From positions 1 through 64,000 of the forward strand of contig NW_026924048.1 in assembly GCF_032062105.1 (NCBI RefSeq): 64,000 nt of DNA, given 5' to 3'. Below are positions 1 to 64,000 of this stretch, in pieces (the first letter of the stretch is position 1; each line of letters begins with the position of its first letter). Below the pieces are notes generated by a model. That model did not search any database. It saw only the letters and a program-made list of their open reading frames with translations, and was not told the origin of the DNA. The position numbers and the translations under genes are program-made. This DNA is from Saccostrea cucullata. Taxonomy: Eukaryota.

Positions 1-118
1 GATGAATTAATAATTGTTCAGGTCAAAATATTTGAAGAAAAAAATTTAAATTATATCTAATAATAAAAAAAATATCTCCAGATATTATCCCCTATTTTTA
101 CAAACTAAAATGAAATAC

Positions 119-868
119 CCGTTTCTAATCTTCTTTCATACTCTGGAATAGTTTCATTTTTTACATGCTGTACATCCAATAAAGAAGATACTAATACATG
201 TAGTATCCCCCGTACTTTGACGAATTATTAACTTACCTAAAAATTTGGACATATTAAAAATAGCCAGCCCCCTGTGAAGGCCTTTCTATCCAATAAAAAA
301 AATTATTTTAAGGGATTTGTTAATCATTTAAGTTTATGTACTTTTTAAGTGTTTATTTTTTTGGTCCTCCCCTAGTTCCTCCCCAGGTAAAGCTTGATAA
401 AATATGTCTCGGTTTACCGCCTTAAACCAATCATCATTGATCATGAACATAGACTATAACGTTACAGAACAACCCGAGATCAACACATATAATACTGTAA
501 AAAGAGACAGTAATTTTGTACATCATTTTAAAGTTGTCATATTAATCAGAAGCTTTTGAATACACCAATTTTAACTTTTTACCCATCATGGCCATGCCCG
601 ACATTGCTCGATTCGGATGGAGCCCCATCTCTATATTCTAGAGATTTTAAGAATTTGCCGCAGTATGCGTACTTCTATAAATGAACGTTCATCGTGCTTA
701 CAAACAAAAAATGAATTTAAGTTAAGTTAAATGCTAATAATGCTAAATACGAACATACTTACACGTCGTTCCTTTGTTCTCCGTTGGGCTGTTGTTGGCG
801 CACTTTTCCGAGACCTCCTGCAGTGAAGGGGATTCTCAGCATCAGTAACTTCTACGTCGACGTATTCG
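119..868 (-). CDS. Possible multi-exon gene divergent from the 1171-7337 gene (runs out of the window); product unknown
   Basis: Chain of short open minus-strand exon-like blocks with GT donors: ~868-764 (NEYVDVEVTDAENPLHCRRSRKSAPTTAQRRTKERR|GTAAGT), ~628-583, ~420-343, 285-237 (KGLHRGLAIFNMSKFL|GTAAGT), 190-119 (SSLLDVQHVKNETIPEYERRLET). One phase mismatch, one 46-nt intron and no clear start codon. Confidence 0.3.
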
Positions 869-1170
869 TTTTACTTTGTTTGTTTTTTTTTTTTACAATG
901 TATACGAGATTATACACATATCTTAAAGTTCAGAAAAATTGTTTAAATCAATATGATTCGTTTTAAATGGATCCAAAGTTCTCAATAAAATATGCTACGA
1001 ATTTGAAGAAACAAAGAAAACCCTCGGAATCCCCGAACTGACTTACATCAGCAACTAATTAAAAACTAGCCAATAGGATTCATCCTTTTCAAATCGCGGC
1101 TACTTTCTTTGTCTACACACAGTTTAAAAATGGGAATCGGGTCCGATGTTTGATTGCATTTGGCAAAAGG

Positions 1171-4100
1171 ATGGATTTGGATTCAGAGGCAACAGAGATT
1201 CAGGAAAGTTTACATCTTCACTTTTCATCAGGAGGCGAATGCTCCGAACCTTTGTTATCTACGCCAACCCCACAATCAAAGGTATTTTCCGATACGATAG
1301 GTTTTGGTTATTTTTTCTCCAAATCGTGTAGATATATTCAAATAGCATTACAGAGGTAAATACACTTGAAGTGTTGAAAACCAAAGCGCATTTTTATTTG
1401 CTTTTTTTTCTAATAGCCTATTTTTATCTGTATCTTATTTGTCAGGCATACCGGAGGGGGGGGGGCACTATCCCCTACCAAAAATTGATTGACAAGCAAT
1501 AAAAAGGGTCATCAAACACTTTTTTGAGGGGACTACCTATATATTTCTATAGTTTATAAGTTAGTAATGAAGTATACTAGGCCTATTATGTATCGGCAAA
1601 AGAATATAGGCCTATCTATACTCTTTTGAAATGAACCCCCCCCCCTCCCCCCGGTTCCTAGGCATTTTTGTTTCTTTCATTTTTTTATTATTTTGTGCAA
1701 TGCGGCCCTTAAATCCTGTTTTAATTTTGAAGTTGTAAAGTTTGTTCTAGTCTAAAAAGTTACATTGAAACCTTGGGAAGTATTCAAGTTGTAAACCAAA
1801 TCAATGTATAAGGCCATTAAAGGTGAAGAGGGGGGATATTTGACTAGCAATGAAAAATAAACTTTGAACAACCTAGACTTGCAAATCTTGGGGGGGGGGG
1901 GCTGTGCATTATTTGGCAAGATCTTTTACTTAATTTGTGGATTGTGCAATTTTGAAAAAAAAAAAGATTGCCTTTATTTATATATCTCTGCTAAAATTTC
2001 ATTTTCCTGCATTTGGAGACCTAGCTATATGACAAAGTAGTATTAAGAATTTCATGTGCTTATCAAAAAACACTGAACTTTTAATGTGCATTGTATGTAG
2101 ATCATTTAGAATAAACCCGGTTTTCTATATTAATATATTTATGCATACTAGTCATTAAAGTCATCAATTTGAAAAAAGTAGTTAATCAATAATTTTATTA
2201 AACGGTCTTCAGAAACATCAGGGGACACCTGTTTTGTCTTCAAGGAAAGCTGCAACAGGAACACTTGTACACAGAGTACGGCCATTGTCTTCATCAGAAT
2301 CAGATGATGAAGAACAAAGAAACCAAAGTCAAGAGGTACATGTAATGTCAAATTTGATGAAAAAAACCCCAAAGAAAATGTTTTTTTTTTCCACAGATAT
2401 TTTTGATATGACACCTTTTTAATATTTCATTTCTTAAGTGCCCCCCCCCCCACCCCCACCTTTTAACTCAGATTCTTTAAACTTTAGAAATATTGTCTTC
2501 TCTTTTAGAAAAAAAAGACATTAAACAAACAGTCATCAGGTGTGAGGAGGTCGCCAAGAAAAGCTGCTAAGAATAATGATCATCAAAGCCAGCAGCCTTC
2601 TGAGTCTGGGTCTGAAAATGACAATGAGTCGCTGCATGATCACCCGGCAAAAAAGGTAAGAGCTCCATTGGTAGCTTGGACTACAACCTGACCTACTCTT
2701 GGGCATCATACATATACCCATTAGGAAAATAAAAACGTGAAAAATAATTCTAGAATCATTATGGAGTGCAGAAAAATCAGATTTTTTATTTCAAGGATAT
2801 GGGATATATACATACATTTATTCAAACATGCAGTATTTTCAAATCAATTATTTTTTTCTTTAAAAAAAATGAAACATTTCACCTGGTGGGTTTGGTGCAA
2901 TAGAAATAAAGCTGGGATTCTTTCATATAATTAATAAAATAATTATCTATTCTTGTAATCCTTTTATGACATCGTTAAATGAATATTCATGGCTCTCAAT
3001 TCTTTATAATTGGGGCTGTTTATGGGTCCTATCCCTAAGATATCTTTTTTCCCAATGGAATCTGTTAATTTTCCCAAAAGTCATTTCTCCCCCAAATTAA
3101 AGAAGATATAGCTGGATATGTAATAATTAAATTTGTTTTTCACATTCCTTTGTACAGTGTTGTATATTGCAAAACAATAATTTAGTTGATGACAAAGATC
3201 AGATACCTAGTTTATCATCATGATCATTTTTATAAACTAGAATAGCGGTTATCCTCAAATTTTCCAAAATGTCGTCATTTTTCCTACTTTTGGCGGACAT
3301 GGACTCATTCCCAAAAATGTGAGAGCACTAGAATATAATCATTGTCAGACTGTCAGTTGAAAAAATTAGAAAATAGCTTTTTAATACTTGCCTTAAAATG
3401 CTTTTAAAATTCTTTCAACTGACAAATTCACCCTGGCATGTCATCATAAATTCTTTTTTTCTTTCTTTCAGAAAAACAGAAGTATGGTTACCACTACAGC
3501 ATTAAGAAGATCTCCTAGAAAGCGTGTGAAGGGCATGAGTACTTCATTGATGCGACAACTTTCCCCATCGGAATCAGATAATTCAGATCACCTCCCTATT
3601 TTCCAGACTCAAAAGGTGAGATTAAGTGTGAAATTAAGTCAAGAACATATATACAAGAAGTAAGGAGTGTTTTACAATATTCATTATATGGCTTGACTAA
3701 AATTTTATCTGTATATTACAATTGAACTGTACAGATTGGTAGATTTGTTGATGTATTATCAATTATTTGTTTTAGAGAAAAAGATCTACAGAACAAAATA
3801 ATCCACAAAGAAAGGCCCAGCTAAGTCGATCTGCTGCTTCTCAGGAAACAGTGATGGTAATAACAGAGATAATGATGTTTTTATATAAGAGCTATTCAAA
3901 AATTACTGCTGAAGGTTATAAAACATATAAGGGTGCATGACTTTAATATTTCGATTCTTATTATTGTTTAGACACCAGGTAATGCAAGCCAAAGTCAGCC
4001 GACCAGTGTATCATTAGGGAGAACACCATCAAACAGTAAGTTAAATTTATTTTGAAACTTGAATTAAATCTCTGAGGGTTTTAAATTTCATATGTTTATA

Positions 4101-7100
4101 TAGAAAAACTGCAGGGTTGGATAGAAGAACTTTGCTTTACTATAAGGCAATTTTGGTTACATGGTACCAGTACTTTTTTTATATCCAGTGGAAATATTTT
4201 TGCCCCCCCCCCCCCTTCAAAGAAAGTAGAGCATTGATTTGCTGCTGTCGATCTATCTGTCTGTTAGTCCACCAATAGAGTCCGTTCATTTTCTTTGCAG
4301 AGAGGATGTACGTACTGAATTAAAACTTTATCGCAAGAATATCTAGGTTAAGTTCTGTTTTGGATACAATTGAGCAATTTTAGAAACAAATCAGTGTCTT
4401 GGGTGGGGAGGAGCAGTGTTTCACAAACATATATTCTTTACTATAGCTTTTCACTTAATAATGGATAAGAGCTTTGGGCAATTGTGTTGATAATAAATGT
4501 ATTATGCAAAGGAAAATTTAACAGTATTTATATGCACTTTTTACTTAAACCAGATCATTAATCAATAAAAATATATATTTTGCGAGAAAAAAACTGGGTT
4601 TTTTATTTATATTATCAAATACTTAATGATAAAATTAACTCTTTGAAGAATTCGCAAAATATTTTTTGTTGGTACATGTTCCTCAAAATTTTTATTTAGG
4701 CAGTGGCATGAAGACGCAAATTTCTCAGATACTTGCAAACCAAAATGAAATTCTTCAACAATTGGCCATTGTAAAGAAAGATGTCCGAGAAGTTAAAGCA
4801 GAGATTGAAAAGAAAAAGCAAGAAACTAATGAACCTGTACATGTTCCGGCAAGAATTAGGGTGAGGAATTCTGAATATATATATATGTATTTCAAGCTAT
4901 TTTTCCAAATAATAATGTGATACAGATTCAAAAGAATTTCTAAAACAGAATGTAATCATGCATCTACATGTATAATTTTTGTGAAACTTTAATTTTATTA
5001 TGTTTTTTTTTTTGTTGGTAAAAGAATGGACAGTTTTTCAAATGAGAAAATATGTAACTTAAATTAATGAGATTCTGTTATACATGTATCAATATAATAA
5101 AACTGAATCAAATATTTCTGCAGTAAATTAAACAATGCTTTTCAACATTAACATGATTAATGATGTTCACAATCCCTTTTTTTTAACGGGGGCTTTTTTT
5201 ATCCATCCAATCTCATAATTATTTGAAAAAACACTAACATGTACATGGAGTTAAAAATTCTTTAACAAATGCATTAAAATATTTACATGTAAATCATTCA
5301 TCAATGCACAATTTGTATTGTGATCATACTGTATTACACCCCTTGCACTCTTGGAATGTATATTAATACACCATAATTGTTTGCTATTTAGAGTGCAGTG
5401 AAGGACTCATATTTAAATGGCCAACAGACAAATTTAAAATGGAACTGCAATAAAAGGTATCTTTGTATATATACCTGTTCATATAGAATCACAATTACCA
5501 TTCCTTGTATTCGATCATAGAAGCCTACTTCTTTTTGTATTCTATTTTTATTCGTATTAACTCTTGAAATGTGTGACTAATATATGTGTATATAATATTA
5601 ATATTTTGCAGATTTATGGATGAAGAAAACTTTGAAATGACAGATTTTATTAGGAAAAGTGTGCAAGGAATCGCTCCAGATGAAAACATTGATGTTATAA
5701 ATGGTACCTAAATAAGAATTGCTACATATTTTCAAAATTAAAGGAGGATAGCAACTTTATATTTTCAAACCGTGTCGGGACTGAGAGCAAACAATTATTT
5801 TTCAAAAGTTGGCCTAATGCATTGCATTTTATATTTATCTAAAGTGGAATATCTTCTCAGTTCTGTAAACATTTTAAAAGGAAATGCAAATTCTAAAGGT
5901 TCATTCATTTGTTTTAAATTTGAGCTTTTCATAATAAAATTGAATGCAATTTTATGTTAATTGAAATCAAAGGCTGCATATTTAATTACATTGAACAATA
6001 TTTAATATTAACTGTGAAGCTTTTATGTAACAATCAGCTGTTTTATTTTTCAGCTGCGATAAAAAGATATTTTACATCGCAAAAGGAAGCAGATAACAGG
6101 CAGAAAAAGAACAAAACAGACTTACATAAAAAGAGACAGGCAACTTATGAAAGAAAAAAAGAGGTAAACTTTTTGGATTTTTATGAAGGGTTGTTCATAC
6201 ACATCAGTTAATCCTCAGGTGAATGTAATATTCTTGTCAGGAAAAGAGGAGTCAATTTTACCTCTGCATGCCAGGGTACGGTTTAAAGGGGCATGGACAC
6301 AGTTTCAGCTAAAATTTCAATTTTTTTTTTTTCATTTTTACAATTATGTAACTATGGTCTTTCTAATCATCATCAAAAATTTGAACGTCAGTTGTCCAGA
6401 TACAAGACAGATTTAGAGCTACAAGCCTTTGTTACATAAACAAGGTCTGTGTCATGTTTTTGTTTACACAGGTTAATAAACTAATATATATTTGTTCGAA
6501 GTAGATATTTTCAAATAAAAGTTAATTTTAAATACGATTCGACAGTTACTATTCATTTGCTGAATATTTTTTTGTTTTAATTTGATACTTTTTATATGTA
6601 AACAAAAAACAAGGCACAAGCCTTAAACGTTATGAAGAACTTAAAGTTCTGTATTTTGTTTGCTTATCAACAAATGACGTTCTTCAAATTTTTGCTAGTC
6701 AATAAATGATGCCTTAGGTAGGAATTGTGAACATTAAAATTGGTTCAAAAAATTTAGTTGAAACTGTATACATGCCCCTTTAAGGCTCACCTTGGCAATT
6801 AAAGTTCATTGCAAGTTTTGATAAGGTTATAATATTTCTTAAGGTTTAAAACTTGATGAAAAAAGAAAATTAAGCACCGTAATCCAGAATTGTTATGATT
6901 AGTCTCTTGAGAGAATAAAATAATACAGTAGGTAAAAGAATTTCTTTTTAGTGCTCTATACAACCATTTTATTTATTAAAATTGAGAGTTTTGATTTTCT
7001 TAAACAGAAATTAAAGAGGAGAGTGTCCGCCATTGAAAAGAAGACAGGATGGTCCCAGGAGAAAAAGGTGAAGGTCAAGTCTTTCCTCCAGTTGCCGAAC

Positions 7101-7337
7101 GCCTACAAATTCATGAGTAGTGACGAGGAGGGAGATGATGGTTTTGTGTCCCATTCATATTCATGGGAAAGTGAAGAACTTAAAAAAATCAAAGAAAGCC
7201 TGGACAAGAAATATTTAGATACTTGTCCTCCATGCAGCAAAAGACTTCTGTCAAAGAGAAGCAGGGGTTCAATAAGACAACAAGATCCCCCAAAACTAGC
7301 CAGTGATCATGACTGGGTTCTAAACAATGACTCTTAA
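1171..7337 (+). CDS. 11-exon gene, about 475 aa: Ser/Lys/Arg-rich disordered N-half with two RRSPRK motifs, coiled coil, C-terminal C14orf93-like domain
   Basis: Manually spliced exons 1171-1281, 2213-2335, 2509-2655, 3472-3615, 3776-3856, 3972-4035, 4700-4860, 5392-5456, 5612-5703, 6054-6163, 7008-7337. All introns GT-AG, phases compatible, 1428 nt with no internal stop; AATAAA at 7635. C-terminus (AAIKRYF...RQATYERKKEKLKRR...FMSSDEE...SWESEELKKIKESLD) resembles the C14orf93 family pattern, recognised by eye. Confidence 0.85.
4203..4430. mobile_element. Helentron/HINE-like non-autonomous fragment in intron 6
   Basis: TTTTTGCCCCC...TTCAAAGAAAG start followed by a TCTG-type microsatellite, as in mollusc Helentron-associated repeats; degenerate. 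Confidence 0.4.
6287..6779. mobile_element. Kolobok-like MITE in intron 10 (second family member at 62908-63390)
   Basis: TIRs AGGGGCATGGACACAGTTTCAGCTAAA / TTTAGTTGAAACTGTATACATGCCCCT; TTAA target duplication at 6283-6286 and 6780-6783. Confidence 0.85.
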
Positions 7338-7844
7338 ATTTATTTTTCTTTCTGTTTGTAAATATTGAATAATATCTGTTTAGTTAACTTTTACATTATA
7401 GATTCATCAAAATGTATGAAGAGCTTTGGTATGTTCAAATGTTAATTGAATACTTGGATTATGTCAAGTGTGTTCATGAGCATTCCTTATATCTTATTTT
7501 TGTATAAAATTCAATAATGCAGACATGTATATCTTGATGTTCTTTTTTTAAATGCATAAAAATTCATGCAATGTTTGTCTTATCAACATTTATTTAGATT
7601 TTATATTGAATACAAATTATTGATCAACATCTATAATAAAAAAATACTGATTTTTTAAATTTGCAGTTTTTGTAATTTATTGACATCAAATCGCAGGAGG
7701 AACTTTCATGAATCCAGATATGAACACAATCTAATCATTAAAAATATAATTTTTGAAAAAGATCAACAAAATTGTAATGAAAATGAGAAATGGGTAGTAT
7801 AAAGTCAAGGCGTTAAATTTATACACCTTTAATTATAATTAAAT

Positions 7845-8196
7845 TTGATCTTTACTTAAATTTAATTCACCCGCAAAGACGATCTATACTGTTTTTAAAA
7901 TATGTATTTACTGTAGTAAATATAATATTTAACTTTTTGTAAATATGTTGTCAAAGACAACCTTTGAATTTCCATAAAGTTGCATTTACTTGAGTAAATA
8001 TTTCATTTAATTATTTTGTAAAGGTGTAGTAAATTGGGCCATTACAAAAATTTACTTTGCAGTAAATATAATTAAAGATCACATTTACCAACTTTTTCTT
8101 TTTTAAGTAAATATGCTTAAATGTAATTAAAGACATTGTAAATGTAGCATTTTCAATACCTTTACTTATTTTGTAAAGACATTTTTTCATGCAGTG
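7845..8196. repeat. Subterminal array of short inverted TTTAC..GTAAA motifs ending in the CAGTG terminus
   Basis: Examples: TTTACTGTAGTAAA, TTTACTTGAGTAAA, TTTACTTTGCAGTAAA, TTTACTTATTTTGTAAA. Confidence 0.75.
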
Positions 8197-9374
8197 TTTA
8201 TTTTAAATTAATCTTGATATTTACGAGGGTTGTCCCAAGATTCCGTAAACTGAGCTCATATCTTTAAAAGAAATTAAAGTATATCTATAAAATTTCCTGA
8301 GTAGATAAAGCATGTTCTTGGCAGATAAATTACGAAATTTTATCTCATTAGCTTGAAAGCAATTATTCGATATATAAGATTTGAAGTGTTATCGTTCGCT
8401 TACACCCGGGACAATCTGCAATGTTGAAAAAAGACAAAAATCAAGGGTTCAAGTTTTTGGGGAAAATATTCCAATTACCAGATTTAAATTCACAAATTAA
8501 TCAGAACGATTGCAGATATAAATGTAAAATGTCTTAATTATTTTGATATGATACAACATTGAAATAATTATGTAAACAGAGTATAGGCATGCACAAGTAT
8601 GATTAAATCATATTTTGAAAAAAAACCTGTATTTTTTTTCGGGTTTTTCGTCTGTCATTTATATTGGAGTTGCTCAATGACACTCTCTTTTGTACTTCTT
8701 AGGGTTAAATACTAAGTACTTAAACATACTTCTATACAGCTCAACACACTTTTTAAACTCGCATGGTTCTTCGTACAAATTTAAGTCACATTGTTATAAT
8801 GCAAAAATAGTGTAATGTGACAACAAAATATAATTTAAAAATGATTTATAACTTAATTTTGATGATATTCCAATACTTTAAACATAATTCACTCATAATA
8901 ATTGGTGGGATTTTTATATGCTCTTGGTTGATACCTTATGACAGTTTCCAAAAGTATTTTTCATTGTTTCTCGTCAAATGCAACCGTCTTTGTATCCGTT
9001 CACTTTAAAGCATACTTTTTCCTTGCCTTAATACAGAAATAGTGCAGTTCATGTAGCTTCTGTATTTTCTGAAAATTAATATAACACTAAGGCACAAGAT
9101 GGTATACATATTTCTCATCTGTTCAACTTCTTTCCCTGTTAAAAAGATGGCATTTTTCAGGTTAACTTCCTGAAATCCAACATTATAAAAGATGCCTTCC
9201 ATCGCAAAATTTCAGAGTTTAAGACCATAAATGTAAATGAATTTTCTTTTTTATAGTTACAATTTACTTTGTTGAAAGATAATCATTCTTTATTATCCTA
9301 TCCTTTTACATGATTTATTTATGCAGTTTTGCCATTTTTCGGCGCTGAATTTCGACAAAACCAAGACAAGTATG

Positions 9375-9965
9375 GAATATCACCTGTATACGGAGTGTAC
9401 TGTATATAGGGTTATTTTCGCCCCGTGTTATTTTTGCCTTTTTGCACTTGCAAACAATTTTGTTCCGTTTTGAATTCGCTCAGTCATAGTCCTGTTTAAA
9501 ACATTATGCTGTGTAATTTATATTCGCCCCGTTTAAAATTCGCCCAAAAAAGAATAGGGCGAAAAGGACGAAAATAAAACGGGGTCGAAAATTTCCCTGT
9601 ATACAGTATATATCTCAGTTTATTCGATACGCAAGAGCATGCTCAACGTATGAACAATTTCTAAAACGAGGTAAATTATTGACAAGCAAGTTGACGAAAC
9701 AAGAATATCAGCATTCTCGTTTAAAGTCATCATTTCGTAAGTTCTATGGTCGATACAATGACCTTGTCAGCAAAAACAATTTATCATTGAGTCAAATGCT
9801 GACCGACGTTTTTCATACCAATTGTTAGTCCATCATTTATACACTGAATTGAAGACGGATTTTTTCCGCTATTTCCTGATCATGACAAGGAGCACACCGC
9901 GGGTGTGACCTGTCGGCAGGGGATGCTCTCTCCTCCATGGCGCCTGATCCCACCTCTGATGTCTC
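9375..9965 (+). mobile_element. 3' fragment of a Penelope-like retroelement (RT thumb plus conserved 3' tail), interrupted by a MITE
   Basis: After removing 9400-9606 it reads SPVYGVYISQFIRYARACSTYEQFLKRGKLLTSKLTKQEYQHSRLKSSFRKFYGRYNDLVSK, then the tail GGGTGTGACCTGTCGGCAGGGGATGCT...CTGATCCCACC. Homologous to 57455-60240. Confidence 0.7.
9400..9606. mobile_element. TA-flanked MITE (CTGTA...TACAG termini)
   Basis: TIRs CTGTATATAGGGTTATTTTCGCCCCG / CGGGGTCGAAAATTTCCCTGTATACAG; TA on both sides; removal restores the host reading frame. Confidence 0.85.
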
Positions 9966-11588
9966 TGATGTTTGTGGGTTGGATTCAGGATCAAAATACT
10001 TGAACACAGTTTAATCTGGCGACTGTGTTGGTCTGTTTTTTTTTAGAAAGTCGTTTATAAAGAATTTTTATTTCCATTCCTTCAATACTAAGTAGTAATT
10101 ACTTTTTCCACAGGATTTCAAATATAATATATTAACTTTAATTGCTACATTTAGGTATTGCGCCAATAAGTGTTGGTTTAATCTATGTACAAAATTTCAT
10201 TAATATATGACATCGGAGTTCTACAAAACATTTCTTGTCTACGGAATTTTGGGACAACCTTCTTAAAATGTAAAATCAAAGGAAGTGCTCGGATTCTTCA
10301 TATTCATCGCTTTTTGTGAGCTATTTTTATCTTATTATGTTTATATATTTCATATTCGTCAATTATATTGTATTTTATGTATATTTATTGCAGCCCGGAG
10401 GACAGGGCTGTTTTATACATATAGGTTTAATTGTTGGTGTATGGGGGTTGAGGTGGGAGAAGTTATTCAGAATTAAAGGTTTTCTAAACATTTAAAGGAT
10501 TGTTAATCAGAATGTTCTTTCCCTATATAAATTACGAAATACATAATATAATTACTACCATGAAATGAATCTGTAAAAATAAATCTGTTTTTTTCATATT
10601 CAATATATAAAGTTGCTAATATTTACTATCGAAAAAACGACAGGTCCCTTTTTTAGAACATCGAATTTTATATAGTTACCGCATAAAAACGTACTCTGTA
10701 CGCAGTTCATGTTTTATATTCTTAAAGTGAAATACATTTTTGAATATAGGTGATGCATGTGTTGTCTGGTTTCAATTTATATTTTATGTAGCTATCATTT
10801 ACTTGAGGAATTAATAAAGTTTGAAAGGGTATTGTTTTTGTTCAATTTTCATCCAACTATAAGTTTTCAAAATAATCTCGACTATCCTTTCCATCATCTA
10901 GACGCATGCCTTTTTCACATATATCGAAGAGGTTTGATGATCAAGACGACTAAATTACCATTGTTGACTTTATTTCCCGGTCGACAATTAATGGTTACAT
11001 CAATGTGTTCTTGTTTGGTGTTTATGTGATTATATCTATTCTAATTAAAAGCGCTTTCAATATGTGTTGCATTCCTCAATCAGTATTGTCTCTGCTATGT
11101 TAAAAATTAAAGTTGGGGCCTACTCATGGAAAACCGGAAGCCTGATTTAGCCATTTCCGTTTTAAAAATTACGGTACATATAGCATTAAGAACAAAGTCT
11201 GCGGAAATGTTGAAGAGATGTATAAAGATAAATGAGGGTATTTATGTGCAAGGATTGAAATTCATACAGTATGTCGCAGAAAATTATTTAAAACACAAGC
11301 ACGAGGTCAATATTTTTATTTGTTGTTTAAATATATGTTCCAAATTTTATAATAATATGATGTTTGATAAAAAAAGTTATGACAAAAGTCTACGAACTTT
11401 TTGATAACCCTCATAATCAAAATATGAATTTATTTGCCATATGCATAGCCATAAAGTGTACATCGTTTTTATAACAGACGTGATTTTGTTTTTGGTACAA
11501 GAGAGCACATGAATGTTTCACCCTATCGCAGTAGAAGTAGAGGTTATGTAAACAAACAGGTCACTAAATGATATCCCCGCATCCCATA

Positions 11589-11808
11589 CCATATAAGCAG
11601 AAATTTTAGCGAGAATTTAATTTTGGCATTATTCACAAGGGTGCTGAGATCGCTAAAATTGAATATCGCTAAAAACTAATTGTATTTTGTATGTGATAGC
11701 TTCCTCGGTGAGGATTTTAAAATCGCTAACATTACATCTCAATGTAAATTGAATACCTTTTAGGACAAATTTCTAAATTTGCTCTTCGCTAAAATTTCAA
11801 GTATGAGG
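11589..11808. mobile_element. TA-flanked MITE
   Basis: Imperfect TIRs CCATATAAGCAGAAATTTTAGCG / CGCTAAAATTTCAAGTATGAGG; internal CGCTAAA repeats. Confidence 0.6.
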
Positions 11809-12700
11809 TATTACTATAATGGCAGTGTCCATGTATTTGCAATGGGAAACGCAAAATATGTGTCGGATCAAAAAGTGAAATAGGAGGTGCAAAACGGCAA
11901 TATGTAATAAATATTTTGTGAGAGTAAGATGGACGGAAGAACATACCGATTACTATATACCCCCCCCTCCCCGCTTTTCAAGCGGGGATATATGTATAGT
12001 TGATCTATCTATTTTTGTGCTTTTGAAGTAGATAAAGTATCTTTTAATGTACATCAGGACAAAAACTGCTTTGTTAACCAAGTAATTTTACAAGTAGGGA
12101 CCCACCTTAAACCGAAAAGATTTACCTGTAAGATGTATGAAACGTCAATTGAGTGTTGTGAATGTTAAATATGTAAAAAAAAAATGTGGTATTTAAATAC
12201 GTATATATTATTTTATAGTTTATGCATGACCCAGTATATATATATTCAATATGTTATATTATAGTTAATATCTATTTAATTTATATTTATGTGATTACAT
12301 ACATTCTAAAATCTTTTTTCTGAAGTGTTTTCAATATATGTTGCATTTTTGAATAATCATTGTCTTGGCTATGTTAAAGATTTTAAAGCTGTGAAGGTTT
12401 ACCTGAAAATTTATAAAACGTTAATTAAGTATTGTAAATGTCAAATTTATAAATAGCTTTGTAGGAATGAAATATATTTTTTATTTATTCCATGTTAAAA
12501 AAATTAAAGTGATGTGTTTAAAATATGATAGTTTATAAAAAGTGATTTTTTCACACTTATCGTAAAAATCCGCTTATATTAAATACTTATAAAACTGATT
12601 ATATGCCTATACCAATACATGAAAGTGACTTATTCATTGATTAATGATTTACGCCGAAGAAGTATTAATTTAGCCATATGTCGGCGATTATACCAATATA

Positions 12701-12872
12701 CTGTAGATTCCTTATTTTTCGCGAGTACCTTTTATCGCGATCTGGGCCTTTAACGTCATATCGCGAGAATTATAATTCGCAAAAGGACGGTTGATAAACA
12801 GAATTTCCAAAGATTTCAGCACCATAAAAATAAAAGCGAGAAATATTTTTTGTTATAATTAGGAATCTACAG
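12701..12872. mobile_element. TA-flanked MITE (CTGTA...TACAG)
   Basis: TIRs CTGTAGATTCCT / AGGAATCTACAG; TA both sides; internal TCGCGA repeats. Confidence 0.75.
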
Positions 12873-13329
12873 TATAAATGACGGTTTCAATTGAATTAAA
12901 TTTGAATGTTTCATTTCTGGTCAGACAAAAGTTATTTCAGGTAGAGTCAGAAGCAAATTCAAAGAATTTAGGCCTCCCGATTTCGATGTCTTAGTGGATT
13001 TGAAGTTAGATATACACACCGTTTTTTATGTCTTTTAGTAGTTAACACACAAAAAAAATATTTTTAAACCACCATAAATATGTTGGTTTAGGTTCAAAAA
13101 CTCGACCAGGATGCATATTCTATCCCTTTTCATTCCAACAAGAAATAAAATTACAACTAGCATATACTTACATGTACCCATCCACGAAGATACACAGGCA
13201 TCCCCTCTCGCTTTCTGGAACCCGCAGTGTATCTTTGTTTGTAAGGATTCTTATGAAGTTTGGAATGCAATATCTATATGGTAGTTCAAAATCATTTTGG
13301 TTCTTCAGGATACTAAAATTATTCAAGTT

Positions 13330-13722
13330 ACATTAAATGGCTTCATGACAGCGTCCAAACTCAAACGCCCTGAAGAGTAATAGGATAAATAGATACCTAA
13401 TGCTTTCTCACACCAATAATTTTCGCAAGATCTTTCACCATTTGACTTGTTTCATTTTCCAAACTTAAAAAAACACCTTTCAAAAAGAGTAAAGAAGTCC
13501 AGGGAATCACAGGATCTGTCATATTCCAGTATGCAAAGATTCATACTCATAAATGTATTCTAAAAACAATCAGAAATTGTATAAAATTGTATAAAAATGT
13601 TACGGACATTTGTTTTGATTAAAAGAAAATATCTAAGTAAAATCATTAAGACTAAATCATTGAAAGGCGTTTTTTTTTCTATCTTTTTGAGCACCGAGGA
13701 CATAACTTATTTAACATCCTCG
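13330..13722 (+). pseudogene. Mariner transposase 3' remnant with right TIR
   Basis: Degenerate LHDSVQT (cf. LHDNAPAH) and FSQDLSPFDLFHFPNLKKHL (cf. YSPDLAPCDFFLFPKLK); ends AACTTATTTAACATCCTCG-TA. Confidence 0.7.
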
Positions 13723-13744
13723 TAGAATGGATTAAAAGTATATA

Positions 13745-13944
13745 CTGTAAAATCACTTATTCTATGGGGTCAATTTTTGAGGATTATGTAATACAGTAGT
13801 GTTGGTTCGTGGGTATTTGAATTCATGGGTGTAGAAGTGTTGAGTAATTATGAAATATGTAACATTTTACATTTCGTGGTGGGCAAGAATTCGTGGGTCT
13901 CTTCGAGGAAAAAACAAGGAAAATTAACCTCCAACTTTTTACAG
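13745..13944. mobile_element. TA-flanked MITE (CTGTA...TACAG)
   Basis: CTGTAAAA / TTTTACAG termini with TA; internal TTCGTGG repeats. Confidence 0.6.
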
Positions 13945-15394
13945 TATCAGATGGATGATTTTATCTCGAATTAAGCAATTTAGTGGTATTTTTATAAAAT
14001 ACAAATTCTAAAGAAGACGATGTTTCAAATATGAAAAAAAACACCTTGATACTGTGTTCGAATGGGTTCTAAAAATAATATGTATGCCTGCCATGGCAAT
14101 ACAGTGAAACCAAGTAAACAAATCAGTAACTAAGATTGGGTTAAAGCTTATGTATTGAGGAAAACATGAAATTCGAGACTGGCAATATACATCATTAGGA
14201 CCTTGCAGCTCCTACAACATAAGAAAATGGGGATTAATTGCTTTTTTTAAGTGTAATCATGTAAACAACGTACCAATGTCTAAAAGTGATATTTTTACTG
14301 CTTTAGAAATTAAACCATTTAACCCGGTTTCCCGCTGTCAAGCATTTTAATGTATATGTTATAGTAAATATGTGTAATTAGAAATTTCACGTTTTTCCTA
14401 AATATTAGGAAATACATGAAATTCCTATTCTGCTTAGGTAATACAGGTATTTACTAATTTCAGTTTGGAAATACACGTATTTACTTATTAACTTTTCAAT
14501 ACTTTTTACACATATTTACTGACTGCGTTTTGGTGGGACAATTTAGAATATGAATCATAAAATATGAAAGATGCACTGTACATTCAATGTTCAAACCTGT
14601 TAGCATACCATATGTGAATAAATAATATTTGAAATAAACCTTTATTTTGAATTTTTTTAAAAAAAATGTATTATTTGTAAATATAAACCGAAAAAAATAT
14701 TGTGATAATCATAATGATACTCTGCTTTCATTTTCTAGAATGAGTTTTCTATATCACAACATATTTTAACTAACTTTCAGTTATTTTAATACATTTTATT
14801 TAAAAAAACTAAATTTGCTTAGTGGCATTTCTTATTTAATAGTTATTTTATTAGATATTCACACAATGCTACATTAATATTACTGACAGTAGATTAAAAT
14901 CCTGACGAATCTTATTTACAAATAAAAGAATTCTTAATACGCTGTCTGCTCATAAATGCAACAAAAAATCTTTTAAAATACACATAATGTAACGAAATTG
15001 AAGTCAGTAATTCAAGGTGATACTTTACCTTAAAGAATATTTCACCCTCAAAATTTTAATAGTTCAAAATAGAAAAACTATTTATATTTGCAAATACAAA
15101 TTAAGTTTGATTAACTAATAATTGCAAAACATATCTATGTTACCATAACTTTAAAGATGTAAGACTAGAATAAACAGAAGTACCAGATATATCACCATTT
15201 AAAATCTGTACATTTTTGATAAATTTTATCATAAAAATTATGTAAAAACTAGTTCAAATATATCATTCTGACGTTAAAAGCTCCAAATTCATAGCTTATT
15301 CGGAAATATTTTTTGAAATGTGAATACATGTATCTGGGATTTTTATTTAACATTAAAAGTACAAGAATTCAAAATTAATGCATAAGGTCAAGTT

Positions 15395-15572
15395 GGTCGT
15401 TTAAAGCAATCGCTAATTAAACGCCATTTAATTGATTTCCGAAAAACACAGGGGGGTAGGTCTTTTGACACTTTCCCCCGATTGCCGCGAGTATAAAAGA
15501 GGGGCGCACGTGGCGTTTTCCTCCTCTTGCTCGATAGCTTTCCCAGCGTTTCTGCACTTTTGATAATTGTTT
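15395..15572 (+). repeat. Ngaro repeat A1
   Basis: Near-identical to 20549-20725 (GGTCGTTTAAAGCAATCGC...GATAATTGTTT). Confidence 0.95.
15492..15498 (+). promoter_or_regulatory. TATA box in repeat A1
   Basis: TATAAAA about 125 bp upstream of the ORF1 ATG at 15621; repeated in A2. Confidence 0.5.
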
Positions 15573-15620
15573 TGAAGTACTTAAAGCCTCCGAGAACAGT
15601 TCAGCAAAAATCGAAAAATC

Positions 15621-16572
15621 ATGCCACCCATTAGAGCCAGAAAGTCCCAAGCCACTGCCAAGTCCACCAGGGCAAACAAGGGAACCAAGGGAGCCAGGCA
15701 GCAGCAGGGCAGAGGGGGGGGGGAGAAGAAACCTAACCGCAGTCCATTACGCTGACACCAGGGCAGACCCTGAGATCGAGCGGATTGTGACTGGTACAAG
15801 TACCCAGGCCTGGGAGGAAGACGTTCAAGCCTCCACGGGAATGGCGGAGGAGCATGTGCCGCTCATTACTAACAATAAGGGTAGGCAATTAGATTTTTCT
15901 ACTTCGTGGCCTGTCCCGGAGGAAGCTGCCCTGTCACCGGCAGGTAATTTCGGGGCGATGCCAAACATGGAGGTTTGCGCTGGGACGATATAAGTGCCCA
16001 TGTTCCAATCGTTTAAAACAAAAACAAAAAAATTAGGCGGGGAACTATATAAACTTAGCCTGCTTACAAAGGGAAGCGCTGAACTGCAGCAGTTTGCTGC
16101 GGGTAGTAATTTTGATCTAAATGATAAGGGGGAACTTGAGGCTAAGCCCAAAGCTTTGAATGAGAAGATAGCAACCATAGATAGATGGACTGACGCTTTT
16201 CTGTTATTCATGCACATATATATTCAAAGGCACCCAGGGAGGGCAGCCGAATTGGTTCAATATATGTTTGTCATTCGCGACGCAGCGAGGAAATTTCCGG
16301 GCATGGGATGGAGAAATTACGACGAACAGTTTAGAGTGCCTCAAGCAATCTCTTACCGAAATTGGTCAAAATTAAATTCAGATTTATGGCTACGCTTGAT
16401 AGCTGTCCCACCCAGGCCGGAACTTAGTCTCGCTGCATCGCATGCACCAAACCAAACTGGTGTCTGCTTCAGTTACAATAGAAGCCGTTGCATTACAGCC
16501 AATTGCAAATATGCGCATTTATGTTCTTTTTATAAAGGAAAGCACCCCAAATCGAGTTGTGCAAAAAAATGA
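15621..16572 (+). pseudogene. Ngaro ORF1, gag-like with C-terminal Cys/His zinc fingers; frameshift and internal stop
   Basis: ATG 15621 (MPPIRARK...); ORFs 15787-15993 and 15994-16572 share a frame separated by TAA; motifs TIDRWTDAF, GWRNYDEQFR, CFSYNRSRCITANCKYAHLC..YKGKHPKSSC. Confidence 0.85.
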
Positions 16573-18240
16573 TACTTTTCGTACCTCAAAGGCCTCAAAC
16601 AGCACCGCTGCAACCAATAAAGGTCAAAAACTTTAAATTAGCAAATTCCCCTATTAACACTGCAGCTTTAAAAAATTCTCTTACAAATCATCCAAATTTA
16701 GAAGTAGCTAAAGAACTTATGAATGGTTTTCAATTTAGTTTTCGATTGCATTACCGGGGCCCTCGGGAAAAAACAGAAGCACCTAATTTGCCCTCTTTTT
16801 ATAAACATGCAGATGTCGCTAGAGACAATATCAAAAAAGAAATTGACAAAGGATGGATGGCTGGCCCATTTAAATGACGACCTATGTCAAATTTGCGAGT
16901 TTCGCCACTGGGAGTGGTGCCCAAGTAAGCGGAGGGGGAATTCAGGGCAATTCATCACCTTTCCTACCCTACCAATAACTCCGTCAACGACTTAATTAAC
17001 GAAGAGCTTTGTTCGGTCAATTACACAAAATTTGACGAGGGCATTAGCGTGGTTCAGCGTTTAGGGCGTGGATCTTACCTAGTCAAATCGGATATCAAAA
17101 GCGCTTTTAGATTAATGCCCATTTGGCCCGGTGATTTTGAGCTTCTGGGTTTCGAGTTCGACGGTTGTTATTATTTTGACAAATGCCTCCCCTTTGGGTG
17201 TTCTACATTCGAGAGAAATTGTCATCGTTTCTAGAGTGGCTGGTGCGCGAGAGAGCTACATCGAGAGAAGTTCTACACTATTTAGACGATTTCTTGCTCG
17301 GGGGTCATACGACAGACGAGTGTCAAATGATAGTGGATAATTTCATACAGGTCTGCCAATAATTAGGGGTCCCAATAGCATGGGAAAAAAAGCGAGGGTC
17401 CACAGGAACTTACTACTTTTCTTGGGCTAGAAATTGATACTCAAAAAATGCAGGTCAGGTTGCCGGAAAAAAAGTGAATGAAATCAGCATGATTATTAAA
17501 GGCATATTGAAGAAATCGAAAACCAACTTGAAATCCATGCAATCTCTTATAGGATATCTAAATTTTGCCTGCAGAGCAATTCCTCCCGGTCGCACTTTCT
17601 GCAGGCGGCTGTCAAATGCAACGCATGGTTTGTCTAAACCATTTCATCATTTAAGAGTAACAAAAGAGATAAAAGCGGATTTACTGTATGGCTGGAATTT
17701 TTTGATAAAGTTAATGGTTTTGTGGTATTCCAAGAAAAGTTTTGGGTATCTAACATAGATTTAGAACTTTTTACAGATAGCTCGGCGCGTCGAGGAAACG
17801 GTTTGGGAATTTATTTTAGCGGTGCATGGACCTACGGTGTATGGCCAGAGTTTTGGTTCAATAAGGGCTATACTAAGGATATCACTGTGTTGGAATTTTT
17901 TCCATTACTTGTTTCAGTATTTTTATGGGGGGAAAAGCTGCGCAACAAAACAGTTTCATTTAGATCTGATAATCAATCAGTGGTACATATTGTAAATTCG
18001 ATGTCATCAAAATCAGAATTAGTAATGATCATGTTGCGCAAATTCGTTCTAAAATGCTTGCAGTTGAACATTTCATTTAAAGCGCAGCACGTCTCGGGCG
18101 TTCAGAGCTCATTGACGGACAGTTTTTCACGTTTACGATTTCAGCGATTTCACAAGTTGGCTCCGGACGCAGACAGTCAGCCTACACCATTTCCAGGGGC
18201 ACTTTGGACTATTTTCGAGACGAAATCACCCGATTGTTAG
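16557..18240 (+). pseudogene. Ngaro ORF2, reverse transcriptase-RNase H, fragmented
   Basis: KSDIKSAFR, CLPFGCS, HYLDDFL (~17276-17296), QSLIGYLNFACRAI; RNase H LFTDSS...ITVLEFFP...SDNQSVV...DSFSR; several stops and frameshifts. Confidence 0.92.
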
Positions 18241-19450
18241 ATGCAAGCATTTCAGCAAACACCAGGACTGTATACTTACAAGCTTTAAAGAATTTTAAAG
18301 ATTTCAGAATATTGACAAAACTACCTGATAAATGGTCAGTCCCTTCAAACCATATTCTGTTATATATAGCATATCATTCAGGAAAGGGCTCAGCAGCTTC
18401 AACAGTTTCATCTTATATTTCGGGTATTATTTACCGTTCACGGTAGCTCAGTCGGTAGAGCGCTCGCTCCGTGATCCGGAGGTCGTGAGTTCGTATCTCG
18501 GCCGCGACTGACCCAGTCGTTAAAATGGGTAGCAACTGTTCCTTCGCCATGCGCTCGGCACTTTGAAGTGAAAGTTGCGGGTCCTTCGGATGAGACCTTA
18601 AAAACCGAGGCCCCGTGTCAGCGGCAGGCGTTGGCACGATAAAGATCCTTCACTGCTCAATGGCCCTGAGTGCCGAGTAAAGGTCAAAATTTGAAGCCCT
18701 TCACCGGCATACGGTGACATCTCCATATGAGTGAAAAGTTCTCGAGAGGGACGTTAAACAATACACAATAAATATTTCTAGTATTAGCTATGTACACAAA
18801 CTGAGACAATGGACCGATCCGGCAGATTTCGAAGATTGAATAGAACAAAAGACCACAGAGCACCTATTTCGGAAGAGGTTCTCGCTAAAATCTGTAGCGC
18901 TCTAAATCAAGTGTGTTATTCGGAATATGAAACATTATTGTTTAGATCAGTTTTTACCTTGGCCTTTTACGGTCTATTTAGGGTAGGGGAATTAGTGCAT
19001 ACCTCGGAGCATTGCGCCCATGTTCCTTTAACTATTAAGGATATAAAATTTTGTACGTCAAAGAGCGTTCCTTGCGTCTCTATCTCTGTAAGATTATCTA
19101 AAGCTGATCAAACAGGAAAAGGTATCAATATTTGATAACCATCTCTTCATCAAAGAAACATTTGCCCAGTTAATAATTTGAAAAAAAATTTTGCAGTGAG
19201 ACCACGTGTTGAGGGTTCATTATTCGTGCATAGCAATAAATCCCCACTAACTAGATATCAGTTTAACGCAGTCCTGAGAAAAACCCTTTCGAAAATTAAT
19301 CACCCAATTTATGCTTACAAATCACATTCTTTTAGAATTTGAGGTGCAACGTGTCTTGCTTTAAAAGGGGTATCACATGACAAAATCCAATTATTGGGAC
19401 GCTGGAAATCAAGCGCATTCCTAAAGTATATTAGAATAGATATGATGTGA
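18204..19450 (+). pseudogene. Ngaro ORF3, tyrosine recombinase, interrupted by a SINE, frameshifts and a stop
   Basis: SSYISGI|SYVHKL rejoins across the SINE; catalytic motifs AFYGLFRVGEL, SKADQ, SHSFRI*GAT, LLGRWKSSAFLKYIR. Confidence 0.92.
18429..18771 (+). mobile_element. tRNA-derived SINE with a V-domain-like core
   Basis: tRNA-like head from 18433 with box A (TAGCTCAGTCGG) and box B-like GAGTTCGTATC; core GTCCTTCGGATGAGAC...AAACCGAGG...AAAGATCC (from 18581); AC-rich tail; 14-bp TSD ATATTTCGGGTATT (18415-18428) / ATATTTCTAGTATT (18772-18785). Confidence 0.9.
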
Positions 19451-19497
19451 GCTTTGTAGATGAGTTGTATTTACCGTATTATTTATTGCTTCTTTAG

Positions 19498-20148
19498 AGC
19501 ATCTTGTATGGATTGTGGGATCTTCAATTGTTTACTGGGCATGTAGATGGGCGTCTACAAATCTGACTACTAACTTACGCCTTGGAAAATTTAGGCGTTC
19601 AGGTAACCTGGATGGGCAAAAGGGGCATGAAATGGGAGGAGCTCATTGACTCTATCGAGCAAAAGGTAACTAAATGTCCTCCTCCAGCATATTTAATTAT
19701 CCACCTAGGGGGGAATGATATCACATCAATTAAGAGCGAGGTATTATGTACCAGAATAGAGCACGACATATGTTTAATGGCAAACAAATTACCAAGTTGC
19801 AAAATGATATCGTCTGATATACTCCCGGGCAGAAAATGGATAGGGGGTCGTGACATAGGTTCCGTCGAACGGAAGCGAAAAAGAGTTAACAGAGCGGCTC
19901 GTAGGGCGGTCGCATCAGTAAGCAGCAGAGTTATTAATCACCCTGATATAGAGTTTTCGGAGGAGGGGCTTTACCATGCTGACGAAGTTCATATGTCTGA
20001 CGTGGGAAATGCAATTTTAACAAACACTTTTCAATCAGCCATAGAAGCTTTTATCTCCTGTTCAATTTTATTTGTTGGGTGGCAGATATGTATAGACATC
20101 TCTGAGTGGCGGATATGTCAGACAAGCAAAGACATTTGTCATCACTAA
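19498..20148 (+). pseudogene. Ngaro ORF4, SGNH/GDSL hydrolase-like, one frameshift
   Basis: Block I WIVGSSIVYWA (19509), block III IIHLGGNDI, block V DEVH; frameshift near 19581. Confidence 0.85.
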
Positions 20149-20548
20149 ATTAATTATTGTTTATGTATGATTATCTATTTTACGTGATTGGTAGAGCATG
20201 TGGTGGCTCGCTAAGGCTTCCCTGGGAGCCAATACAAGCTTGCTATGGAGTACACTAGGAGCTTGTGTGAGGGATCTGTTCGGTATAACAGTAACCTGCA
20301 ATTACATATCCCAGCTGACTCGCTAAGGGGTACCCTAGGAGTCGATTTATAAATATTGTTACGCCTTGGTATGGATTACCCTTGAAGGCGAGGTGCCATA
20401 ACGCCTGTTACTGATTTAGGTGTGTGGCACCCAATGATTGTTAAATGCTTGTCTGTCTGATATTTGTCATTGAAATAATTATTAAAGCTGTGGCCTTTAT
20501 CATCCAAGAAACATGTTTTGTTATTTTTTCAGAAAAATATTCTATTAA
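20110..20548 (+). repeat. Ngaro repeat B1
   Basis: Direct repeat of 20941-21483 (CGGATATGTCAGACAAGCA...TATTCTATTAA). Confidence 0.95.
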
Positions 20549-20725
20549 GGTCGTTTAAAGCAATCGCTAATTAAACGCATTTAATTGATTTCCAAAAAAC
20601 ACAGGGGGGTAGGTCTTTTGACACTTTCCCCGGATTGCCGCGAGTATAAAAGAGGGGCGCACGTGGCGTTTTCCTCCTCTTGCTCGATAGCTTTCCCAGC
20701 GTTTCTGCACTTTTGATAATTGTTT
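20549..20725 (+). repeat. Ngaro repeat A2
   Basis: Copy of A1 abutting B1 (junction ATTAA|GGTCG); followed by CCCACCCACCACCCCC. Confidence 0.95.
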
Positions 20726-20940
20726 CCCACCCACCACCCCCACTTAATGAGAAATTAAATCTTAGTTGTTGATAGATTGCTACTTTAAACATGTTAAGAA
20801 TTTGAGATGCTGTTGTTTCTGCTGTTTATTTGTATTTTTCAAGTTACAATTAACTGTGGATGTTTTATGTTTATGTGCGCAAGATTGTGATCTACAGGAA
20901 ATGGACTGAGGAATAACGATATGTTGCTGTCGCAGCTTTA

Positions 20941-21483
20941 CGGATATGTCAGACAAGCAGAGACATTTGTCATCATTATATTAATTATTGTTTATGTATG
21001 ATTATCTGTTTTACGTGATTGGTAATTCATGTGGTGGCTCGCTAAGGCTACCCTAGGAGCCAATACAAGCTTGCTATGGAGTGCACTAGGAGCTTGTGTG
21101 AGAGATCTGTTCGGTATAACAGTAACCTCGTACCCCGTTCGGTATAATGGGTGGTTATTTTTGCCCTACTCGGTATAGTGGGCTTACCTGTTCGGTATAA
21201 CATGTAGTAGCCTCGCTAAGGAATCCCCTAATAGGCAATTACATATCCCAGCTTACTCGCTAAGGGGTACCCTAGGAGTCGATTTATAAATATTGTTACG
21301 TCTTGCTATGGATTACCCTAGAAGGCGAAGTGCCATAACACCCGTTATACTGATTTCGGTGTGTGGCACTCAATGATTGTTAAATGCTTGTCTGACATTT
21401 GTCATTGAAACAATTATTAAAGCTGTGGCCTTTATCATCCAAGAAACATGTTTTATTATTTTTTCGGAAAAATATTCTATTAA
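20941..21483 (+). repeat. Ngaro repeat B2 (about 100 bp longer than B1)
   Basis: Matches B1 except for an extra block ~21128-21235 with TCGGTATA repeats and one more hairpin. Confidence 0.95.
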
Positions 21484-23163
21484 TATAGCATTTGTATTAG
21501 TATTTGTATGCATAGTGAATGTTTTAAAGGATATGCGTATTCATCAAGCTTTGTTCAGTGAAAACTTGTAAAATTGGCTAACATTTTCAGTAAATACATG
21601 AATTACCTAGCTATTCAGCAATTTCATGTATTCCCTAAAATGGTCAGTAAATACATGTATTTACTGAAAGGTTTAGGGAATACATGAAATTCCTGATTTC
21701 ACATATTTACTGTATTATATATACCATTTCCTATTTCTAACACAGAATCAAGCATATACCGTTTCCAAGCAATCACACATTTCTCACGCAGTTTAAAAAG
21801 TATATTTAATCTTTAATTTAATGCCAAATTCCTTCTATTCTATACTTGCTAAAGTCTCATAAAATAAGAAATGTTATTTTCTTGGTAAAATATTTCGTCA
21901 TAATTTTATTTACGCTAAACTTTAGAGAAACTTGTACCGCGCTATAAAATACTTGCAGGGAAAATGTAACGTCACATTTCTTTGACGTGAACATTAAGTG
22001 TATGTTGTATAACAATTCACTAAGTGTAAAGAGTCATATGACACACCTTGAATGATACTTCTCAGGTAGAACTTAAGTTGAATAATATATTGATATAATT
22101 TAACGAAGAAAACAACACTGTGCTATGTTTACAAGAAAGAGAAAAGCCCAATTTTGTAAACTTTATATCAATATTAAATCCTTTGTGTCAGCTTCTTGCG
22201 CCCGGTTAGAAATAAGAGGATAGTTGAAATTAACAGTCTGGTTAGTTATTCATAGAAAAATATTAATCATAAAAGTTTTCAGGATCTACGTTAAAGGGGT
22301 AGGTATCAAAGAAAACAAAACGTTTTTTTTTTCAAATTTTTAAAGATGTGTTTATATTTATAAATTTTCTGCTTATTACCATCAGTTATTATTTTAAGAA
22401 TTTGATTTCATTTTTTTAATGGAAAAATTAAGACCACTCCAGCATATTTAAAAATATAAACCTCAGTTCTATAGAAATGTGCTTTTTTAAAAGATCGGAT
22501 CAAATTGAAACATACAGAGTGTAAATCTGAACGTTCTCTGTGGCATAGAGACCGTAGCAGCCATTGCCAACCAATAAGAAATTTAATTTTCCTTTCAGAT
22601 TTTATCCTATGATTGTTTTTTTTTCTTTTTTACGTGTATGACTTTATCAGATTCAATGAAAATTGTTTGCTATGTGTTTGTATATATGCATATGGAAAAA
22701 GCTTCAAAATAAAACATTGAAAAAAAAAGATTCAATGAATACATATAATATTTTATACCTTTAAATATTTTTTTTTTTTTTTGAAAAATTAGAGCAGCTG
22801 TCAATGATAACAATTATATCATTTCTGCTCTTCTGAGAAATTATCTCTATGTTTCCGTACAAAATTCCACCATCCCCTGAGTCAGATACTCTTCAGTTTT
22901 ACACCTGGTGTTCTGGAGCACAAGGTAGCATGCATAATATGCATAATATTTACTTAAATAAATGCAACTTGGACGACATTAATTCAAAATGTAAAGTGTA
23001 CAAGAGAAAAAAAGCGTGGTAATAAAAGATAAAAATCTCCTAATTTTTTTGCTTTCAAATTCATTTTAACATCAAAATTCATCCATATGTTACATTGAAA
23101 AACAAATTAATGAAAGAATTGTATATTTCATGCAAAATTAGTTTATTGATTTTTCTTTGATCA

Positions 23164-24932
23164 TTACAAATGTCCCCAAACAGCCACCTCTGCCGGGTCT
23201 AAGTAAGTCTCCGATCCTCCCACGACCTGTTTATGTACATATCGGCCAGTTGTATTAGAAGGGCACCATACAGAAAACTTTTCTCCAACGTTTGCAGGTC
23301 CACAGAAATGACCACAAAAGACCATCGAGTCAGAACACGGTTCTTTGTCCACTTTGACGTCTATGCTTCGAAGTCGTCCACCTATATTTCATAAGGTAAA
23401 AAGTACAATACATTGATAAAATGAAAAAAAAAAAAAACAAGGTTGAAGGGGAAAACATCTCATAAATTTATATTTCACTGTCAGTTTCCTTGAATTTATA
23501 TTTTAGATACAAAAATTGGAAGAAATGCTATTTTAATTTTAAATGGACTAGAATAGATTTCAAAATCAAATTCTAATGCAATTGTTTTGTAAAACACATT
23601 TTGATTGGCTAATGCACTGATGTTTGAAGCAGTAAAACGAGCATTAACGAGCATGAAAGCTTTTTCGTTGTGACTTCATAATAGAGCGATGCAAAAATAC
23701 AATGCTCCACGTACTTCATGTAACAAAATTCAACAAAATAAAACGTAAACAATAAACAAAATACATGGATTGCATTAGAATGGGAATAACTAATCTTTTA
23801 ATATGGTATTTGCGACCGTTAATGCTGATTTAACGGTCGCAAACATCCGTTTTACCGGCTCCGCTTACGCAGTTTGCGACCATTAAATCAGCATTAACCG
23901 TCGCAAATACCAAATTAGAAGATAGTTATTCCCTAAATATAGATATTTATTTTTTATTTTTAAAATGATGTTTAAGAAATGCTAAGGCTTTACCAAATTT
24001 TACTGCTTTCAATAGGTGGTACATTTTATTATTTAAATTTTTCATAGATTACTATCAAATATATCGGTTGCATGTATATGGTTAGTTAAACAATTCTAAT
24101 GAGTTAAATCGTACGTAGTAGGCATGTTCGGTTTTAATGTACACATTACTTATATAGGACATAAAATTATCGTGACGAAAAGGAACCGTCAAGCTCGATG
24201 TTTCAATGTCTTGAATCATGTCTCATTGTCATGCAGTGTATCTCAATTCTGTAAAAACCTTTTTTCGCGTATGAGATATTTTCGCGAGGTTAGCGAGAGC
24301 CCCATTATCGAGAATATTTCTATCGATGAAACGGTCCTTAAAGATTCTGTGTCTTTTTCAACAAATGCGAAAATTAATATTTGCGAACTAGTTTACCCCC
24401 TGTAAATTGCGAAAAAAGTCGTGGCGAATGAAATTGATTTGTTGTGATGTTATGATAATAAAATAAAAATAACAATTATGAAAATTTTAAGCATAGAGCA
24501 GTAGACTCCAACGATAATCAGAATATTTTTCTTAGGAATAATTTTCTATTATCCTCAACTTTTTGTGCATTAGATTTCTTGATAAAAATGTTCTCAAAAT
24601 TATCATTAATTAACAATTAGAGAGTTTTATGCATAAATTGTTGATTACTTACCACAGCAATCTGGTCTGGCGAAGACTTCTATTTCTTGAACTTCATAGG
24701 TCTTTCCTAGATCAATTCTAAGCCATGGGAATCTTTCTTTGCTGGTATGAGAGAAGTCTGTAAGAAAGCCATTGATAGCATTCTATGCTGGATATAATTC
24801 AGAATTATATCTGGAACTTTGATTCGCAGACTCTCCATACGCCACATTACTATAGGGAAGCAGGTGCTCATCTGCAGCAGCAGCAGCGAAGCAGAGGAAG
24901 AGAAGGAAAACAAGCGTCAGGGAACCTGCCAT
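23164..24932 (-). pseudogene. Secreted single-domain F-type lectin (fucolectin), 2 exons, 165 codons, one in-frame TAG at codon 50
   Basis: Exon 1 24932-24653: MAGSLTLVFLLFLCFAAAAADEHLLPYSNVAYGESANQSSRYNSELYPA*NAINGFLTDFSHTSKERFPWLRIDLGKTYEVQEIEVFARPDCC. Exon 2 23381-23164: GGRLRSIDVKV...GRYVHKQ...LDPAEVAVWGHL*. GT-AG phase-1 intron, exact HX26RXDX4R motif, signal peptide, AATAAA at 23142-23147 (minus). Confidence 0.92.
23571..23935. mobile_element. Non-autonomous hairpin element (Crypton- or Helentron-like; family uncertain) in the lectin intron
   Basis: TTCTAATGCAAT (23571) / ATTGCATTAGAA (23769-23780) inverted pair, followed by a 152-bp palindrome at 23782-23933. Confidence 0.6.
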
Positions 24933-24986
24933 TAATAACTTTTGGAAAATTGCATCGATGATAAACTGATTTCCTGTTCAATATTC

Positions 24987-24994
24987 CTTTTATA
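24987..24994 (-). promoter_or_regulatory. TATA box of the F-type lectin gene
   Basis: TATAAAAG on the minus strand about 55 bp upstream of the ATG. Confidence 0.6.
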
Positions 24995-27462
24995 GAGACT
25001 TCTAATGCAATAATGTATCAGATACATAATAAAATTACACATGTGACAAAGTCACAGATGAACATGTAATTTGGGATAGTTTAGTAATGTACTGAAAAAG
25101 TTTTGAACAAAATTTTATTTGTTTAGCTTAATTAACAATGACGAATGAATTCAAGTCCTGCTGCTAGTTATATGATGATATCTTTTATAATGAATTCCTA
25201 TTTACGTGGGTTCATACATGAAATTTAGTAACATCTCGAAAAAATTCTCTAAATGCAAATGTGTTTGATCGTGATGCAAAGGATGAACGAAAAACATTGA
25301 ATTACACATGATTTATTTTCTGCGAAATTTTTATCTTTTAGTTTTCAGTGATCAATTGTAAAATATTAGAATTTAGTTCTTCTTACTTTTTACACATTTT
25401 TTCATCATTTGAGGCATTCTAATTCATATACCTATATACACTGCAATAGTTTATACTTTCCGTCCAGTTGTCCTATGGTAGACTTTCCTAGGGGCTTTGA
25501 AAAATAACATAAGGTAGTCAAGTAAACAAAAATTTGAGGTGGCTCAAGTCATATAAAAATGAAAATAGATTGGTAATAAAAGTTGTGTCCATAATAATTA
25601 TCCTACATAACTTTGCTATTAATTTCTATGCTTGTTTGACGCATAACAGAATATTCTGATTTTTATCTGAATTATTATTCTGTCAGAGGCAATTAGAGAA
25701 AACTGAAACTTGACACGAGTACAACATATTCAAAATATTGCTGTAATATTTTAAAACAATATATTAAATAAATGGGATCGATACATTTAATAAAATCAGA
25801 ATTATAATGATCCATTTTTACCAAGAAGAATAGGGTTAAATATCAAGAAAGTTTTCATTGAAATCTTTACTTTGAAATGAATTATGAATGCTGAGTAACA
25901 GTCTAAAAGGTATTACAGTAATTACACAATTCATTGGTTTCTCAATTAAAACATCTTTTGACAAAATTCATATTCATGCATTAACTGTTGAATGTGCGTG
26001 AAGTATAAAACGATTTTAATGCCTCTATAATCAAAGATTCAGCAGTAAATTGTTTTTGCCTGTCCGATCCTCTATCTGTCTCGCTGTACATCTGTTTGCA
26101 AACTTTATCCTTTACTATAACTTAAATTGATTAGGGAATGGTTTTCATATTTGATATGGGTATTCCTTGTGAAAAGACCTTTCATGGCACCTGATCCCAC
26201 CTCTGATGTTTCGAAAGTCCGTGTTTGCTCTGCTCCTATTTTGTATTGTTTTATGGACTATGATATTGAATACTGTTCGTTATCTCCATATTCTTCCTTC
26301 ATTGGAAACCAATTTGTTGAACTCTTGAGCTTACGTTTAGGCATGTTTCACTTTTGAAACAAATAATGATAATCTGAGCACTAATTTTTGAAGTTACATG
26401 TCCTTTTCCTGGATATAAGTACTTGTATATTTATGTATTGGGCCCGAATCTTTTTTAAAATTATTACCCTTGACTATAGCTTTTAAATATGGAGGGTAAT
26501 TGTGTTAAAAAATCCAGACGTGAAAGTTTGTAAATCATACATGCATCTTTTCAGCTTGTTAATCAAAACTTGTAATCGTATGAGTTTCATATTCAGTACA
26601 TGTATATACGAGGATAAGTAGGTAATTCAGATATCCAAACATGTAGATCCGAACGTACAACTGTGCAATCATGTTTCCTATGTGTTCATATTATGAATGT
26701 GTTTATCTTTAATATTGTAAACTTTGTTTTCCGGAATTTTTATTTCGAGCTCTGACTAAAATACAAAAACAGTTCACATCTCTAAAAATGTCAAGTCTAT
26801 TCATTTGTCGAATTTTGATTATGAGAAACTATGGAGGGGAATCAGTGCCACAATTCTTTTCTAAAATTCTTATCTGTTTTTCATATTAAAACTTTTTTTA
26901 ACTTTTCCACATTAGATAAATTCCAAAGACTTCATTTTTTTCTTTCTTATATTTAAACTAAATAAACTAGTTAAACTCGAATGTTTGGAATCTTTCTTAA
27001 ACTTTTTAGTACTTTTTGACGGTTGATGTATTTATTGACACATTTGATTTATTTCTCTGTTTGACAACAGTTTTATATCTTGATGTTTTAATTGGATGGC
27101 ACTTTATCCACCTCCGATGATTTGGAGGCCTTTGATTGCTCCGCTCCTATTTTGTAATGTTAAGTGGACTTTTGAGCTCAGATACTGCTCGTTATATCCG
27201 CATATTTCATTCAAAAACTTTAACTATAATTATATTTGAACCATTTCTCGGGAATCAGTATTTCATAAAAACATATCGTAAGTACTATTTTTCTATGTAA
27301 TGAAATTTCAGGACCTGATAGTATATGATTCCTGATGTCATTAAGCAAGGACTTTGCAAAACGTGATTAGAATGAAAATAATCTGAAATGAGTGATGGTT
27401 ACATGCATTAGGACAGGAGTTCGATTTCATAATGAAAAAAATACTAAAGTTCTTTCAATATA

Positions 27463-27666
27463 CTGTAGACGTACTTTATTCTGCGGGGTCATAATTCCAC
27501 GGAATCTCAATTTCTGTTTAATCCGCGGGTAAAACATTAGGCGGATTTTCTAGATTGTCACTAAATTCCTTACATTATATGAAGTGCGCTTAGAAAAATT
27601 TTCGCGGAAAATTTGTGACCGTGTACATAGCGTAGATTAATACCACGCGGAAAAGTACTTCTACAG
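27463..27666. mobile_element. TA-flanked MITE (CTGTA...TACAG)
   Basis: CTGTAGACGTACTTT / AAAGTACTTCTACAG termini, TA both sides, internal CGCGG repeats. Confidence 0.75.
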
Positions 27667-28448
27667 TATTCAGTTTGCTTTTCGGTTTCCTATTGCTTTT
27701 TCTTTCCTATATCAAAATTTAAAGTGTTCAAGTAAAGATTGTTTACAAAGCATGTTATACTTTTCTAAAAAAAAAAATCACCTACAATATTATACATTCA
27801 TGGACTCTTCGGGTGTCGAATAGGGTTTGTTATGCACCAGAAAAATATTTCATTTTCCTCTGTGATAATTCTTTGTAAGTTAATGGAGTTGATTTCTTGA
27901 TAATTCTACCGGAATGTAAATTTGGCAACTCAATAGCTTAAGAGTAAAGGAGGCCTAATATGAATGTAAACCTCATGCGCATCTGTCTATACGTTAGACT
28001 TTAGTTGGCGAAGACTATAGATAATTGTCAGTAGACCCAAATAAACAAGAGTTATTTCCCATTGACCTCAATTTTGGTGGTTAATCTGGTAATTTTCCCT
28101 TTTTGTCCTACCAAATATAAGAGGGTGTAGCAGAAATATATGGGTGAAAATCTTTCTGGAATAAAAATTACGAAATGCAGGAGGCTCTAACAAATGTATA
28201 ATTTTAAGAAAAAACAATGTTTCCCACCCCCACGATTTCCAGTTTGAAAATTTAAAGTTGGTTGAATAATGAAGGAATATGAGCATATTGAACCGAAATA
28301 TGACAGCCAACGGAAAATAACTCTTGTTAATTTGGGTCTCATGAAAACTATCTATCAGAATTGGCATGGGAGTCCCCGTGTAATTTAAATCTATTAGTCT
28401 ACAATTTTAAAATATAAATCTACAATTTTATTTCACAACGAAATAGAA

Positions 28449-28615
28449 ATATAAGGAATCTCTGTCTAGATAGTATAGTAAGCCAGGGACATCAACGATA
28501 CTAGTATTGGAAAACGTGGAATAATTTATGCCCCTTATGCAAATTATCCCACGTATCTCACTATTGTTGATGCCCTGGCATACTATACTAACTAGAGAGT
28601 GATTCCATAAGTATA
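28449..28615. repeat. Imperfect ~165-bp palindrome centred near 28533
   Basis: GGAATC..CTAGATAGTATAGTAAGCCAGGG..ATCAAC..ACGTGGAATAATTT pairs with AAATTATCCCACGT..GTTGAT..CCCTGGCATACTATACTAACTAG..GATTCC. Confidence 0.8.
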
Positions 28616-29495
28616 GCACTAAAACCAACAACACTGTATATCCTAAAAGTCGGATGTACTAAGTAGATACAAGATCATGGATGGAAATTTATATAAAGAA
28701 TGAAAATGTCCAATGACAGGAAAATTGTACAATGTTTGGGACGACCTGTCCCTTTCCCAAGGACAAAGGAAAAAAGTTAAGAAGTCATAAAAACAAAGGG
28801 AAAAAAAGAAGAGAAAACAAAAGCATAACTATTTACACTAAATATTTGCAATGTGAAATGTTGTGTTTGAAGTTTCTGATCAGACTCGCAGAAAAAGAAA
28901 TCCGGATCGCAAGAAAAATGCGCCCGTTCTATCGGGTGTACTCAGGCGAAGTCATTTAAGAAGTAAACAAAAATGTTAAAAATTCTCTGGGAAATGAACT
29001 TTTAGTTGGTGACAAGATCAAATCCTGTGAAGCCCGAAGGGCTTCTCAGTAGATTTGATAACGTACCAACTAAAAGTTCATTTCCTAGTGAACTTTGTAA
29101 CATTGTTGTTTATCACTTATATTTAGACGAATAAATTTCAAGTAAAACTGCATTTATTACACGAACGGGACGCCGTATTGCTATGTTGTGACGCGCAATG
29201 ACCTAGAAGTTATTAGTTCACTCGCTCATTTGAATGTTTACATTCATGTTTAGAAGTCTAGTTAAGGAAATATCTGTATACTTAAAGTGAAAGAACAATG
29301 ATCGCTGCTGTGAATAATCTTAATATATATTTTAAAAGTTCTGAAAATATTTGAATTCAAAAGTGGTGGTACATGTATCGGCAGTTTTAGTTTACATAAC
29401 CCCGAAGGAATTTCGGGTTAAAAAGGTAAGTGCTGTTAGGGGCCTTACGTGTTACTATTCAAAACTTTATTCACACCGAAAGAAGGTTTAAAATT

Positions 29496-30574
29496 TGTAA
29501 CAGGGGGTTGTGATGAAGAACAACACGTACTCCTCTGTCAGGGTTCAGGTCATATATTTATTCGACACAGTGAGCATAACAAATGTTAATGTTAACAGCC
29601 CTGAAATATAATAAAACAACAATATAATAACACATCAAATCAATCCTATTAATCATCTATACATGTAGCTCTCATAGTAACATATTCATATTGATATATT
29701 ATAGATGATACAGATATATGTACATTTACTCTCAATTAAGGGAGATAACTCTTATAGTCAATATATGGACATTACATATTTTCTCCCATATAAAGGCATA
29801 AAAAATAGTACTAATTAAAACAAATAATTCCTCACCATTCTGTGGGAAAAGGCTTCCACAATGATATGGTGGTAACCGCTTTAATTAACATGTATATGGA
29901 CTCTGTAATTTAATACAGTATACATTAAAATATATATTCCTTTAAAATAAAATCATCTTTTCACTTTGAACAAAGTTACCAAATATCTGGGTCATAAAAA
30001 TATATGGTGTAACTTGAATATAACAATTTACACTTATAATATAATACATTACTGATCTTTATAATCAATAATTCCAATCATAAAAATAACATCTTTCTCT
30101 CATGGTCATGACATTCAATTAATATGAAGTGAAATTGGGATCTTTAATAAATGCAGATCTATGGAATAGACATATTACTTGACAATTAGTAATAAGGAAA
30201 GTTAGTACTTACCAGAAAATGGAATTTGTCAGTCTCCAAAAGTCAGTCATGGAGTCCATAAAAACTCAGTCTTGGTCATTAACTCAACAAGACAAAGAAT
30301 GAATATTTTGGCGGTAAAACCAATGACCATAAGAATAAAACCAATGAAAATCAACTTGACAACCAAACTACCAATAAGAACCAATAACACTCCAAAACCT
30401 TTGAACTGCCCTAAGGTAACTAATTATCTATATACAGGTGTACAGGTAAAGGGCTAAGGATATAAAGGAGCAGATCAAGCTTTTTATACTTTTATCTATT
30501 CTGGTAGTTTAATTTATTTACATTAAATTTAAAACACTTATTTATTATATACGCATATTATACACACTACTACA
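29496..30574 (-). repeat. Gypsy 3' LTR (1079 bp)
   Basis: TGTAACAGG...CTACTACA; over 99% identical to the other two LTRs. Confidence 0.97.
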
Positions 30575-30584
30575 ACCTCCCCCT
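30575..30584 (-). other. Polypurine tract, left unit
   Basis: AGGGGGAGGT on the minus strand immediately before the LTR. Confidence 0.85.
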
Positions 30585-30677
30585 GGTTGCAGAATGACGT
30601 CCGCGTCATTCAACAGTGAGGTTTACGCCATAAAAAGTACGGATATCTACAATGATACTAAAATACATACCTGGGTA

Positions 30678-33600
30678 TTACTGAGATGATGACACAATAT
30701 TTAAAAGAGCTATCTGGCACAAATTAGAGTCTACACTCTGTAAAAGACCATCTTTCATCATCTCTTTCAAAAAGTTGGCTCTACGTAACCAATCTGGTTC
30801 TGCTTTACCTTGCGTCATCATCACGTAATCTTTCGTCCAATCTGGGACCTTTCTTTGCCTTGTCGACTGCCGTGGAGCAGGAACTGGGGTGTCTTGCAAG
30901 GGTTCATCTTCATCTATGGAAGGCTCATCATCTTGCTCAACCACTTCATCTTCTTCTACGATCTGAACTTCTTCAACTTGATCATCATCACCTTCAGGCT
31001 GATTGGCAGGCTCCTGCTGCTGAAGAGCGTCCTCTTCTGAATCAGGTGCTGAAGCTTCTCCGGCCGAAGACAGGTCGTCACCCTCTTGACTTGAGGTCTC
31101 TGGTGGTGAATTCTTGGACACTATAGGGTTACCTATAAATGAAAATTCACTCTCAGAATCTGAAATACAAAAAGAATCTTTTGTATTAATATCTTCAGGT
31201 TCATCTCTTTTATCTGCCTTCCTTCTTTGTCTAGGTTTGGGTACTGGAGGTGAGGATATAAACTTGGATCCTATTGGCAATAGTAGGTTACGATGTAGAA
31301 CTCTACAACGTCCTTCGCCATCCTCTCGTCTCACCTTGAAAACAGGAATGTTCTTGTTTGGTTGGGATAGGATTTCATAAGGCACATCTTCCCACTTGTC
31401 TGAGATTTTGTGTTTTCCGTCGTAGGCTACAATCTTCACGAGCACTCTATCCCCAACATTCAGTATAGCTGCTCTGGCCCTAATGTCATAATTGGACTTC
31501 TGTCTTTGCTGAGAGGACTTTATTGCTGTTTCCGCTTGCTTATACGCAACTTGCAATCTTTTCCTCATCTCAGCAATATACTTGGTGGTACACTTGTCAT
31601 CATCATAGGATCTAGACAGTCCAAAAATAACATCAACAGGCAGCTTCGGTTCTCTACCGAACATCAGGAAGAATGGTGTAAATCCTGTTGTGTCATTGAC
31701 GGTAGAGTTGTATGCATGTACCAGGCTATTGATGTGTCGCTTCCAATCTGCTTTCTGGGAATTCTCTAAAGTTCTTAACATGGACAACAAGGTTCTGTTA
31801 AATCTCTCTGTTATTCCATTTCCCATTGGATGGTATGGAGTGGTCCTGGACTTGGAAATGCCTAAAAGTAAACATAATTCTTTAATAATATTGCTACAAA
31901 AATTTGTACCTTGATCAGAGTGTAATTTCTCAGGAATTCCATAATGAATGATGAAATTGTTGAAAATGGCTTCTGCTGTCGTCCTAGCTGTTTGGTTCTT
32001 TGTTGGAACTGCAATGGAAAATTGAGTAAAATGATCTGTAATAACTAAAATATTCTGAATGCCTCCTTTTGATGGTTCCAAAGTAAGGTAGTCCATGCAT
32101 ACTAACTCTAACGGCTGAGATGTAGTGATGTTAACTAGTTCTGTCTTCTCAGCTGGCCTCTTACTCTTGGTGCATCTCTCACAATTCTCAATCCAAGTTG
32201 TGACATCCTTCTGCATTCTCGGCCAATAAAACCTTTGTCGTACCAATGATAAAGTCTTATCACGGCCTAGATGTCCCATCTTATTGTGGAGATACTTTAG
32301 TACTGTTGGAATAGATGAGGCTGGGATTATGTGCTGTTCAAGTGTGTTCCCCTCGTTCTTAACTTCTCGTATCAAAAATCCATCCTTTATCTTCAGTTTT
32401 GAGAAGTTCCTGTGAAAAATAAGGTCATTTTCAGTCTGGAGTAAGTTCTTTCTAGGTCGAACTCCTGTGAGAACTTGCTGCTTCCAATAAGAGATAGTAG
32501 TATCATCATCTTGGAGTGCAACAATATCAAAATGGTCTCCAGGTTCACTGACAGGTTGCATAAACTGGCATATCTCTTCATCTACACAAAGTGTCTCTGC
32601 ATAAGGTTGACCTATCTGGCATATGGCTTTGATGGATTCTGAAGAAATGGTCTCTGTTTGATTCAGTCTGGATAAGCTGTCTGCATCAATATTACTTTTA
32701 CCTGGTTTGTAAAGAATTTTGAAATTGTAACCTGCCAAAGAAGAAATCCAACGATGTCCTGTCGCGTCCAATTTCGCACTGCTTAATACGTAGGTAAGGG
32801 GATTGTTATCGGTGAAAACTGTGAATTCTTTTCCTTGGAGATAATCTGCAAACTTTTCAGTGACTGCCCATTTTAATGCCAAAAACTCGAGTTTATGTGT
32901 AGGGTAATTTTTCTCCGAGCGGCTTAATCCACGACTGGCATATGCAATAACTCTGTCCGACCCATTTTGCGTTTGGTACAATACTGCTCCCAATCCAGTT
33001 TGGCAGGCATCTGTGTGCAGCTTAAAAGGTATGCTGAAATCTGGATAAGCTAATATGGGTGGAGTTGTAAGTTTTTCTTTAAGGATGTCGAATGCCACTT
33101 GTTGCTCTTGATTCCATTTCCATTTTGGGTCTATCTTTTGCTTGCTGTTACTTCTAGGTTTCTTTCCTACAGCCATTACATCTATCAGTGGTCTAGCAAT
33201 TTTGGCAAAATCTTTAATGAATTTCCTGTAGTAGCCAGCAAAACCTAAAAACTGTCGAACCTGTTCTGCATTAATTGGTACTGGCCAGTTTTTTACCTTG
33301 GAAATTTTGTCTGGGTCTAGCTCAACCCCATCCTTGGAGACAATATGTCCCACATACTTAACCCTACTCATAAGAAAAGAACATTTTTTAGGAGAAAGTT
33401 TAAGTCCATAATCCCTAATTCGCTGAAAAACCTGTTGTAGTCGATCAAGATGTTGCCTAAAAGTTGAAGAAAATATAATTAGATCGTCTAAGTAAATAAA
33501 ACAAATTTTGAGGTGAAGGTCTCCTAAACATTCTTCTTGTAGCCGTTGGTAGGTGGCTGGGGCGTTCGCTAAACCAAAACTCATCTTGTTGAATTCGTAG

Positions 33601-35051
33601 AAACCTAGGGGTCCCACTGTGAATGCAGTTCTCTCTTTATGATGTTCCTCAATCTCGATCTGGTGGTAGCTGGACTTCATGTCAAGGACACTGAAGTAAG
33701 TATTACCGGATAGGGAATCCAAGATTTCTTCAATCCTCGGTAGTGCATAATTGTCCTTTATGGTCCTTGCATTAAGTTGTCTGTAGTCAACGCAGAGGCG
33801 TAGTGAGCCATCACTTTTGCGGACTAACACCACATTCGATGAAAAGGGAGAATGGGATGGTCTTATTATCCCTGCAGCCAACAGATCTTTAATATGGGAC
33901 CGCACTTCCTCTATCATGGCTGGTGGTACTCTACGATATTTCTGCTTAAATGGTGTCTCATCAGATAATTCAATGCGGTGCTTTACTTTATCCGTTGTCC
34001 CTATATCTGTATCACCAGTAGAAAAGATGTCTTGATAGGATTCTATTAAGTCTCTGCAAGCCTGTTTCTCTTCTTCAGTAATGTCGTCTGGTAAATGGAT
34101 CTTACTTAGTATCCTCTCCAACTCAGGTGATGATGCTGGTTCACTCTTGGAAAATTTACCAGTATCCTCTATGACTACAGGCTGGATCTCACATATGATG
34201 GCTTTAGGTGAAATGGAAATGGTTCTCGTAGTGATATTGCTGATGGTGACAGGCAACAGCTGATGTTCGTCATACATGTACTGGTGTAGTGTTGCCTCTA
34301 TATCAACATCATCTGGTATGCATGATCTTGAAGACTGGTGCATCATAACAGTAACTTGCTGATATGGAATCTTCTTATCAACATATCCTGTGATGGTGGT
34401 GTTACTGTTTGGTGGAATCACGATTCTTGTTGTTTCTGCACTTTTCACCAGTCCTAAGGCATATCCATTTTTCTGTAAGTCTCTTTCTCTAAGTACTATA
34501 CTACGGAAGGCTAAGTACCATGGTGTCTGGATAGCAACTTCCTGTAAAAATCTCGAACCATGTTCCTCTCTCGTGACATCAATAAGACTCTGTAAGATGT
34601 TTGTCCCTATGAGAACAGGTACATGGGAGTTGTAAGTACTATTGGGTACAATCAGAAAAAAGCAGTCATGTAATTGGTCTAATCCAGGGATGCCGAATGG
34701 TGTCAGGTTAACACTGACATATCCGAGGTAAGGCATGAGTTGTCCATCCGCACATTCTATTCTTATGGCTTCTTCTATTGGATGTAACTCCGCATCTCTA
34801 CTTAAATTCTGGTAATAAAAAGCTTCACTGATGGTCGAGACTGTAGCTCCTGTGTCAATAAGTGCGGTACATATTACATCATTGATGGACACTCTAATCT
34901 CATTTGATGATCCGATTATTGGAACTTTGGGACTCCTTGTTCGCTTGCCAACCCCTTGTCCCCAGACGCTGGCTTCTTGGAGTTTAAATGAGCCCTTCTG
35001 TGATCCATTCGAACTCGGCATCCAATGGCTATGTGACCCTTCTGTCCACAT
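30678..35051 (-). CDS. pol: Gypsy Pol polyprotein, left unit (entered by -1 frameshift near 34985)
   Basis: Protease ALIDTGA; RT LDMKSSYHQ and YLDD; RNase H TDAC, EFLA, TDNN; integrase HNKMGH..CERC with D,D(35)E core; acidic C-terminal tail. Confidence 0.97.
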   Translation of the reverse strand: MWTEGSHSHWMPSSNGSQKGSFKLQEASVWGQGVGKRTRSPKVPIIGSSNEIRVSINDVICTALIDTGATVSTISEAFYYQNLSRDAELHPIEEAIRIECADGQLMPYLGYVSVNLTPFGIPGLDQLHDCFFLIVPNSTYNSHVPVLIGTNILQSLIDVTREEHGSRFLQEVAIQTPWYLAFRSIVLRERDLQKNGYALGLVKSAETTRIVIPPNSNTTITGYVDKKIPYQQVTVMMHQSSRSCIPDDVDIEATLHQYMYDEHQLLPVTISNITTRTISISPKAIICEIQPVVIEDTGKFSKSEPASSPELERILSKIHLPDDITEEEKQACRDLIESYQDIFSTGDTDIGTTDKVKHRIELSDETPFKQKYRRVPPAMIEEVRSHIKDLLAAGIIRPSHSPFSSNVVLVRKSDGSLRLCVDYRQLNARTIKDNYALPRIEEILDSLSGNTYFSVLDMKSSYHQIEIEEHHKERTAFTVGPLGFYEFNKMSFGLANAPATYQRLQEECLGDLHLKICFIYLDDLIIFSSTFRQHLDRLQQVFQRIRDYGLKLSPKKCSFLMSRVKYVGHIVSKDGVELDPDKISKVKNWPVPINAEQVRQFLGFAGYYRKFIKDFAKIARPLIDVMAVGKKPRSNSKQKIDPKWKWNQEQQVAFDILKEKLTTPPILAYPDFSIPFKLHTDACQTGLGAVLYQTQNGSDRVIAYASRGLSRSEKNYPTHKLEFLALKWAVTEKFADYLQGKEFTVFTDNNPLTYVLSSAKLDATGHRWISSLAGYNFKILYKPGKSNIDADSLSRLNQTETISSESIKAICQIGQPYAETLCVDEEICQFMQPVSEPGDHFDIVALQDDDTTISYWKQQVLTGVRPRKNLLQTENDLIFHRNFSKLKIKDGFLIREVKNEGNTLEQHIIPASSIPTVLKYLHNKMGHLGRDKTLSLVRQRFYWPRMQKDVTTWIENCERCTKSKRPAEKTELVNITTSQPLELVCMDYLTLEPSKGGIQNILVITDHFTQFSIAVPTKNQTARTTAEAIFNNFIIHYGIPEKLHSDQGTNFCSNIIKELCLLLGISKSRTTPYHPMGNGITERFNRTLLSMLRTLENSQKADWKRHINSLVHAYNSTVNDTTGFTPFFLMFGREPKLPVDVIFGLSRSYDDDKCTTKYIAEMRKRLQVAYKQAETAIKSSQQRQKSNYDIRARAAILNVGDRVLVKIVAYDGKHKISDKWEDVPYEILSQPNKNIPVFKVRREDGEGRCRVLHRNLLLPIGSKFISSPPVPKPRQRRKADKRDEPEDINTKDSFCISDSESEFSFIGNPIVSKNSPPETSSQEGDDLSSAGEASAPDSEEDALQQQEPANQPEGDDDQVEEVQIVEEDEVVEQDDEPSIDEDEPLQDTPVPAPRQSTRQRKVPDWTKDYVMMTQGKAEPDWLRRANFLKEMMKDGLLQSVDSNLCQIALLNIVSSSQ

Positions 35052-36145
35052 TTATAACAGGTAGGGGCTTCATACTCGTACCTCGGTGTGTCTGACACAA
35101 CATCTGACTGAGGCATCCTAACTGACTGACTAGGAAATCCTCTATAACTTCCTCGTCTTCTTCCTCGTTGGAAGGACGGCCTTACTGGTCTGTACTGCTG
35201 AGGCATCTGTGGGTTGTAGCTATAACCGTAGTGTTGCTTCATTCCCCTAACCTCACTACTCAGTTGTTGAATCTGTGCTTCAAGAGATTCAAAGCTCTTT
35301 GTTGACGGATCCACAGGGACTGCTGACTTTACAGTTGGTAGCTTCTTTTTCTCACTGGGTGGCTGATGCTCCAATTCCACCTTCCTAACTGCAGCTCTTA
35401 AACTGTCAAATGTAAGGCACTTGTCATATAAATGACCACAAATGTCCTTCAATGTTGGGCGTAGTCCTTTAAAGAACATGGTACGCAGCATTTGTTGGGA
35501 TTCATGGTATCCAACTAATCCTTTCTGTTGTGCTTTACTGATTATATCCTCTAAGCGACAACTCCATCTAGCACACTCTTCGTCCTCTTTCTGATGGGCA
35601 CTACAAAATTCTGCTAAGATGTCCTCTTTCTCAGACACGGTTCCATATATGCTGTCGAGTTTGTTGATAATAGCCTCAATGGAAGCTCCTGGGCCAAGAT
35701 GCATAACGACTCGACTTGCCTCTCCTTTCAGAGAACGTCGTATGGCATGATGAATAGCTTCTGGCTTGCACGACTCTCTAAGCAGGCACTCAACCTCGTA
35801 TTTCCATACGTCATAGGATGTGTCAGTCTTGGTGTTTCCAGAGAAGAAGGAAATCTTTGGATAATGAAAGTTGACAACGGATTTCGATTCTGCTGTGGTA
35901 GGAGTAACATCATGATGCTCCATTTTCACTTCCGTTGGCTTAGTCATGGATTCCATCCACTGCAAGAAATCTTGTGGAGTGTCGGCTTTCGGCTTCATCT
36001 TCATTGATGCTAGCGCGTCTACAATGTTGTTCACTTCCGTCTGCGTAAAGGTTACTTCCTCTTGCTGTGTTGTTTCTGTTGTCTCCTTGGTGTTCGACAT
36101 GATGATGAATGTGATAGTAAACAGTAAACAATAAACTAAGTTCAT
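34916..36145 (-). CDS. gag: Gypsy Gag, PNMA-like capsid plus CCHC zinc knuckle, left unit (probable start ATG 36100)
   Basis: PKISFFSG...YDVWKYEV...IRRSLKGEA...KLDSIYG; CYKCGQKGHIAIGC. Confidence 0.95.
   Translation of the reverse strand: MNLVYCLLFTITFIIMSNTKETTETTQQEEVTFTQTEVNNIVDALASMKMKPKADTPQDFLQWMESMTKPTEVKMEHHDVTPTTAESKSVVNFHYPKISFFSGNTKTDTSYDVWKYEVECLLRESCKPEAIHHAIRRSLKGEASRVVMHLGPGASIEAIINKLDSIYGTVSEKEDILAEFCSAHQKEDEECARWSCRLEDIISKAQQKGLVGYHESQQMLRTMFFKGLRPTLKDICGHLYDKCLTFDSLRAAVRKVELEHQPPSEKKKLPTVKSAVPVDPSTKSFESLEAQIQQLSSEVRGMKQHYGYSYNPQMPQQYRPVRPSFQRGRRRGSYRGFPSQSVRMPQSDVVSDTPRYEYEAPTCYKCGQKGHIAIGCRVRMDHRRAHLNSKKPASGDKGLASEQGVPKFQ
34925..34988 (-). promoter_or_regulatory. -1 ribosomal frameshift signal, left unit
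   Basis: Heptamer T TTA AAC (34988-34982) in the gag frame leads into pol K-L-Q-E; downstream GCCAGC/GTTGGC stem whose loop GGGAC can pair with a later GTCCC. Confidence 0.85.
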
Positions 36146-37624
36146 AAATCAATGTGAAAATATTTCTACAATATGCAAAATTTCAGCAAATAATGAAAAT
36201 GGTAATTTTAGAAATTCACACCAGATAAAATTCTAAATAATTTCAAATATGCAAGGGAGGGTTGTTCTAAATGAACAAATGAAATATTGGGCTAATATAT
36301 TCGAAAATAACTTTCAATTCAGGAGGGTAGTTCACGTGTGGAACTTAAAAAATTTGGTATGCTATTTATAAACCTGAGAAACAAAAATAAATTTCTACTT
36401 CCGGTTACTTTACCTTACTTCCGGTCAAATGATTTGAGTATGCAAGTCACATAAGATTATAAATAAGAAAAGATTGATCAACACTAGGTTCTCAAATTTG
36501 CAAGTGCAAGTCTGGTTAAATTTCACTGAAAATAAGAAATATGCAAAGGGATTATGCCTAAAGAGTAAATGTATGCAATGTAATAAACCCAAACCTTACC
36601 TGGAAATCAATTACAAGTTTAAAGAAATAACAAACACCTAGAAAATAAACCAAATTTTAAAGTCAAACCCAAAACGTGTTTACACAGGAAGCTGCTTACT
36701 GAAAACAAATTTCGCGTAGGCCGAGCTCGATCGAAAATACGTAAACAAAAAAAAGAAACCGATCTCGATATAAATACGGGCGCAAAGGCGGCAAATTCAA
36801 AACACAAATTTATAAATACAGGGCAATGGGGAATATGGGATTTTAAAAGAGCTGTTTAACTATATTTTAGAACTAATTTAAATAACTATACACTACAAAC
36901 ACCAGGTGAATAATCCAACAACACAAAACACCACTGAGAATAAATCAAACTCTATAACCTTCACTCAACTTATTTACAAACTGACCTGCTATAAAATACC
37001 ACAGACTAAAACAACTATGTCTCGTCCGTAAACAGTCAAATGTCAAAAGGAATAGCAGCTAAATATTTAATAAGGTAATACCTGGGTAGGTTGAAGGGTA
37101 TAAGGGTATGTGCACTGTTAATTTACCACTTACCCATCCTGGCTCTCTTGCTTTCAGTCCAATAATAATTACTCAAATAAAAATAATGTGCACAGTATAT
37201 ACAAATATAACCCAAGCTAAGTAAGACGACAGACGGACAAACCAGTCATGACCAATAATCACTTATATACATATGCTAGCTAGCTACCTCAAAAATAATA
37301 AACATGCATGTATCTAAGAAAATCTTATCTAAAGAAAAACCTTATCAGTGTCTTTGGTTCCGGGTGCACCAGTCGAGTCGATGAAGCATGCATGCAGCTG
37401 AGAATCACTACACTGTCACTATCAGCTGATATCGTAAACACACAAATGTTCTGATCAGTCACGCGTGAAACTATGAAATCACATACAGTGTTCTGTGTTC
37501 ACTCTGAAGTGTCATGCACAAATCGCTGAATACTCCGGGTATCAGTCACAAATGACGTCTCCTGGGAATACCATCAGGGATGTACCACGCCCAGTCCTCT
37601 CCGTTCACTGCTGTGCCTCACTGT

Positions 37625-37642
37625 GTCCCTACATGGGCGCCA
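37625..37642 (-). other. Primer binding site, tRNA-Lys-like, left unit
   Basis: TGGCGCCCATGTAGGGAC, 3 nt from the LTR; 14/18 match to the tRNA-Lys3 PBS TGGCGCCCGAACAGGGAC. Confidence 0.85.
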
Positions 37643-37645
37643 AAT

Positions 37646-38724
37646 TGTAACAGGGGGTTGTGATGAAGAACAACACGTACTCCTCTGTCAGGGTTCAGGT
37701 CATATATTTATTCGACACAGTGAGCATAACAAATGTTAATGTTAACAGCCCTGAAATATAATAAAACAACAATATAATAACACATCAAATCAATCCTATT
37801 AATCATCTATACATGTAGCTCTCATAGTAACATATTCATAATGATATATTATAGATGATACAGATATATGTACATTTACTCTCAATTAAGGGAGATAACT
37901 CTTATAGTCAATATATGGACATTACATATTTTCTCCCATATAAAGGCATAAAAAATAGTACTAATTAAAACAAATAATTCCTCACCATTCTGTGGGAAAA
38001 GGCTTCCACAATGATATGGTGGTAACCGCTTTAATTAACATGTATATGGACTCTGTAATTTAATACAGTATACATTAAAATATATATTCCTTTAAAATAA
38101 AATCATCTGTTCACTTTGAACAAAGTTACCAAATATCTGGGTCATAAAAATATATGGTGTAACTTGAATATAACAATTTACACTTATAATATAATACATT
38201 ACTGATCTTTATAATCAATAATTCCAATCATAAAAATAACATCTTTCTCTCATGGTCATGACATTCAATTAATATGAAGTGAAATTGGGATCTTTAATAA
38301 ATGCAAATCTATGGAATAGACATATTACTTGACAATTAGTAATAAGGAAAGTTAGTACTTACCAGAAAATGGAATTTGTCAGTCTCCAAAAGTCAGTCAT
38401 GGAGTCCATAAAAACTCAGTCTTGTTCATTAACTCAACAAGACAAAGAATGAATATTTTGGCGGTAAAACCAATGACCATAAGAATAAAACCAATGAAAA
38501 TCAACTTGACAACCAAACTACCAATAAGAACCAATAACACTCCAAAACCTTTGAACTGCCCTAAGGTAACTAATTATCTATATACAGGTGTACAGGTAAA
38601 GGGCTAAGGATATAAAGGAGCAGATCAAGCTTTTTATACTTTTATCTATTCTGGTAGTTTAATTTATTTACATTAAATTTAAAACACTTATTTATTATAT
38701 ACGCATATTATACACACTACTACA
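37646..38724 (-). repeat. Gypsy shared middle LTR
   Basis: Flanked by the PBS of one unit and the PPT of the other; no TSD. Confidence 0.97.
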
Positions 38725-38734
38725 ACCTCCCCCT
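38725..38734 (-). other. Polypurine tract, right unit
   Basis: AGGGGGAGGT on the minus strand. Confidence 0.85.
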
Positions 38735-38827
38735 GGTTGCAGAATGACGTCCGCGTCATTCAACAGTGAGGTTTACGCCATAAAAAGTACGGATATCTAC
38801 AATGATACTAAAATACATACCTGGGTA

Positions 38828-41800
38828 TTACTGAGATGATGACACAATATTTAAAAGAGCTATCTGGCACAAATTAGAGTCTACACTCTGTAAAAGACCA
38901 TCTTTCATCATCTCTTTCAAAAAGTTGGCTCTACGTAACCAATCTGGTTCTGCTTTACCTTGCGTCATCATCACGTAATCTTTCGTCCAATCTGGGACCT
39001 TTCTTTGCCTTGTCGACTGCCGTGGAGCAGGAACTGGGGTGTCTTGCAAGGGTTCATCTTCATCTATGGAAGGCTCATCATCTTGCTCAACCACTTCATC
39101 TTCTTCTACGATCTGAACTTCTTCAACTTGATCATCATCACCTTCAGGCTGATTGGCAGGCTCCTGCTGCTGAAGAGCGTCCTCTTCTGAATCAGGTGCT
39201 GAAGCTTCTCCGGCCGAAGACAGGTCGTCACCCTCTTGACTGGAGGTCTCTGGTGGTGAATTCTTGGACACTATAGGGTTACCTATAAATGAAAATTCAC
39301 TCTCAGAATCTGAAATACAAAAAGAATCTTTTGTATTAATATCTTCAGGTTCATCTCTTTTATCTGCCTTCCTTCTTTGTCTAGGTTTGGGTACTGGAGG
39401 TGAGGATATAAACTTGGATCCTATTGGCAATAGTAGGTTACGATGTAGAACTCTACAACGTCCTTCGCCATCCTCTCGTCTCACCTTGAAAACAGGAATG
39501 TTCTTGTTTGGTTGGGATAGGATTTCATAAGGCACATCTTCCCACTTGTCTGAGATTTTGTGTTTTCCGTCGTAGGCTACAATCTTCACGAGCACTCTAT
39601 CCCCAACATTCAGTATAGCTGCTCTGGCCCTAATGTCATAATTGGACTTCTGTCTTTGCTGAGAGGACTTTATTGCTGTTTCCGCTTGCTTATACGCAAC
39701 TTGCAATCTTTTCCTCATCTCAGCAATATACTTGGTGGTACACTTGTCATCATCATAGGATCTAGACAGTCCAAAAATAACATCAACAGGCAGCTTCGGT
39801 TCTCTACCGAACATCAGGAAGAATGGTGTAAATCCTGTTGTGTCATTGACGGTAGAGTTGTATGCATGTACCAGGCTATTGATGTGTCGCTTCCAATCTG
39901 CTTTCTGGGAATTCTCTAAAGTTCTTAACATGGACAACAAGGTTCTGTTAAATCTCTCTGTTATTCCATTTCCCATTGGATGGTATGGAGTGGTCCTGGA
40001 CTTGGAAATGCCTAAAAGTAAACATAATTCTTTAATAATATTGCTACAAAAATTTGTACCTTGATCAGAGTGTAATTTCTCAGGAATTCCATAATGAATG
40101 ATGAAATTGTTGAAAATGGCTTCTGCTGTCGTCCTAGCTGTTTGGTTCTTTGTTGGAACTGCAATGGAAAATTTAGTAAAATGATCTGTAATAACTAAAA
40201 TATTCTGAATGCCTCCTTTTGATGGTTCCAAAGTAAGGTAGTCCATGCATACTAACTCTAACGGCTGAGATGTAGTGATGTTAACTAGTTCTGTCTTCTC
40301 AGCTGGCCTCTTACTCTTGGTGCATCTCTCACAATTCTCAATCCAAGTTGTGACATCCTTCTGCATTCTCGGCCAATAAAACCTTTGTCGTACCAATGAT
40401 AAAGTCTTATCACGGCCTAGATGTCCCATCTTATTGTGGAGATACTTTAGTACTGTTGGAATAGATGAGGCTGGGATTATGTGCTGTTCAAGTGTGTTCC
40501 CCTCGTTCTTAACTTCTCGTATCAAAAATCCATCCTTTATCTTCAGTTTTGAGAAGTTCCTGTGAAAAATAAGGTCATTTTCAGTCTGGAGTAAGTTCTT
40601 TCTAGGTCGAACTCCTGTGAGAACTTGCTGCTTCCAATAAGAGATAGTAGTATCATCATCTTGGAGTGCAACAATATCAAAATGGTCTCCAGGTTCACTG
40701 ACAGGTTGCATAAACTGGCATATCTCTTCATCTACACAAAGTGTCTCTGCATAAGGTTGACCTATCTGGCATATGGCTTTGATGGATTCTGAAGAAATGG
40801 TCTCTGTTTGATTCAGTCTGGATAAGCTGTCTGCATCAATATTACTTTTACCTGGTTTGTAAAGAATTTTGAAATTGTAACCTGCCAAAGAAGAAATCCA
40901 ACGATGTCCTGTCGCGTCCAATTTCGCACTGCTTAATACGTAGGTAAGGGGATTGTTATCGGTGAAAACTGTGAATTCTTTTCCTTGGAGATAATCTGCA
41001 AACTTTTCAGTGACTGCCCATTTTAATGCCAGAAACTCGAGTTTATGTGTAGGGTAATTTTTCTCCGAGCGGCTTAATCCACGACTGGCATATGCAATAA
41101 CTCTGTCCGACCCATTTTGCGTTTGGTACAATACTGCTCCCAATCCAGTTTGGCAGGCATCTGTGTGCAGCTTAAAAGGTATGCTGAAATCTGGATAAGC
41201 TAATATGGGTGGAGTTGTAAGTTTTTCTTTAAGGATGTCGAATGCCACTTGTTGCTCTTGATTCCATTTCCATTTTGGGTCTATCTTTTGCTTGCTGTTA
41301 CTTCTAGGTTTCTTTCCTACAGCCATTACATCTATCAGTGGTCTAGCAATTTTGGCAAAATCTTTAATGAATTTCCTGTAGTAGCCAGCAAAACCTAAAA
41401 ACTGTCGAACCTGTTCTGCATTAATTGGTACTGGCCAGTTTTTTACCTTGGAAATTTTGTCTGGGTCTAGCTCAACCCCATCCTTGGAGACAATATGTCC
41501 CACATACTTAACCCTACTCATAAGAAAAGAACATTTTTTAGGAGAAAGTTTAAGTCCATAATCCCTAATTCGCTGAAAAACCTGTTGTAGTCGATCAAGA
41601 TGTTGCCTAAAAGTTGAAGAAAATATAATTAGATCGTCTAAGTAAATAAAACAAATTTTGAGGTGAAGGTCTCCTAAACATTCTTCTTGTAGCCGTTGGT
41701 AGGTGGCTGGGGCGTTCGCTAAACCAAAACTCATCTTGTTGAATTCGTAGAAACCTAGGGGTCCCACTGTGAATGCAGTTCTCTCTTTATGATGTTCCTC

Positions 41801-43201
41801 AATCTCGATCTGGTGGTAGCCGGACTTCATGTCAAGGACACTGAAGTAAGTATTACCGGAGAGGGAATCCAAGATTTCTTCAATCCTCGGTAGTGCATAA
41901 TTGTCCTTTATGGTCCTTGCATTAAGTTGTCTGTAGTCAACGCAGAGGCGTAGTGAGCCATCACTTTTGCGGACTAACACCACATTCGATGAAAAGGGAG
42001 AATGGGATGGTCTTATTATCCCTGCAGCCAACAGATCTTTAATATGGGACCGCACTTCCTCTATCATGGCTGGTGGTACTCTACGATATTTCTGCTTAAA
42101 TGGTGTCTCATCGGATAATTCAATGCGGTGCTTTACTTTATCCGTTGTCCCTATATCTGTATCACCAGTAGAAAAGATGTCTTGATAGGATTCTATTAAG
42201 TCTCTGCAAGCCTGTTTCTCTTCTTCAGTAATGTCGTCTGGTAAATGGATCTTACTTAGTATCCTCTCCAACTCAGGTGATGATGCTGGTTCACTCTTGG
42301 AAAATTTACCAGTATCCTCTATGACTACAGGCTGGATCTCACATATGATGGCTTTAGGTGAAATGGAAATGGTTCTCGTAGTGATATTGCTGATGGTGAC
42401 AGGCAACAGCTGATGTTCGTCATACATGTACTGGTGTAGTGTTGCCTCTATATCAACATCATCTGGTATGCATGATCTTGAAGACTGGTGCATCATAACA
42501 GTAACTTGCTGATATGGAATCTTCTTATCAACATATCCTGTGATGGTGGTGTTACTGTTTGGTGGAATCACGATTCTTGTTGTTTCTGCACTTTTCACCA
42601 GTCCTAAGGCATATCCATTTTTCTGTAAGTCTCTTTCTCTAAGTACTATACTACGGAAGGCTAAGTACCATGGTGTCTGGATAGCGACTTCCTGTAAAAA
42701 TCTCGAACCATGTTCCTCTCTCGTGACATCAATAAGACTCTGTAAGATGTTTGTCCCTATGAGAACAGGTACATGGGAGTTGTAAGTACTATTGGGTACA
42801 ATCAGAAAAAAGCAGTCATGTAATTGGTCTAATCCAGGGATGCCGAATGGTGTCAGGTTAACACTGACATATCCGAGGTAAGGCATGAGTTGTCCATCCG
42901 CACATTCTATTCTTATGGCTTCTTCTATTGGATGTAACTCCGCATCTCTACTTAAATTCTGGTAATAAAAAGCTTCACTGATGGTCGAGACTGTAGCTCC
43001 TGTGTCAATAAGTGCGGTACATATTACATCATTGATGGACACTCTAATCTCATTTGATGATCCGATTATTGGAACTTTGGGACTCCTTGTTCGCTTGCCA
43101 ACCCCTTGTCCCCAGACGCTGGCTTCTTGGAGTTTAAATGAGCCCTTCTGTGATCCATTCGGACTCGGCATCCAATGGCTATGTGACCCTTCTGTCCACA
43201 T
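38828..43201 (-). CDS. pol: Gypsy Pol polyprotein, right unit
   Basis: As the left unit but with the more canonical LDMKSGYHQ and DHFTKF. Confidence 0.97.
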   Translation of the reverse strand: MWTEGSHSHWMPSPNGSQKGSFKLQEASVWGQGVGKRTRSPKVPIIGSSNEIRVSINDVICTALIDTGATVSTISEAFYYQNLSRDAELHPIEEAIRIECADGQLMPYLGYVSVNLTPFGIPGLDQLHDCFFLIVPNSTYNSHVPVLIGTNILQSLIDVTREEHGSRFLQEVAIQTPWYLAFRSIVLRERDLQKNGYALGLVKSAETTRIVIPPNSNTTITGYVDKKIPYQQVTVMMHQSSRSCIPDDVDIEATLHQYMYDEHQLLPVTISNITTRTISISPKAIICEIQPVVIEDTGKFSKSEPASSPELERILSKIHLPDDITEEEKQACRDLIESYQDIFSTGDTDIGTTDKVKHRIELSDETPFKQKYRRVPPAMIEEVRSHIKDLLAAGIIRPSHSPFSSNVVLVRKSDGSLRLCVDYRQLNARTIKDNYALPRIEEILDSLSGNTYFSVLDMKSGYHQIEIEEHHKERTAFTVGPLGFYEFNKMSFGLANAPATYQRLQEECLGDLHLKICFIYLDDLIIFSSTFRQHLDRLQQVFQRIRDYGLKLSPKKCSFLMSRVKYVGHIVSKDGVELDPDKISKVKNWPVPINAEQVRQFLGFAGYYRKFIKDFAKIARPLIDVMAVGKKPRSNSKQKIDPKWKWNQEQQVAFDILKEKLTTPPILAYPDFSIPFKLHTDACQTGLGAVLYQTQNGSDRVIAYASRGLSRSEKNYPTHKLEFLALKWAVTEKFADYLQGKEFTVFTDNNPLTYVLSSAKLDATGHRWISSLAGYNFKILYKPGKSNIDADSLSRLNQTETISSESIKAICQIGQPYAETLCVDEEICQFMQPVSEPGDHFDIVALQDDDTTISYWKQQVLTGVRPRKNLLQTENDLIFHRNFSKLKIKDGFLIREVKNEGNTLEQHIIPASSIPTVLKYLHNKMGHLGRDKTLSLVRQRFYWPRMQKDVTTWIENCERCTKSKRPAEKTELVNITTSQPLELVCMDYLTLEPSKGGIQNILVITDHFTKFSIAVPTKNQTARTTAEAIFNNFIIHYGIPEKLHSDQGTNFCSNIIKELCLLLGISKSRTTPYHPMGNGITERFNRTLLSMLRTLENSQKADWKRHINSLVHAYNSTVNDTTGFTPFFLMFGREPKLPVDVIFGLSRSYDDDKCTTKYIAEMRKRLQVAYKQAETAIKSSQQRQKSNYDIRARAAILNVGDRVLVKIVAYDGKHKISDKWEDVPYEILSQPNKNIPVFKVRREDGEGRCRVLHRNLLLPIGSKFISSPPVPKPRQRRKADKRDEPEDINTKDSFCISDSESEFSFIGNPIVSKNSPPETSSQEGDDLSSAGEASAPDSEEDALQQQEPANQPEGDDDQVEEVQIVEEDEVVEQDDEPSIDEDEPLQDTPVPAPRQSTRQRKVPDWTKDYVMMTQGKAEPDWLRRANFLKEMMKDGLLQSVDSNLCQIALLNIVSSSQ

Positions 43202-44295
43202 TTATAACAGGTAGGGGCTTCATACTCGTACCTCGGTGTATCTGACACAACATCTGACTGAGGCATCCTAACTGACTGACTAGGAAATCCCCTATAATTT
43301 CCTCGTCTTCTTCCTCGTTGGAAGGACGGCCTTACTGGTCTGTACTGCTGAGGCATCTGTGGGTTGTAGCTATAACCGTAGTGTTGCTTCATTCCCCTAA
43401 CCTCACTACTCAGTTGTTGAATCTGTGCTTCAAGAGATTCAAAGCTCTTTGTTGACGGATCCACAGGGACTGCTGACTTTACAGTTGGTAGCTTCTTTTT
43501 CTCACTGGGTGGCTGATGCTCCAATTCCACCTTCCTAACTGCAGCTCTTAAACTGTCAAATGTAAGGCACTTGTCATATAAATGACCACAAATGTCCTTC
43601 AATGTTGGGCGTAGTCCTTTAAAGAACATGGTACGCAGCATTTGTTGGGATTCATGGTATCCAACTAATCCTTTCTGTTGTGCTTTACTGATTATATCCT
43701 CTAAGCGACAACTCCATCTAGCACACTCTTCGTCCTCTTTCTGATGGGCACTACAAAATTCTGCTAAGATGTCCTCTTTCTCAGACACGGTTCCATATAT
43801 GCTGTCGAGTTTGTTGATAATAGCCTCAATGGAAGCTCCTGGGCCAAGATGCATAACGACTCGACTTGCCTCTCCTTTCAGAGAACGTCGTATGGCATGA
43901 TGAATAGCTTCTGGCTTGCACGACTCTCTAAGCAGGCACTCAACCTCGTATTTCCATACGTCATAGGATGTGTCAGTCTTGGTGTTTCCAGAGAAGAAGG
44001 AAATCTTTGGATAATGAAAGTTGTCCACTGATTTTGATTCTGTTGTGATAGGACTAGCATAATGGTGCTCCATTTTCACTTCCGTTGGCTTAGTCATGGA
44101 TTCCATCCACTGCAAGAAATCTTGTGGAGTGTCGGCTTTCGGCTTCATCTTCATTGATGCTAGCGCGTCTACAATGTTGTTCACTTCCGTCTGCGTAAAG
44201 GTTACTTCCTCTTGCTGTGTTGTTTCTGTTGTCTCCTTGGTGTTCGACATGATGATGAATGTGATAGTAAACAGTAAACAATAAACTAAGTTCAT
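43066..44295 (-). CDS. gag: Gypsy Gag, PNMA-like plus CCHC, right unit (probable start ATG 44250)
   Basis: As the left unit except HYASPITTESKSVDNF and one S/N change. Confidence 0.95.
   Translation of the reverse strand: MNLVYCLLFTITFIIMSNTKETTETTQQEEVTFTQTEVNNIVDALASMKMKPKADTPQDFLQWMESMTKPTEVKMEHHYASPITTESKSVDNFHYPKISFFSGNTKTDTSYDVWKYEVECLLRESCKPEAIHHAIRRSLKGEASRVVMHLGPGASIEAIINKLDSIYGTVSEKEDILAEFCSAHQKEDEECARWSCRLEDIISKAQQKGLVGYHESQQMLRTMFFKGLRPTLKDICGHLYDKCLTFDSLRAAVRKVELEHQPPSEKKKLPTVKSAVPVDPSTKSFESLEAQIQQLSSEVRGMKQHYGYSYNPQMPQQYRPVRPSFQRGRRRGNYRGFPSQSVRMPQSDVVSDTPRYEYEAPTCYKCGQKGHIAIGCRVRMDHRRAHLNSKKPASGDKGLASEQGVPKFQ
43075..43138 (-). promoter_or_regulatory. -1 ribosomal frameshift signal, right unit
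   Basis: TTTAAAC at 43138-43132 with the same downstream structure. Confidence 0.85.
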
Positions 44296-45774
44296 AAATC
44301 AATGTGAAAATATTTCTACAATGTGCAAAATTTCAGCAAATAATGAAAATGGTAAATTTAGAAATTCACACCAGATAAAATTCTAAATAATTTCAAATAT
44401 GCAAGGGAGGGTTGTTCTAAATGAACAAATGAAATATTGGGCTAATATATTCGAAAATAACTTTCAATTCAGGAGGGTAGTTCACGTGTGGAACTTAAAA
44501 AATTTGGTATGCTATTTATAAACCTGAGAAACAAAAATAAATTTCTACTTCCGGTTACTTTACCTTACTTCCGGTCAAATGATTTGAGTATGCAAGTCAC
44601 ATAAGATTATAAATAAGAAAAGATTGATCAACACTAGGTTCTCAAATTTGCAAGTGCAAGTCTGGTTAAATTTCACTGAAAATAAGAAATATGCAAAGGG
44701 ATTATGCCTAAAGAGTAAATGTATGCAATGTAATAAACCCAAACCTTACCTGGAAATCAATTACAAGTTTAAAGAAATAACAAACACCTAGAAAATAAAC
44801 CAAATTTTAAAGTCAAACCCAAAACGTGTTTACACAGGAAGCTGCTTACTGAAAACAAATTTCGCGTAGGCCGAGCTCGATCGAAAATACGTAAACAAAA
44901 AAAAGAAACCGATCTCGATATAAATACGGGCGCAAAGGCGGCAAATTCAAAACACAAATTTATAAATACAGGGCAATGGGGAATATGGGATTTTAAAAGA
45001 GCTGTTTAACTATATTTTAGAACTAATTTAAATAACTATACACTACAAACACCAGGTGAATAATCCAACAACACAAAACACCACTGAGAATAAATCAAAC
45101 TCTATAACCTTCACTCAACTTATTTACAAACTGACCTGCTATAAAATACCACAGACTAAAACAACTATGTCTCGTCCGTAAACAGTCAAATGTCAAAAGG
45201 AATAGCAGTTAAATATTTAATAAGGTAATACCTGGGTAGGTTGAAGGGTATAAGGGTATGTGCACTGTTAATTTACCACTTACCCATCCTGGCTCTCTTG
45301 CTTTCAGTCCAATAATAATTACTCAAATAAAAATAATGTGCACAGTATATACAAATATAACCCAAGCTAAGTAAGACGACAGACGGACAAACCAGTCATG
45401 ACCAATAATCACTTATATACATATGCTAGCTAGCTACCTCAAAAATAATAAACATGCATGTATCTAAGAAAATCTTATCTAAAGAAAAACCTTATCAGTG
45501 TCTTTGGTTCCGGGTGCACCAGTCGAGTCGATGAAGCATGCATGCAGCTGAGAATCACTACACTGTCACTATCAGCTGATATCGTAAACACACAAATGTT
45601 CTGATCAGTCACGCGTGAAACTATGAAATCACATACAGTGTTCTGTGTTCACTCTGAAGTGTCATGCACAAATCGCTGAATACTCCGGGTATCAGTCACA
45701 AATGACGTCTCCTGGGAATACCATCAGGGATGTACCACGCCCAGTCCTCTCCGTTCACTGCTGTGCCTCACTGT

Positions 45775-45792
45775 GTCCCTACATGGGCGCCA
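45775..45792 (-). other. Primer binding site, tRNA-Lys-like, right unit
   Basis: TGGCGCCCATGTAGGGAC next to the 5' LTR. Confidence 0.85.
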
Positions 45793-45795
45793 AAT

Positions 45796-46874
45796 TGTAA
45801 CAGGGGGTTGTGATGAAGAACAACACGTACTCCTCTGTCAGGGTTCAGGTCATATATTTATTCGACACAGTGAGCGTAACAAATGTTAATGTTAACAGCC
45901 ATGAAATATAATAAAACAACAATATAATAACACATCAAATCAATCCTATTAATCATCTATACATGTAGCTCTCATAGTAACATATTCATAATGATATATT
46001 ATAGATGATACAGATATATGTACATTTACTCTCAATTAAGGGAGATAACTCTTATAGTCAATATATGGACATTACATATTTTCTCCCATATAAAGGCATA
46101 AAAAATAGTACTAATTAAAACAAATAATTCCTCACCATTCTGTGGGAAAAGGCTTCCACAATGATATGGTGGTAACCGCTTTAATTAACATGTATATGGA
46201 CTCTGTAATTTAATACAGTATACATTAAAATATATATTCTTTTAAAATAAAATCATCTGTTCACTTTGAACAAAGTTACCAAATATCTGGGTCATAAAAA
46301 TATATGGTGTAACTTGAATATAACAATTTACACTTATAATATAATACATTACTGATCTTTATAATCAATAATTCCAATCATAAAAATAACATCTTTCTCT
46401 CATGGTCATGACATTCAATTAATATGAAGTGAAATTGGGATCTTTAATAAATGCAAATCTATGGAATAGACATATTACTTGACAATTAGTAATAAGGAAA
46501 GTTAGTACTTACCAGAAAATGGAATTTGTCAGTCTCCAAAAGTCAGTCATGGAGTCCATAAAAACTCAGTCTTGGTCATTAACTCAACAAGACAAAGAAT
46601 GAATATTTTGGCGGTAAAACCAATGACCATAAGAATAAAACCAATGAAAATCAACTTGACAACCAAACTACCAATAAGAACCAATAACACTCCAAAACCT
46701 TTGAACTGCCCTAAGGTAACTAATTATCTATATACAGGTGTACAGGTAAAGGGCTAAGGATATAAAGGAGCAGATCAAGCTTTTTATACTTTTATCTATT
46801 CTGGTAGTTTAATTTATTTACATTAAATTTAAAACATTTATTTATTATATACGCATATTATACACACTACTACA
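45796..46874 (-). repeat. Gypsy 5' LTR
   Basis: Third LTR copy; followed on the plus strand by the AATT TSD. Confidence 0.97.
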
Positions 46875-47119
46875 AATTTATTGTACATCTCGTAAATGAA
46901 AAATCCATATTGTGAACATTTTATCCTTTTCATCGTTATTAACTAAGAAATATTCCAAAGCAAGTTGCACTGTGACAGAAATATGTATACAAAATATCAC
47001 CTCGCTCTGTGATTCGGTCGCGCTATGACCTCTGACCCCCAAATGAAATTAACGCAGAATTAAACACATTTTCACTTCAATAGGTTCACCTAAGAAATAT
47101 ATTTGCAAATGTAAATTAT

Positions 47120-48860
47120 ATATAAATGTACGTGAACATTTTTTTCTGATCGATAACCCAAATAAGATTGTAATTTTATTGAGACTAGTAAAGCCTTGAT
47201 GAACCCCATCATCGATTTTTTTTTTTCACTTTTCAATGCCTGTAACAAACATCAAGCCAAACAAAATCAATTTCTTGTTGTAAATTTATCTCTCAATGTT
47301 TTTTTTAAAAATAATTAATATAAAAATTCCAATTAATTCAAATGGTTAGTACACAGCTTTTATTAAGGGGTTGTAATCTGAAATGCAATTGTGTAATGAT
47401 TAGAAGAAAAAAAATAGATAAAACTTTTTTTTTAAAGAAAAAGACGCAATTGGTTAGGATCGATAGACGTATATTATTTACTTAATATACTTTTAAAACG
47501 GTGTTCATTAAACACAAATTATTATTTCTATCAAAAAAGGACCAATATAGGTGATTATAGCTGTGTGTTAGGCAATTTGGCTACGGTAATTACAGTAACA
47601 GTATAATCGAGCACACAGCCACAGGCGATAACGGGTACTTTGATAATTCACAGATGTCATTAATAGCTCTATGGGAGTATGATTATTTTGAAATATATAA
47701 AACGTTTGGCTAAAATTATTTAAAATGTTTGTTTTTTTTTCATTTAAGGTAGATTCTATGTCAGTAAAGTCTTTGTCACAAAATTCTTAAACTTTTCCAT
47801 TTGATAAATTAGCACGTGCTTATCAATCAATCAAAAGCTAATGGCAGGTTTACTTCTTATTAAATGGAGTGTCGCCTGTGAAACTTGGAATTGTTATTAT
47901 ATACTGCAACTAGTCATTTTCGGTCATTTTAGGAATACTTATTAAGAGAATGTAAAAAAATCACAAAAATATTTCTTCAAACAGTTTTTAGACTTAATTA
48001 AATGAACAACATTAAGTAATGTTACCCAAGAAAAAGTCTTTCCTTATTTATTTGACATAAAAGATGCCCAAGTAGAAGTCTACATTTCGTCCTAAGATAC
48101 ACATGTATTGTTAATATTCTAATATATTGCTTTCACCTCTATGTTGTTGAATAACAACCAAAGAGATACTTATAAATTGTTAAACTAGGAGACCCTTATG
48201 AAAAATATAGGACAAACAGGAGCCAAATTAGCCGACCGTGTTCGCATACATGAGCAACAGATAAAGGACCCGACCATACGAAATACGCCATGTAGTGAGC
48301 GATTCGGATACTGTGGCAAAGGGAATCTTAAGTTTATATATTTTCTTTTTACAAAGTAAAAGAGAAAAAAAAAACAGTTTCCTAAAAATCTGTTTAAACC
48401 AAAACTAAACTGCTAAAAAAAATTATGCATGTATCACATTATTTCATTATGTACATTTTACATATTTAGAATGTCTCAATTACAGTACATAAATAATAGG
48501 TGATAAACTTCTATCAGATGAACTGTAAATCTCTATCTCTGAGCCTTATTCAGTTGTGATTATATAACGTCACAATGCATATTTTGTTAAATGTCTAAAT
48601 AACGCCCACATAACGTCACGAATGACGACATTCTGTAACTTATTATTAAGAAATTAGATATCATTATTCCCTAATTATAAGGATACTTTTATAACTTATA
48701 TTTACGTATGGGATTGATTTATTACAAGTAGTACGGTACTTGTGACGTCATATTTTATCAATGTGTTTAACTCATTCAGTTTTGAAAAAAAATCTTTTAT
48801 GGATAAAAAACTTAAGTAGTAAAATATTTAAGTTTTTAATCCATAAAAGATTTTTTTGCA
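47120..48860 (+). repeat. Duplicated segment, copy 1 (continues 28527-28955 across the insertion); paralogue at ~55127-57130
   Basis: Colinear, diverged match, e.g. TAATTTTATTGAGACTAGTAAAGCC and TAGGCAATTTGGCTACGGTAATTACAGTAACA in both copies. Confidence 0.9.
48201..48330 (+). pseudogene. Penelope-like GIY-YIG endonuclease remnant
   Basis: NIGQTGAKLADRVRIHEQQIKDPTIRNTPCSERFGYCGKGN (YIG-x-T...R..H pattern). Confidence 0.75.
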
Positions 48861-49218
48861 AACATTTGCAAATATAAATATATAATTTTAAATGTACTGA
48901 TAAATCCGCATGGGGCGCAGGCGCTAAAGATAAAAATTTTATTTGTCGTTTAAATTTGTAAATATTTATATAGGTCCTGAGATTTCATTTCATAGAAAAA
49001 TAGTTGAAAAGAGATGTGTTTGTGAAATAGTGATTCCCAGGAAAAGGTGCTCATGACATGACAAAGTTTAAAGGTACTTGGACACAGATTTGAAGTCAAT
49101 ATTTTCTCTATAATATTATGACTTATATATTTCAATAGCATTTCACACAAAAATTAATTAAAAATCTTATTTCATTTAAAAGTTATTAAAACTTCAAATT
49201 TTTTGGCGGGTTTGATTG

Positions 49219-49660
49219 ACACATCCTTGCACTTTCACAAATTTTAACCTTATCCTTAATCCTTAGGAAAAGTGGCAATCTTGTTGTGTATTGATGAAAA
49301 GTATTAAAATATTTATCCCGAAAAATAATTTTATTCAGAGTAGAAATGTTAGAAAGCAAAACTCCTTCACAAGTATCGTCAATCCGAACTAAGAGTTGCG
49401 TACAGAGTTTAGCAAATCGGGCACACTCGTGTTATGAACACAGTTTTTGTAAACAGGAAACAAGTTCTGTTATTGTTTATGTTTACAATTCACCGGGTGC
49501 GTTCAATTGTCACAGTCTGCTTACCACAACTGCACGGACTGACAATATACTGTGTGTTTGTTTTGCTTTCGAATATGTCAACTCTGAATTTTCTGGATTA
49601 TAGTATTAAGAGTCATTCTCTGTAAAAACCAAAGAATCCAAGGAGGCCGTAAAAACGAAT
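49219..49660. repeat. Inverted repeat partner of ~54990-55123, carrying an extra ~300-bp TTAA-flanked insert (~49308-49604)
   Basis: CACATCCTTGCACTTTCACAAATTTTAACCTTAT..AAAAGTGGCAATCTTG and TATTAAGAGTCATTCTCTGTAA are contiguous in reverse complement at 55019-55123. Confidence 0.85.
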
Positions 49661-52339
49661 GTCTCCGAAATACGTAATTTTTTGTATTTAGAGTGTACTC
49701 AGGTGTCTAACTGAGAAAACCACCTTAGTTCATGTTTCAGGGTGTCCGTTGCCATGGCAACCGTAACTAACACAAATATGGCCATTTTGACAGGTTCTAT
49801 TTCATGAAATATAGCATTTTTAACCTCAATATTTCCTTTAAACACGAAAAATATGACCACTTTCAATTATATAATTTATTCAATGCATTCTTATATAATT
49901 AAAATAATTAAGAATTAAATCTTTTGCCTGAGGCGTTTCAAGCTGATAGAAGGCTAAAAATATCAAATTTCATGATTTTTTCAAACTGCAGAAAAATCCA
50001 TTTTACCCTCTATTTCAATTACATTTATCTTTAAATTCCAAGATAGGTTTTTTAAACTTCTTGTTTATTCCAAATATCTATACTATAGTCTTTCATTTCA
50101 TATAGATTCCAAACATGTGTTTTTCAGATAACTCGGGAAATATCAAAATGAAAATAACCCATAATACCGAATTTCCTCAGATATGGATTGGAAAACTGCG
50201 TTATACATTGTATATGGTATATTTTGTAGGGTTTTTTTTTTCTCTTTTAAGGTCATTTTTAATGTAAAACAACCTTAACAGAGAATTAAATGATAAAAAT
50301 GAATGAAAATTATCATTTTAGGGGCGGATAGCAACATAGCAGTGGTTAACAGGGCTCATGGGATTTTTTTTTTTCATTTCATGTTTTTATCGGTTCAAAA
50401 TCACTTTTGTGGCTAAATTTTAACAATACTGACGTGTATATTAATCATGCTACTAATCAATTCTTTAAATGAAATGTATATATATTGAAGATATAAAAGT
50501 AATACACAGATATTTCATTTTACCCCCCCCCCCCTTTTTTTTTAATGAGGAAAAGGCTGGGGATTAATGACACCCGTTCTATGACTCAAATTTTATCTTC
50601 TTCAGCTATTAAACGTATTTGTTACAAATTTGGCTGAAAAGAAAGAGTCGATGAAAAGTTAATTTATTGACTCTATCACAATGTAAGGCTAAGGCTAAGG
50701 TCAAAACTTCAAAGTTAACTGAAGAATATATACATGTAGTATAATTGCTTCTCCACATTTTCAGGAATTGACTGGATGACCTTAAGTCAGGATTTCTGAT
50801 TACAGAAACAGAATGCTATAAAGTACAACATGTTTAATCCAAAATGGTTTAAATGGACTAAATAAACAATTGATAAATGAAAATAAATCTGAAAATTAAA
50901 AGATTATTATTTATTTTTTTTTTTTTCAAAGGAAATATAAAAGATTATGGTGTGCAGAGAAAGTTCGGGCTAATTATTTTTTTAAAATAACTTTTCAATT
51001 ATCAATTTATATTAAAGCTCACACATTGTTTCATATACTTGTAATTGATTGATACACAATGAAGAATTTCAAAAATATGTATGTATATTGTTGAACACAA
51101 ACCATTCACAGCAACTTATCTAAATAATTTGATTACTGAGCTCATAAAATTATAATACCAGCAGAATAAGGACAACTAAAGTAAAATAAGGCCATACATG
51201 TAAGTAATAAGAGTTCCTGTCATTCAGATTTTCAACTTGATTGCAGGCTCGTAAGAGGCAATTTCGGTTGGAAGAGGGGGGGGGGGCACAACCATACATT
51301 CACAGTGAAAACTACCAAAAATTTCTAGAAAGCAAAATAAGGACAAAAGATCATTAGACGTATTTTCTGAGGGGGCACAAGCATAGAGTAGCTATGTTTA
51401 TTATTGGCAAAATATTAGGGGGGAGGCAAAGTTTGGTCATATTGTGAAAAATAATTATATATTTTCTATGAAATACCCAAGAGCCATTAGCAGGAATAGT
51501 AGGGCAATGACATACTTAAGTGAATAATTACATAGATGTACAATAGGTGGTTTTTCACTTTTATCAGTTAATATTTTTGTCATCCAAGTGAACGTTATCC
51601 TTAAGTCTTGAAAATAGTAATAGACACTTTTGACATAGATTTCTTTAATTTTTTTGTCAATTTTATAAAAATTCAATAATTGTAACAAAGGATGGAATTA
51701 TCATTTTACATGCAATGAGACTACTGTTTATACACTTTTTATCTTTTATTTAAGAATGTACATTATTAAATTTTTTTTTAATTATTTGAAGCATATTCAT
51801 AGTACATGTAGTGCATAGTGGACCCATGTTAATATGCATGAATAACTTCAGGATAAGTGGTCAAAACTTCCCTCAGGTATAATACTAGGCAAGACTAGGA
51901 TTTTCTTCAGATACTGTAAGACTTCACTATTTCTTTGAAGTTCTTTGGGAGAATAACAGCAATGTTTGTCATTATATTGTTGTAGTATAATTTAGCAGAC
52001 TTAGTGAAGGTGTCCCGACGGTATCTCCCATTCTCTGAAAACTCTCACTAATTTTCATCAGATACTCATTCATTTGCTGAATGTCATGACTGGTCATGAC
52101 TAAATGTAAAACTCTGGCTTCTTGAGTTCTGTAATAGACAATACAAGTATTTATATTTACCAGGTAGATAATACAAGACTTAAGTTAACCAGAAATCTCT
52201 GTCAAGACTGTAGCTCTACTGGTTTGTACTTATAATAAAGAAAGAGAAAACTAGCAGTTGGGACATTTACAAAAGCAATCAATAGAATAATGACAAAAAC
52301 AGATACATAGAATTATTTATCTTAGTGTAGTTTACTTGT

Positions 52340-52492
52340 GTGCCAAGTTATATTTAAATCAGACCAAAACTGTAGGAGGAGTAGCATTTTGAAAAACTGT
52401 TTACAGACGGACAGACATACAGACAGCTAAACAGACGATGGACACATTACTATCGCATAAGCTCTTCTGGTCTTTGACCAGTAGAGCTAAAA
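52340..52492 (+). mobile_element. Helentron/HINE-like end
   Basis: ACAG/ACGG microsatellite, then hairpin AGCTCTTCTGGTCTTTGACCAGTAGAGCT and AAAAA. Confidence 0.65.
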
Positions 52493-55126
52493 ATGATTAT
52501 AGGTACCAATTGGATCATGAAAACAGTTACACTTGTACATGTAATAGGTCATACATCCTCTCTAAACCAGTGTAAAATGATTTTTGGACTTTGCGAAAAT
52601 TATATTGAATAAAGATGTAAATAATAAGCTTCTCTATTTCATTTTCAATACATGATACATGGCATTTAACCCCAGGAAAAAAATGTTCAAACACAGTATC
52701 AGTAGAAATAATTGCTATTTACTTCTATGGAGAAGATACATGTAAACAACATGTTTATAATTTAGAATTTAAACTATCTTGCCCTTTTAAAATGTTAAGA
52801 ATACTTGATTTGATTATAAACTGAGTAATATAGTGTAAATGTATATTTATTGGCATTTAAATCTAATGGCAGATAAATAGAACAGAATCGTAACTCTTTA
52901 GTGTTCAGTGTAGAGAGGTTTCTTAAGGAAAGTGGTAGAAACTCTTGTCAAAATTTTTGAAAATAACAACTTGGGTCATGTTTTAATGAATAAAATGAAT
53001 AAGTTTTACAGTGTAGTTTTTTTTTAATTTCTTATTCAAAGTTGCACAAAAATTGAATTTCAAGTAAAAAACATTTGTATAGAATAATTAGGATGATTTC
53101 AGATGGGTAGAAATTGGAACATCACAGAACGTTTACATGCCTTGAAAAGTGGGTCAATAATAGTAGTTAATGTATATATGGAACATGAAAGCTGTATCCT
53201 CTATCCTTCAAAATTTATTACCAATGTCTAATTTCTTGAAAGATATAGAAGTCAAGGCTATTGGGTCAAAATTATAGTACATGGACACTATACCTCTTTA
53301 TAATTTGGTTTTAATACGATGTTGAAGGCTCCATGAATGATCTAAATATCTTCCCCTTCCTTGTGATGCCCCTCACTTGATCACACAGCAGCATGCTACA
53401 ATAAATTGTATATTTTCATAAAAATAATTCAATTTCTTACAGGTACTAATTAAAGCACAATTATATAAAAATGAGTTGTTAATTTTTTTTTTGACATTCA
53501 CCACATATTTAACGGTACTTTTTATTTAGTTTTTTATGTTGACAGGTCTAAAATAAATAACTGTGTACAATAATTCAAATTGGAGAAACTTTTTAATTAA
53601 TATCTTGTTAAACTTTAAATGCATACATCATTATAGAGTGTTCAAGATGAACAAGGAAAATGAAATTTACAAGGTCAAGTCCAAAGATTATTTCTTATTC
53701 TTACATAGCTATTAATAGCTACAATGTACATGTATGTAGGTTAAAGCTACCCAAAATAGCTATTTTACCCACTTCTAAGACCTACACATGTAGATAGAAA
53801 TGCTTTAGTTAGTTTAGTATAGTCTTTGGACTGTACCTTTTTACATTCATTTCAATTTAATTCTTTTTCAATAATTTCATCTACTCATAACTCTACGAAC
53901 AAATTTTTATTATATTGTGCATCAGAAATTGTAGTTCCTTACGTGTACATGCATGGTGTATAACACTGGTAGCGTTGCACCAGCTTGACCAATCAAATGA
54001 CCTGCTTTCAAATTTTCACATGTTCTGTTTGGAGGGGAATTCTTGGTCCATCTCCTCTGGTGTTTTCAATATGCAGGTGTGAACTTAGAAGATTTGGAAT
54101 TTGACAAAACTTCCTTCTTCACCTCTTTGTATTTTATTTTGAATAAAATTTAAAATAACGTCCACATTCGATAGTCATTCACTGTATTAACAGTATTTAC
54201 TAAATAATTAGCAAGTGTAACACATGGCATACGGCCTACTTTAGACAATACATGGCCATTGCTAAAACTCACGAGTTGTTGAATGTCTTCAGAATAAATA
54301 ATATCACATCTGCCAAGGAAGCTATACTGTATAATCTAAGCAGTTTTGTATAAAAATATCAGTAAAACACATCGTTTGTGAAAAGGAACTCCAAACCGGC
54401 AAAACGTCATGCTTACAAATACTTTTGTTTTTACCTTCCTTCACTGTCGGAACTAGAGAGTTCTACAAAGGGAGATAATATTTTTGTGAAATGCTAGTTT
54501 TTTAAAATTTTCAAATGCATTTTATTTTTTTAAAGCAAAAAACACACGTCCAGAATAATTATGAATAAATAATCAAGTATGTTTGCTTTCAAAATATTGT
54601 TATATTTTATAAACCTATCTTGGGATTTTTTATAAAATGGCACTGAAAGTATGGTTATTTAGCGTGTTGGTTAAGGGTTAAAAATAGGAGGAAATTAAAT
54701 TTCTTTTAAAAAAAAAGGGGAGTTAGTGATGAAGCAAAATAATTTTTTATCTTTACTTCACACCTTGTTTTCACAATTTAATGCACTTAATCTAACCATA
54801 GTGCATTACTTATTTTGAATTTTTTATGTCAAAGTAGGATAAAACTTACCTTTTCAAACATGGGGGTAGCCACATAATGTGTTAGGGGGCCATAACCTGG
54901 AGGATAGGTCACATCTCAAAATTTTAAATATACCTAATTGATCTCATACACATTCATAATTTTTTCATATATGTTTTATTAAAATCTGTGGTATTCGTTT
55001 GAACGGCATCTGTGGTCCTTACAGAGAATGACTCTTAATATTTTTCATTTATACAAAACAAGATTGCCACTTTTCCTAAGGATTAAGAATAAGGTTAAAA
55101 TTTGTGAAAGTGCAAGGATGTGTGGG

Positions 55127-57130
55127 GTATGCCCCTTATGCAAATTATCCAACGTTTCCCACTATTGTTGCTGCGATTCCCTAAATATAGCACTAAAAAC
55201 CAACAACACTGTATATCCTAAAAAAGATGTACTAAGTAGATGCAAGGTTTTAGATCATGGATGGACATTTATATAAAGCACTAAAAATGACCCATGACAT
55301 GACTATAAATTGTCGAATGTTCGGAACGACCTGTCCATATCCCTAGGACAAAGAAAAAAGTTTAGAAGTCATACAAACAAAGGAAAAAAGTAGAGAAAAC
55401 AACAAGCATAACTACTAACACTAAATATTTGCAGTGTGAAATGTTGAATTTGAAGTTTCTGATCAGACTCGCAGAAAAAGAAATCCAGAGCGCTGGAAAA
55501 TGCGCCCCTTCTGTCAGGTGTACTCTGGCGAAGTCATATATACATATACATGGATATTTTTTTCTGATCGAGTACCCAAATAAGACTGTAATTTTATTGA
55601 GACTAGTAAAGCCCTGATGAACCCCATCATTGATTTTTTTTAATCACTTTTTAATGCTGTAACAAATATCAAGCCAAACGAAATTATTTTCTTGTTGTTC
55701 ATTTATCTATCAATGTCTTTTTTTTTAAATTAATTAAAGTATTCCAATTAATTCAAATGGTAAGTACACAGCTCTTATTAAGGGGGGTTGTAATCAGTAA
55801 TGCAATTTTGTAACTATTAGAGAAAAAAAATAGAAAAAAACTATTTTTTTAAAGAAAAAGACGCAATTTGTCAGGATCGACAGACGTATATTATTTACTT
55901 GATATACCGTTAAAACGGTGTTCATTAAAAACAAAGTATTATTTCTATCAAAAAAGGACCAAGATAGGTGATTACAGCTGTGTGTTAGGCAATTTGGCTA
56001 CGGTAATTACAGTAACAATATAATCGAGCACACAGCCAATGGCGATAACGGGTACTTTGATAATTTACAGATGTCATTAATAGCTGTATGGGATTATGGT
56101 TATTGAAATAAAGAAAAGGTTTGGCTAAAATTATGTAAAAGTTTTGTTTTTTCATTTAAGGTAGATTCTGTGTCAGTAAAGTCTTTGTCACAACATTCTT
56201 AAAGTTTTCCATTTGATAAATTAGCATCTGCTTATCAATCAGTCAAAAGCTCATGGCATGTTTACTTGTTATTAAATGGAGTGTAGCCTGTGAAACTTGG
56301 AATTGTTATGATATACTGCGACTACACATTTTCGTTCATTTTAGGAGTACTTATTAAGAGAATGTAAACAATCACAAAAATATTTCTTCAAACAGTTTTT
56401 AGACTTAATTAACTGAACAGCATTAATTACCCAAGAAAAAGTCTTTTCTTATTTAATTCACATAAAAGATTTCCATATAAAAGTCCACATTTCGTCCTAA
56501 GATATGCATTTATTGTTAATATTCTAATATATTGCTTTGACCTCTATGATATTGAATAACAACCAAAGAAAAACTTATAAATTGTTAACTAGGAGACCCT
56601 AGTAAAAATATTGCACACAGGAGCCAAATTAACGGACCGTGTTCGCATACATGAGCAACAGATAAAGGACCCGACCATACGAAACACGCTATGTAGTGAG
56701 CACTTCGAATCCTGTGGCAAAGGGAATTTTCATTTATTTTCTTATTCAAAGTAATTTAAGAAAAGGAATAATTTTTCAAAACGTAACTGTTGAAATAAGT
56801 TTATATCGAATTATTTTATTATGTACAATTTACATAGACTGTCTCCATTACAGTACGTAAATAAAAGGCGATAAAATTTTATCAGATGAACTGTAAATCT
56901 TTAATTTATCTCTGCGCCTTTTTCAATTTTGATTATTATAACGTCACAAGCATATTTTGTTTAATGTCATAATAACACCTATATAAAGTCACGAGAATGA
57001 CGGCATTATGTAATTTGTATTAAAGAAATAAGGTATCATCATACTTATTATTACTTATATTTACTTTGGGACTGATTTATTACAAATAGTAATTATAAGT
57101 TACTAAAGTTTTTTATCCATGAAAAAAATA
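55127..57130 (+). repeat. Duplicated segment, copy 2 (lacks the 18.2-kb insertion)
   Basis: 55127-55536 matches 28527-28955, then continues directly into the match with 47120 onward. Confidence 0.9.
56615..56740 (+). pseudogene. Penelope-like GIY-YIG endonuclease remnant, copy 2
   Basis: TGAKLTDRVRIHEQQIKDPTIRNTLCSEHFESCGKGNFHLF. Confidence 0.75.
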
Positions 57131-57635
57131 TTTTTTTAACAGAAAGCAAAGGTATAAATTGAATATGTTGAACTAATTCCCGGTCGAAGGTGCTTATGAC
57201 AATGGTTAATGTTTCTGAATTACATTTAAAAAGGTTATCAAGGTTAAGCTGCAATAAAAGAAAATATTTTCAAACAGAGAAATGACTTTTATGTCTCAAT
57301 ACATACGTCTGCATCTGGTACTTAGACATCAAACATTTTAAAGCAATTGACAAGGGTAATAGTTTTAAAAGATTCGGGCCAAATACTCAGATATATTAGT
57401 ACTTATATACTGATTGTAAACACAAGTACTGTGAAGTTGACAGTTGTAGTGGGATAAAAAGGTACCACAGAGTCTATCGCATCTGTTTTATATTTGGATA
57501 TTTTACTTTAAAAGGACGTTAATGGTAATCTAACAACCAAGCTCTATGATAAACGTGTTGACTTTAACTTTCCTATCGTGAACTTCCTTTACTTATGCAG
57601 CAATATACATTCATCACCTGCATGCGGAGTTTATA

Positions 57636-59317
57636 CGAGGGTTGTCCGGTAAAATTGTGGACAATATGTCTAGTTTGAAAAATAATCATCACTGTGTTCT
57701 GAAATTTTCACTACTCTTTAACATATATATTAAAATATTCAGAGCAAATTTCAAATAGATATATGCATAAATAAACAAATTGTGAGATTTTACGAGGGGT
57801 GATCAAAAAGTTCTCAAACTATCTCTATATCTACGAAACCACAATTCAGATTAGAATGAAATTCGGTACACACATAGCCATACACAAGGTCTATAAATAG
57901 CATATGCTGAATAAAGTTTCTCTCCTTGTTTCTGACGTCACAATGTGAAAATGACGTCACTATTTAGGTCACTTGTGACGAAAAATGGTTGCCTCAGTCG
58001 AACTCGTTCAACAAACGACCGTACAATCTATTGTAATATCTTAGAAATCCCTCTACAGTATCATATAATAATTTGTACACAGTTTATTGAGATAAATGAT
58101 TTCCTATAAATTCAAGTAATGATTGGATTAATCGTTTTAGTGAAGGAAGGCTGATGGTTAAAAATGATACTTGTCATCTTGCCCAGTGAAAGCAAGTTTG
58201 AAAAGATATGTATTTTTAATTAAGCAATTTGCTATCAAAGACCTCCAATTAACACTTTGAAAAATAGTTGAATATTTGAACAATGATATAAGTATCAAAG
58301 ACCTAAGATATCGTTTACTTTAGATTTTAAACATATTAGATATGATAAAAAGGATGCACCCATTCTCTATCCACCTTGAATAAAGGTCTCTCCTGAGACA
58401 GAAGATTTGGTTTTTAATGGTCGCCATGCTTATTTTTGGAAAGGATGTTATTATCCACCCATTCTGTTGCCGAGATATGACCATTTCTGACAAATTAACT
58501 GTTCTTGTCATAAAAATTAACTCACATGGAAAGAAATATAAAACTCGGGAAAATCTTTTAACTTTTGTGACAGAACGCTACGGAGGGAGTCACGTGACCG
58601 CCAATATCAAGTGATTCGCGCATGATTTTGATGTGCATTAAAATCGGGGAGGATTAATTTAAAATATAATCAACATTAAAACCAAATATTGTTTTTTGTA
58701 TGGAAGTTATTCAATTAGTTTGCGAACTTTTTGATCACCCCTTGTATGTCATGTACATTGTATTTTATCGCCCTACGGCGCACGGATTATAACGTCAAAG
58801 TCTATAAAATAGCGTCATGTTACATCTTTGCTATAAATCCCACTTAAATGGAGAAATTCCATTGATTTACGTACTTGAGTCTCCAATCTGGCACAAACTT
58901 GCGATTTCTGAAGATTTATTAGCAAGTTACAGACAGTATTCTCACCATCATTCAACTAATACATGTAGAGAATCTTAGATCGACAGTCGAAAGTGACAGC
59001 GTCTTTTGATATTACAATAGCAGTTTATCTGTTTGTTTTGTACTACCTGGGGAATCAAAAAGACTTCGCTAAGAAAACTTCCATTTCCTTTGCATACTAA
59101 ATATCTGGTGATATTTTTCATATTATTTTCTTCTGTATTCATTTAAAGTCTCTTAAAGTGTAATAACAACATCCTAATCAAACTGAACTGCTCTCCAGTG
59201 CGCCGTAACGCATCAAACGCCGCCATTTTTTGTGTATTGTGTTTTTCACTTTCCTATTTTGAATGCTCGTGAAACTACCAAAAATGCTTTGTCCACGATT
59301 TTACCGGACAACCCCCG
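57636..59317. mobile_element. Non-autonomous mariner-type element
   Basis: TIRs CGAGGGTTGTCCGGTAAAATTGTGGACAA / TTGTCCACGATTTTACCGGACAACCCCCG; TA TSD; removal restores the GVY-ISQ frame. Confidence 0.9.
57793..58744 (+). mobile_element. Second mariner-type element nested inside 57636-59317
   Basis: TIRs CGAGGGGTGATCAAAAAGTTCTCAAACTA / TAGTTTGCGAACTTTTTGATCACCCCTTG; TA TSD; transposase remnant WINRFSEGRLMVKND near 58123. Confidence 0.88.
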
Positions 59318-59361
59318 TATATCTCAGCTGATTCGATACGCAAGAGCATGCTCTACGTATG

Positions 59362-59475
59362 TGTCTGTTGTCTGTCGTCGTTGTTGTCGTCGTTGTCTTA
59401 AACTTTTCACAGTTTCATCTTCTCAAGAACCATTGGTCCAATTTCAGTTAAACTTACCACAATGTATCCTTCGTT
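59362..59475 (+). mobile_element. Helentron/satellite-type fragment
   Basis: (GTC/GTT)n microsatellite followed by AACTTTTCACA..TCATCTTCTCAAGAACCATTGGTCCAATTTCA..AAACTT, resembling oyster Helitron-associated satellite monomers. Confidence 0.6.
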
Positions 59476-59549
59476 GATTCGTTACGCAGGGGTATGTTCT
59501 TTGCATGAGCAATTTCTAAAACGAGGTAAATTATTGACAAACAAGTTAA

Positions 59550-59898
59550 AGCAATATGAGCTGCATTTTTGATAATTTTATCTAGCTGTTAAAAAGTGTT
59601 GTTGTGATAATTATTCATGTAATTCAAATCTCTGATCAATTAGACCAAAATGAAGTACTAAACTGTTTCAGACGAAATACTTTCTTACAATCAAATATGT
59701 AGTACTATTAAAGATATCAATATAATGTACAGGACGGACAATAATGTAATGTTCCTTCAATCACAGGTTCTAAATAGTTCTTAAATTGCAAATATGAGTA
59801 ACAAAGATTTATAAATATTTTTTTTCTAAGTTCTTGAAATAGTGAATTACAATTTTGCACTACAAATTTCCATCATCTAAGTTGCAGCTCATAATGCT
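59550..59898. mobile_element. Kolobok-like MITE
   Basis: TIRs AGCAATATGAGCTGCA / TGCAGCTCATAATGCT; TTAA/TCAA flanks; removal restores KL-IKQE. Confidence 0.75.
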
Positions 59899-60377
59899 TC
59901 AATTAAACAAGAATTTTAACATCTCGTTTAAAGTCATCATTTCGTAAGTTCTATGGTCGATACAATGACTTTCTCAGCAAATACAATTTATCATTGAGTC
60001 AAACGCTGGCTGACGTTTTACCCACTAACTGGTAGTCCATTATTTAGACTGAATTGACGACGGATGTCCCAGTTATATCCCAATCATTACAAGGAGCACA
60101 CGGTGGGTATTGTCGGTCGGCAGGGGATGCTCCTCTAAGGCACTTGATCCCACCTCCGATGTTAATGAGGTCCATGTTTGCTCTGCTCCTGTTTTCTATT
60201 GTTTTACGGACTTCTGATCTTGAATATTATTGTTTGTTTTGAACATATTTTATACTTTAATTCATACAAAGGGATTGGTAACAAGTTCTTACAACTTAGA
60301 AAAACCTTTCCCAGTAATATGTACAATAATTAAAATTATAGTGATTGTCAAAAAAATTTATTGAAATTGTAAAGTTA

Positions 60378-61071
60378 TAATCAAAAAAAAAAAAAAAGAA
60401 AAAAGAAAGAAACGCATATTGTTTAACTCATCTAAGGAATTTTAAAAAAGTATATGGAACAACTATCTTTTTTATCATTGGATACCTGTACCTGAGTACA
60501 ACATGGGCTTTTTGATATTTTTAATATTGATGCTGCAATGCCACGCCTAAACTAAGATGAATGCAACAAGCCTCTAACAATGATACTAACTGGAGCTACG
60601 CAACAGGAAGTTGTAACTGCATTTGGTGTACATCAATGGGCTTTGCAGCTCGTTTCCACCACCTAGGAACACGGATGACAGACCAAGAACTGGCTGTCAG
60701 CGGGTTACCACACCCAGATTCAACCGCCAGATCCTCCTTCAACACCTGCGCAATCAACTCAGAACTGCTGTACAAAATGCTGAAATCAGCATAAAGTGCA
60801 CAAACTACTCGCAAGAGAATGAGAGGAGCTGGTATTCGTCACGACGTCTGTACATTGGAAATCCACTAGCGCTGAGAGGTCGCAAATGACTTATGGACTG
60901 GTTAAGACGTAGGCCTCTAGAATTTGGAGGCGAAATCAATGACAACAACTTAACTTGTCAATTAGGACATGTTTGATTTTTATGACAACACACTCTAAAA
61001 TCACTTTTAAAAATCAAGGTCTAAACTGAAAATTTGTTTTATCTGAATATGCGTTTCTTTTTTGTTGAATA
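60378..61071 (+). mobile_element. Internally deleted Tc1 element with transposase N-terminal remnant (~60538-60920)
   Basis: TIRs AAAGAAACGCATATT / AATATGCGTTTCTTT; MPRLN*...TGATQQEVVTAFGVHQ and TDDRPRTGCQRVTTPRFNRQILLQHLRNQLRTA. Confidence 0.8.
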
Positions 61072-61285
61072 TATATACGAAATATTTCAAAGACACTTAT
61101 TAAAGATTCAGAGTTCTTACAATGTGTAAATCTATAATGATATCTGTAAATGATAACACTGACAAAAATGCTTGGGAAAGAAAAGTATAAAGTTTAAAAG
61201 AAAAATATATGACAATATTGATAATAAATAATAAACATGATCACAAGTAAAATTCTCACGTTATAGATAATCAAACTTATACATA

Positions 61286-62305
61286 CAGGGTGTCCCAAAA
61301 CATATTTTACACTTTTAATCATCTATAACTTGATCAAACCAAAAGCGTTCAGAAAGATATTTTGTCCACATCTAGTATATCGGCATATATTTTATCTGAC
61401 AAACTTTTATGAAAATCTTTTGAAAAGTCAGGTAATTATGATGTGCTAATGACGTCATCATATTTTTAATATGGAACCTTCATGTGAACTGCTGGTAGAA
61501 ATTGGAAAACTTTACTATGAGTATAAATCTGCTTCTTTTATCATTGGAAACATTAGAAAACAACACCCTGCAATAAAAGTGCTCAACAGAATACTAATTT
61601 ACAGTCCTGTGGGGGAGTTTGAAGTTAAATGCACCTTAAATGACACTTGACTTAATTCTGGTAGAAGACTAAGAAGTGTCAGTACCAAAGAGTTATTACC
61701 GAAACTTTACAAAATCCCTTAGACGGTTACTGCATGGACAAAATAGCACCTTTGGTAAATCTAGTGTTCATAAAATACTCAAATTTGATTTAAAATTGAT
61801 TTTTTAAAATAAAACAAAAGCAATGCAGCATTTTTAAGAGATGCATAAATTGGAAGTCGTTTAGAGTTTGCCCATTGGATTTTAATTAGCCCAGACTCTG
61901 AAAATTTAACAGATGCATGGTTTTCCGATGAAACCTATTTCCATTGTAACAATGTTGTTATCATGAGAAGAATCTTAATTAAATTCTTCTGTTTAGTAAA
62001 ACCCAATTTTAACATTGAAAAACCTCTGAACTGTTAGAATGTTAACACTTGTTAATGCTTGGTAAAAAAGAACTTCAGATTTCGTGTTCAAACAAGGACG
62101 TCATTTTGAACATGTTGTAAAATGACATATGTTATTCAAAAGCAAAAAAAAAAATGTTGATTATTAACAAGGAAACTGTGACAAATGTATGCTTAACAAA
62201 AATTTTATTACAATTTATTCTATATTTTAAATTTCATTGACGTAACTTGAGGCATATAATTTTTATAACGGTTTAAAAATGTAACATATGTTTTGGGACA
62301 CCCTG
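61286..62305 (+). mobile_element. Decayed Tc1/mariner element
   Basis: TIRs CAGGGTGTCCCAAAACATAT / ATATGTTTTGGGACACCCTG; TA TSD; catalytic remnant WFSDETYFH near 61918. Confidence 0.85.
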
Positions 62306-62339
62306 TATATAATTAAATGATAGAGATACAGAAAAAAAA

Positions 62340-62830
62340 GGAGATCAAAATATACCTGAATCACAAATGAACTTTTGGACACAGTGAAATATTTTAGTAT
62401 TCACATCAACAGACAAGGATTCATTTCCGAATAATAAAAGATGGGAGTTGACCATTGTCAAGTGATTGTTTTTAAAATATTGTTTAAGAGGCAATCTCTT
62501 GGCCGCTCATATCTTTTACTTGCAAAAATGAAATCGTATACATCTTAAATTTCTCCGCATGAACAATTAGGAGAATCACATATTTCTTCGTATACTACTA
62601 AGCCTTCATTTTGTGTGAAATATATTTAAATAGTGTTTCTCATATGAAAAATATGAAGGCGGCTTTGAGGGGTGTGAGCATATTCTTGTTTTAATTTACT
62701 AATAGAGGTTGTGACTCTTACGTCTTTAGAAAGGGAATTCCAGGAATTAATTGCGGTGGAAACAAAAGATTTTTTAAACGTTTCAAGTCTACATTTAGAA
62801 ATAGAATAGTCTTCTTGAATACTGTTTGAT
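62340..62830 (-). mobile_element. LINE (CR1/L2-like) ORF2 3' remnant
   Basis: CRLETFKKSFVSTAINSWNSL..SISKLK, then the degenerate Cys motif DSPNCSCGEI*DVYDFIF. Confidence 0.65.
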
Positions 62831-62907
62831 ATCTCCATATGTTTTATCCAGGAGAAGGACATTTCTCTTCAAAAATAATTAGTGCTAAGATTAATATTTT
62901 CATTTAA

Positions 62908-63390
62908 AGGGGCATAGTCACAGTTTCAGTTAAATTTTCAAATTTTATTTTTCCACTTTTACAAATATTTAACTAGGGTCTTTCTAATGATAATCAATAA
63001 TTTGAACATCAGTTGTCGAGATACAAGACAGATTTATAGCAACAAACCTTTGTTATGTAAACAAGGTCCGTATAATGTTTTTGTTTACATAAGTTAAGAT
63101 ACTAATATATGTTCGTTGCAAGTAGATAATTTCAATAAAAAAAGTTAATTTTAAATGCGATTCAACAGTTTCTATTGATTTGCTGAATTTCATTTTGTTA
63201 TAAATATGATATTTTCTATATGTAAACAAAAACAAGGCACGAGCCTTGTGTACATTATGAAGATATCTCGTTTGTAAATCAACAAATAATTTTCAAATTT
63301 TTGCTGATCATTAGATGAGGGCTTAGGTAGGAATACTAAACATTAAAATTGGTTTTAAAAAAAATCAGTGGAAACTGTGTCCATGTCCCT
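62908..63390. mobile_element. Kolobok-like MITE, same family as 6287-6779
   Basis: AGGGGCATAGTCACAGTTTCAG / GAAACTGTGTCCATGTCCCT; TTAA both sides; colinear internal similarity. Confidence 0.85.
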
Positions 63391-63811
63391 TTAAAAGTGA
63401 ATCATACCTATAGGTAAGCTCAAGAGGTCAACACATTGGTTCCCAATGAAAGGTCTTGTCACAAGGAATACCCATGTGAAATGAAATATGAAAACCAATC
63501 ATTAACCAATTAAAGTTATAGTCCAGGATGAAGTTTGCAAACAGACACATAGCTAGACAAAGAGAGGGTTGGACAGGCAAATAAAGAATTCAATCCACAA
63601 AATGCCTTATTTGGCCTAGCAAATATGTAAATTTTGAAAAAGGCATTAGAAAATATGTTTTGGGTTATTATCAACCTAGAACATTGACACATTTCACATG
63701 TGCAACAATTTCGTCAAAACCGGATGTTACGATGTCAAACTAAATTCTAAAACGCAGCATGTTTCGAGGTTTTCCGGAAAATTGCTCAAATTTTACACAA
63801 TAAATCGTGAA

Positions 63812-63927
63812 TTTCACATAGAGCACAGTCGTTACCGCAAAATATTGAAACAGAAAAATAATTATAACTGTTCGACAAATAATTTCCAATGAAAATATTT
63901 TGCGGTAACGAGTGTGCTCATGGTGAA
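63812..63927. repeat. Long palindrome, probably part of a hairpin-type non-autonomous element
   Basis: TTTCACATAGAGCACAGTCGTTACCGCAAAATATT / AATATTTTGCGGTAACGAGTGTGCTCATGGTGAAA. Confidence 0.7.
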
Positions 63928-64000
63928 AAAAAATAAAATAAAATGTCAACGCGTGTAAAAATGTTATGATCATGAACCACCATATTTGTCTTTGTCTTTT

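What the first reader, a model, noticed from the sequence alone, without database searches (positions are those of the whole stretch)
29496..46874. Three-LTR Gypsy tandem with one TSD whose two units look like different active lineages
Seen: LTR-int-LTR-int-LTR with a single outer AATT TSD and both gag and pol open. Outside one patch I count 11 coding differences between units: 8 synonymous (31092, 32882, 33711, 33963, 34536, 35012, 35090, 35141) and 3 replacement (IN Q/K, RT S/G, Gag S/N). Neutral decay after a simple duplication would give mostly replacement changes. Inference: the units diverged under purifying selection as separate replicating copies, and the second joined the first without a new TSD, e.g. 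by recombination of a cDNA or 1-LTR circle into a resident LTR, or integration of a heterodimeric cDNA. Integrase-independent cDNA recombination producing such arrays is established for yeast Ty elements. A clean animal case with both units intact would be notable.
Basis: partly seen in the sequence, partly recalled or inferred. Interest (0 to 1): 0.8.

Follow-up and report, generated by a model that had tools for sequence, protein, structure and literature searches.

The report
Tandem Gypsy retrotransposon sharing middle LTR
Two almost identical copies of a bivalve Gypsy retrotransposon sit head to tail at one insertion site and share a middle LTR; this is a known structure, most simply made by recombination between the two LTRs of one insertion, and the hint that the copies came from separate active lineages is weak.

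Summary
The structure is in the assembly as described. There are three 1079-bp LTRs at an exact 8150-bp period with no indels, one AATT target-site duplication, and gag and pol open in both units.

The "different active lineages" reading fails its own main prediction. The two units are sister copies (support 100, shared stem 1.7%), and every other genomic copy is at least 3.2% away. All eight LTR differences are private, derived states, so the middle LTR is not a chimera of two diverged lineages.

The excluded "patch" hides two private replacements, which makes the count 8:5 (p=0.015). Three of the eight silent differences, and eight patch sites, are alleles shared with other family lineages. 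They therefore look imported by short gene conversion. A pair of allelic contigs of another copy shows the same kind of patch. What remains is 5:5.

One insertion followed by a later unequal LTR-LTR exchange fits the LTR pattern and the lower internal divergence. Residual tension remains: a mild silent excess and no indels (p about 0.02-0.04).

The reads available could not confirm the assembly. Such tandems are already known in plants, flies and yeast.

The parts
29492..29495 (.). left copy of the 4-bp target-site duplication AATT
   Evidence: family TSD length of 4 bp confirmed in three other copies
29496..30574 (-). LTR1: 3' LTR of the downstream unit (U1); three private derived substitutions (29691, 29959, 30156)
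30575..30586 (-). polypurine tract of U1, abutting the 3' LTR
   Evidence: sequence read directly
30678..35051 (-). pol of U1, 1457 aa, PR-RT-RNaseH-IN, open; -1 frame relative to gag
34916..36145 (-). gag of U1, 409 aa, PNMA-type capsid plus CCHC knuckle, open
35874..35915 (-). 42-bp patch in gag with 10 U1/U2 differences. Eight are a two-haplotype dimorphism of the whole family; two are private (35893 in U1, 35898 in U2). The counterpart in U2 is 44024-44065.
36146..37624 (-). 1.5-kb untranslated leader of U1, with no ORF of note
37625..37642 (-). primer-binding site of U1, complementary to a tRNA 3' end (...CCA), 3 nt from the LTR
   Evidence: sequence read directly; the tRNA was not identified
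37646..38724 (-). LTR2: shared central LTR; one private derived substitution (38425); ancestral at all seven sites where the outer LTRs changed
38828..43201 (-). pol of U2, 1457 aa, open
43066..44295 (-). gag of U2, 409 aa, open
45775..45792 (-). primer-binding site of U2
   Evidence: identical to the U1 counterpart at offset 8150
45796..46874 (-). LTR3: 5' LTR of the upstream unit (U2); four private derived substitutions (45876, 45901, 46240, 46837)
46875..46878 (.). right copy of the TSD AATT
28956..29491 (.). left part of an older short repeat in which the array is nested. The right part is 46879-47117. A paralogous segment at 55175-57039 joins 28955 directly to 47118.

Best explanation
One Ty3/Gypsy element of a recently active bivalve family integrated once, making the AATT duplication. 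Some time later an unequal homologous exchange took place between the right LTR of one chromatid (or homologue) and the left LTR of the other. That exchange duplicated the internal region and created the shared middle LTR. No new TSD arises in this way. Since then the two units and three LTRs have picked up point mutations in place, about 0.1% per lineage. They have also picked up a few short ectopic gene-conversion tracts from other copies of the family: the 42-bp gag patch and probably the single sites 32882, 35012 and 35141. Differences between family lineages are mostly silent, so imported alleles inflate the silent count.

Shown: the structure, the TSD, the sister relationship, the polarity of every difference, and the sharing of the patch alleles. 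Inferred: the exchange itself, its timing, and gene conversion as the source of the shared alleles.
For: (1) U1 and U2 are sisters with SH-aLRT 100 on a 0.017 stem. The nearest other internal copy is 96.8% identical and the nearest other LTR 97%.
(2) There is a single 4-bp TSD of the family's normal length. The two flanks are contiguous in a paralogous segment, so both ends belong to one locus.
(3) All 8 LTR differences are private and derived: 3 in LTR1, 1 in LTR2, 4 in LTR3. With one element and an exchange at a uniformly random time and place, LTR2 shows none of the outer changes in 22% of simulations.
(4) A delayed exchange explains why internal divergence (0.10% per lineage) is lower than LTR divergence (0.25%). 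At 462 of 1080 possible crossover positions only 4 LTR changes must post-date the exchange, giving 0.12% per lineage. That matches the internal rate (p=0.53, against p=0.06 if all parts had the same age).
(5) Eight patch sites are a two-haplotype dimorphism seen in 4 versus 13 other copies, with recombinant haplotypes present.
(6) Three of the 14 non-patch differences carry alleles present in at least 3 other copies, where 2-3% is expected (p=0.003-0.011).
(7) L009 and L010 are the same insertion on two contigs, and they also differ by an 82-bp patch of 10 changes, mostly at third codon positions. Such patches therefore arise without separate transposition histories.
(8) LTR-LTR exchange is the standard route to shared-LTR tandems in Drosophila (PMC5932611).
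Against: The silent excess does not vanish. Counts are 8S:5N (p=0.015), 5S:3N for alleles seen in no other copy (p=0.03), and 5S:5N after removing the shared alleles (p=0.11).

There are no indels among about 24 substitution events. Neutral calibrators in the same family give 6 gaps to 29 mismatches (LTR pairs) or 17 to 79 (with L009/L010 added); Fisher p=0.036 and 0.016.

Most U1-private alleles are absent from every sampled copy, so conversion from assembled donors cannot explain them.

The array is not confirmed by reads. Only short Logan contigs were available.
Confidence: 0.55

Rival explanations
1. Two sister but separately replicating copies (A = U1, B = U2) diverged under purifying selection. 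They were then joined by LTR homology. This could happen before integration (co-packaged RNAs or two cDNAs) or by recombination of a cDNA or 1-LTR circle into a resident LTR.
For: Silent excess: 8:3 (p=0.003) or 8:5 (p=0.015). dN/dS is about 0.2, the same as on the stem of this lineage (14S:7N). No indels (p=0.02-0.04). The patch and three single sites are alleles of other lineages, as template switching in mixed particles would give. The family has several lineages with young insertions (LTR pairs 98.8-99.6%, few stops), so co-expression is plausible. The parent of this lineage is itself missing from the assembly, so missing relatives are not decisive. Models of this kind exist for plants (PMC1950507; 10.1101/452573). 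Ty cDNA recombination in yeast is from my own knowledge.
Against: The units are each other's nearest relatives by a factor of ten. LTR2 is ancestral at all 7 sites where LTR1 or LTR3 is derived. A one-crossover hybrid of two diverged LTRs explains at most 5 of the 8 sites, and only if the crossover falls between LTR positions 106 and 196. The order this needs has a prior of about 1/60 (my calculation). If the LTR changes instead post-date the joining, they imply about 30 neutral internal changes, more than the total seen. Internal divergence does not exceed LTR divergence. No closer copy exists in public protein data.
Confidence: 0.17
2. Assembly artefact. The true locus holds one 2-LTR element. 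Two haplotypes of it (or reads of it) were concatenated through the LTR overlap into a false tandem.
For: The assembly is fragmented (23,869 contigs). It keeps both haplotypes at some loci: L009 and L010 are 99.1% identical including their flanks. Divergence within the TE in that allelic pair (0.21%) equals U1-U2 divergence (0.20% outside the patch). No second contig for this locus exists, so the haplotypes here are collapsed or one is missing. No read evidence spans LTR2.
Against: The array lies in the interior of the contig, with no Ns. The period is exact. LTR2 has a private change of its own. The L009/L010 alleles differ by many indels, whereas U1 and U2 differ by none. Shared-LTR tandems are common biology (PMC5932611). 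Another was flagged in this genome, although that could equally be a systematic artefact.
Confidence: 0.18
3. Dimer made in a single reverse-transcription event from two RNAs of the same source (Sabot-Schulman template switch), integrated once. All differences arose afterwards.
For: A single TSD. The units are sisters. All LTR differences are private. The model is published (PMC1950507).
Against: The model predicts that the outer LTRs are the most alike. Here they are the least alike: 7 differences against 4 and 5. It makes all parts the same age, which fits the LTR-versus-internal counts less well (p=0.06) than a delayed exchange does (p=0.53). It has the same unexplained silent excess and lack of indels.
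Confidence: 0.08

Closest known systems
Shared-LTR tandem LTR retrotransposons formed by ectopic or unequal LTR-LTR recombination (Drosophila; McGurk and Barbash 2018, PMC5932611, Fig. 1A; Ke and Voytas 1997 as cited there)
   Same: LTR-int-LTR-int-LTR with one shared LTR, no target site inside the junction, and units in register.
   Different: This one is in a bivalve, with both units fully intact. It was assembled end to end rather than inferred from junction reads.
Complex LTR retrotransposons with flanking TSDs in Triticeae, rice and maize, explained by template switching between co-packaged RNAs (Sabot and Schulman 2007, PMC1950507)
   Same: Three LTRs, two complete cores and a single flanking TSD.
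   Different: Their diagnostic feature, outer LTRs most similar, is not met here: the outer pair is the most different.
Pre-integration recombination of two cDNAs of one family (Zeng and Sun 2018 preprint, 10.1101/452573: 45 of 63 rice complexes have TSDs) and integrase-independent Ty1 cDNA recombination giving arrays in yeast (my own knowledge, not checked here)
   Different: The expected LTR distance pattern is not seen. That pattern is one outer LTR equidistant from the other two, or a middle LTR that is a simple chimera. No separate relatives of either unit were found.

Membership tests
Ty3/Gypsy (Metaviridae) LTR retrotransposon | Direct LTRs ending TG...CA, with a PBS after the 5' LTR and a PPT before the 3' LTR | tested here: met
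   TGT...ACA termini; an 18-nt tRNA-3'-end complement 3 nt from the LTR; a purine run abutting the 3' LTR
Ty3/Gypsy (Metaviridae) LTR retrotransposon | pol domain order PR-RT-RNaseH-IN, and gag with a CCHC knuckle | tested here: met
   Asp_protease 52-154, RVT_1 410-571, RNase H 646-775, Integrase_H2C2 909-965, rve 978-1075; gag PNMA plus zf-CCHC
Ty3/Gypsy (Metaviridae) LTR retrotransposon | Short TSD of fixed length | tested here: met
   AATT here; TACA, TAAA and AATA in three other copies
Shared-LTR tandem from one insertion (unequal LTR-LTR exchange) | Three co-oriented LTRs in register, the same TSD outside and none inside | tested here: met
Shared-LTR tandem from one insertion (unequal LTR-LTR exchange) | Units are each other's closest relatives | tested here: met
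   SH-aLRT 100, path length 0.0038 against at least 0.039 to any other copy
Shared-LTR tandem from one insertion (unequal LTR-LTR exchange) | Differences between units look neutral (replacement-rich, with indels) | tested here: inconclusive
   8S:5N p=0.015; 5S:5N p=0.11 after removing shared alleles; 0 indels p=0.016-0.036
Shared-LTR tandem from one insertion (unequal LTR-LTR exchange) | The array physically exists (molecules span it) | not testable with these tools
   only Logan contigs of at most 620 bp were laid
Template-switch heterodimer (Sabot-Schulman) | Outer LTRs are the most similar pair | tested here: not met
   LTR1-LTR3 differ at 7 sites, LTR1-LTR2 at 4, LTR2-LTR3 at 5
Two-lineage junction by cDNA or LTR recombination (Zeng-Sun; Ty1-type) | Each unit has a closer relative elsewhere than its neighbour | tested here: not met
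   this assembly only; public proteins: best gag hit 74% identical
Two-lineage junction by cDNA or LTR recombination (Zeng-Sun; Ty1-type) | The middle LTR is a chimera of the two outer LTRs | tested here: not met
   LTR2 is ancestral at all 7 sites where the outer LTRs are derived; the site pattern is interleaved
Two-lineage junction by cDNA or LTR recombination (Zeng-Sun; Ty1-type) | Divergence between units shaped by purifying selection | tested here: inconclusive

The most novel reading that the evidence does not exclude
The two units are sister but independently replicating copies of an active bivalve Gypsy lineage. They were fused through LTR homology, either in a mixed particle or by cDNA recombination into a resident LTR. 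The few LTR changes are later noise. This would be an intact animal example of integrase-independent or heterodimeric tandem formation.
Probability: 0.17. Interest if true: 0.55.

Novelty: new member of a known kind. Interest (0 to 1): 0.3.

Why it matters
If the array is real, it is a clean, fully intact shared-LTR tandem in a mollusc. It is useful as a marker of how often LTR-LTR exchange duplicates rather than deletes elements, and as a possible seed for satellite formation. The side results are probably of more general use. This family consists of several 4-5% diverged lineages that all inserted recently, and short patches of lineage-specific alleles move between copies, even between alleles of one insertion. 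That process can mimic purifying selection when two near-identical copies are compared, which is a caution for dN/dS-based claims about TE copies.

Tried and rejected
Read support. The one run search returned only Logan contigs. The pieces laid were at most 620 bp, depth is not a copy number, and minority alleles are dropped. At 30156, 32024 and 34536 only the family-majority letter was seen. This says nothing for or against the tandem.

Allelic contig or empty site. Searches with both flanks and with a 28-nt empty-site pattern (up to 3 mismatches) found no second copy of the locus.

Closer relatives outside the assembly. Exact-protein look-ups for both gag and both pol products were blank. 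The large protein search gave a best gag hit of only 74% identity.

More genomic copies. I did not try another route.

L009/L010 as a neutral control for silent bias. It gave 9S:2N, but 10 of its 13 differences lie in one patch, so it calibrates patches and not point mutations.

Double insertion into the same site: rejected, because there is no TSD at the inner junctions and the LTR is shared.

CpG hypermutability as the cause of the silent excess: rejected, because only 35012 is a CpG transition.

Full report
STRUCTURE

A direct-repeat scan and a base-by-base comparison at an offset of 8150 bp show that 29496-38724 and 37646-46874 are gaplessly collinear. There are three 1079-bp LTRs, at 29496-30574, 37646-38724 and 45796-46874. 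Each begins TGT and ends ACA. They are separated by two 7071-bp internal regions.

AATT lies immediately outside both outer ends. The chance that two 4-mers agree in DNA of this composition is about 0.7%. Three other copies of the family have 4-bp TSDs: TACA, TAAA and AATA.

The element is on the minus strand. In element order it reads: LTR3, PBS, a 1.5-kb leader without ORFs, gag, pol, PPT, LTR2, then the same again, ending in LTR1. Both gag ORFs (409 aa; PNMA-type capsid and CCHC) and both pol ORFs (1457 aa; protease, RT, RNase H, integrase; -1 frame relative to gag) are open.

A paralogous segment at 55175-57039 joins window position 28955 directly to 47118. The two flanks therefore belong to one locus. 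The array sits inside an older repeat of about 780 bp.

THE DIFFERENCES

The internal regions differ at 24 sites and the LTRs at 8.

I used type-specific silent fractions computed from this coding sequence. The mean was 0.29, against 0.215 by simple site counting. On that basis 8 of 11 silent has p=0.003. The count is therefore real and nominally significant.

A search of the window's own 1.17-Gb genome with the internal region returned the two units and then copies of 96% identity or less. The LTR search returned the three LTRs and then hits of 97% or less.

I built an alignment anchored on unit 1 from 16 other copies with at least 60% coverage. Its maximum-likelihood tree puts U1 and U2 together with SH-aLRT 100 on a stem of 0.017 substitutions per site. 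The terminal branches are 0.0025 and 0.0012. The nearest other copy is at path length 0.039.

The prediction that each unit has a closer relative elsewhere fails in this assembly. One caveat applies. The parent of this lineage is also absent from the assembly, so absence of relatives is normal for this lineage and is not decisive on its own.

Public data could not extend the test. Exact-protein look-ups were blank, and the best gag hit among 5.8 billion proteins is 74% identical. The gag relatives with names come from oysters, pearl oysters, scallops and abalone. Earlier notes of this scan call the genome oyster-like.

POLARITY OF EACH DIFFERENCE

I read the state of every variable site in the other copies.

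LTRs. All eight differences are private to one LTR, and the private state is the derived one. There are three in LTR1, one in LTR2 and four in LTR3. LTR2 is ancestral at all seven sites where an outer LTR has changed, and those sites interleave along the LTR.

A middle LTR that was a one-crossover hybrid of two diverged lineage LTRs could account for at most five of the eight sites. Even that requires the crossover to fall between LTR positions 106 and 196. The required order of lineage changes around the crossover has a prior of about 1 in 60 (my calculation). The alternative is that the LTR changes all post-date the joining. At 0.25% per lineage they would then imply about 30 neutral internal changes, more than the total observed.

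The diagnostic of the Sabot-Schulman template-switch model is that the outer LTRs are the most alike (PMC1950507). That is not met: the outer pair differs at 7 sites and the other pairs at 4 and 5. The distance pattern of the Zeng-Sun cDNA-recombination model (10.1101/452573) is not met either.

Internal regions. Eight of the ten patch sites form a two-haplotype dimorphism of the whole family. The U1 type occurs in four other copies and the U2 type in thirteen. Some copies carry recombinant haplotypes.

The other two patch differences are replacements that are private or nearly so: 35893 in U1, and 35898 in U2, which is shared with one other copy.

Outside the patch, nine changes are derived in U1 and five in U2. 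For three sites (32882, 35012, 35141) the rarer allele is present in three to five other copies. A random new mutation would hit such an allele with probability 0.022-0.034. Three of fourteen is therefore an excess (p=0.003-0.011). All three of these sites are silent.

WHAT THIS DOES TO THE SELECTION ARGUMENT

Counting every coding difference that is not one of the eight dimorphic patch sites gives 8 silent to 5 replacement (p=0.015). Setting aside the three alleles shared with other lineages gives 5:5 (p=0.11). Using only alleles seen in no other copy gives 5:3 (p=0.03).

The stem of this lineage, which did evolve as an active element, shows 14:7. The data thus lie between neutral and selected, and they cannot separate the two with about ten events.

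"Both ORFs open" carries no weight, because at 0.1-0.25% divergence an intact frame is expected anyway. The copies 4-5% away mostly have zero to two in-frame stops, and their own LTR pairs are 98.8-99.6% identical. The family therefore consists of several long-diverged lineages that all inserted recently. Any DNA moved between copies will be rich in silent differences.

A CONTROL FOR PATCHES

Loci L009 and L010, on two different contigs, align end to end including their flanks at 99.1%. They are the same insertion, either as uncollapsed haplotypes or as a recent duplication.

Inside the element they differ at 13 sites. Ten of these lie within 82 bp, spaced mostly in multiples of three. Clustered, silent-rich patches thus arise between copies that cannot have had separate transposition histories. 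This supports short ectopic gene conversion as the source of the gag patch here.

BEST MODEL

The best model is one insertion followed by an unequal exchange between the right LTR of one chromatid or homologue and the left LTR of the other. This is the standard route to shared-LTR tandems (PMC5932611).

The middle LTR would consist of the right LTR up to the crossover and the left LTR after it. With the exchange at a uniformly random time and place, LTR2 shows none of the seven outer changes in 22% of simulations.

The model also explains a rate difference. LTRs carry 2.5 changes per kb per lineage and the internal regions 1.0. LTR1 and LTR3 have diverged since integration, whereas the units have diverged only since the exchange. 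For 462 of 1080 crossover positions only four LTR changes need post-date the exchange, which gives 1.2 per kb. That matches the internal rate (p=0.53). If everything were the same age the fit would be p=0.06.

WHAT REMAINS UNEXPLAINED

Two things remain: the mild silent excess, and the complete lack of indels among about 24 substitution events. Neutral calibrators in the same family give 6 gaps to 29 mismatches (LTR pairs of six copies), or 17 to 79 when L009/L010 is included. Fisher p is 0.036 and 0.016.

They carry limited weight for two reasons. They are post-hoc observations on few events. The finding was also selected for looking unusual.

ASSEMBLY

No internal junction is unique to a tandem, so only molecules longer than an LTR can prove it. 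The single run search gave Logan contigs only. The pieces laid were at most 620 bp and minority alleles are dropped. This is uninformative.

The assembly does retain both haplotypes at some loci, and divergence between the units equals the within-element divergence of that allelic pair. A false concatenation of two haplotypes through the LTR therefore cannot be excluded, and I give it about 18%. Against it: the array lies in the interior of the contig, there are no Ns, the register is exact, LTR2 has a private change of its own, and the units lack the indels that real alleles show.

NOVELTY

TSD-flanked three-LTR complexes are described in grasses (PMC1950507) and in rice, where 45 of 63 complexes have TSDs (10.1101/452573). 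Shared-LTR tandems are reported for most LTR families of D. melanogaster (PMC5932611). Ty arrays in yeast are known (my own knowledge). Another three-LTR tandem was flagged in this same genome (unchecked). This is a new member of a known kind.

Noticed in passing
L009 (G000:C15300:17358-26599) and L010 (G000:C2513:20234-29468): The same old copy of this family, with the same flanks, sits on two contigs at 99.1% identity (50 mismatches, 11 indels). This is probably a pair of uncollapsed haplotypes. One 1.5-kb segment is 2.5% diverged while the rest is about 0.2%. An 82-bp stretch in pol holds 10 of the 13 internal differences, mostly at third codon positions.
   Followed up: partly
window 55175-57039 versus 28601-28955 plus 47118-48664: A local paralogous segment (85-86% identity) joins the two flanks of the array directly. 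It lacks both the Gypsy array and the repeat of about 780 bp in which the array is nested (28956-29491 and 46879-47117). That repeat family has thousands of candidate copies in the genome.
   Followed up: partly
L003-L016 (other copies of the family): The family consists of lineages 4-5% apart whose individual insertions are young (LTR pairs 98.8-99.6% identical) and mostly free of in-frame stops. Several diverged lineages were therefore active at about the same time. The gag patch region shows recombinant haplotypes among them.
   Followed up: partly
window 36146-37624 and 44296-45774: There is an unusually long leader (1.5 kb) between the PBS and the gag start codon, with no ORF over 62 aa and strong A/T skew. 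Its function is not examined.
   Followed up: no
window 16000-20000: A G+C-richer block (0.41 against about 0.30 around it) with no ORF of 250 aa or more. It may be a degraded element.
   Followed up: no
G000:C19197:376812-377892, C3019:15356-16440, C4852:1-948: Three LTR hits at 97% identity that have no matching internal hit. They may be solo LTRs of the same lineage as the array and would be the closest outgroups.
   Followed up: no
run X5 (organism B), loose end at window 29519: A contig from a differently labelled organism carries the start of an LTR of this family behind a different flank. Other pieces from this run match the internal region without mismatch over 110-158 bp. The family is therefore present, nearly identical in parts, beyond the assembled sample.
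   Followed up: no

What the first reader, a model, noticed from the sequence alone, without database searches (positions are those of the whole stretch)
35874..35915. 42-bp hyperdivergent patch in gag between otherwise ~99.8% identical units
35874-35915 versus 44024-44065 differ at 10 of 42 positions (4 synonymous, 6 replacement; HDVTPTTAESKSVVNF versus HYASPITTESKSVDNF) with no indel, while the remaining ~7 kb of internal sequence shows only about 14 scattered changes. The patch lies in the linker just before the PNMA-like capsid domain. Inference: a short RT template switch or gene-conversion tract from a diverged subfamily, possibly a swappable variable segment under host pressure (piRNA target or restriction-factor interface).
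Basis: partly seen in the sequence, partly recalled or inferred. Interest (0 to 1): 0.7.

Follow-up and report, generated by a model that had tools for sequence, protein, structure and literature searches.

The report
Recombination patch in tandem mollusc retrotransposon
Two back-to-back copies of a shellfish jumping gene differ sharply over 42 bases because they carry two old variants that are both common in the family, one likely copied in by ordinary recombination, in a stretch of the protein that is predicted to be floppy; nothing found here marks it as a special immune-evasion cassette.

Summary
In detail: 10 substitutions in 42 bp (4 silent, 6 replacement) and 14 more in the other 7 kb, between two units of a three-LTR tandem Ty3/Gypsy element with one 4-bp target duplication. 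Both patch haplotypes are old family variants. Of 15 other genomic copies that cover the patch, 5 are A-type, 6 B-type and 4 recombine inside it, and both types occur in public runs. So recombination from a sister lineage is supported. A hyperdivergent, swappable cassette is not. Silent divergence in the patch (0.36) equals that of other deep blocks in protease, RNase H and capsid (0.30-0.41). It is one of six such linked clusters in a family with at least 155 inferred crossovers. It is broken internally, pN/pS is below 1, and it lies in a low-confidence, indel-rich linker. The 42 bp is a minimum; the tract could be about 300 bp. Which unit received it is unresolved. Template switching during reverse transcription is the likeliest route. 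A sister-family tandem shows the same patchiness. The scan's notes held no earlier report of this. Ordinary, known process.

The parts
29492..29495 (.). left copy of 4-bp target-site duplication (AATT)
29496..30574 (-). LTR1 (3' LTR of unit A), 1079 bp, TG...CA ends
30576..30584 (-). polypurine tract of unit A
   Evidence: read from the sequence
30678..35051 (-). pol ORF of unit A (protease, RT, RNase H, integrase; 1457 codons stop to stop), overlapping gag in the -1 frame
34916..36148 (-). gag ORF of unit A (first Met at 36100; PNMA-type capsid, CCHC knuckle)
35874..35915 (-). patch, A-type haplotype, in the linker before the capsid domain
35629..36054 (.). outer bounds within which the exchanged tract may lie, depending on donor and polarity (unit A coordinates)
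37625..37642 (-). primer-binding-site-like sequence of unit A; matching tRNA not identified
   Evidence: read from the sequence
37646..38724 (-). LTR2, shared by both units
38828..43201 (-). pol ORF of unit B
43066..44298 (-). gag ORF of unit B
44024..44065 (-). patch, B-type haplotype, matching the copy on contig C5765 at all 10 sites
45775..45792 (-). primer-binding-site-like sequence of unit B
   Evidence: read from the sequence
45796..46874 (-). LTR3 (5' LTR of unit B)
46875..46878 (.). right copy of 4-bp target-site duplication (AATT)

Best explanation
The two units of a tandem Ty3/Gypsy retrotransposon carry two old haplotypes of the Gag linker that both segregate in the family, and one unit likely picked up the other haplotype through a short double template switch while reverse transcriptase copied two co-packaged RNAs of different lineages. 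SHOWN: the tandem structure, both haplotypes in other copies, family-wide mosaicism, crossovers inside the patch, and silent divergence equal to other deep blocks. INFERRED: (1) the route is template switching, so the difference arose in a cDNA before or as the tandem formed; (2) the tandem likely formed at about insertion time from two near-clonal cDNAs, or from a cDNA recombining into an LTR; (3) the patch looks twice as divergent as other blocks (8 of 42 against about 10%) because replacements are tolerated in a predicted disordered linker; (4) the true tract is 42 to about 300 bp, its ends hidden because donor and recipient are identical on the flanks. Polarity is open, about 55:45 for unit B as recipient.
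For:: of 15 other copies covering the patch, 5 are A-type, 6 B-type and 4 switch between 35876 and 35879; unit B has no substitution against C5765 over 35629-35932 (304 bp, gaps in C5765 ignored), including the rare 35898 state; a contig of run X3 matches unit A over 35772-36089 with 2 other letters; a contig of X5 carries the B type on the same flanks; 486 informative sites in 16 sequences; four-gamete failures rise from 13% (1-20 bp apart) to about 40% beyond 200 bp; minimum 155 crossovers; pS 0.36 in the patch against 0.30-0.44 in a protease block (12 of 12 comparisons), 0.34 in an RNase H block (3 of 12) and 0.41 in a capsid block (1 of 12); six linked clusters, the densest (9 sites in 51 bp) in RNase H; the linker is unconserved and indel-rich in 18 homologues, pLDDT under 50 for model residues 54-77 (patch = 62-76); the three LTRs share no difference pairwise against the third in a left/right pattern (3, 1 and 4 own changes), so they were alike when the tandem formed; the sister-family tandem on C6657 also differs in blocks (10 in one 42-bp window, a 1071-bp gap without substitution, longer than in 5000 of 5000 shuffles). 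PMC5668417 (passages read): 27 of 32 new Onsen copies were recombinants made in reverse transcription.
Against: Nothing here separates template switching from post-insertion gene conversion. No raw reads of the assembled individual were available, so the phase of the patch in each unit is unverified. The exact A-type donor is absent from the assembly: all 5 A-type copies differ from unit A at 35867 and 35893. Recurrent mutation inflates the crossover count. The replacement share of the patch is about three times that of other deep blocks (4N/4S against 19N/64S), though not significant (Fisher p 0.11). LTRs differ more than the internal regions (8 in 3237 against 11 in 14,048 lineage-bases, p 0.016), which is unexplained; 2 of the 8 are states also seen in other copies.
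Confidence: 0.58

Rival explanations
1. After insertion, ectopic gene conversion from another chromosomal copy (for example the C5765 lineage into unit B) overwrote 42 to about 110-300 bp of one unit.
For: An exact donor for unit B exists in the same genome, sharing the rare 35898 state with no other of 15 copies. Four of the other 14 unit differences are also states found in other copies, against about 1.2 expected (p 0.027), which fits further small tracts.
Against: Those data fit template switching equally. The family is mosaic at a density that suggests routine recombination in the particle. The sister tandem has many blocks, which is easier to get from two recombinant cDNAs than from many conversions.
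Confidence: 0.24
2. The pairing is an assembly product: two alleles or paralogues joined through the LTR, or a local polishing swap with reads from other copies.
For: The assembly is fragmented (23,869 contigs) and holds apparent haplotig pairs (C15300 and C2513 share a flank). The middle LTR has the fewest own changes, as a mixed consensus would.
Against: Neither unit carries the commonest local haplotype: unit A has a private site and a minority type, unit B a state seen in 1 of 15 copies. Both haplotypes are real elsewhere. One target duplication flanks the whole array, both units have open ORFs, and two more tandems occur in the sister family.
Confidence: 0.1
3. The pre-capsid linker is a surface-exposed variable segment kept dimorphic and exchanged under host or self-restriction pressure (restriction factor, or piRNA target).
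For: Top 0.7% of windows for amino-acid diversity; highest pN of the 12 regions tested (0.070); both types persist in several studies. In mouse PNMA2 the residues before the capsid domain form a disordered outer spike (bioRxiv 10.1101/2023.02.09.527862, passages read), and the patch maps to the end of that region.
Against: pN/pS 0.33-0.67, never above 1, in a window chosen for being divergent. Other linkers are as variable (pol 1278: 0.216, pol 301: 0.174, gag 273: 0.155 against 0.157). The block is split internally in 4 of 15 copies, and a further mixed haplotype appears in runs X11 and X17. A 42-bp change could not free a 9-kb element from piRNAs that match the rest (inference).
Confidence: 0.07
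4. A local burst of new mutations (error-prone RT or an editing enzyme) in one unit.
For: The changes are tightly clustered.
Against: 9 of the 10 sites have both states in other copies; the changes are of mixed types.
Confidence: 0.01

Closest known systems
[quoted passage not shown]
   Same: Copies are mosaics of family members, with junctions inside coding sequence; old lineages contribute pieces to young copies.
   Different: Onsen is a plant element observed directly in a burst; here the event is inferred from genomic copies of a mollusc Ty3/Gypsy, and conversion is not excluded.
Tandem LTR-retrotransposons with shared LTRs (rice TLI1/TLI2; PMC11899658, passages read; it cites Ty5 cDNA recombination, a paper I could not open)
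   Same: Two internal regions, three LTRs, one target duplication; proposed routes are repair between LTRs or integrase-independent cDNA recombination.
   Different: Animal host; the units differ by a discrete block that can be traced to sister lineages.
Ty1 / Ty1' gag exchange and copy-number control in yeast (PMC7055915, abstract and outline read)
   Same: gag sequence moves between subfamilies by recombination.
   Different: There a large part of gag moved and a self-encoded restriction phenotype was measured; here 14 linker codons, with no functional data and no sign of selection.
PNMA2-type Ty3/Gypsy capsid (PDB 8uyo, 8rb3; Pfam PF14893)
   Same: Profile match from just after the patch (E 7e-7); N-terminal part outside the ordered shell.
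   Different: PNMA2 is a domesticated mammalian gene with a 156-residue spike; this Gag has about 77 residues before the capsid and keeps a zinc knuckle.
Mollusc Ty3/Gypsy elements with PNMA-type Gag (named hits in Saccostrea, Pinctada, Haliotis, Pecten, Mizuhopecten)
   Same: Gag homologues at 29-74% identity, 112 hits.
   Different: No named family match was found; the clade within Gypsy was not tested.

Membership tests
Ty3/Gypsy LTR retrotransposon | LTRs with TG...CA ends, PBS and PPT | tested here: met
   the priming tRNA was not identified
Ty3/Gypsy LTR retrotransposon | pol order protease-RT-RNase H-integrase | tested here: met
Ty3/Gypsy LTR retrotransposon | target-site duplication | tested here: met
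   4-bp AATT; 4-bp A/T-rich duplications also readable at C18990, C5568, C6005, C4064 and C2970
Ty3/Gypsy LTR retrotransposon | placement in a named Gypsy clade by RT tree | not tested
   no reference RT set was fetched
env-bearing (errantivirus-like) element | env ORF between pol and the 3' LTR | tested here: not met
   pol ends about 100 bp from the LTR; no further ORF of 150 aa or more
Tandem LTR-RT with shared LTR | LTR-internal-LTR-internal-LTR with one target duplication | tested here: met
Tandem LTR-RT with shared LTR | support by long reads | not testable with these tools
   the 8 runs laid were contigs only
Recombination or conversion tract | clustered differences with both states in other lineages | tested here: met
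   9 of 10 sites; clustering
Recombination or conversion tract | single identifiable donor and polarity | tested here: inconclusive
   C5765-type fits unit B; an X3-type lineage fits unit A
Selected variable cassette | dN/dS above 1 | tested here: not met
   0.33-0.67; few sites, low power
Selected variable cassette | moves as a unit with fixed borders | tested here: not met
   internal crossovers in 4 of 15 copies (two may be haplotigs) and mixed haplotypes in public runs
Selected variable cassette | more variable than the rest of the element | tested here: inconclusive
   top 2.1% (DNA) and 0.7% (protein), but matched by other linkers and blocks
Selected variable cassette | allele-specific piRNA targeting or host-factor binding | not testable with these tools
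   no small-RNA reads among the 24 runs listed

The most novel reading that the evidence does not exclude
The last stretch of the Gag N-terminal spike, just outside the capsid shell, is an exposed loop held as a balanced, recombination-shuffled polymorphism in a mollusc retrotransposon, much like a viral variable loop; and tandem arrays in this clade are built from two different recombinant cDNAs, placing both variants at one locus.
Probability: 0.07. Interest if true: 0.6.

Novelty: new member of a known kind. Interest (0 to 1): 0.2.

Why it matters
As found, it is a clean example of a known process: LTR retrotransposon families reshuffle lineages in short blocks. Two practical points follow. 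Trees and ages built on whole elements of this family are unreliable, because the nearest relative changes every few hundred bases. And tandems whose units differ in blocks (this one and C6657) offer a way to test how shared-LTR tandems form in animals. If the selected-loop reading held, it would point to a host or self-restriction factor against retrotransposon capsids in molluscs.

Tried and rejected
Local hypermutation: rejected, states are shared. Base-calling error: rejected, both types occur in other contigs and runs. Fixing the left breakpoint to 35868-35873 from the 5 genomic A-type copies: dropped after runs X3 and X13 showed the A-type patch on unit A's own left flank. A second tract at 35012-35148: not resolved; no copy matches either unit cleanly there. 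A short search for further donors gave 18 matches, all on contigs already seen; counts are lower bounds. C9706 and C1086 lack the patch region; C16024, C19793 and C6122 do not align across it; these were left out of the haplotype counts. Diversity used unit A plus 14 copies (unit B, C4484 and C16024 left out); pN/pS and amino-acid diversity also left out C12981. No tRNA gene in the window. The Ty5 tandem paper was not held. Earlier scan notes: nothing near, nothing by words, and the 8 shown of 33 genome-wide notes concern other elements. Six literature searches listed no paper on this family or on intra-family recombination in a mollusc LTR element; this covers open-access text only, and I saw listings for most hits. 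RNA-library contigs hold the region, but contigs do not show transcription, so I draw nothing from that. No supplements were read.

Full report
Observation. The window holds a 9.2-kb direct repeat with an 8150-bp period. It resolves into a minus-strand LTR retrotransposon tandem: LTR1 29496-30574, unit A, shared LTR2 37646-38724, unit B, LTR3 45796-46874, with AATT on both outer sides. Each unit has an open gag (PNMA-type capsid, CCHC knuckle) and an overlapping pol in the order protease, RT, RNase H, integrase, with no env-sized ORF. The units differ at 24 of 7066 internal positions, 10 of them in 35874-35915; 4 are silent and 6 change a residue. Random placement never gave more than 6 in 42 bp in 200,000 trials. 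Named Gag homologues are from molluscs.

The family. A search of the own genome with 501 bp around the patch gave 22 matches: the two units and 20 on 18 other contigs. Fifteen of those contigs cover the patch. Five carry the unit A type, six the unit B type, and four switch between the types between 35876 and 35879; two of the four share a flank and may be haplotigs. One A-type copy (C3313) has the B state at 35911. Eight of the ten sites are thus an old dimorphism. The unit A state at 35893 is in none of the 15 copies and was not seen in the 8 runs laid; the unit B state at 35898 is shared only with C5765. Of 24 public runs listed I laid 8, all contigs, one from each of the 8 holding studies by the listing: the A type appears in X3, X9 and X13, the B type in X5, X14 and X17, both in X1, and a further mixed haplotype in X11 and X17.

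How long is the tract, and which way? Unit B has no substitution against C5765 from 35629 to 35932, if that copy's small deletion and 0.5-kb insertion are ignored. Unit A matches a contig of X3 from 35772 to 36089 with two other letters, and a contig of X5 carries the B type on the same flanks. Both haplotypes therefore ride on identical flanks, and the 42 bp is only the visible minimum of a tract of up to about 300 bp. Either polarity needs one older crossover plus one double crossover. I lean slightly to unit B as recipient because its exact donor type is in this assembly, while all five genomic A-type copies differ from unit A at 35867.

Is the patch special? Modestly variable, yes: nucleotide diversity 0.101 against 0.047 overall, top 2.1% of windows and ninth among non-overlapping peaks; amino-acid diversity in the top 0.7% of 1778 windows, behind two pol linkers and level with the post-capsid linker. 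Exceptional, no. Between typical haplotypes pS is 0.36 and pN 0.12; other deep blocks have the same pS (0.30-0.44 in protease, 0.34 in RNase H, 0.41 in capsid) but pN of 0.02-0.08. So the two haplotypes are as old as the family's other deep lineages, and the excess is replacements. That excess is not significant (Fisher p 0.11-0.20), and pN/pS stays under 1 (0.33 between typical haplotypes, 0.52 family-wide, against 0.08 in capsid, 0.06 in RT and 0.35 in the pol tail). The region is unconserved and full of gaps across 18 homologues and has pLDDT under 50 in a model whose capsid helices mostly score 80-93 (overall pTM 0.30, so only local confidence is used). Six clusters of five or more tightly linked sites within 60 bp exist along the element; the densest is in RNase H.

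Mechanism. The family is a fine mosaic: four-gamete failures reach about 40% beyond 200 bp, the minimum crossover count is 155 over 486 sites in 16 sequences, and the nearest relative of either unit changes every few hundred bases (recurrent mutation will inflate the count). Template switching between co-packaged RNAs yields such mosaics; in Onsen only 5 of 32 new copies had a single parent (PMC5668417, passages read). The three LTRs have 3, 1 and 4 own changes and no left/right mosaic, so the tandem formed when they were still alike. That fits formation from two near-clonal cDNAs or cDNA recombination into an LTR, routes mentioned for shared-LTR tandems (PMC11899658, passages read). Two tandems in a sister family about 75% identical (C6657, C6122) were found; in C6657 the units differ in dense blocks separated by long identical runs. 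I therefore put template switching at 0.58, later gene conversion at 0.24, an assembly product at 0.10 and a selected cassette at 0.07. The data cannot separate the first two.

Results against my reading. Four of the 14 other unit differences are also family states (p 0.027), which fits either route but could not be resolved into tracts. LTRs differ more than the internal regions (p 0.016), unexplained. The patch has the highest pN of the regions tested, and by analogy with mouse PNMA2, whose residues before the capsid domain form a disordered outer spike (bioRxiv 10.1101/2023.02.09.527862, passages read; alignment), it may be exposed. A precedent for functional gag exchange exists in yeast Ty1 (PMC7055915, abstract and outline read). 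These keep the selected-loop reading alive at low odds.

Verdict. Real, explained, and ordinary: a short inter-lineage recombination footprint in a relaxed Gag linker of a mosaic mollusc Ty3/Gypsy family. Interest 0.2; new member of a known kind.

Noticed in passing
G000:C6657:1-16415 (L041, L042) and G000:C6122:6558-22839 (L043, L040, L044): Two more tandems in a sister family about 75% identical in RT; the units of C6657 (98.2%) differ in blocks, those of C6122 are 94.5% alike. Tandem formation may be frequent in this clade.
   Followed up: partly
window 15395-21483: Degenerate element with split direct repeats (15395-15572/20549-20725, 20110-20297/20941-21128, 20298-20548/21235-21483) and sub-threshold Pfam hits to a CCCH finger, RT, integrase SAM-like domain and GDSL hydrolase; resembles a Ngaro/DIRS-type tyrosine-recombinase retrotransposon (label recalled, not tested).
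   Followed up: partly
window 34600-34800 (both units): A block in the protease region where both units differ from all 12 compared copies at pS 0.30-0.44: a piece from a deep lineage with no donor in the assembly.
   Followed up: partly
L036 about 6120-6623 (C5765) and L037 about 2792-3668 (C10400): Two family copies carry insertions in gag, about 0.5 kb and 0.9 kb, each with short duplicated flanks and matching ends, likely small DNA transposons; the second sits at the edge of the patch.
   Followed up: no
C15300 and C2513 (L032, L034): Same flank and near-identical sequence: likely one insertion assembled twice as haplotigs.
   Followed up: no
window 47118-48664 and 55536-57039: A second 1.5-kb repeat pair, 86% identical, not examined.
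   Followed up: no
family copies C18990, C5568, C4064, C6005, C5765, C6994, C2970: LTR pairs differ by 0.3-1.5%, so the family was active recently and over a span; target duplications are 4 bp and A/T-rich.
   Followed up: partly
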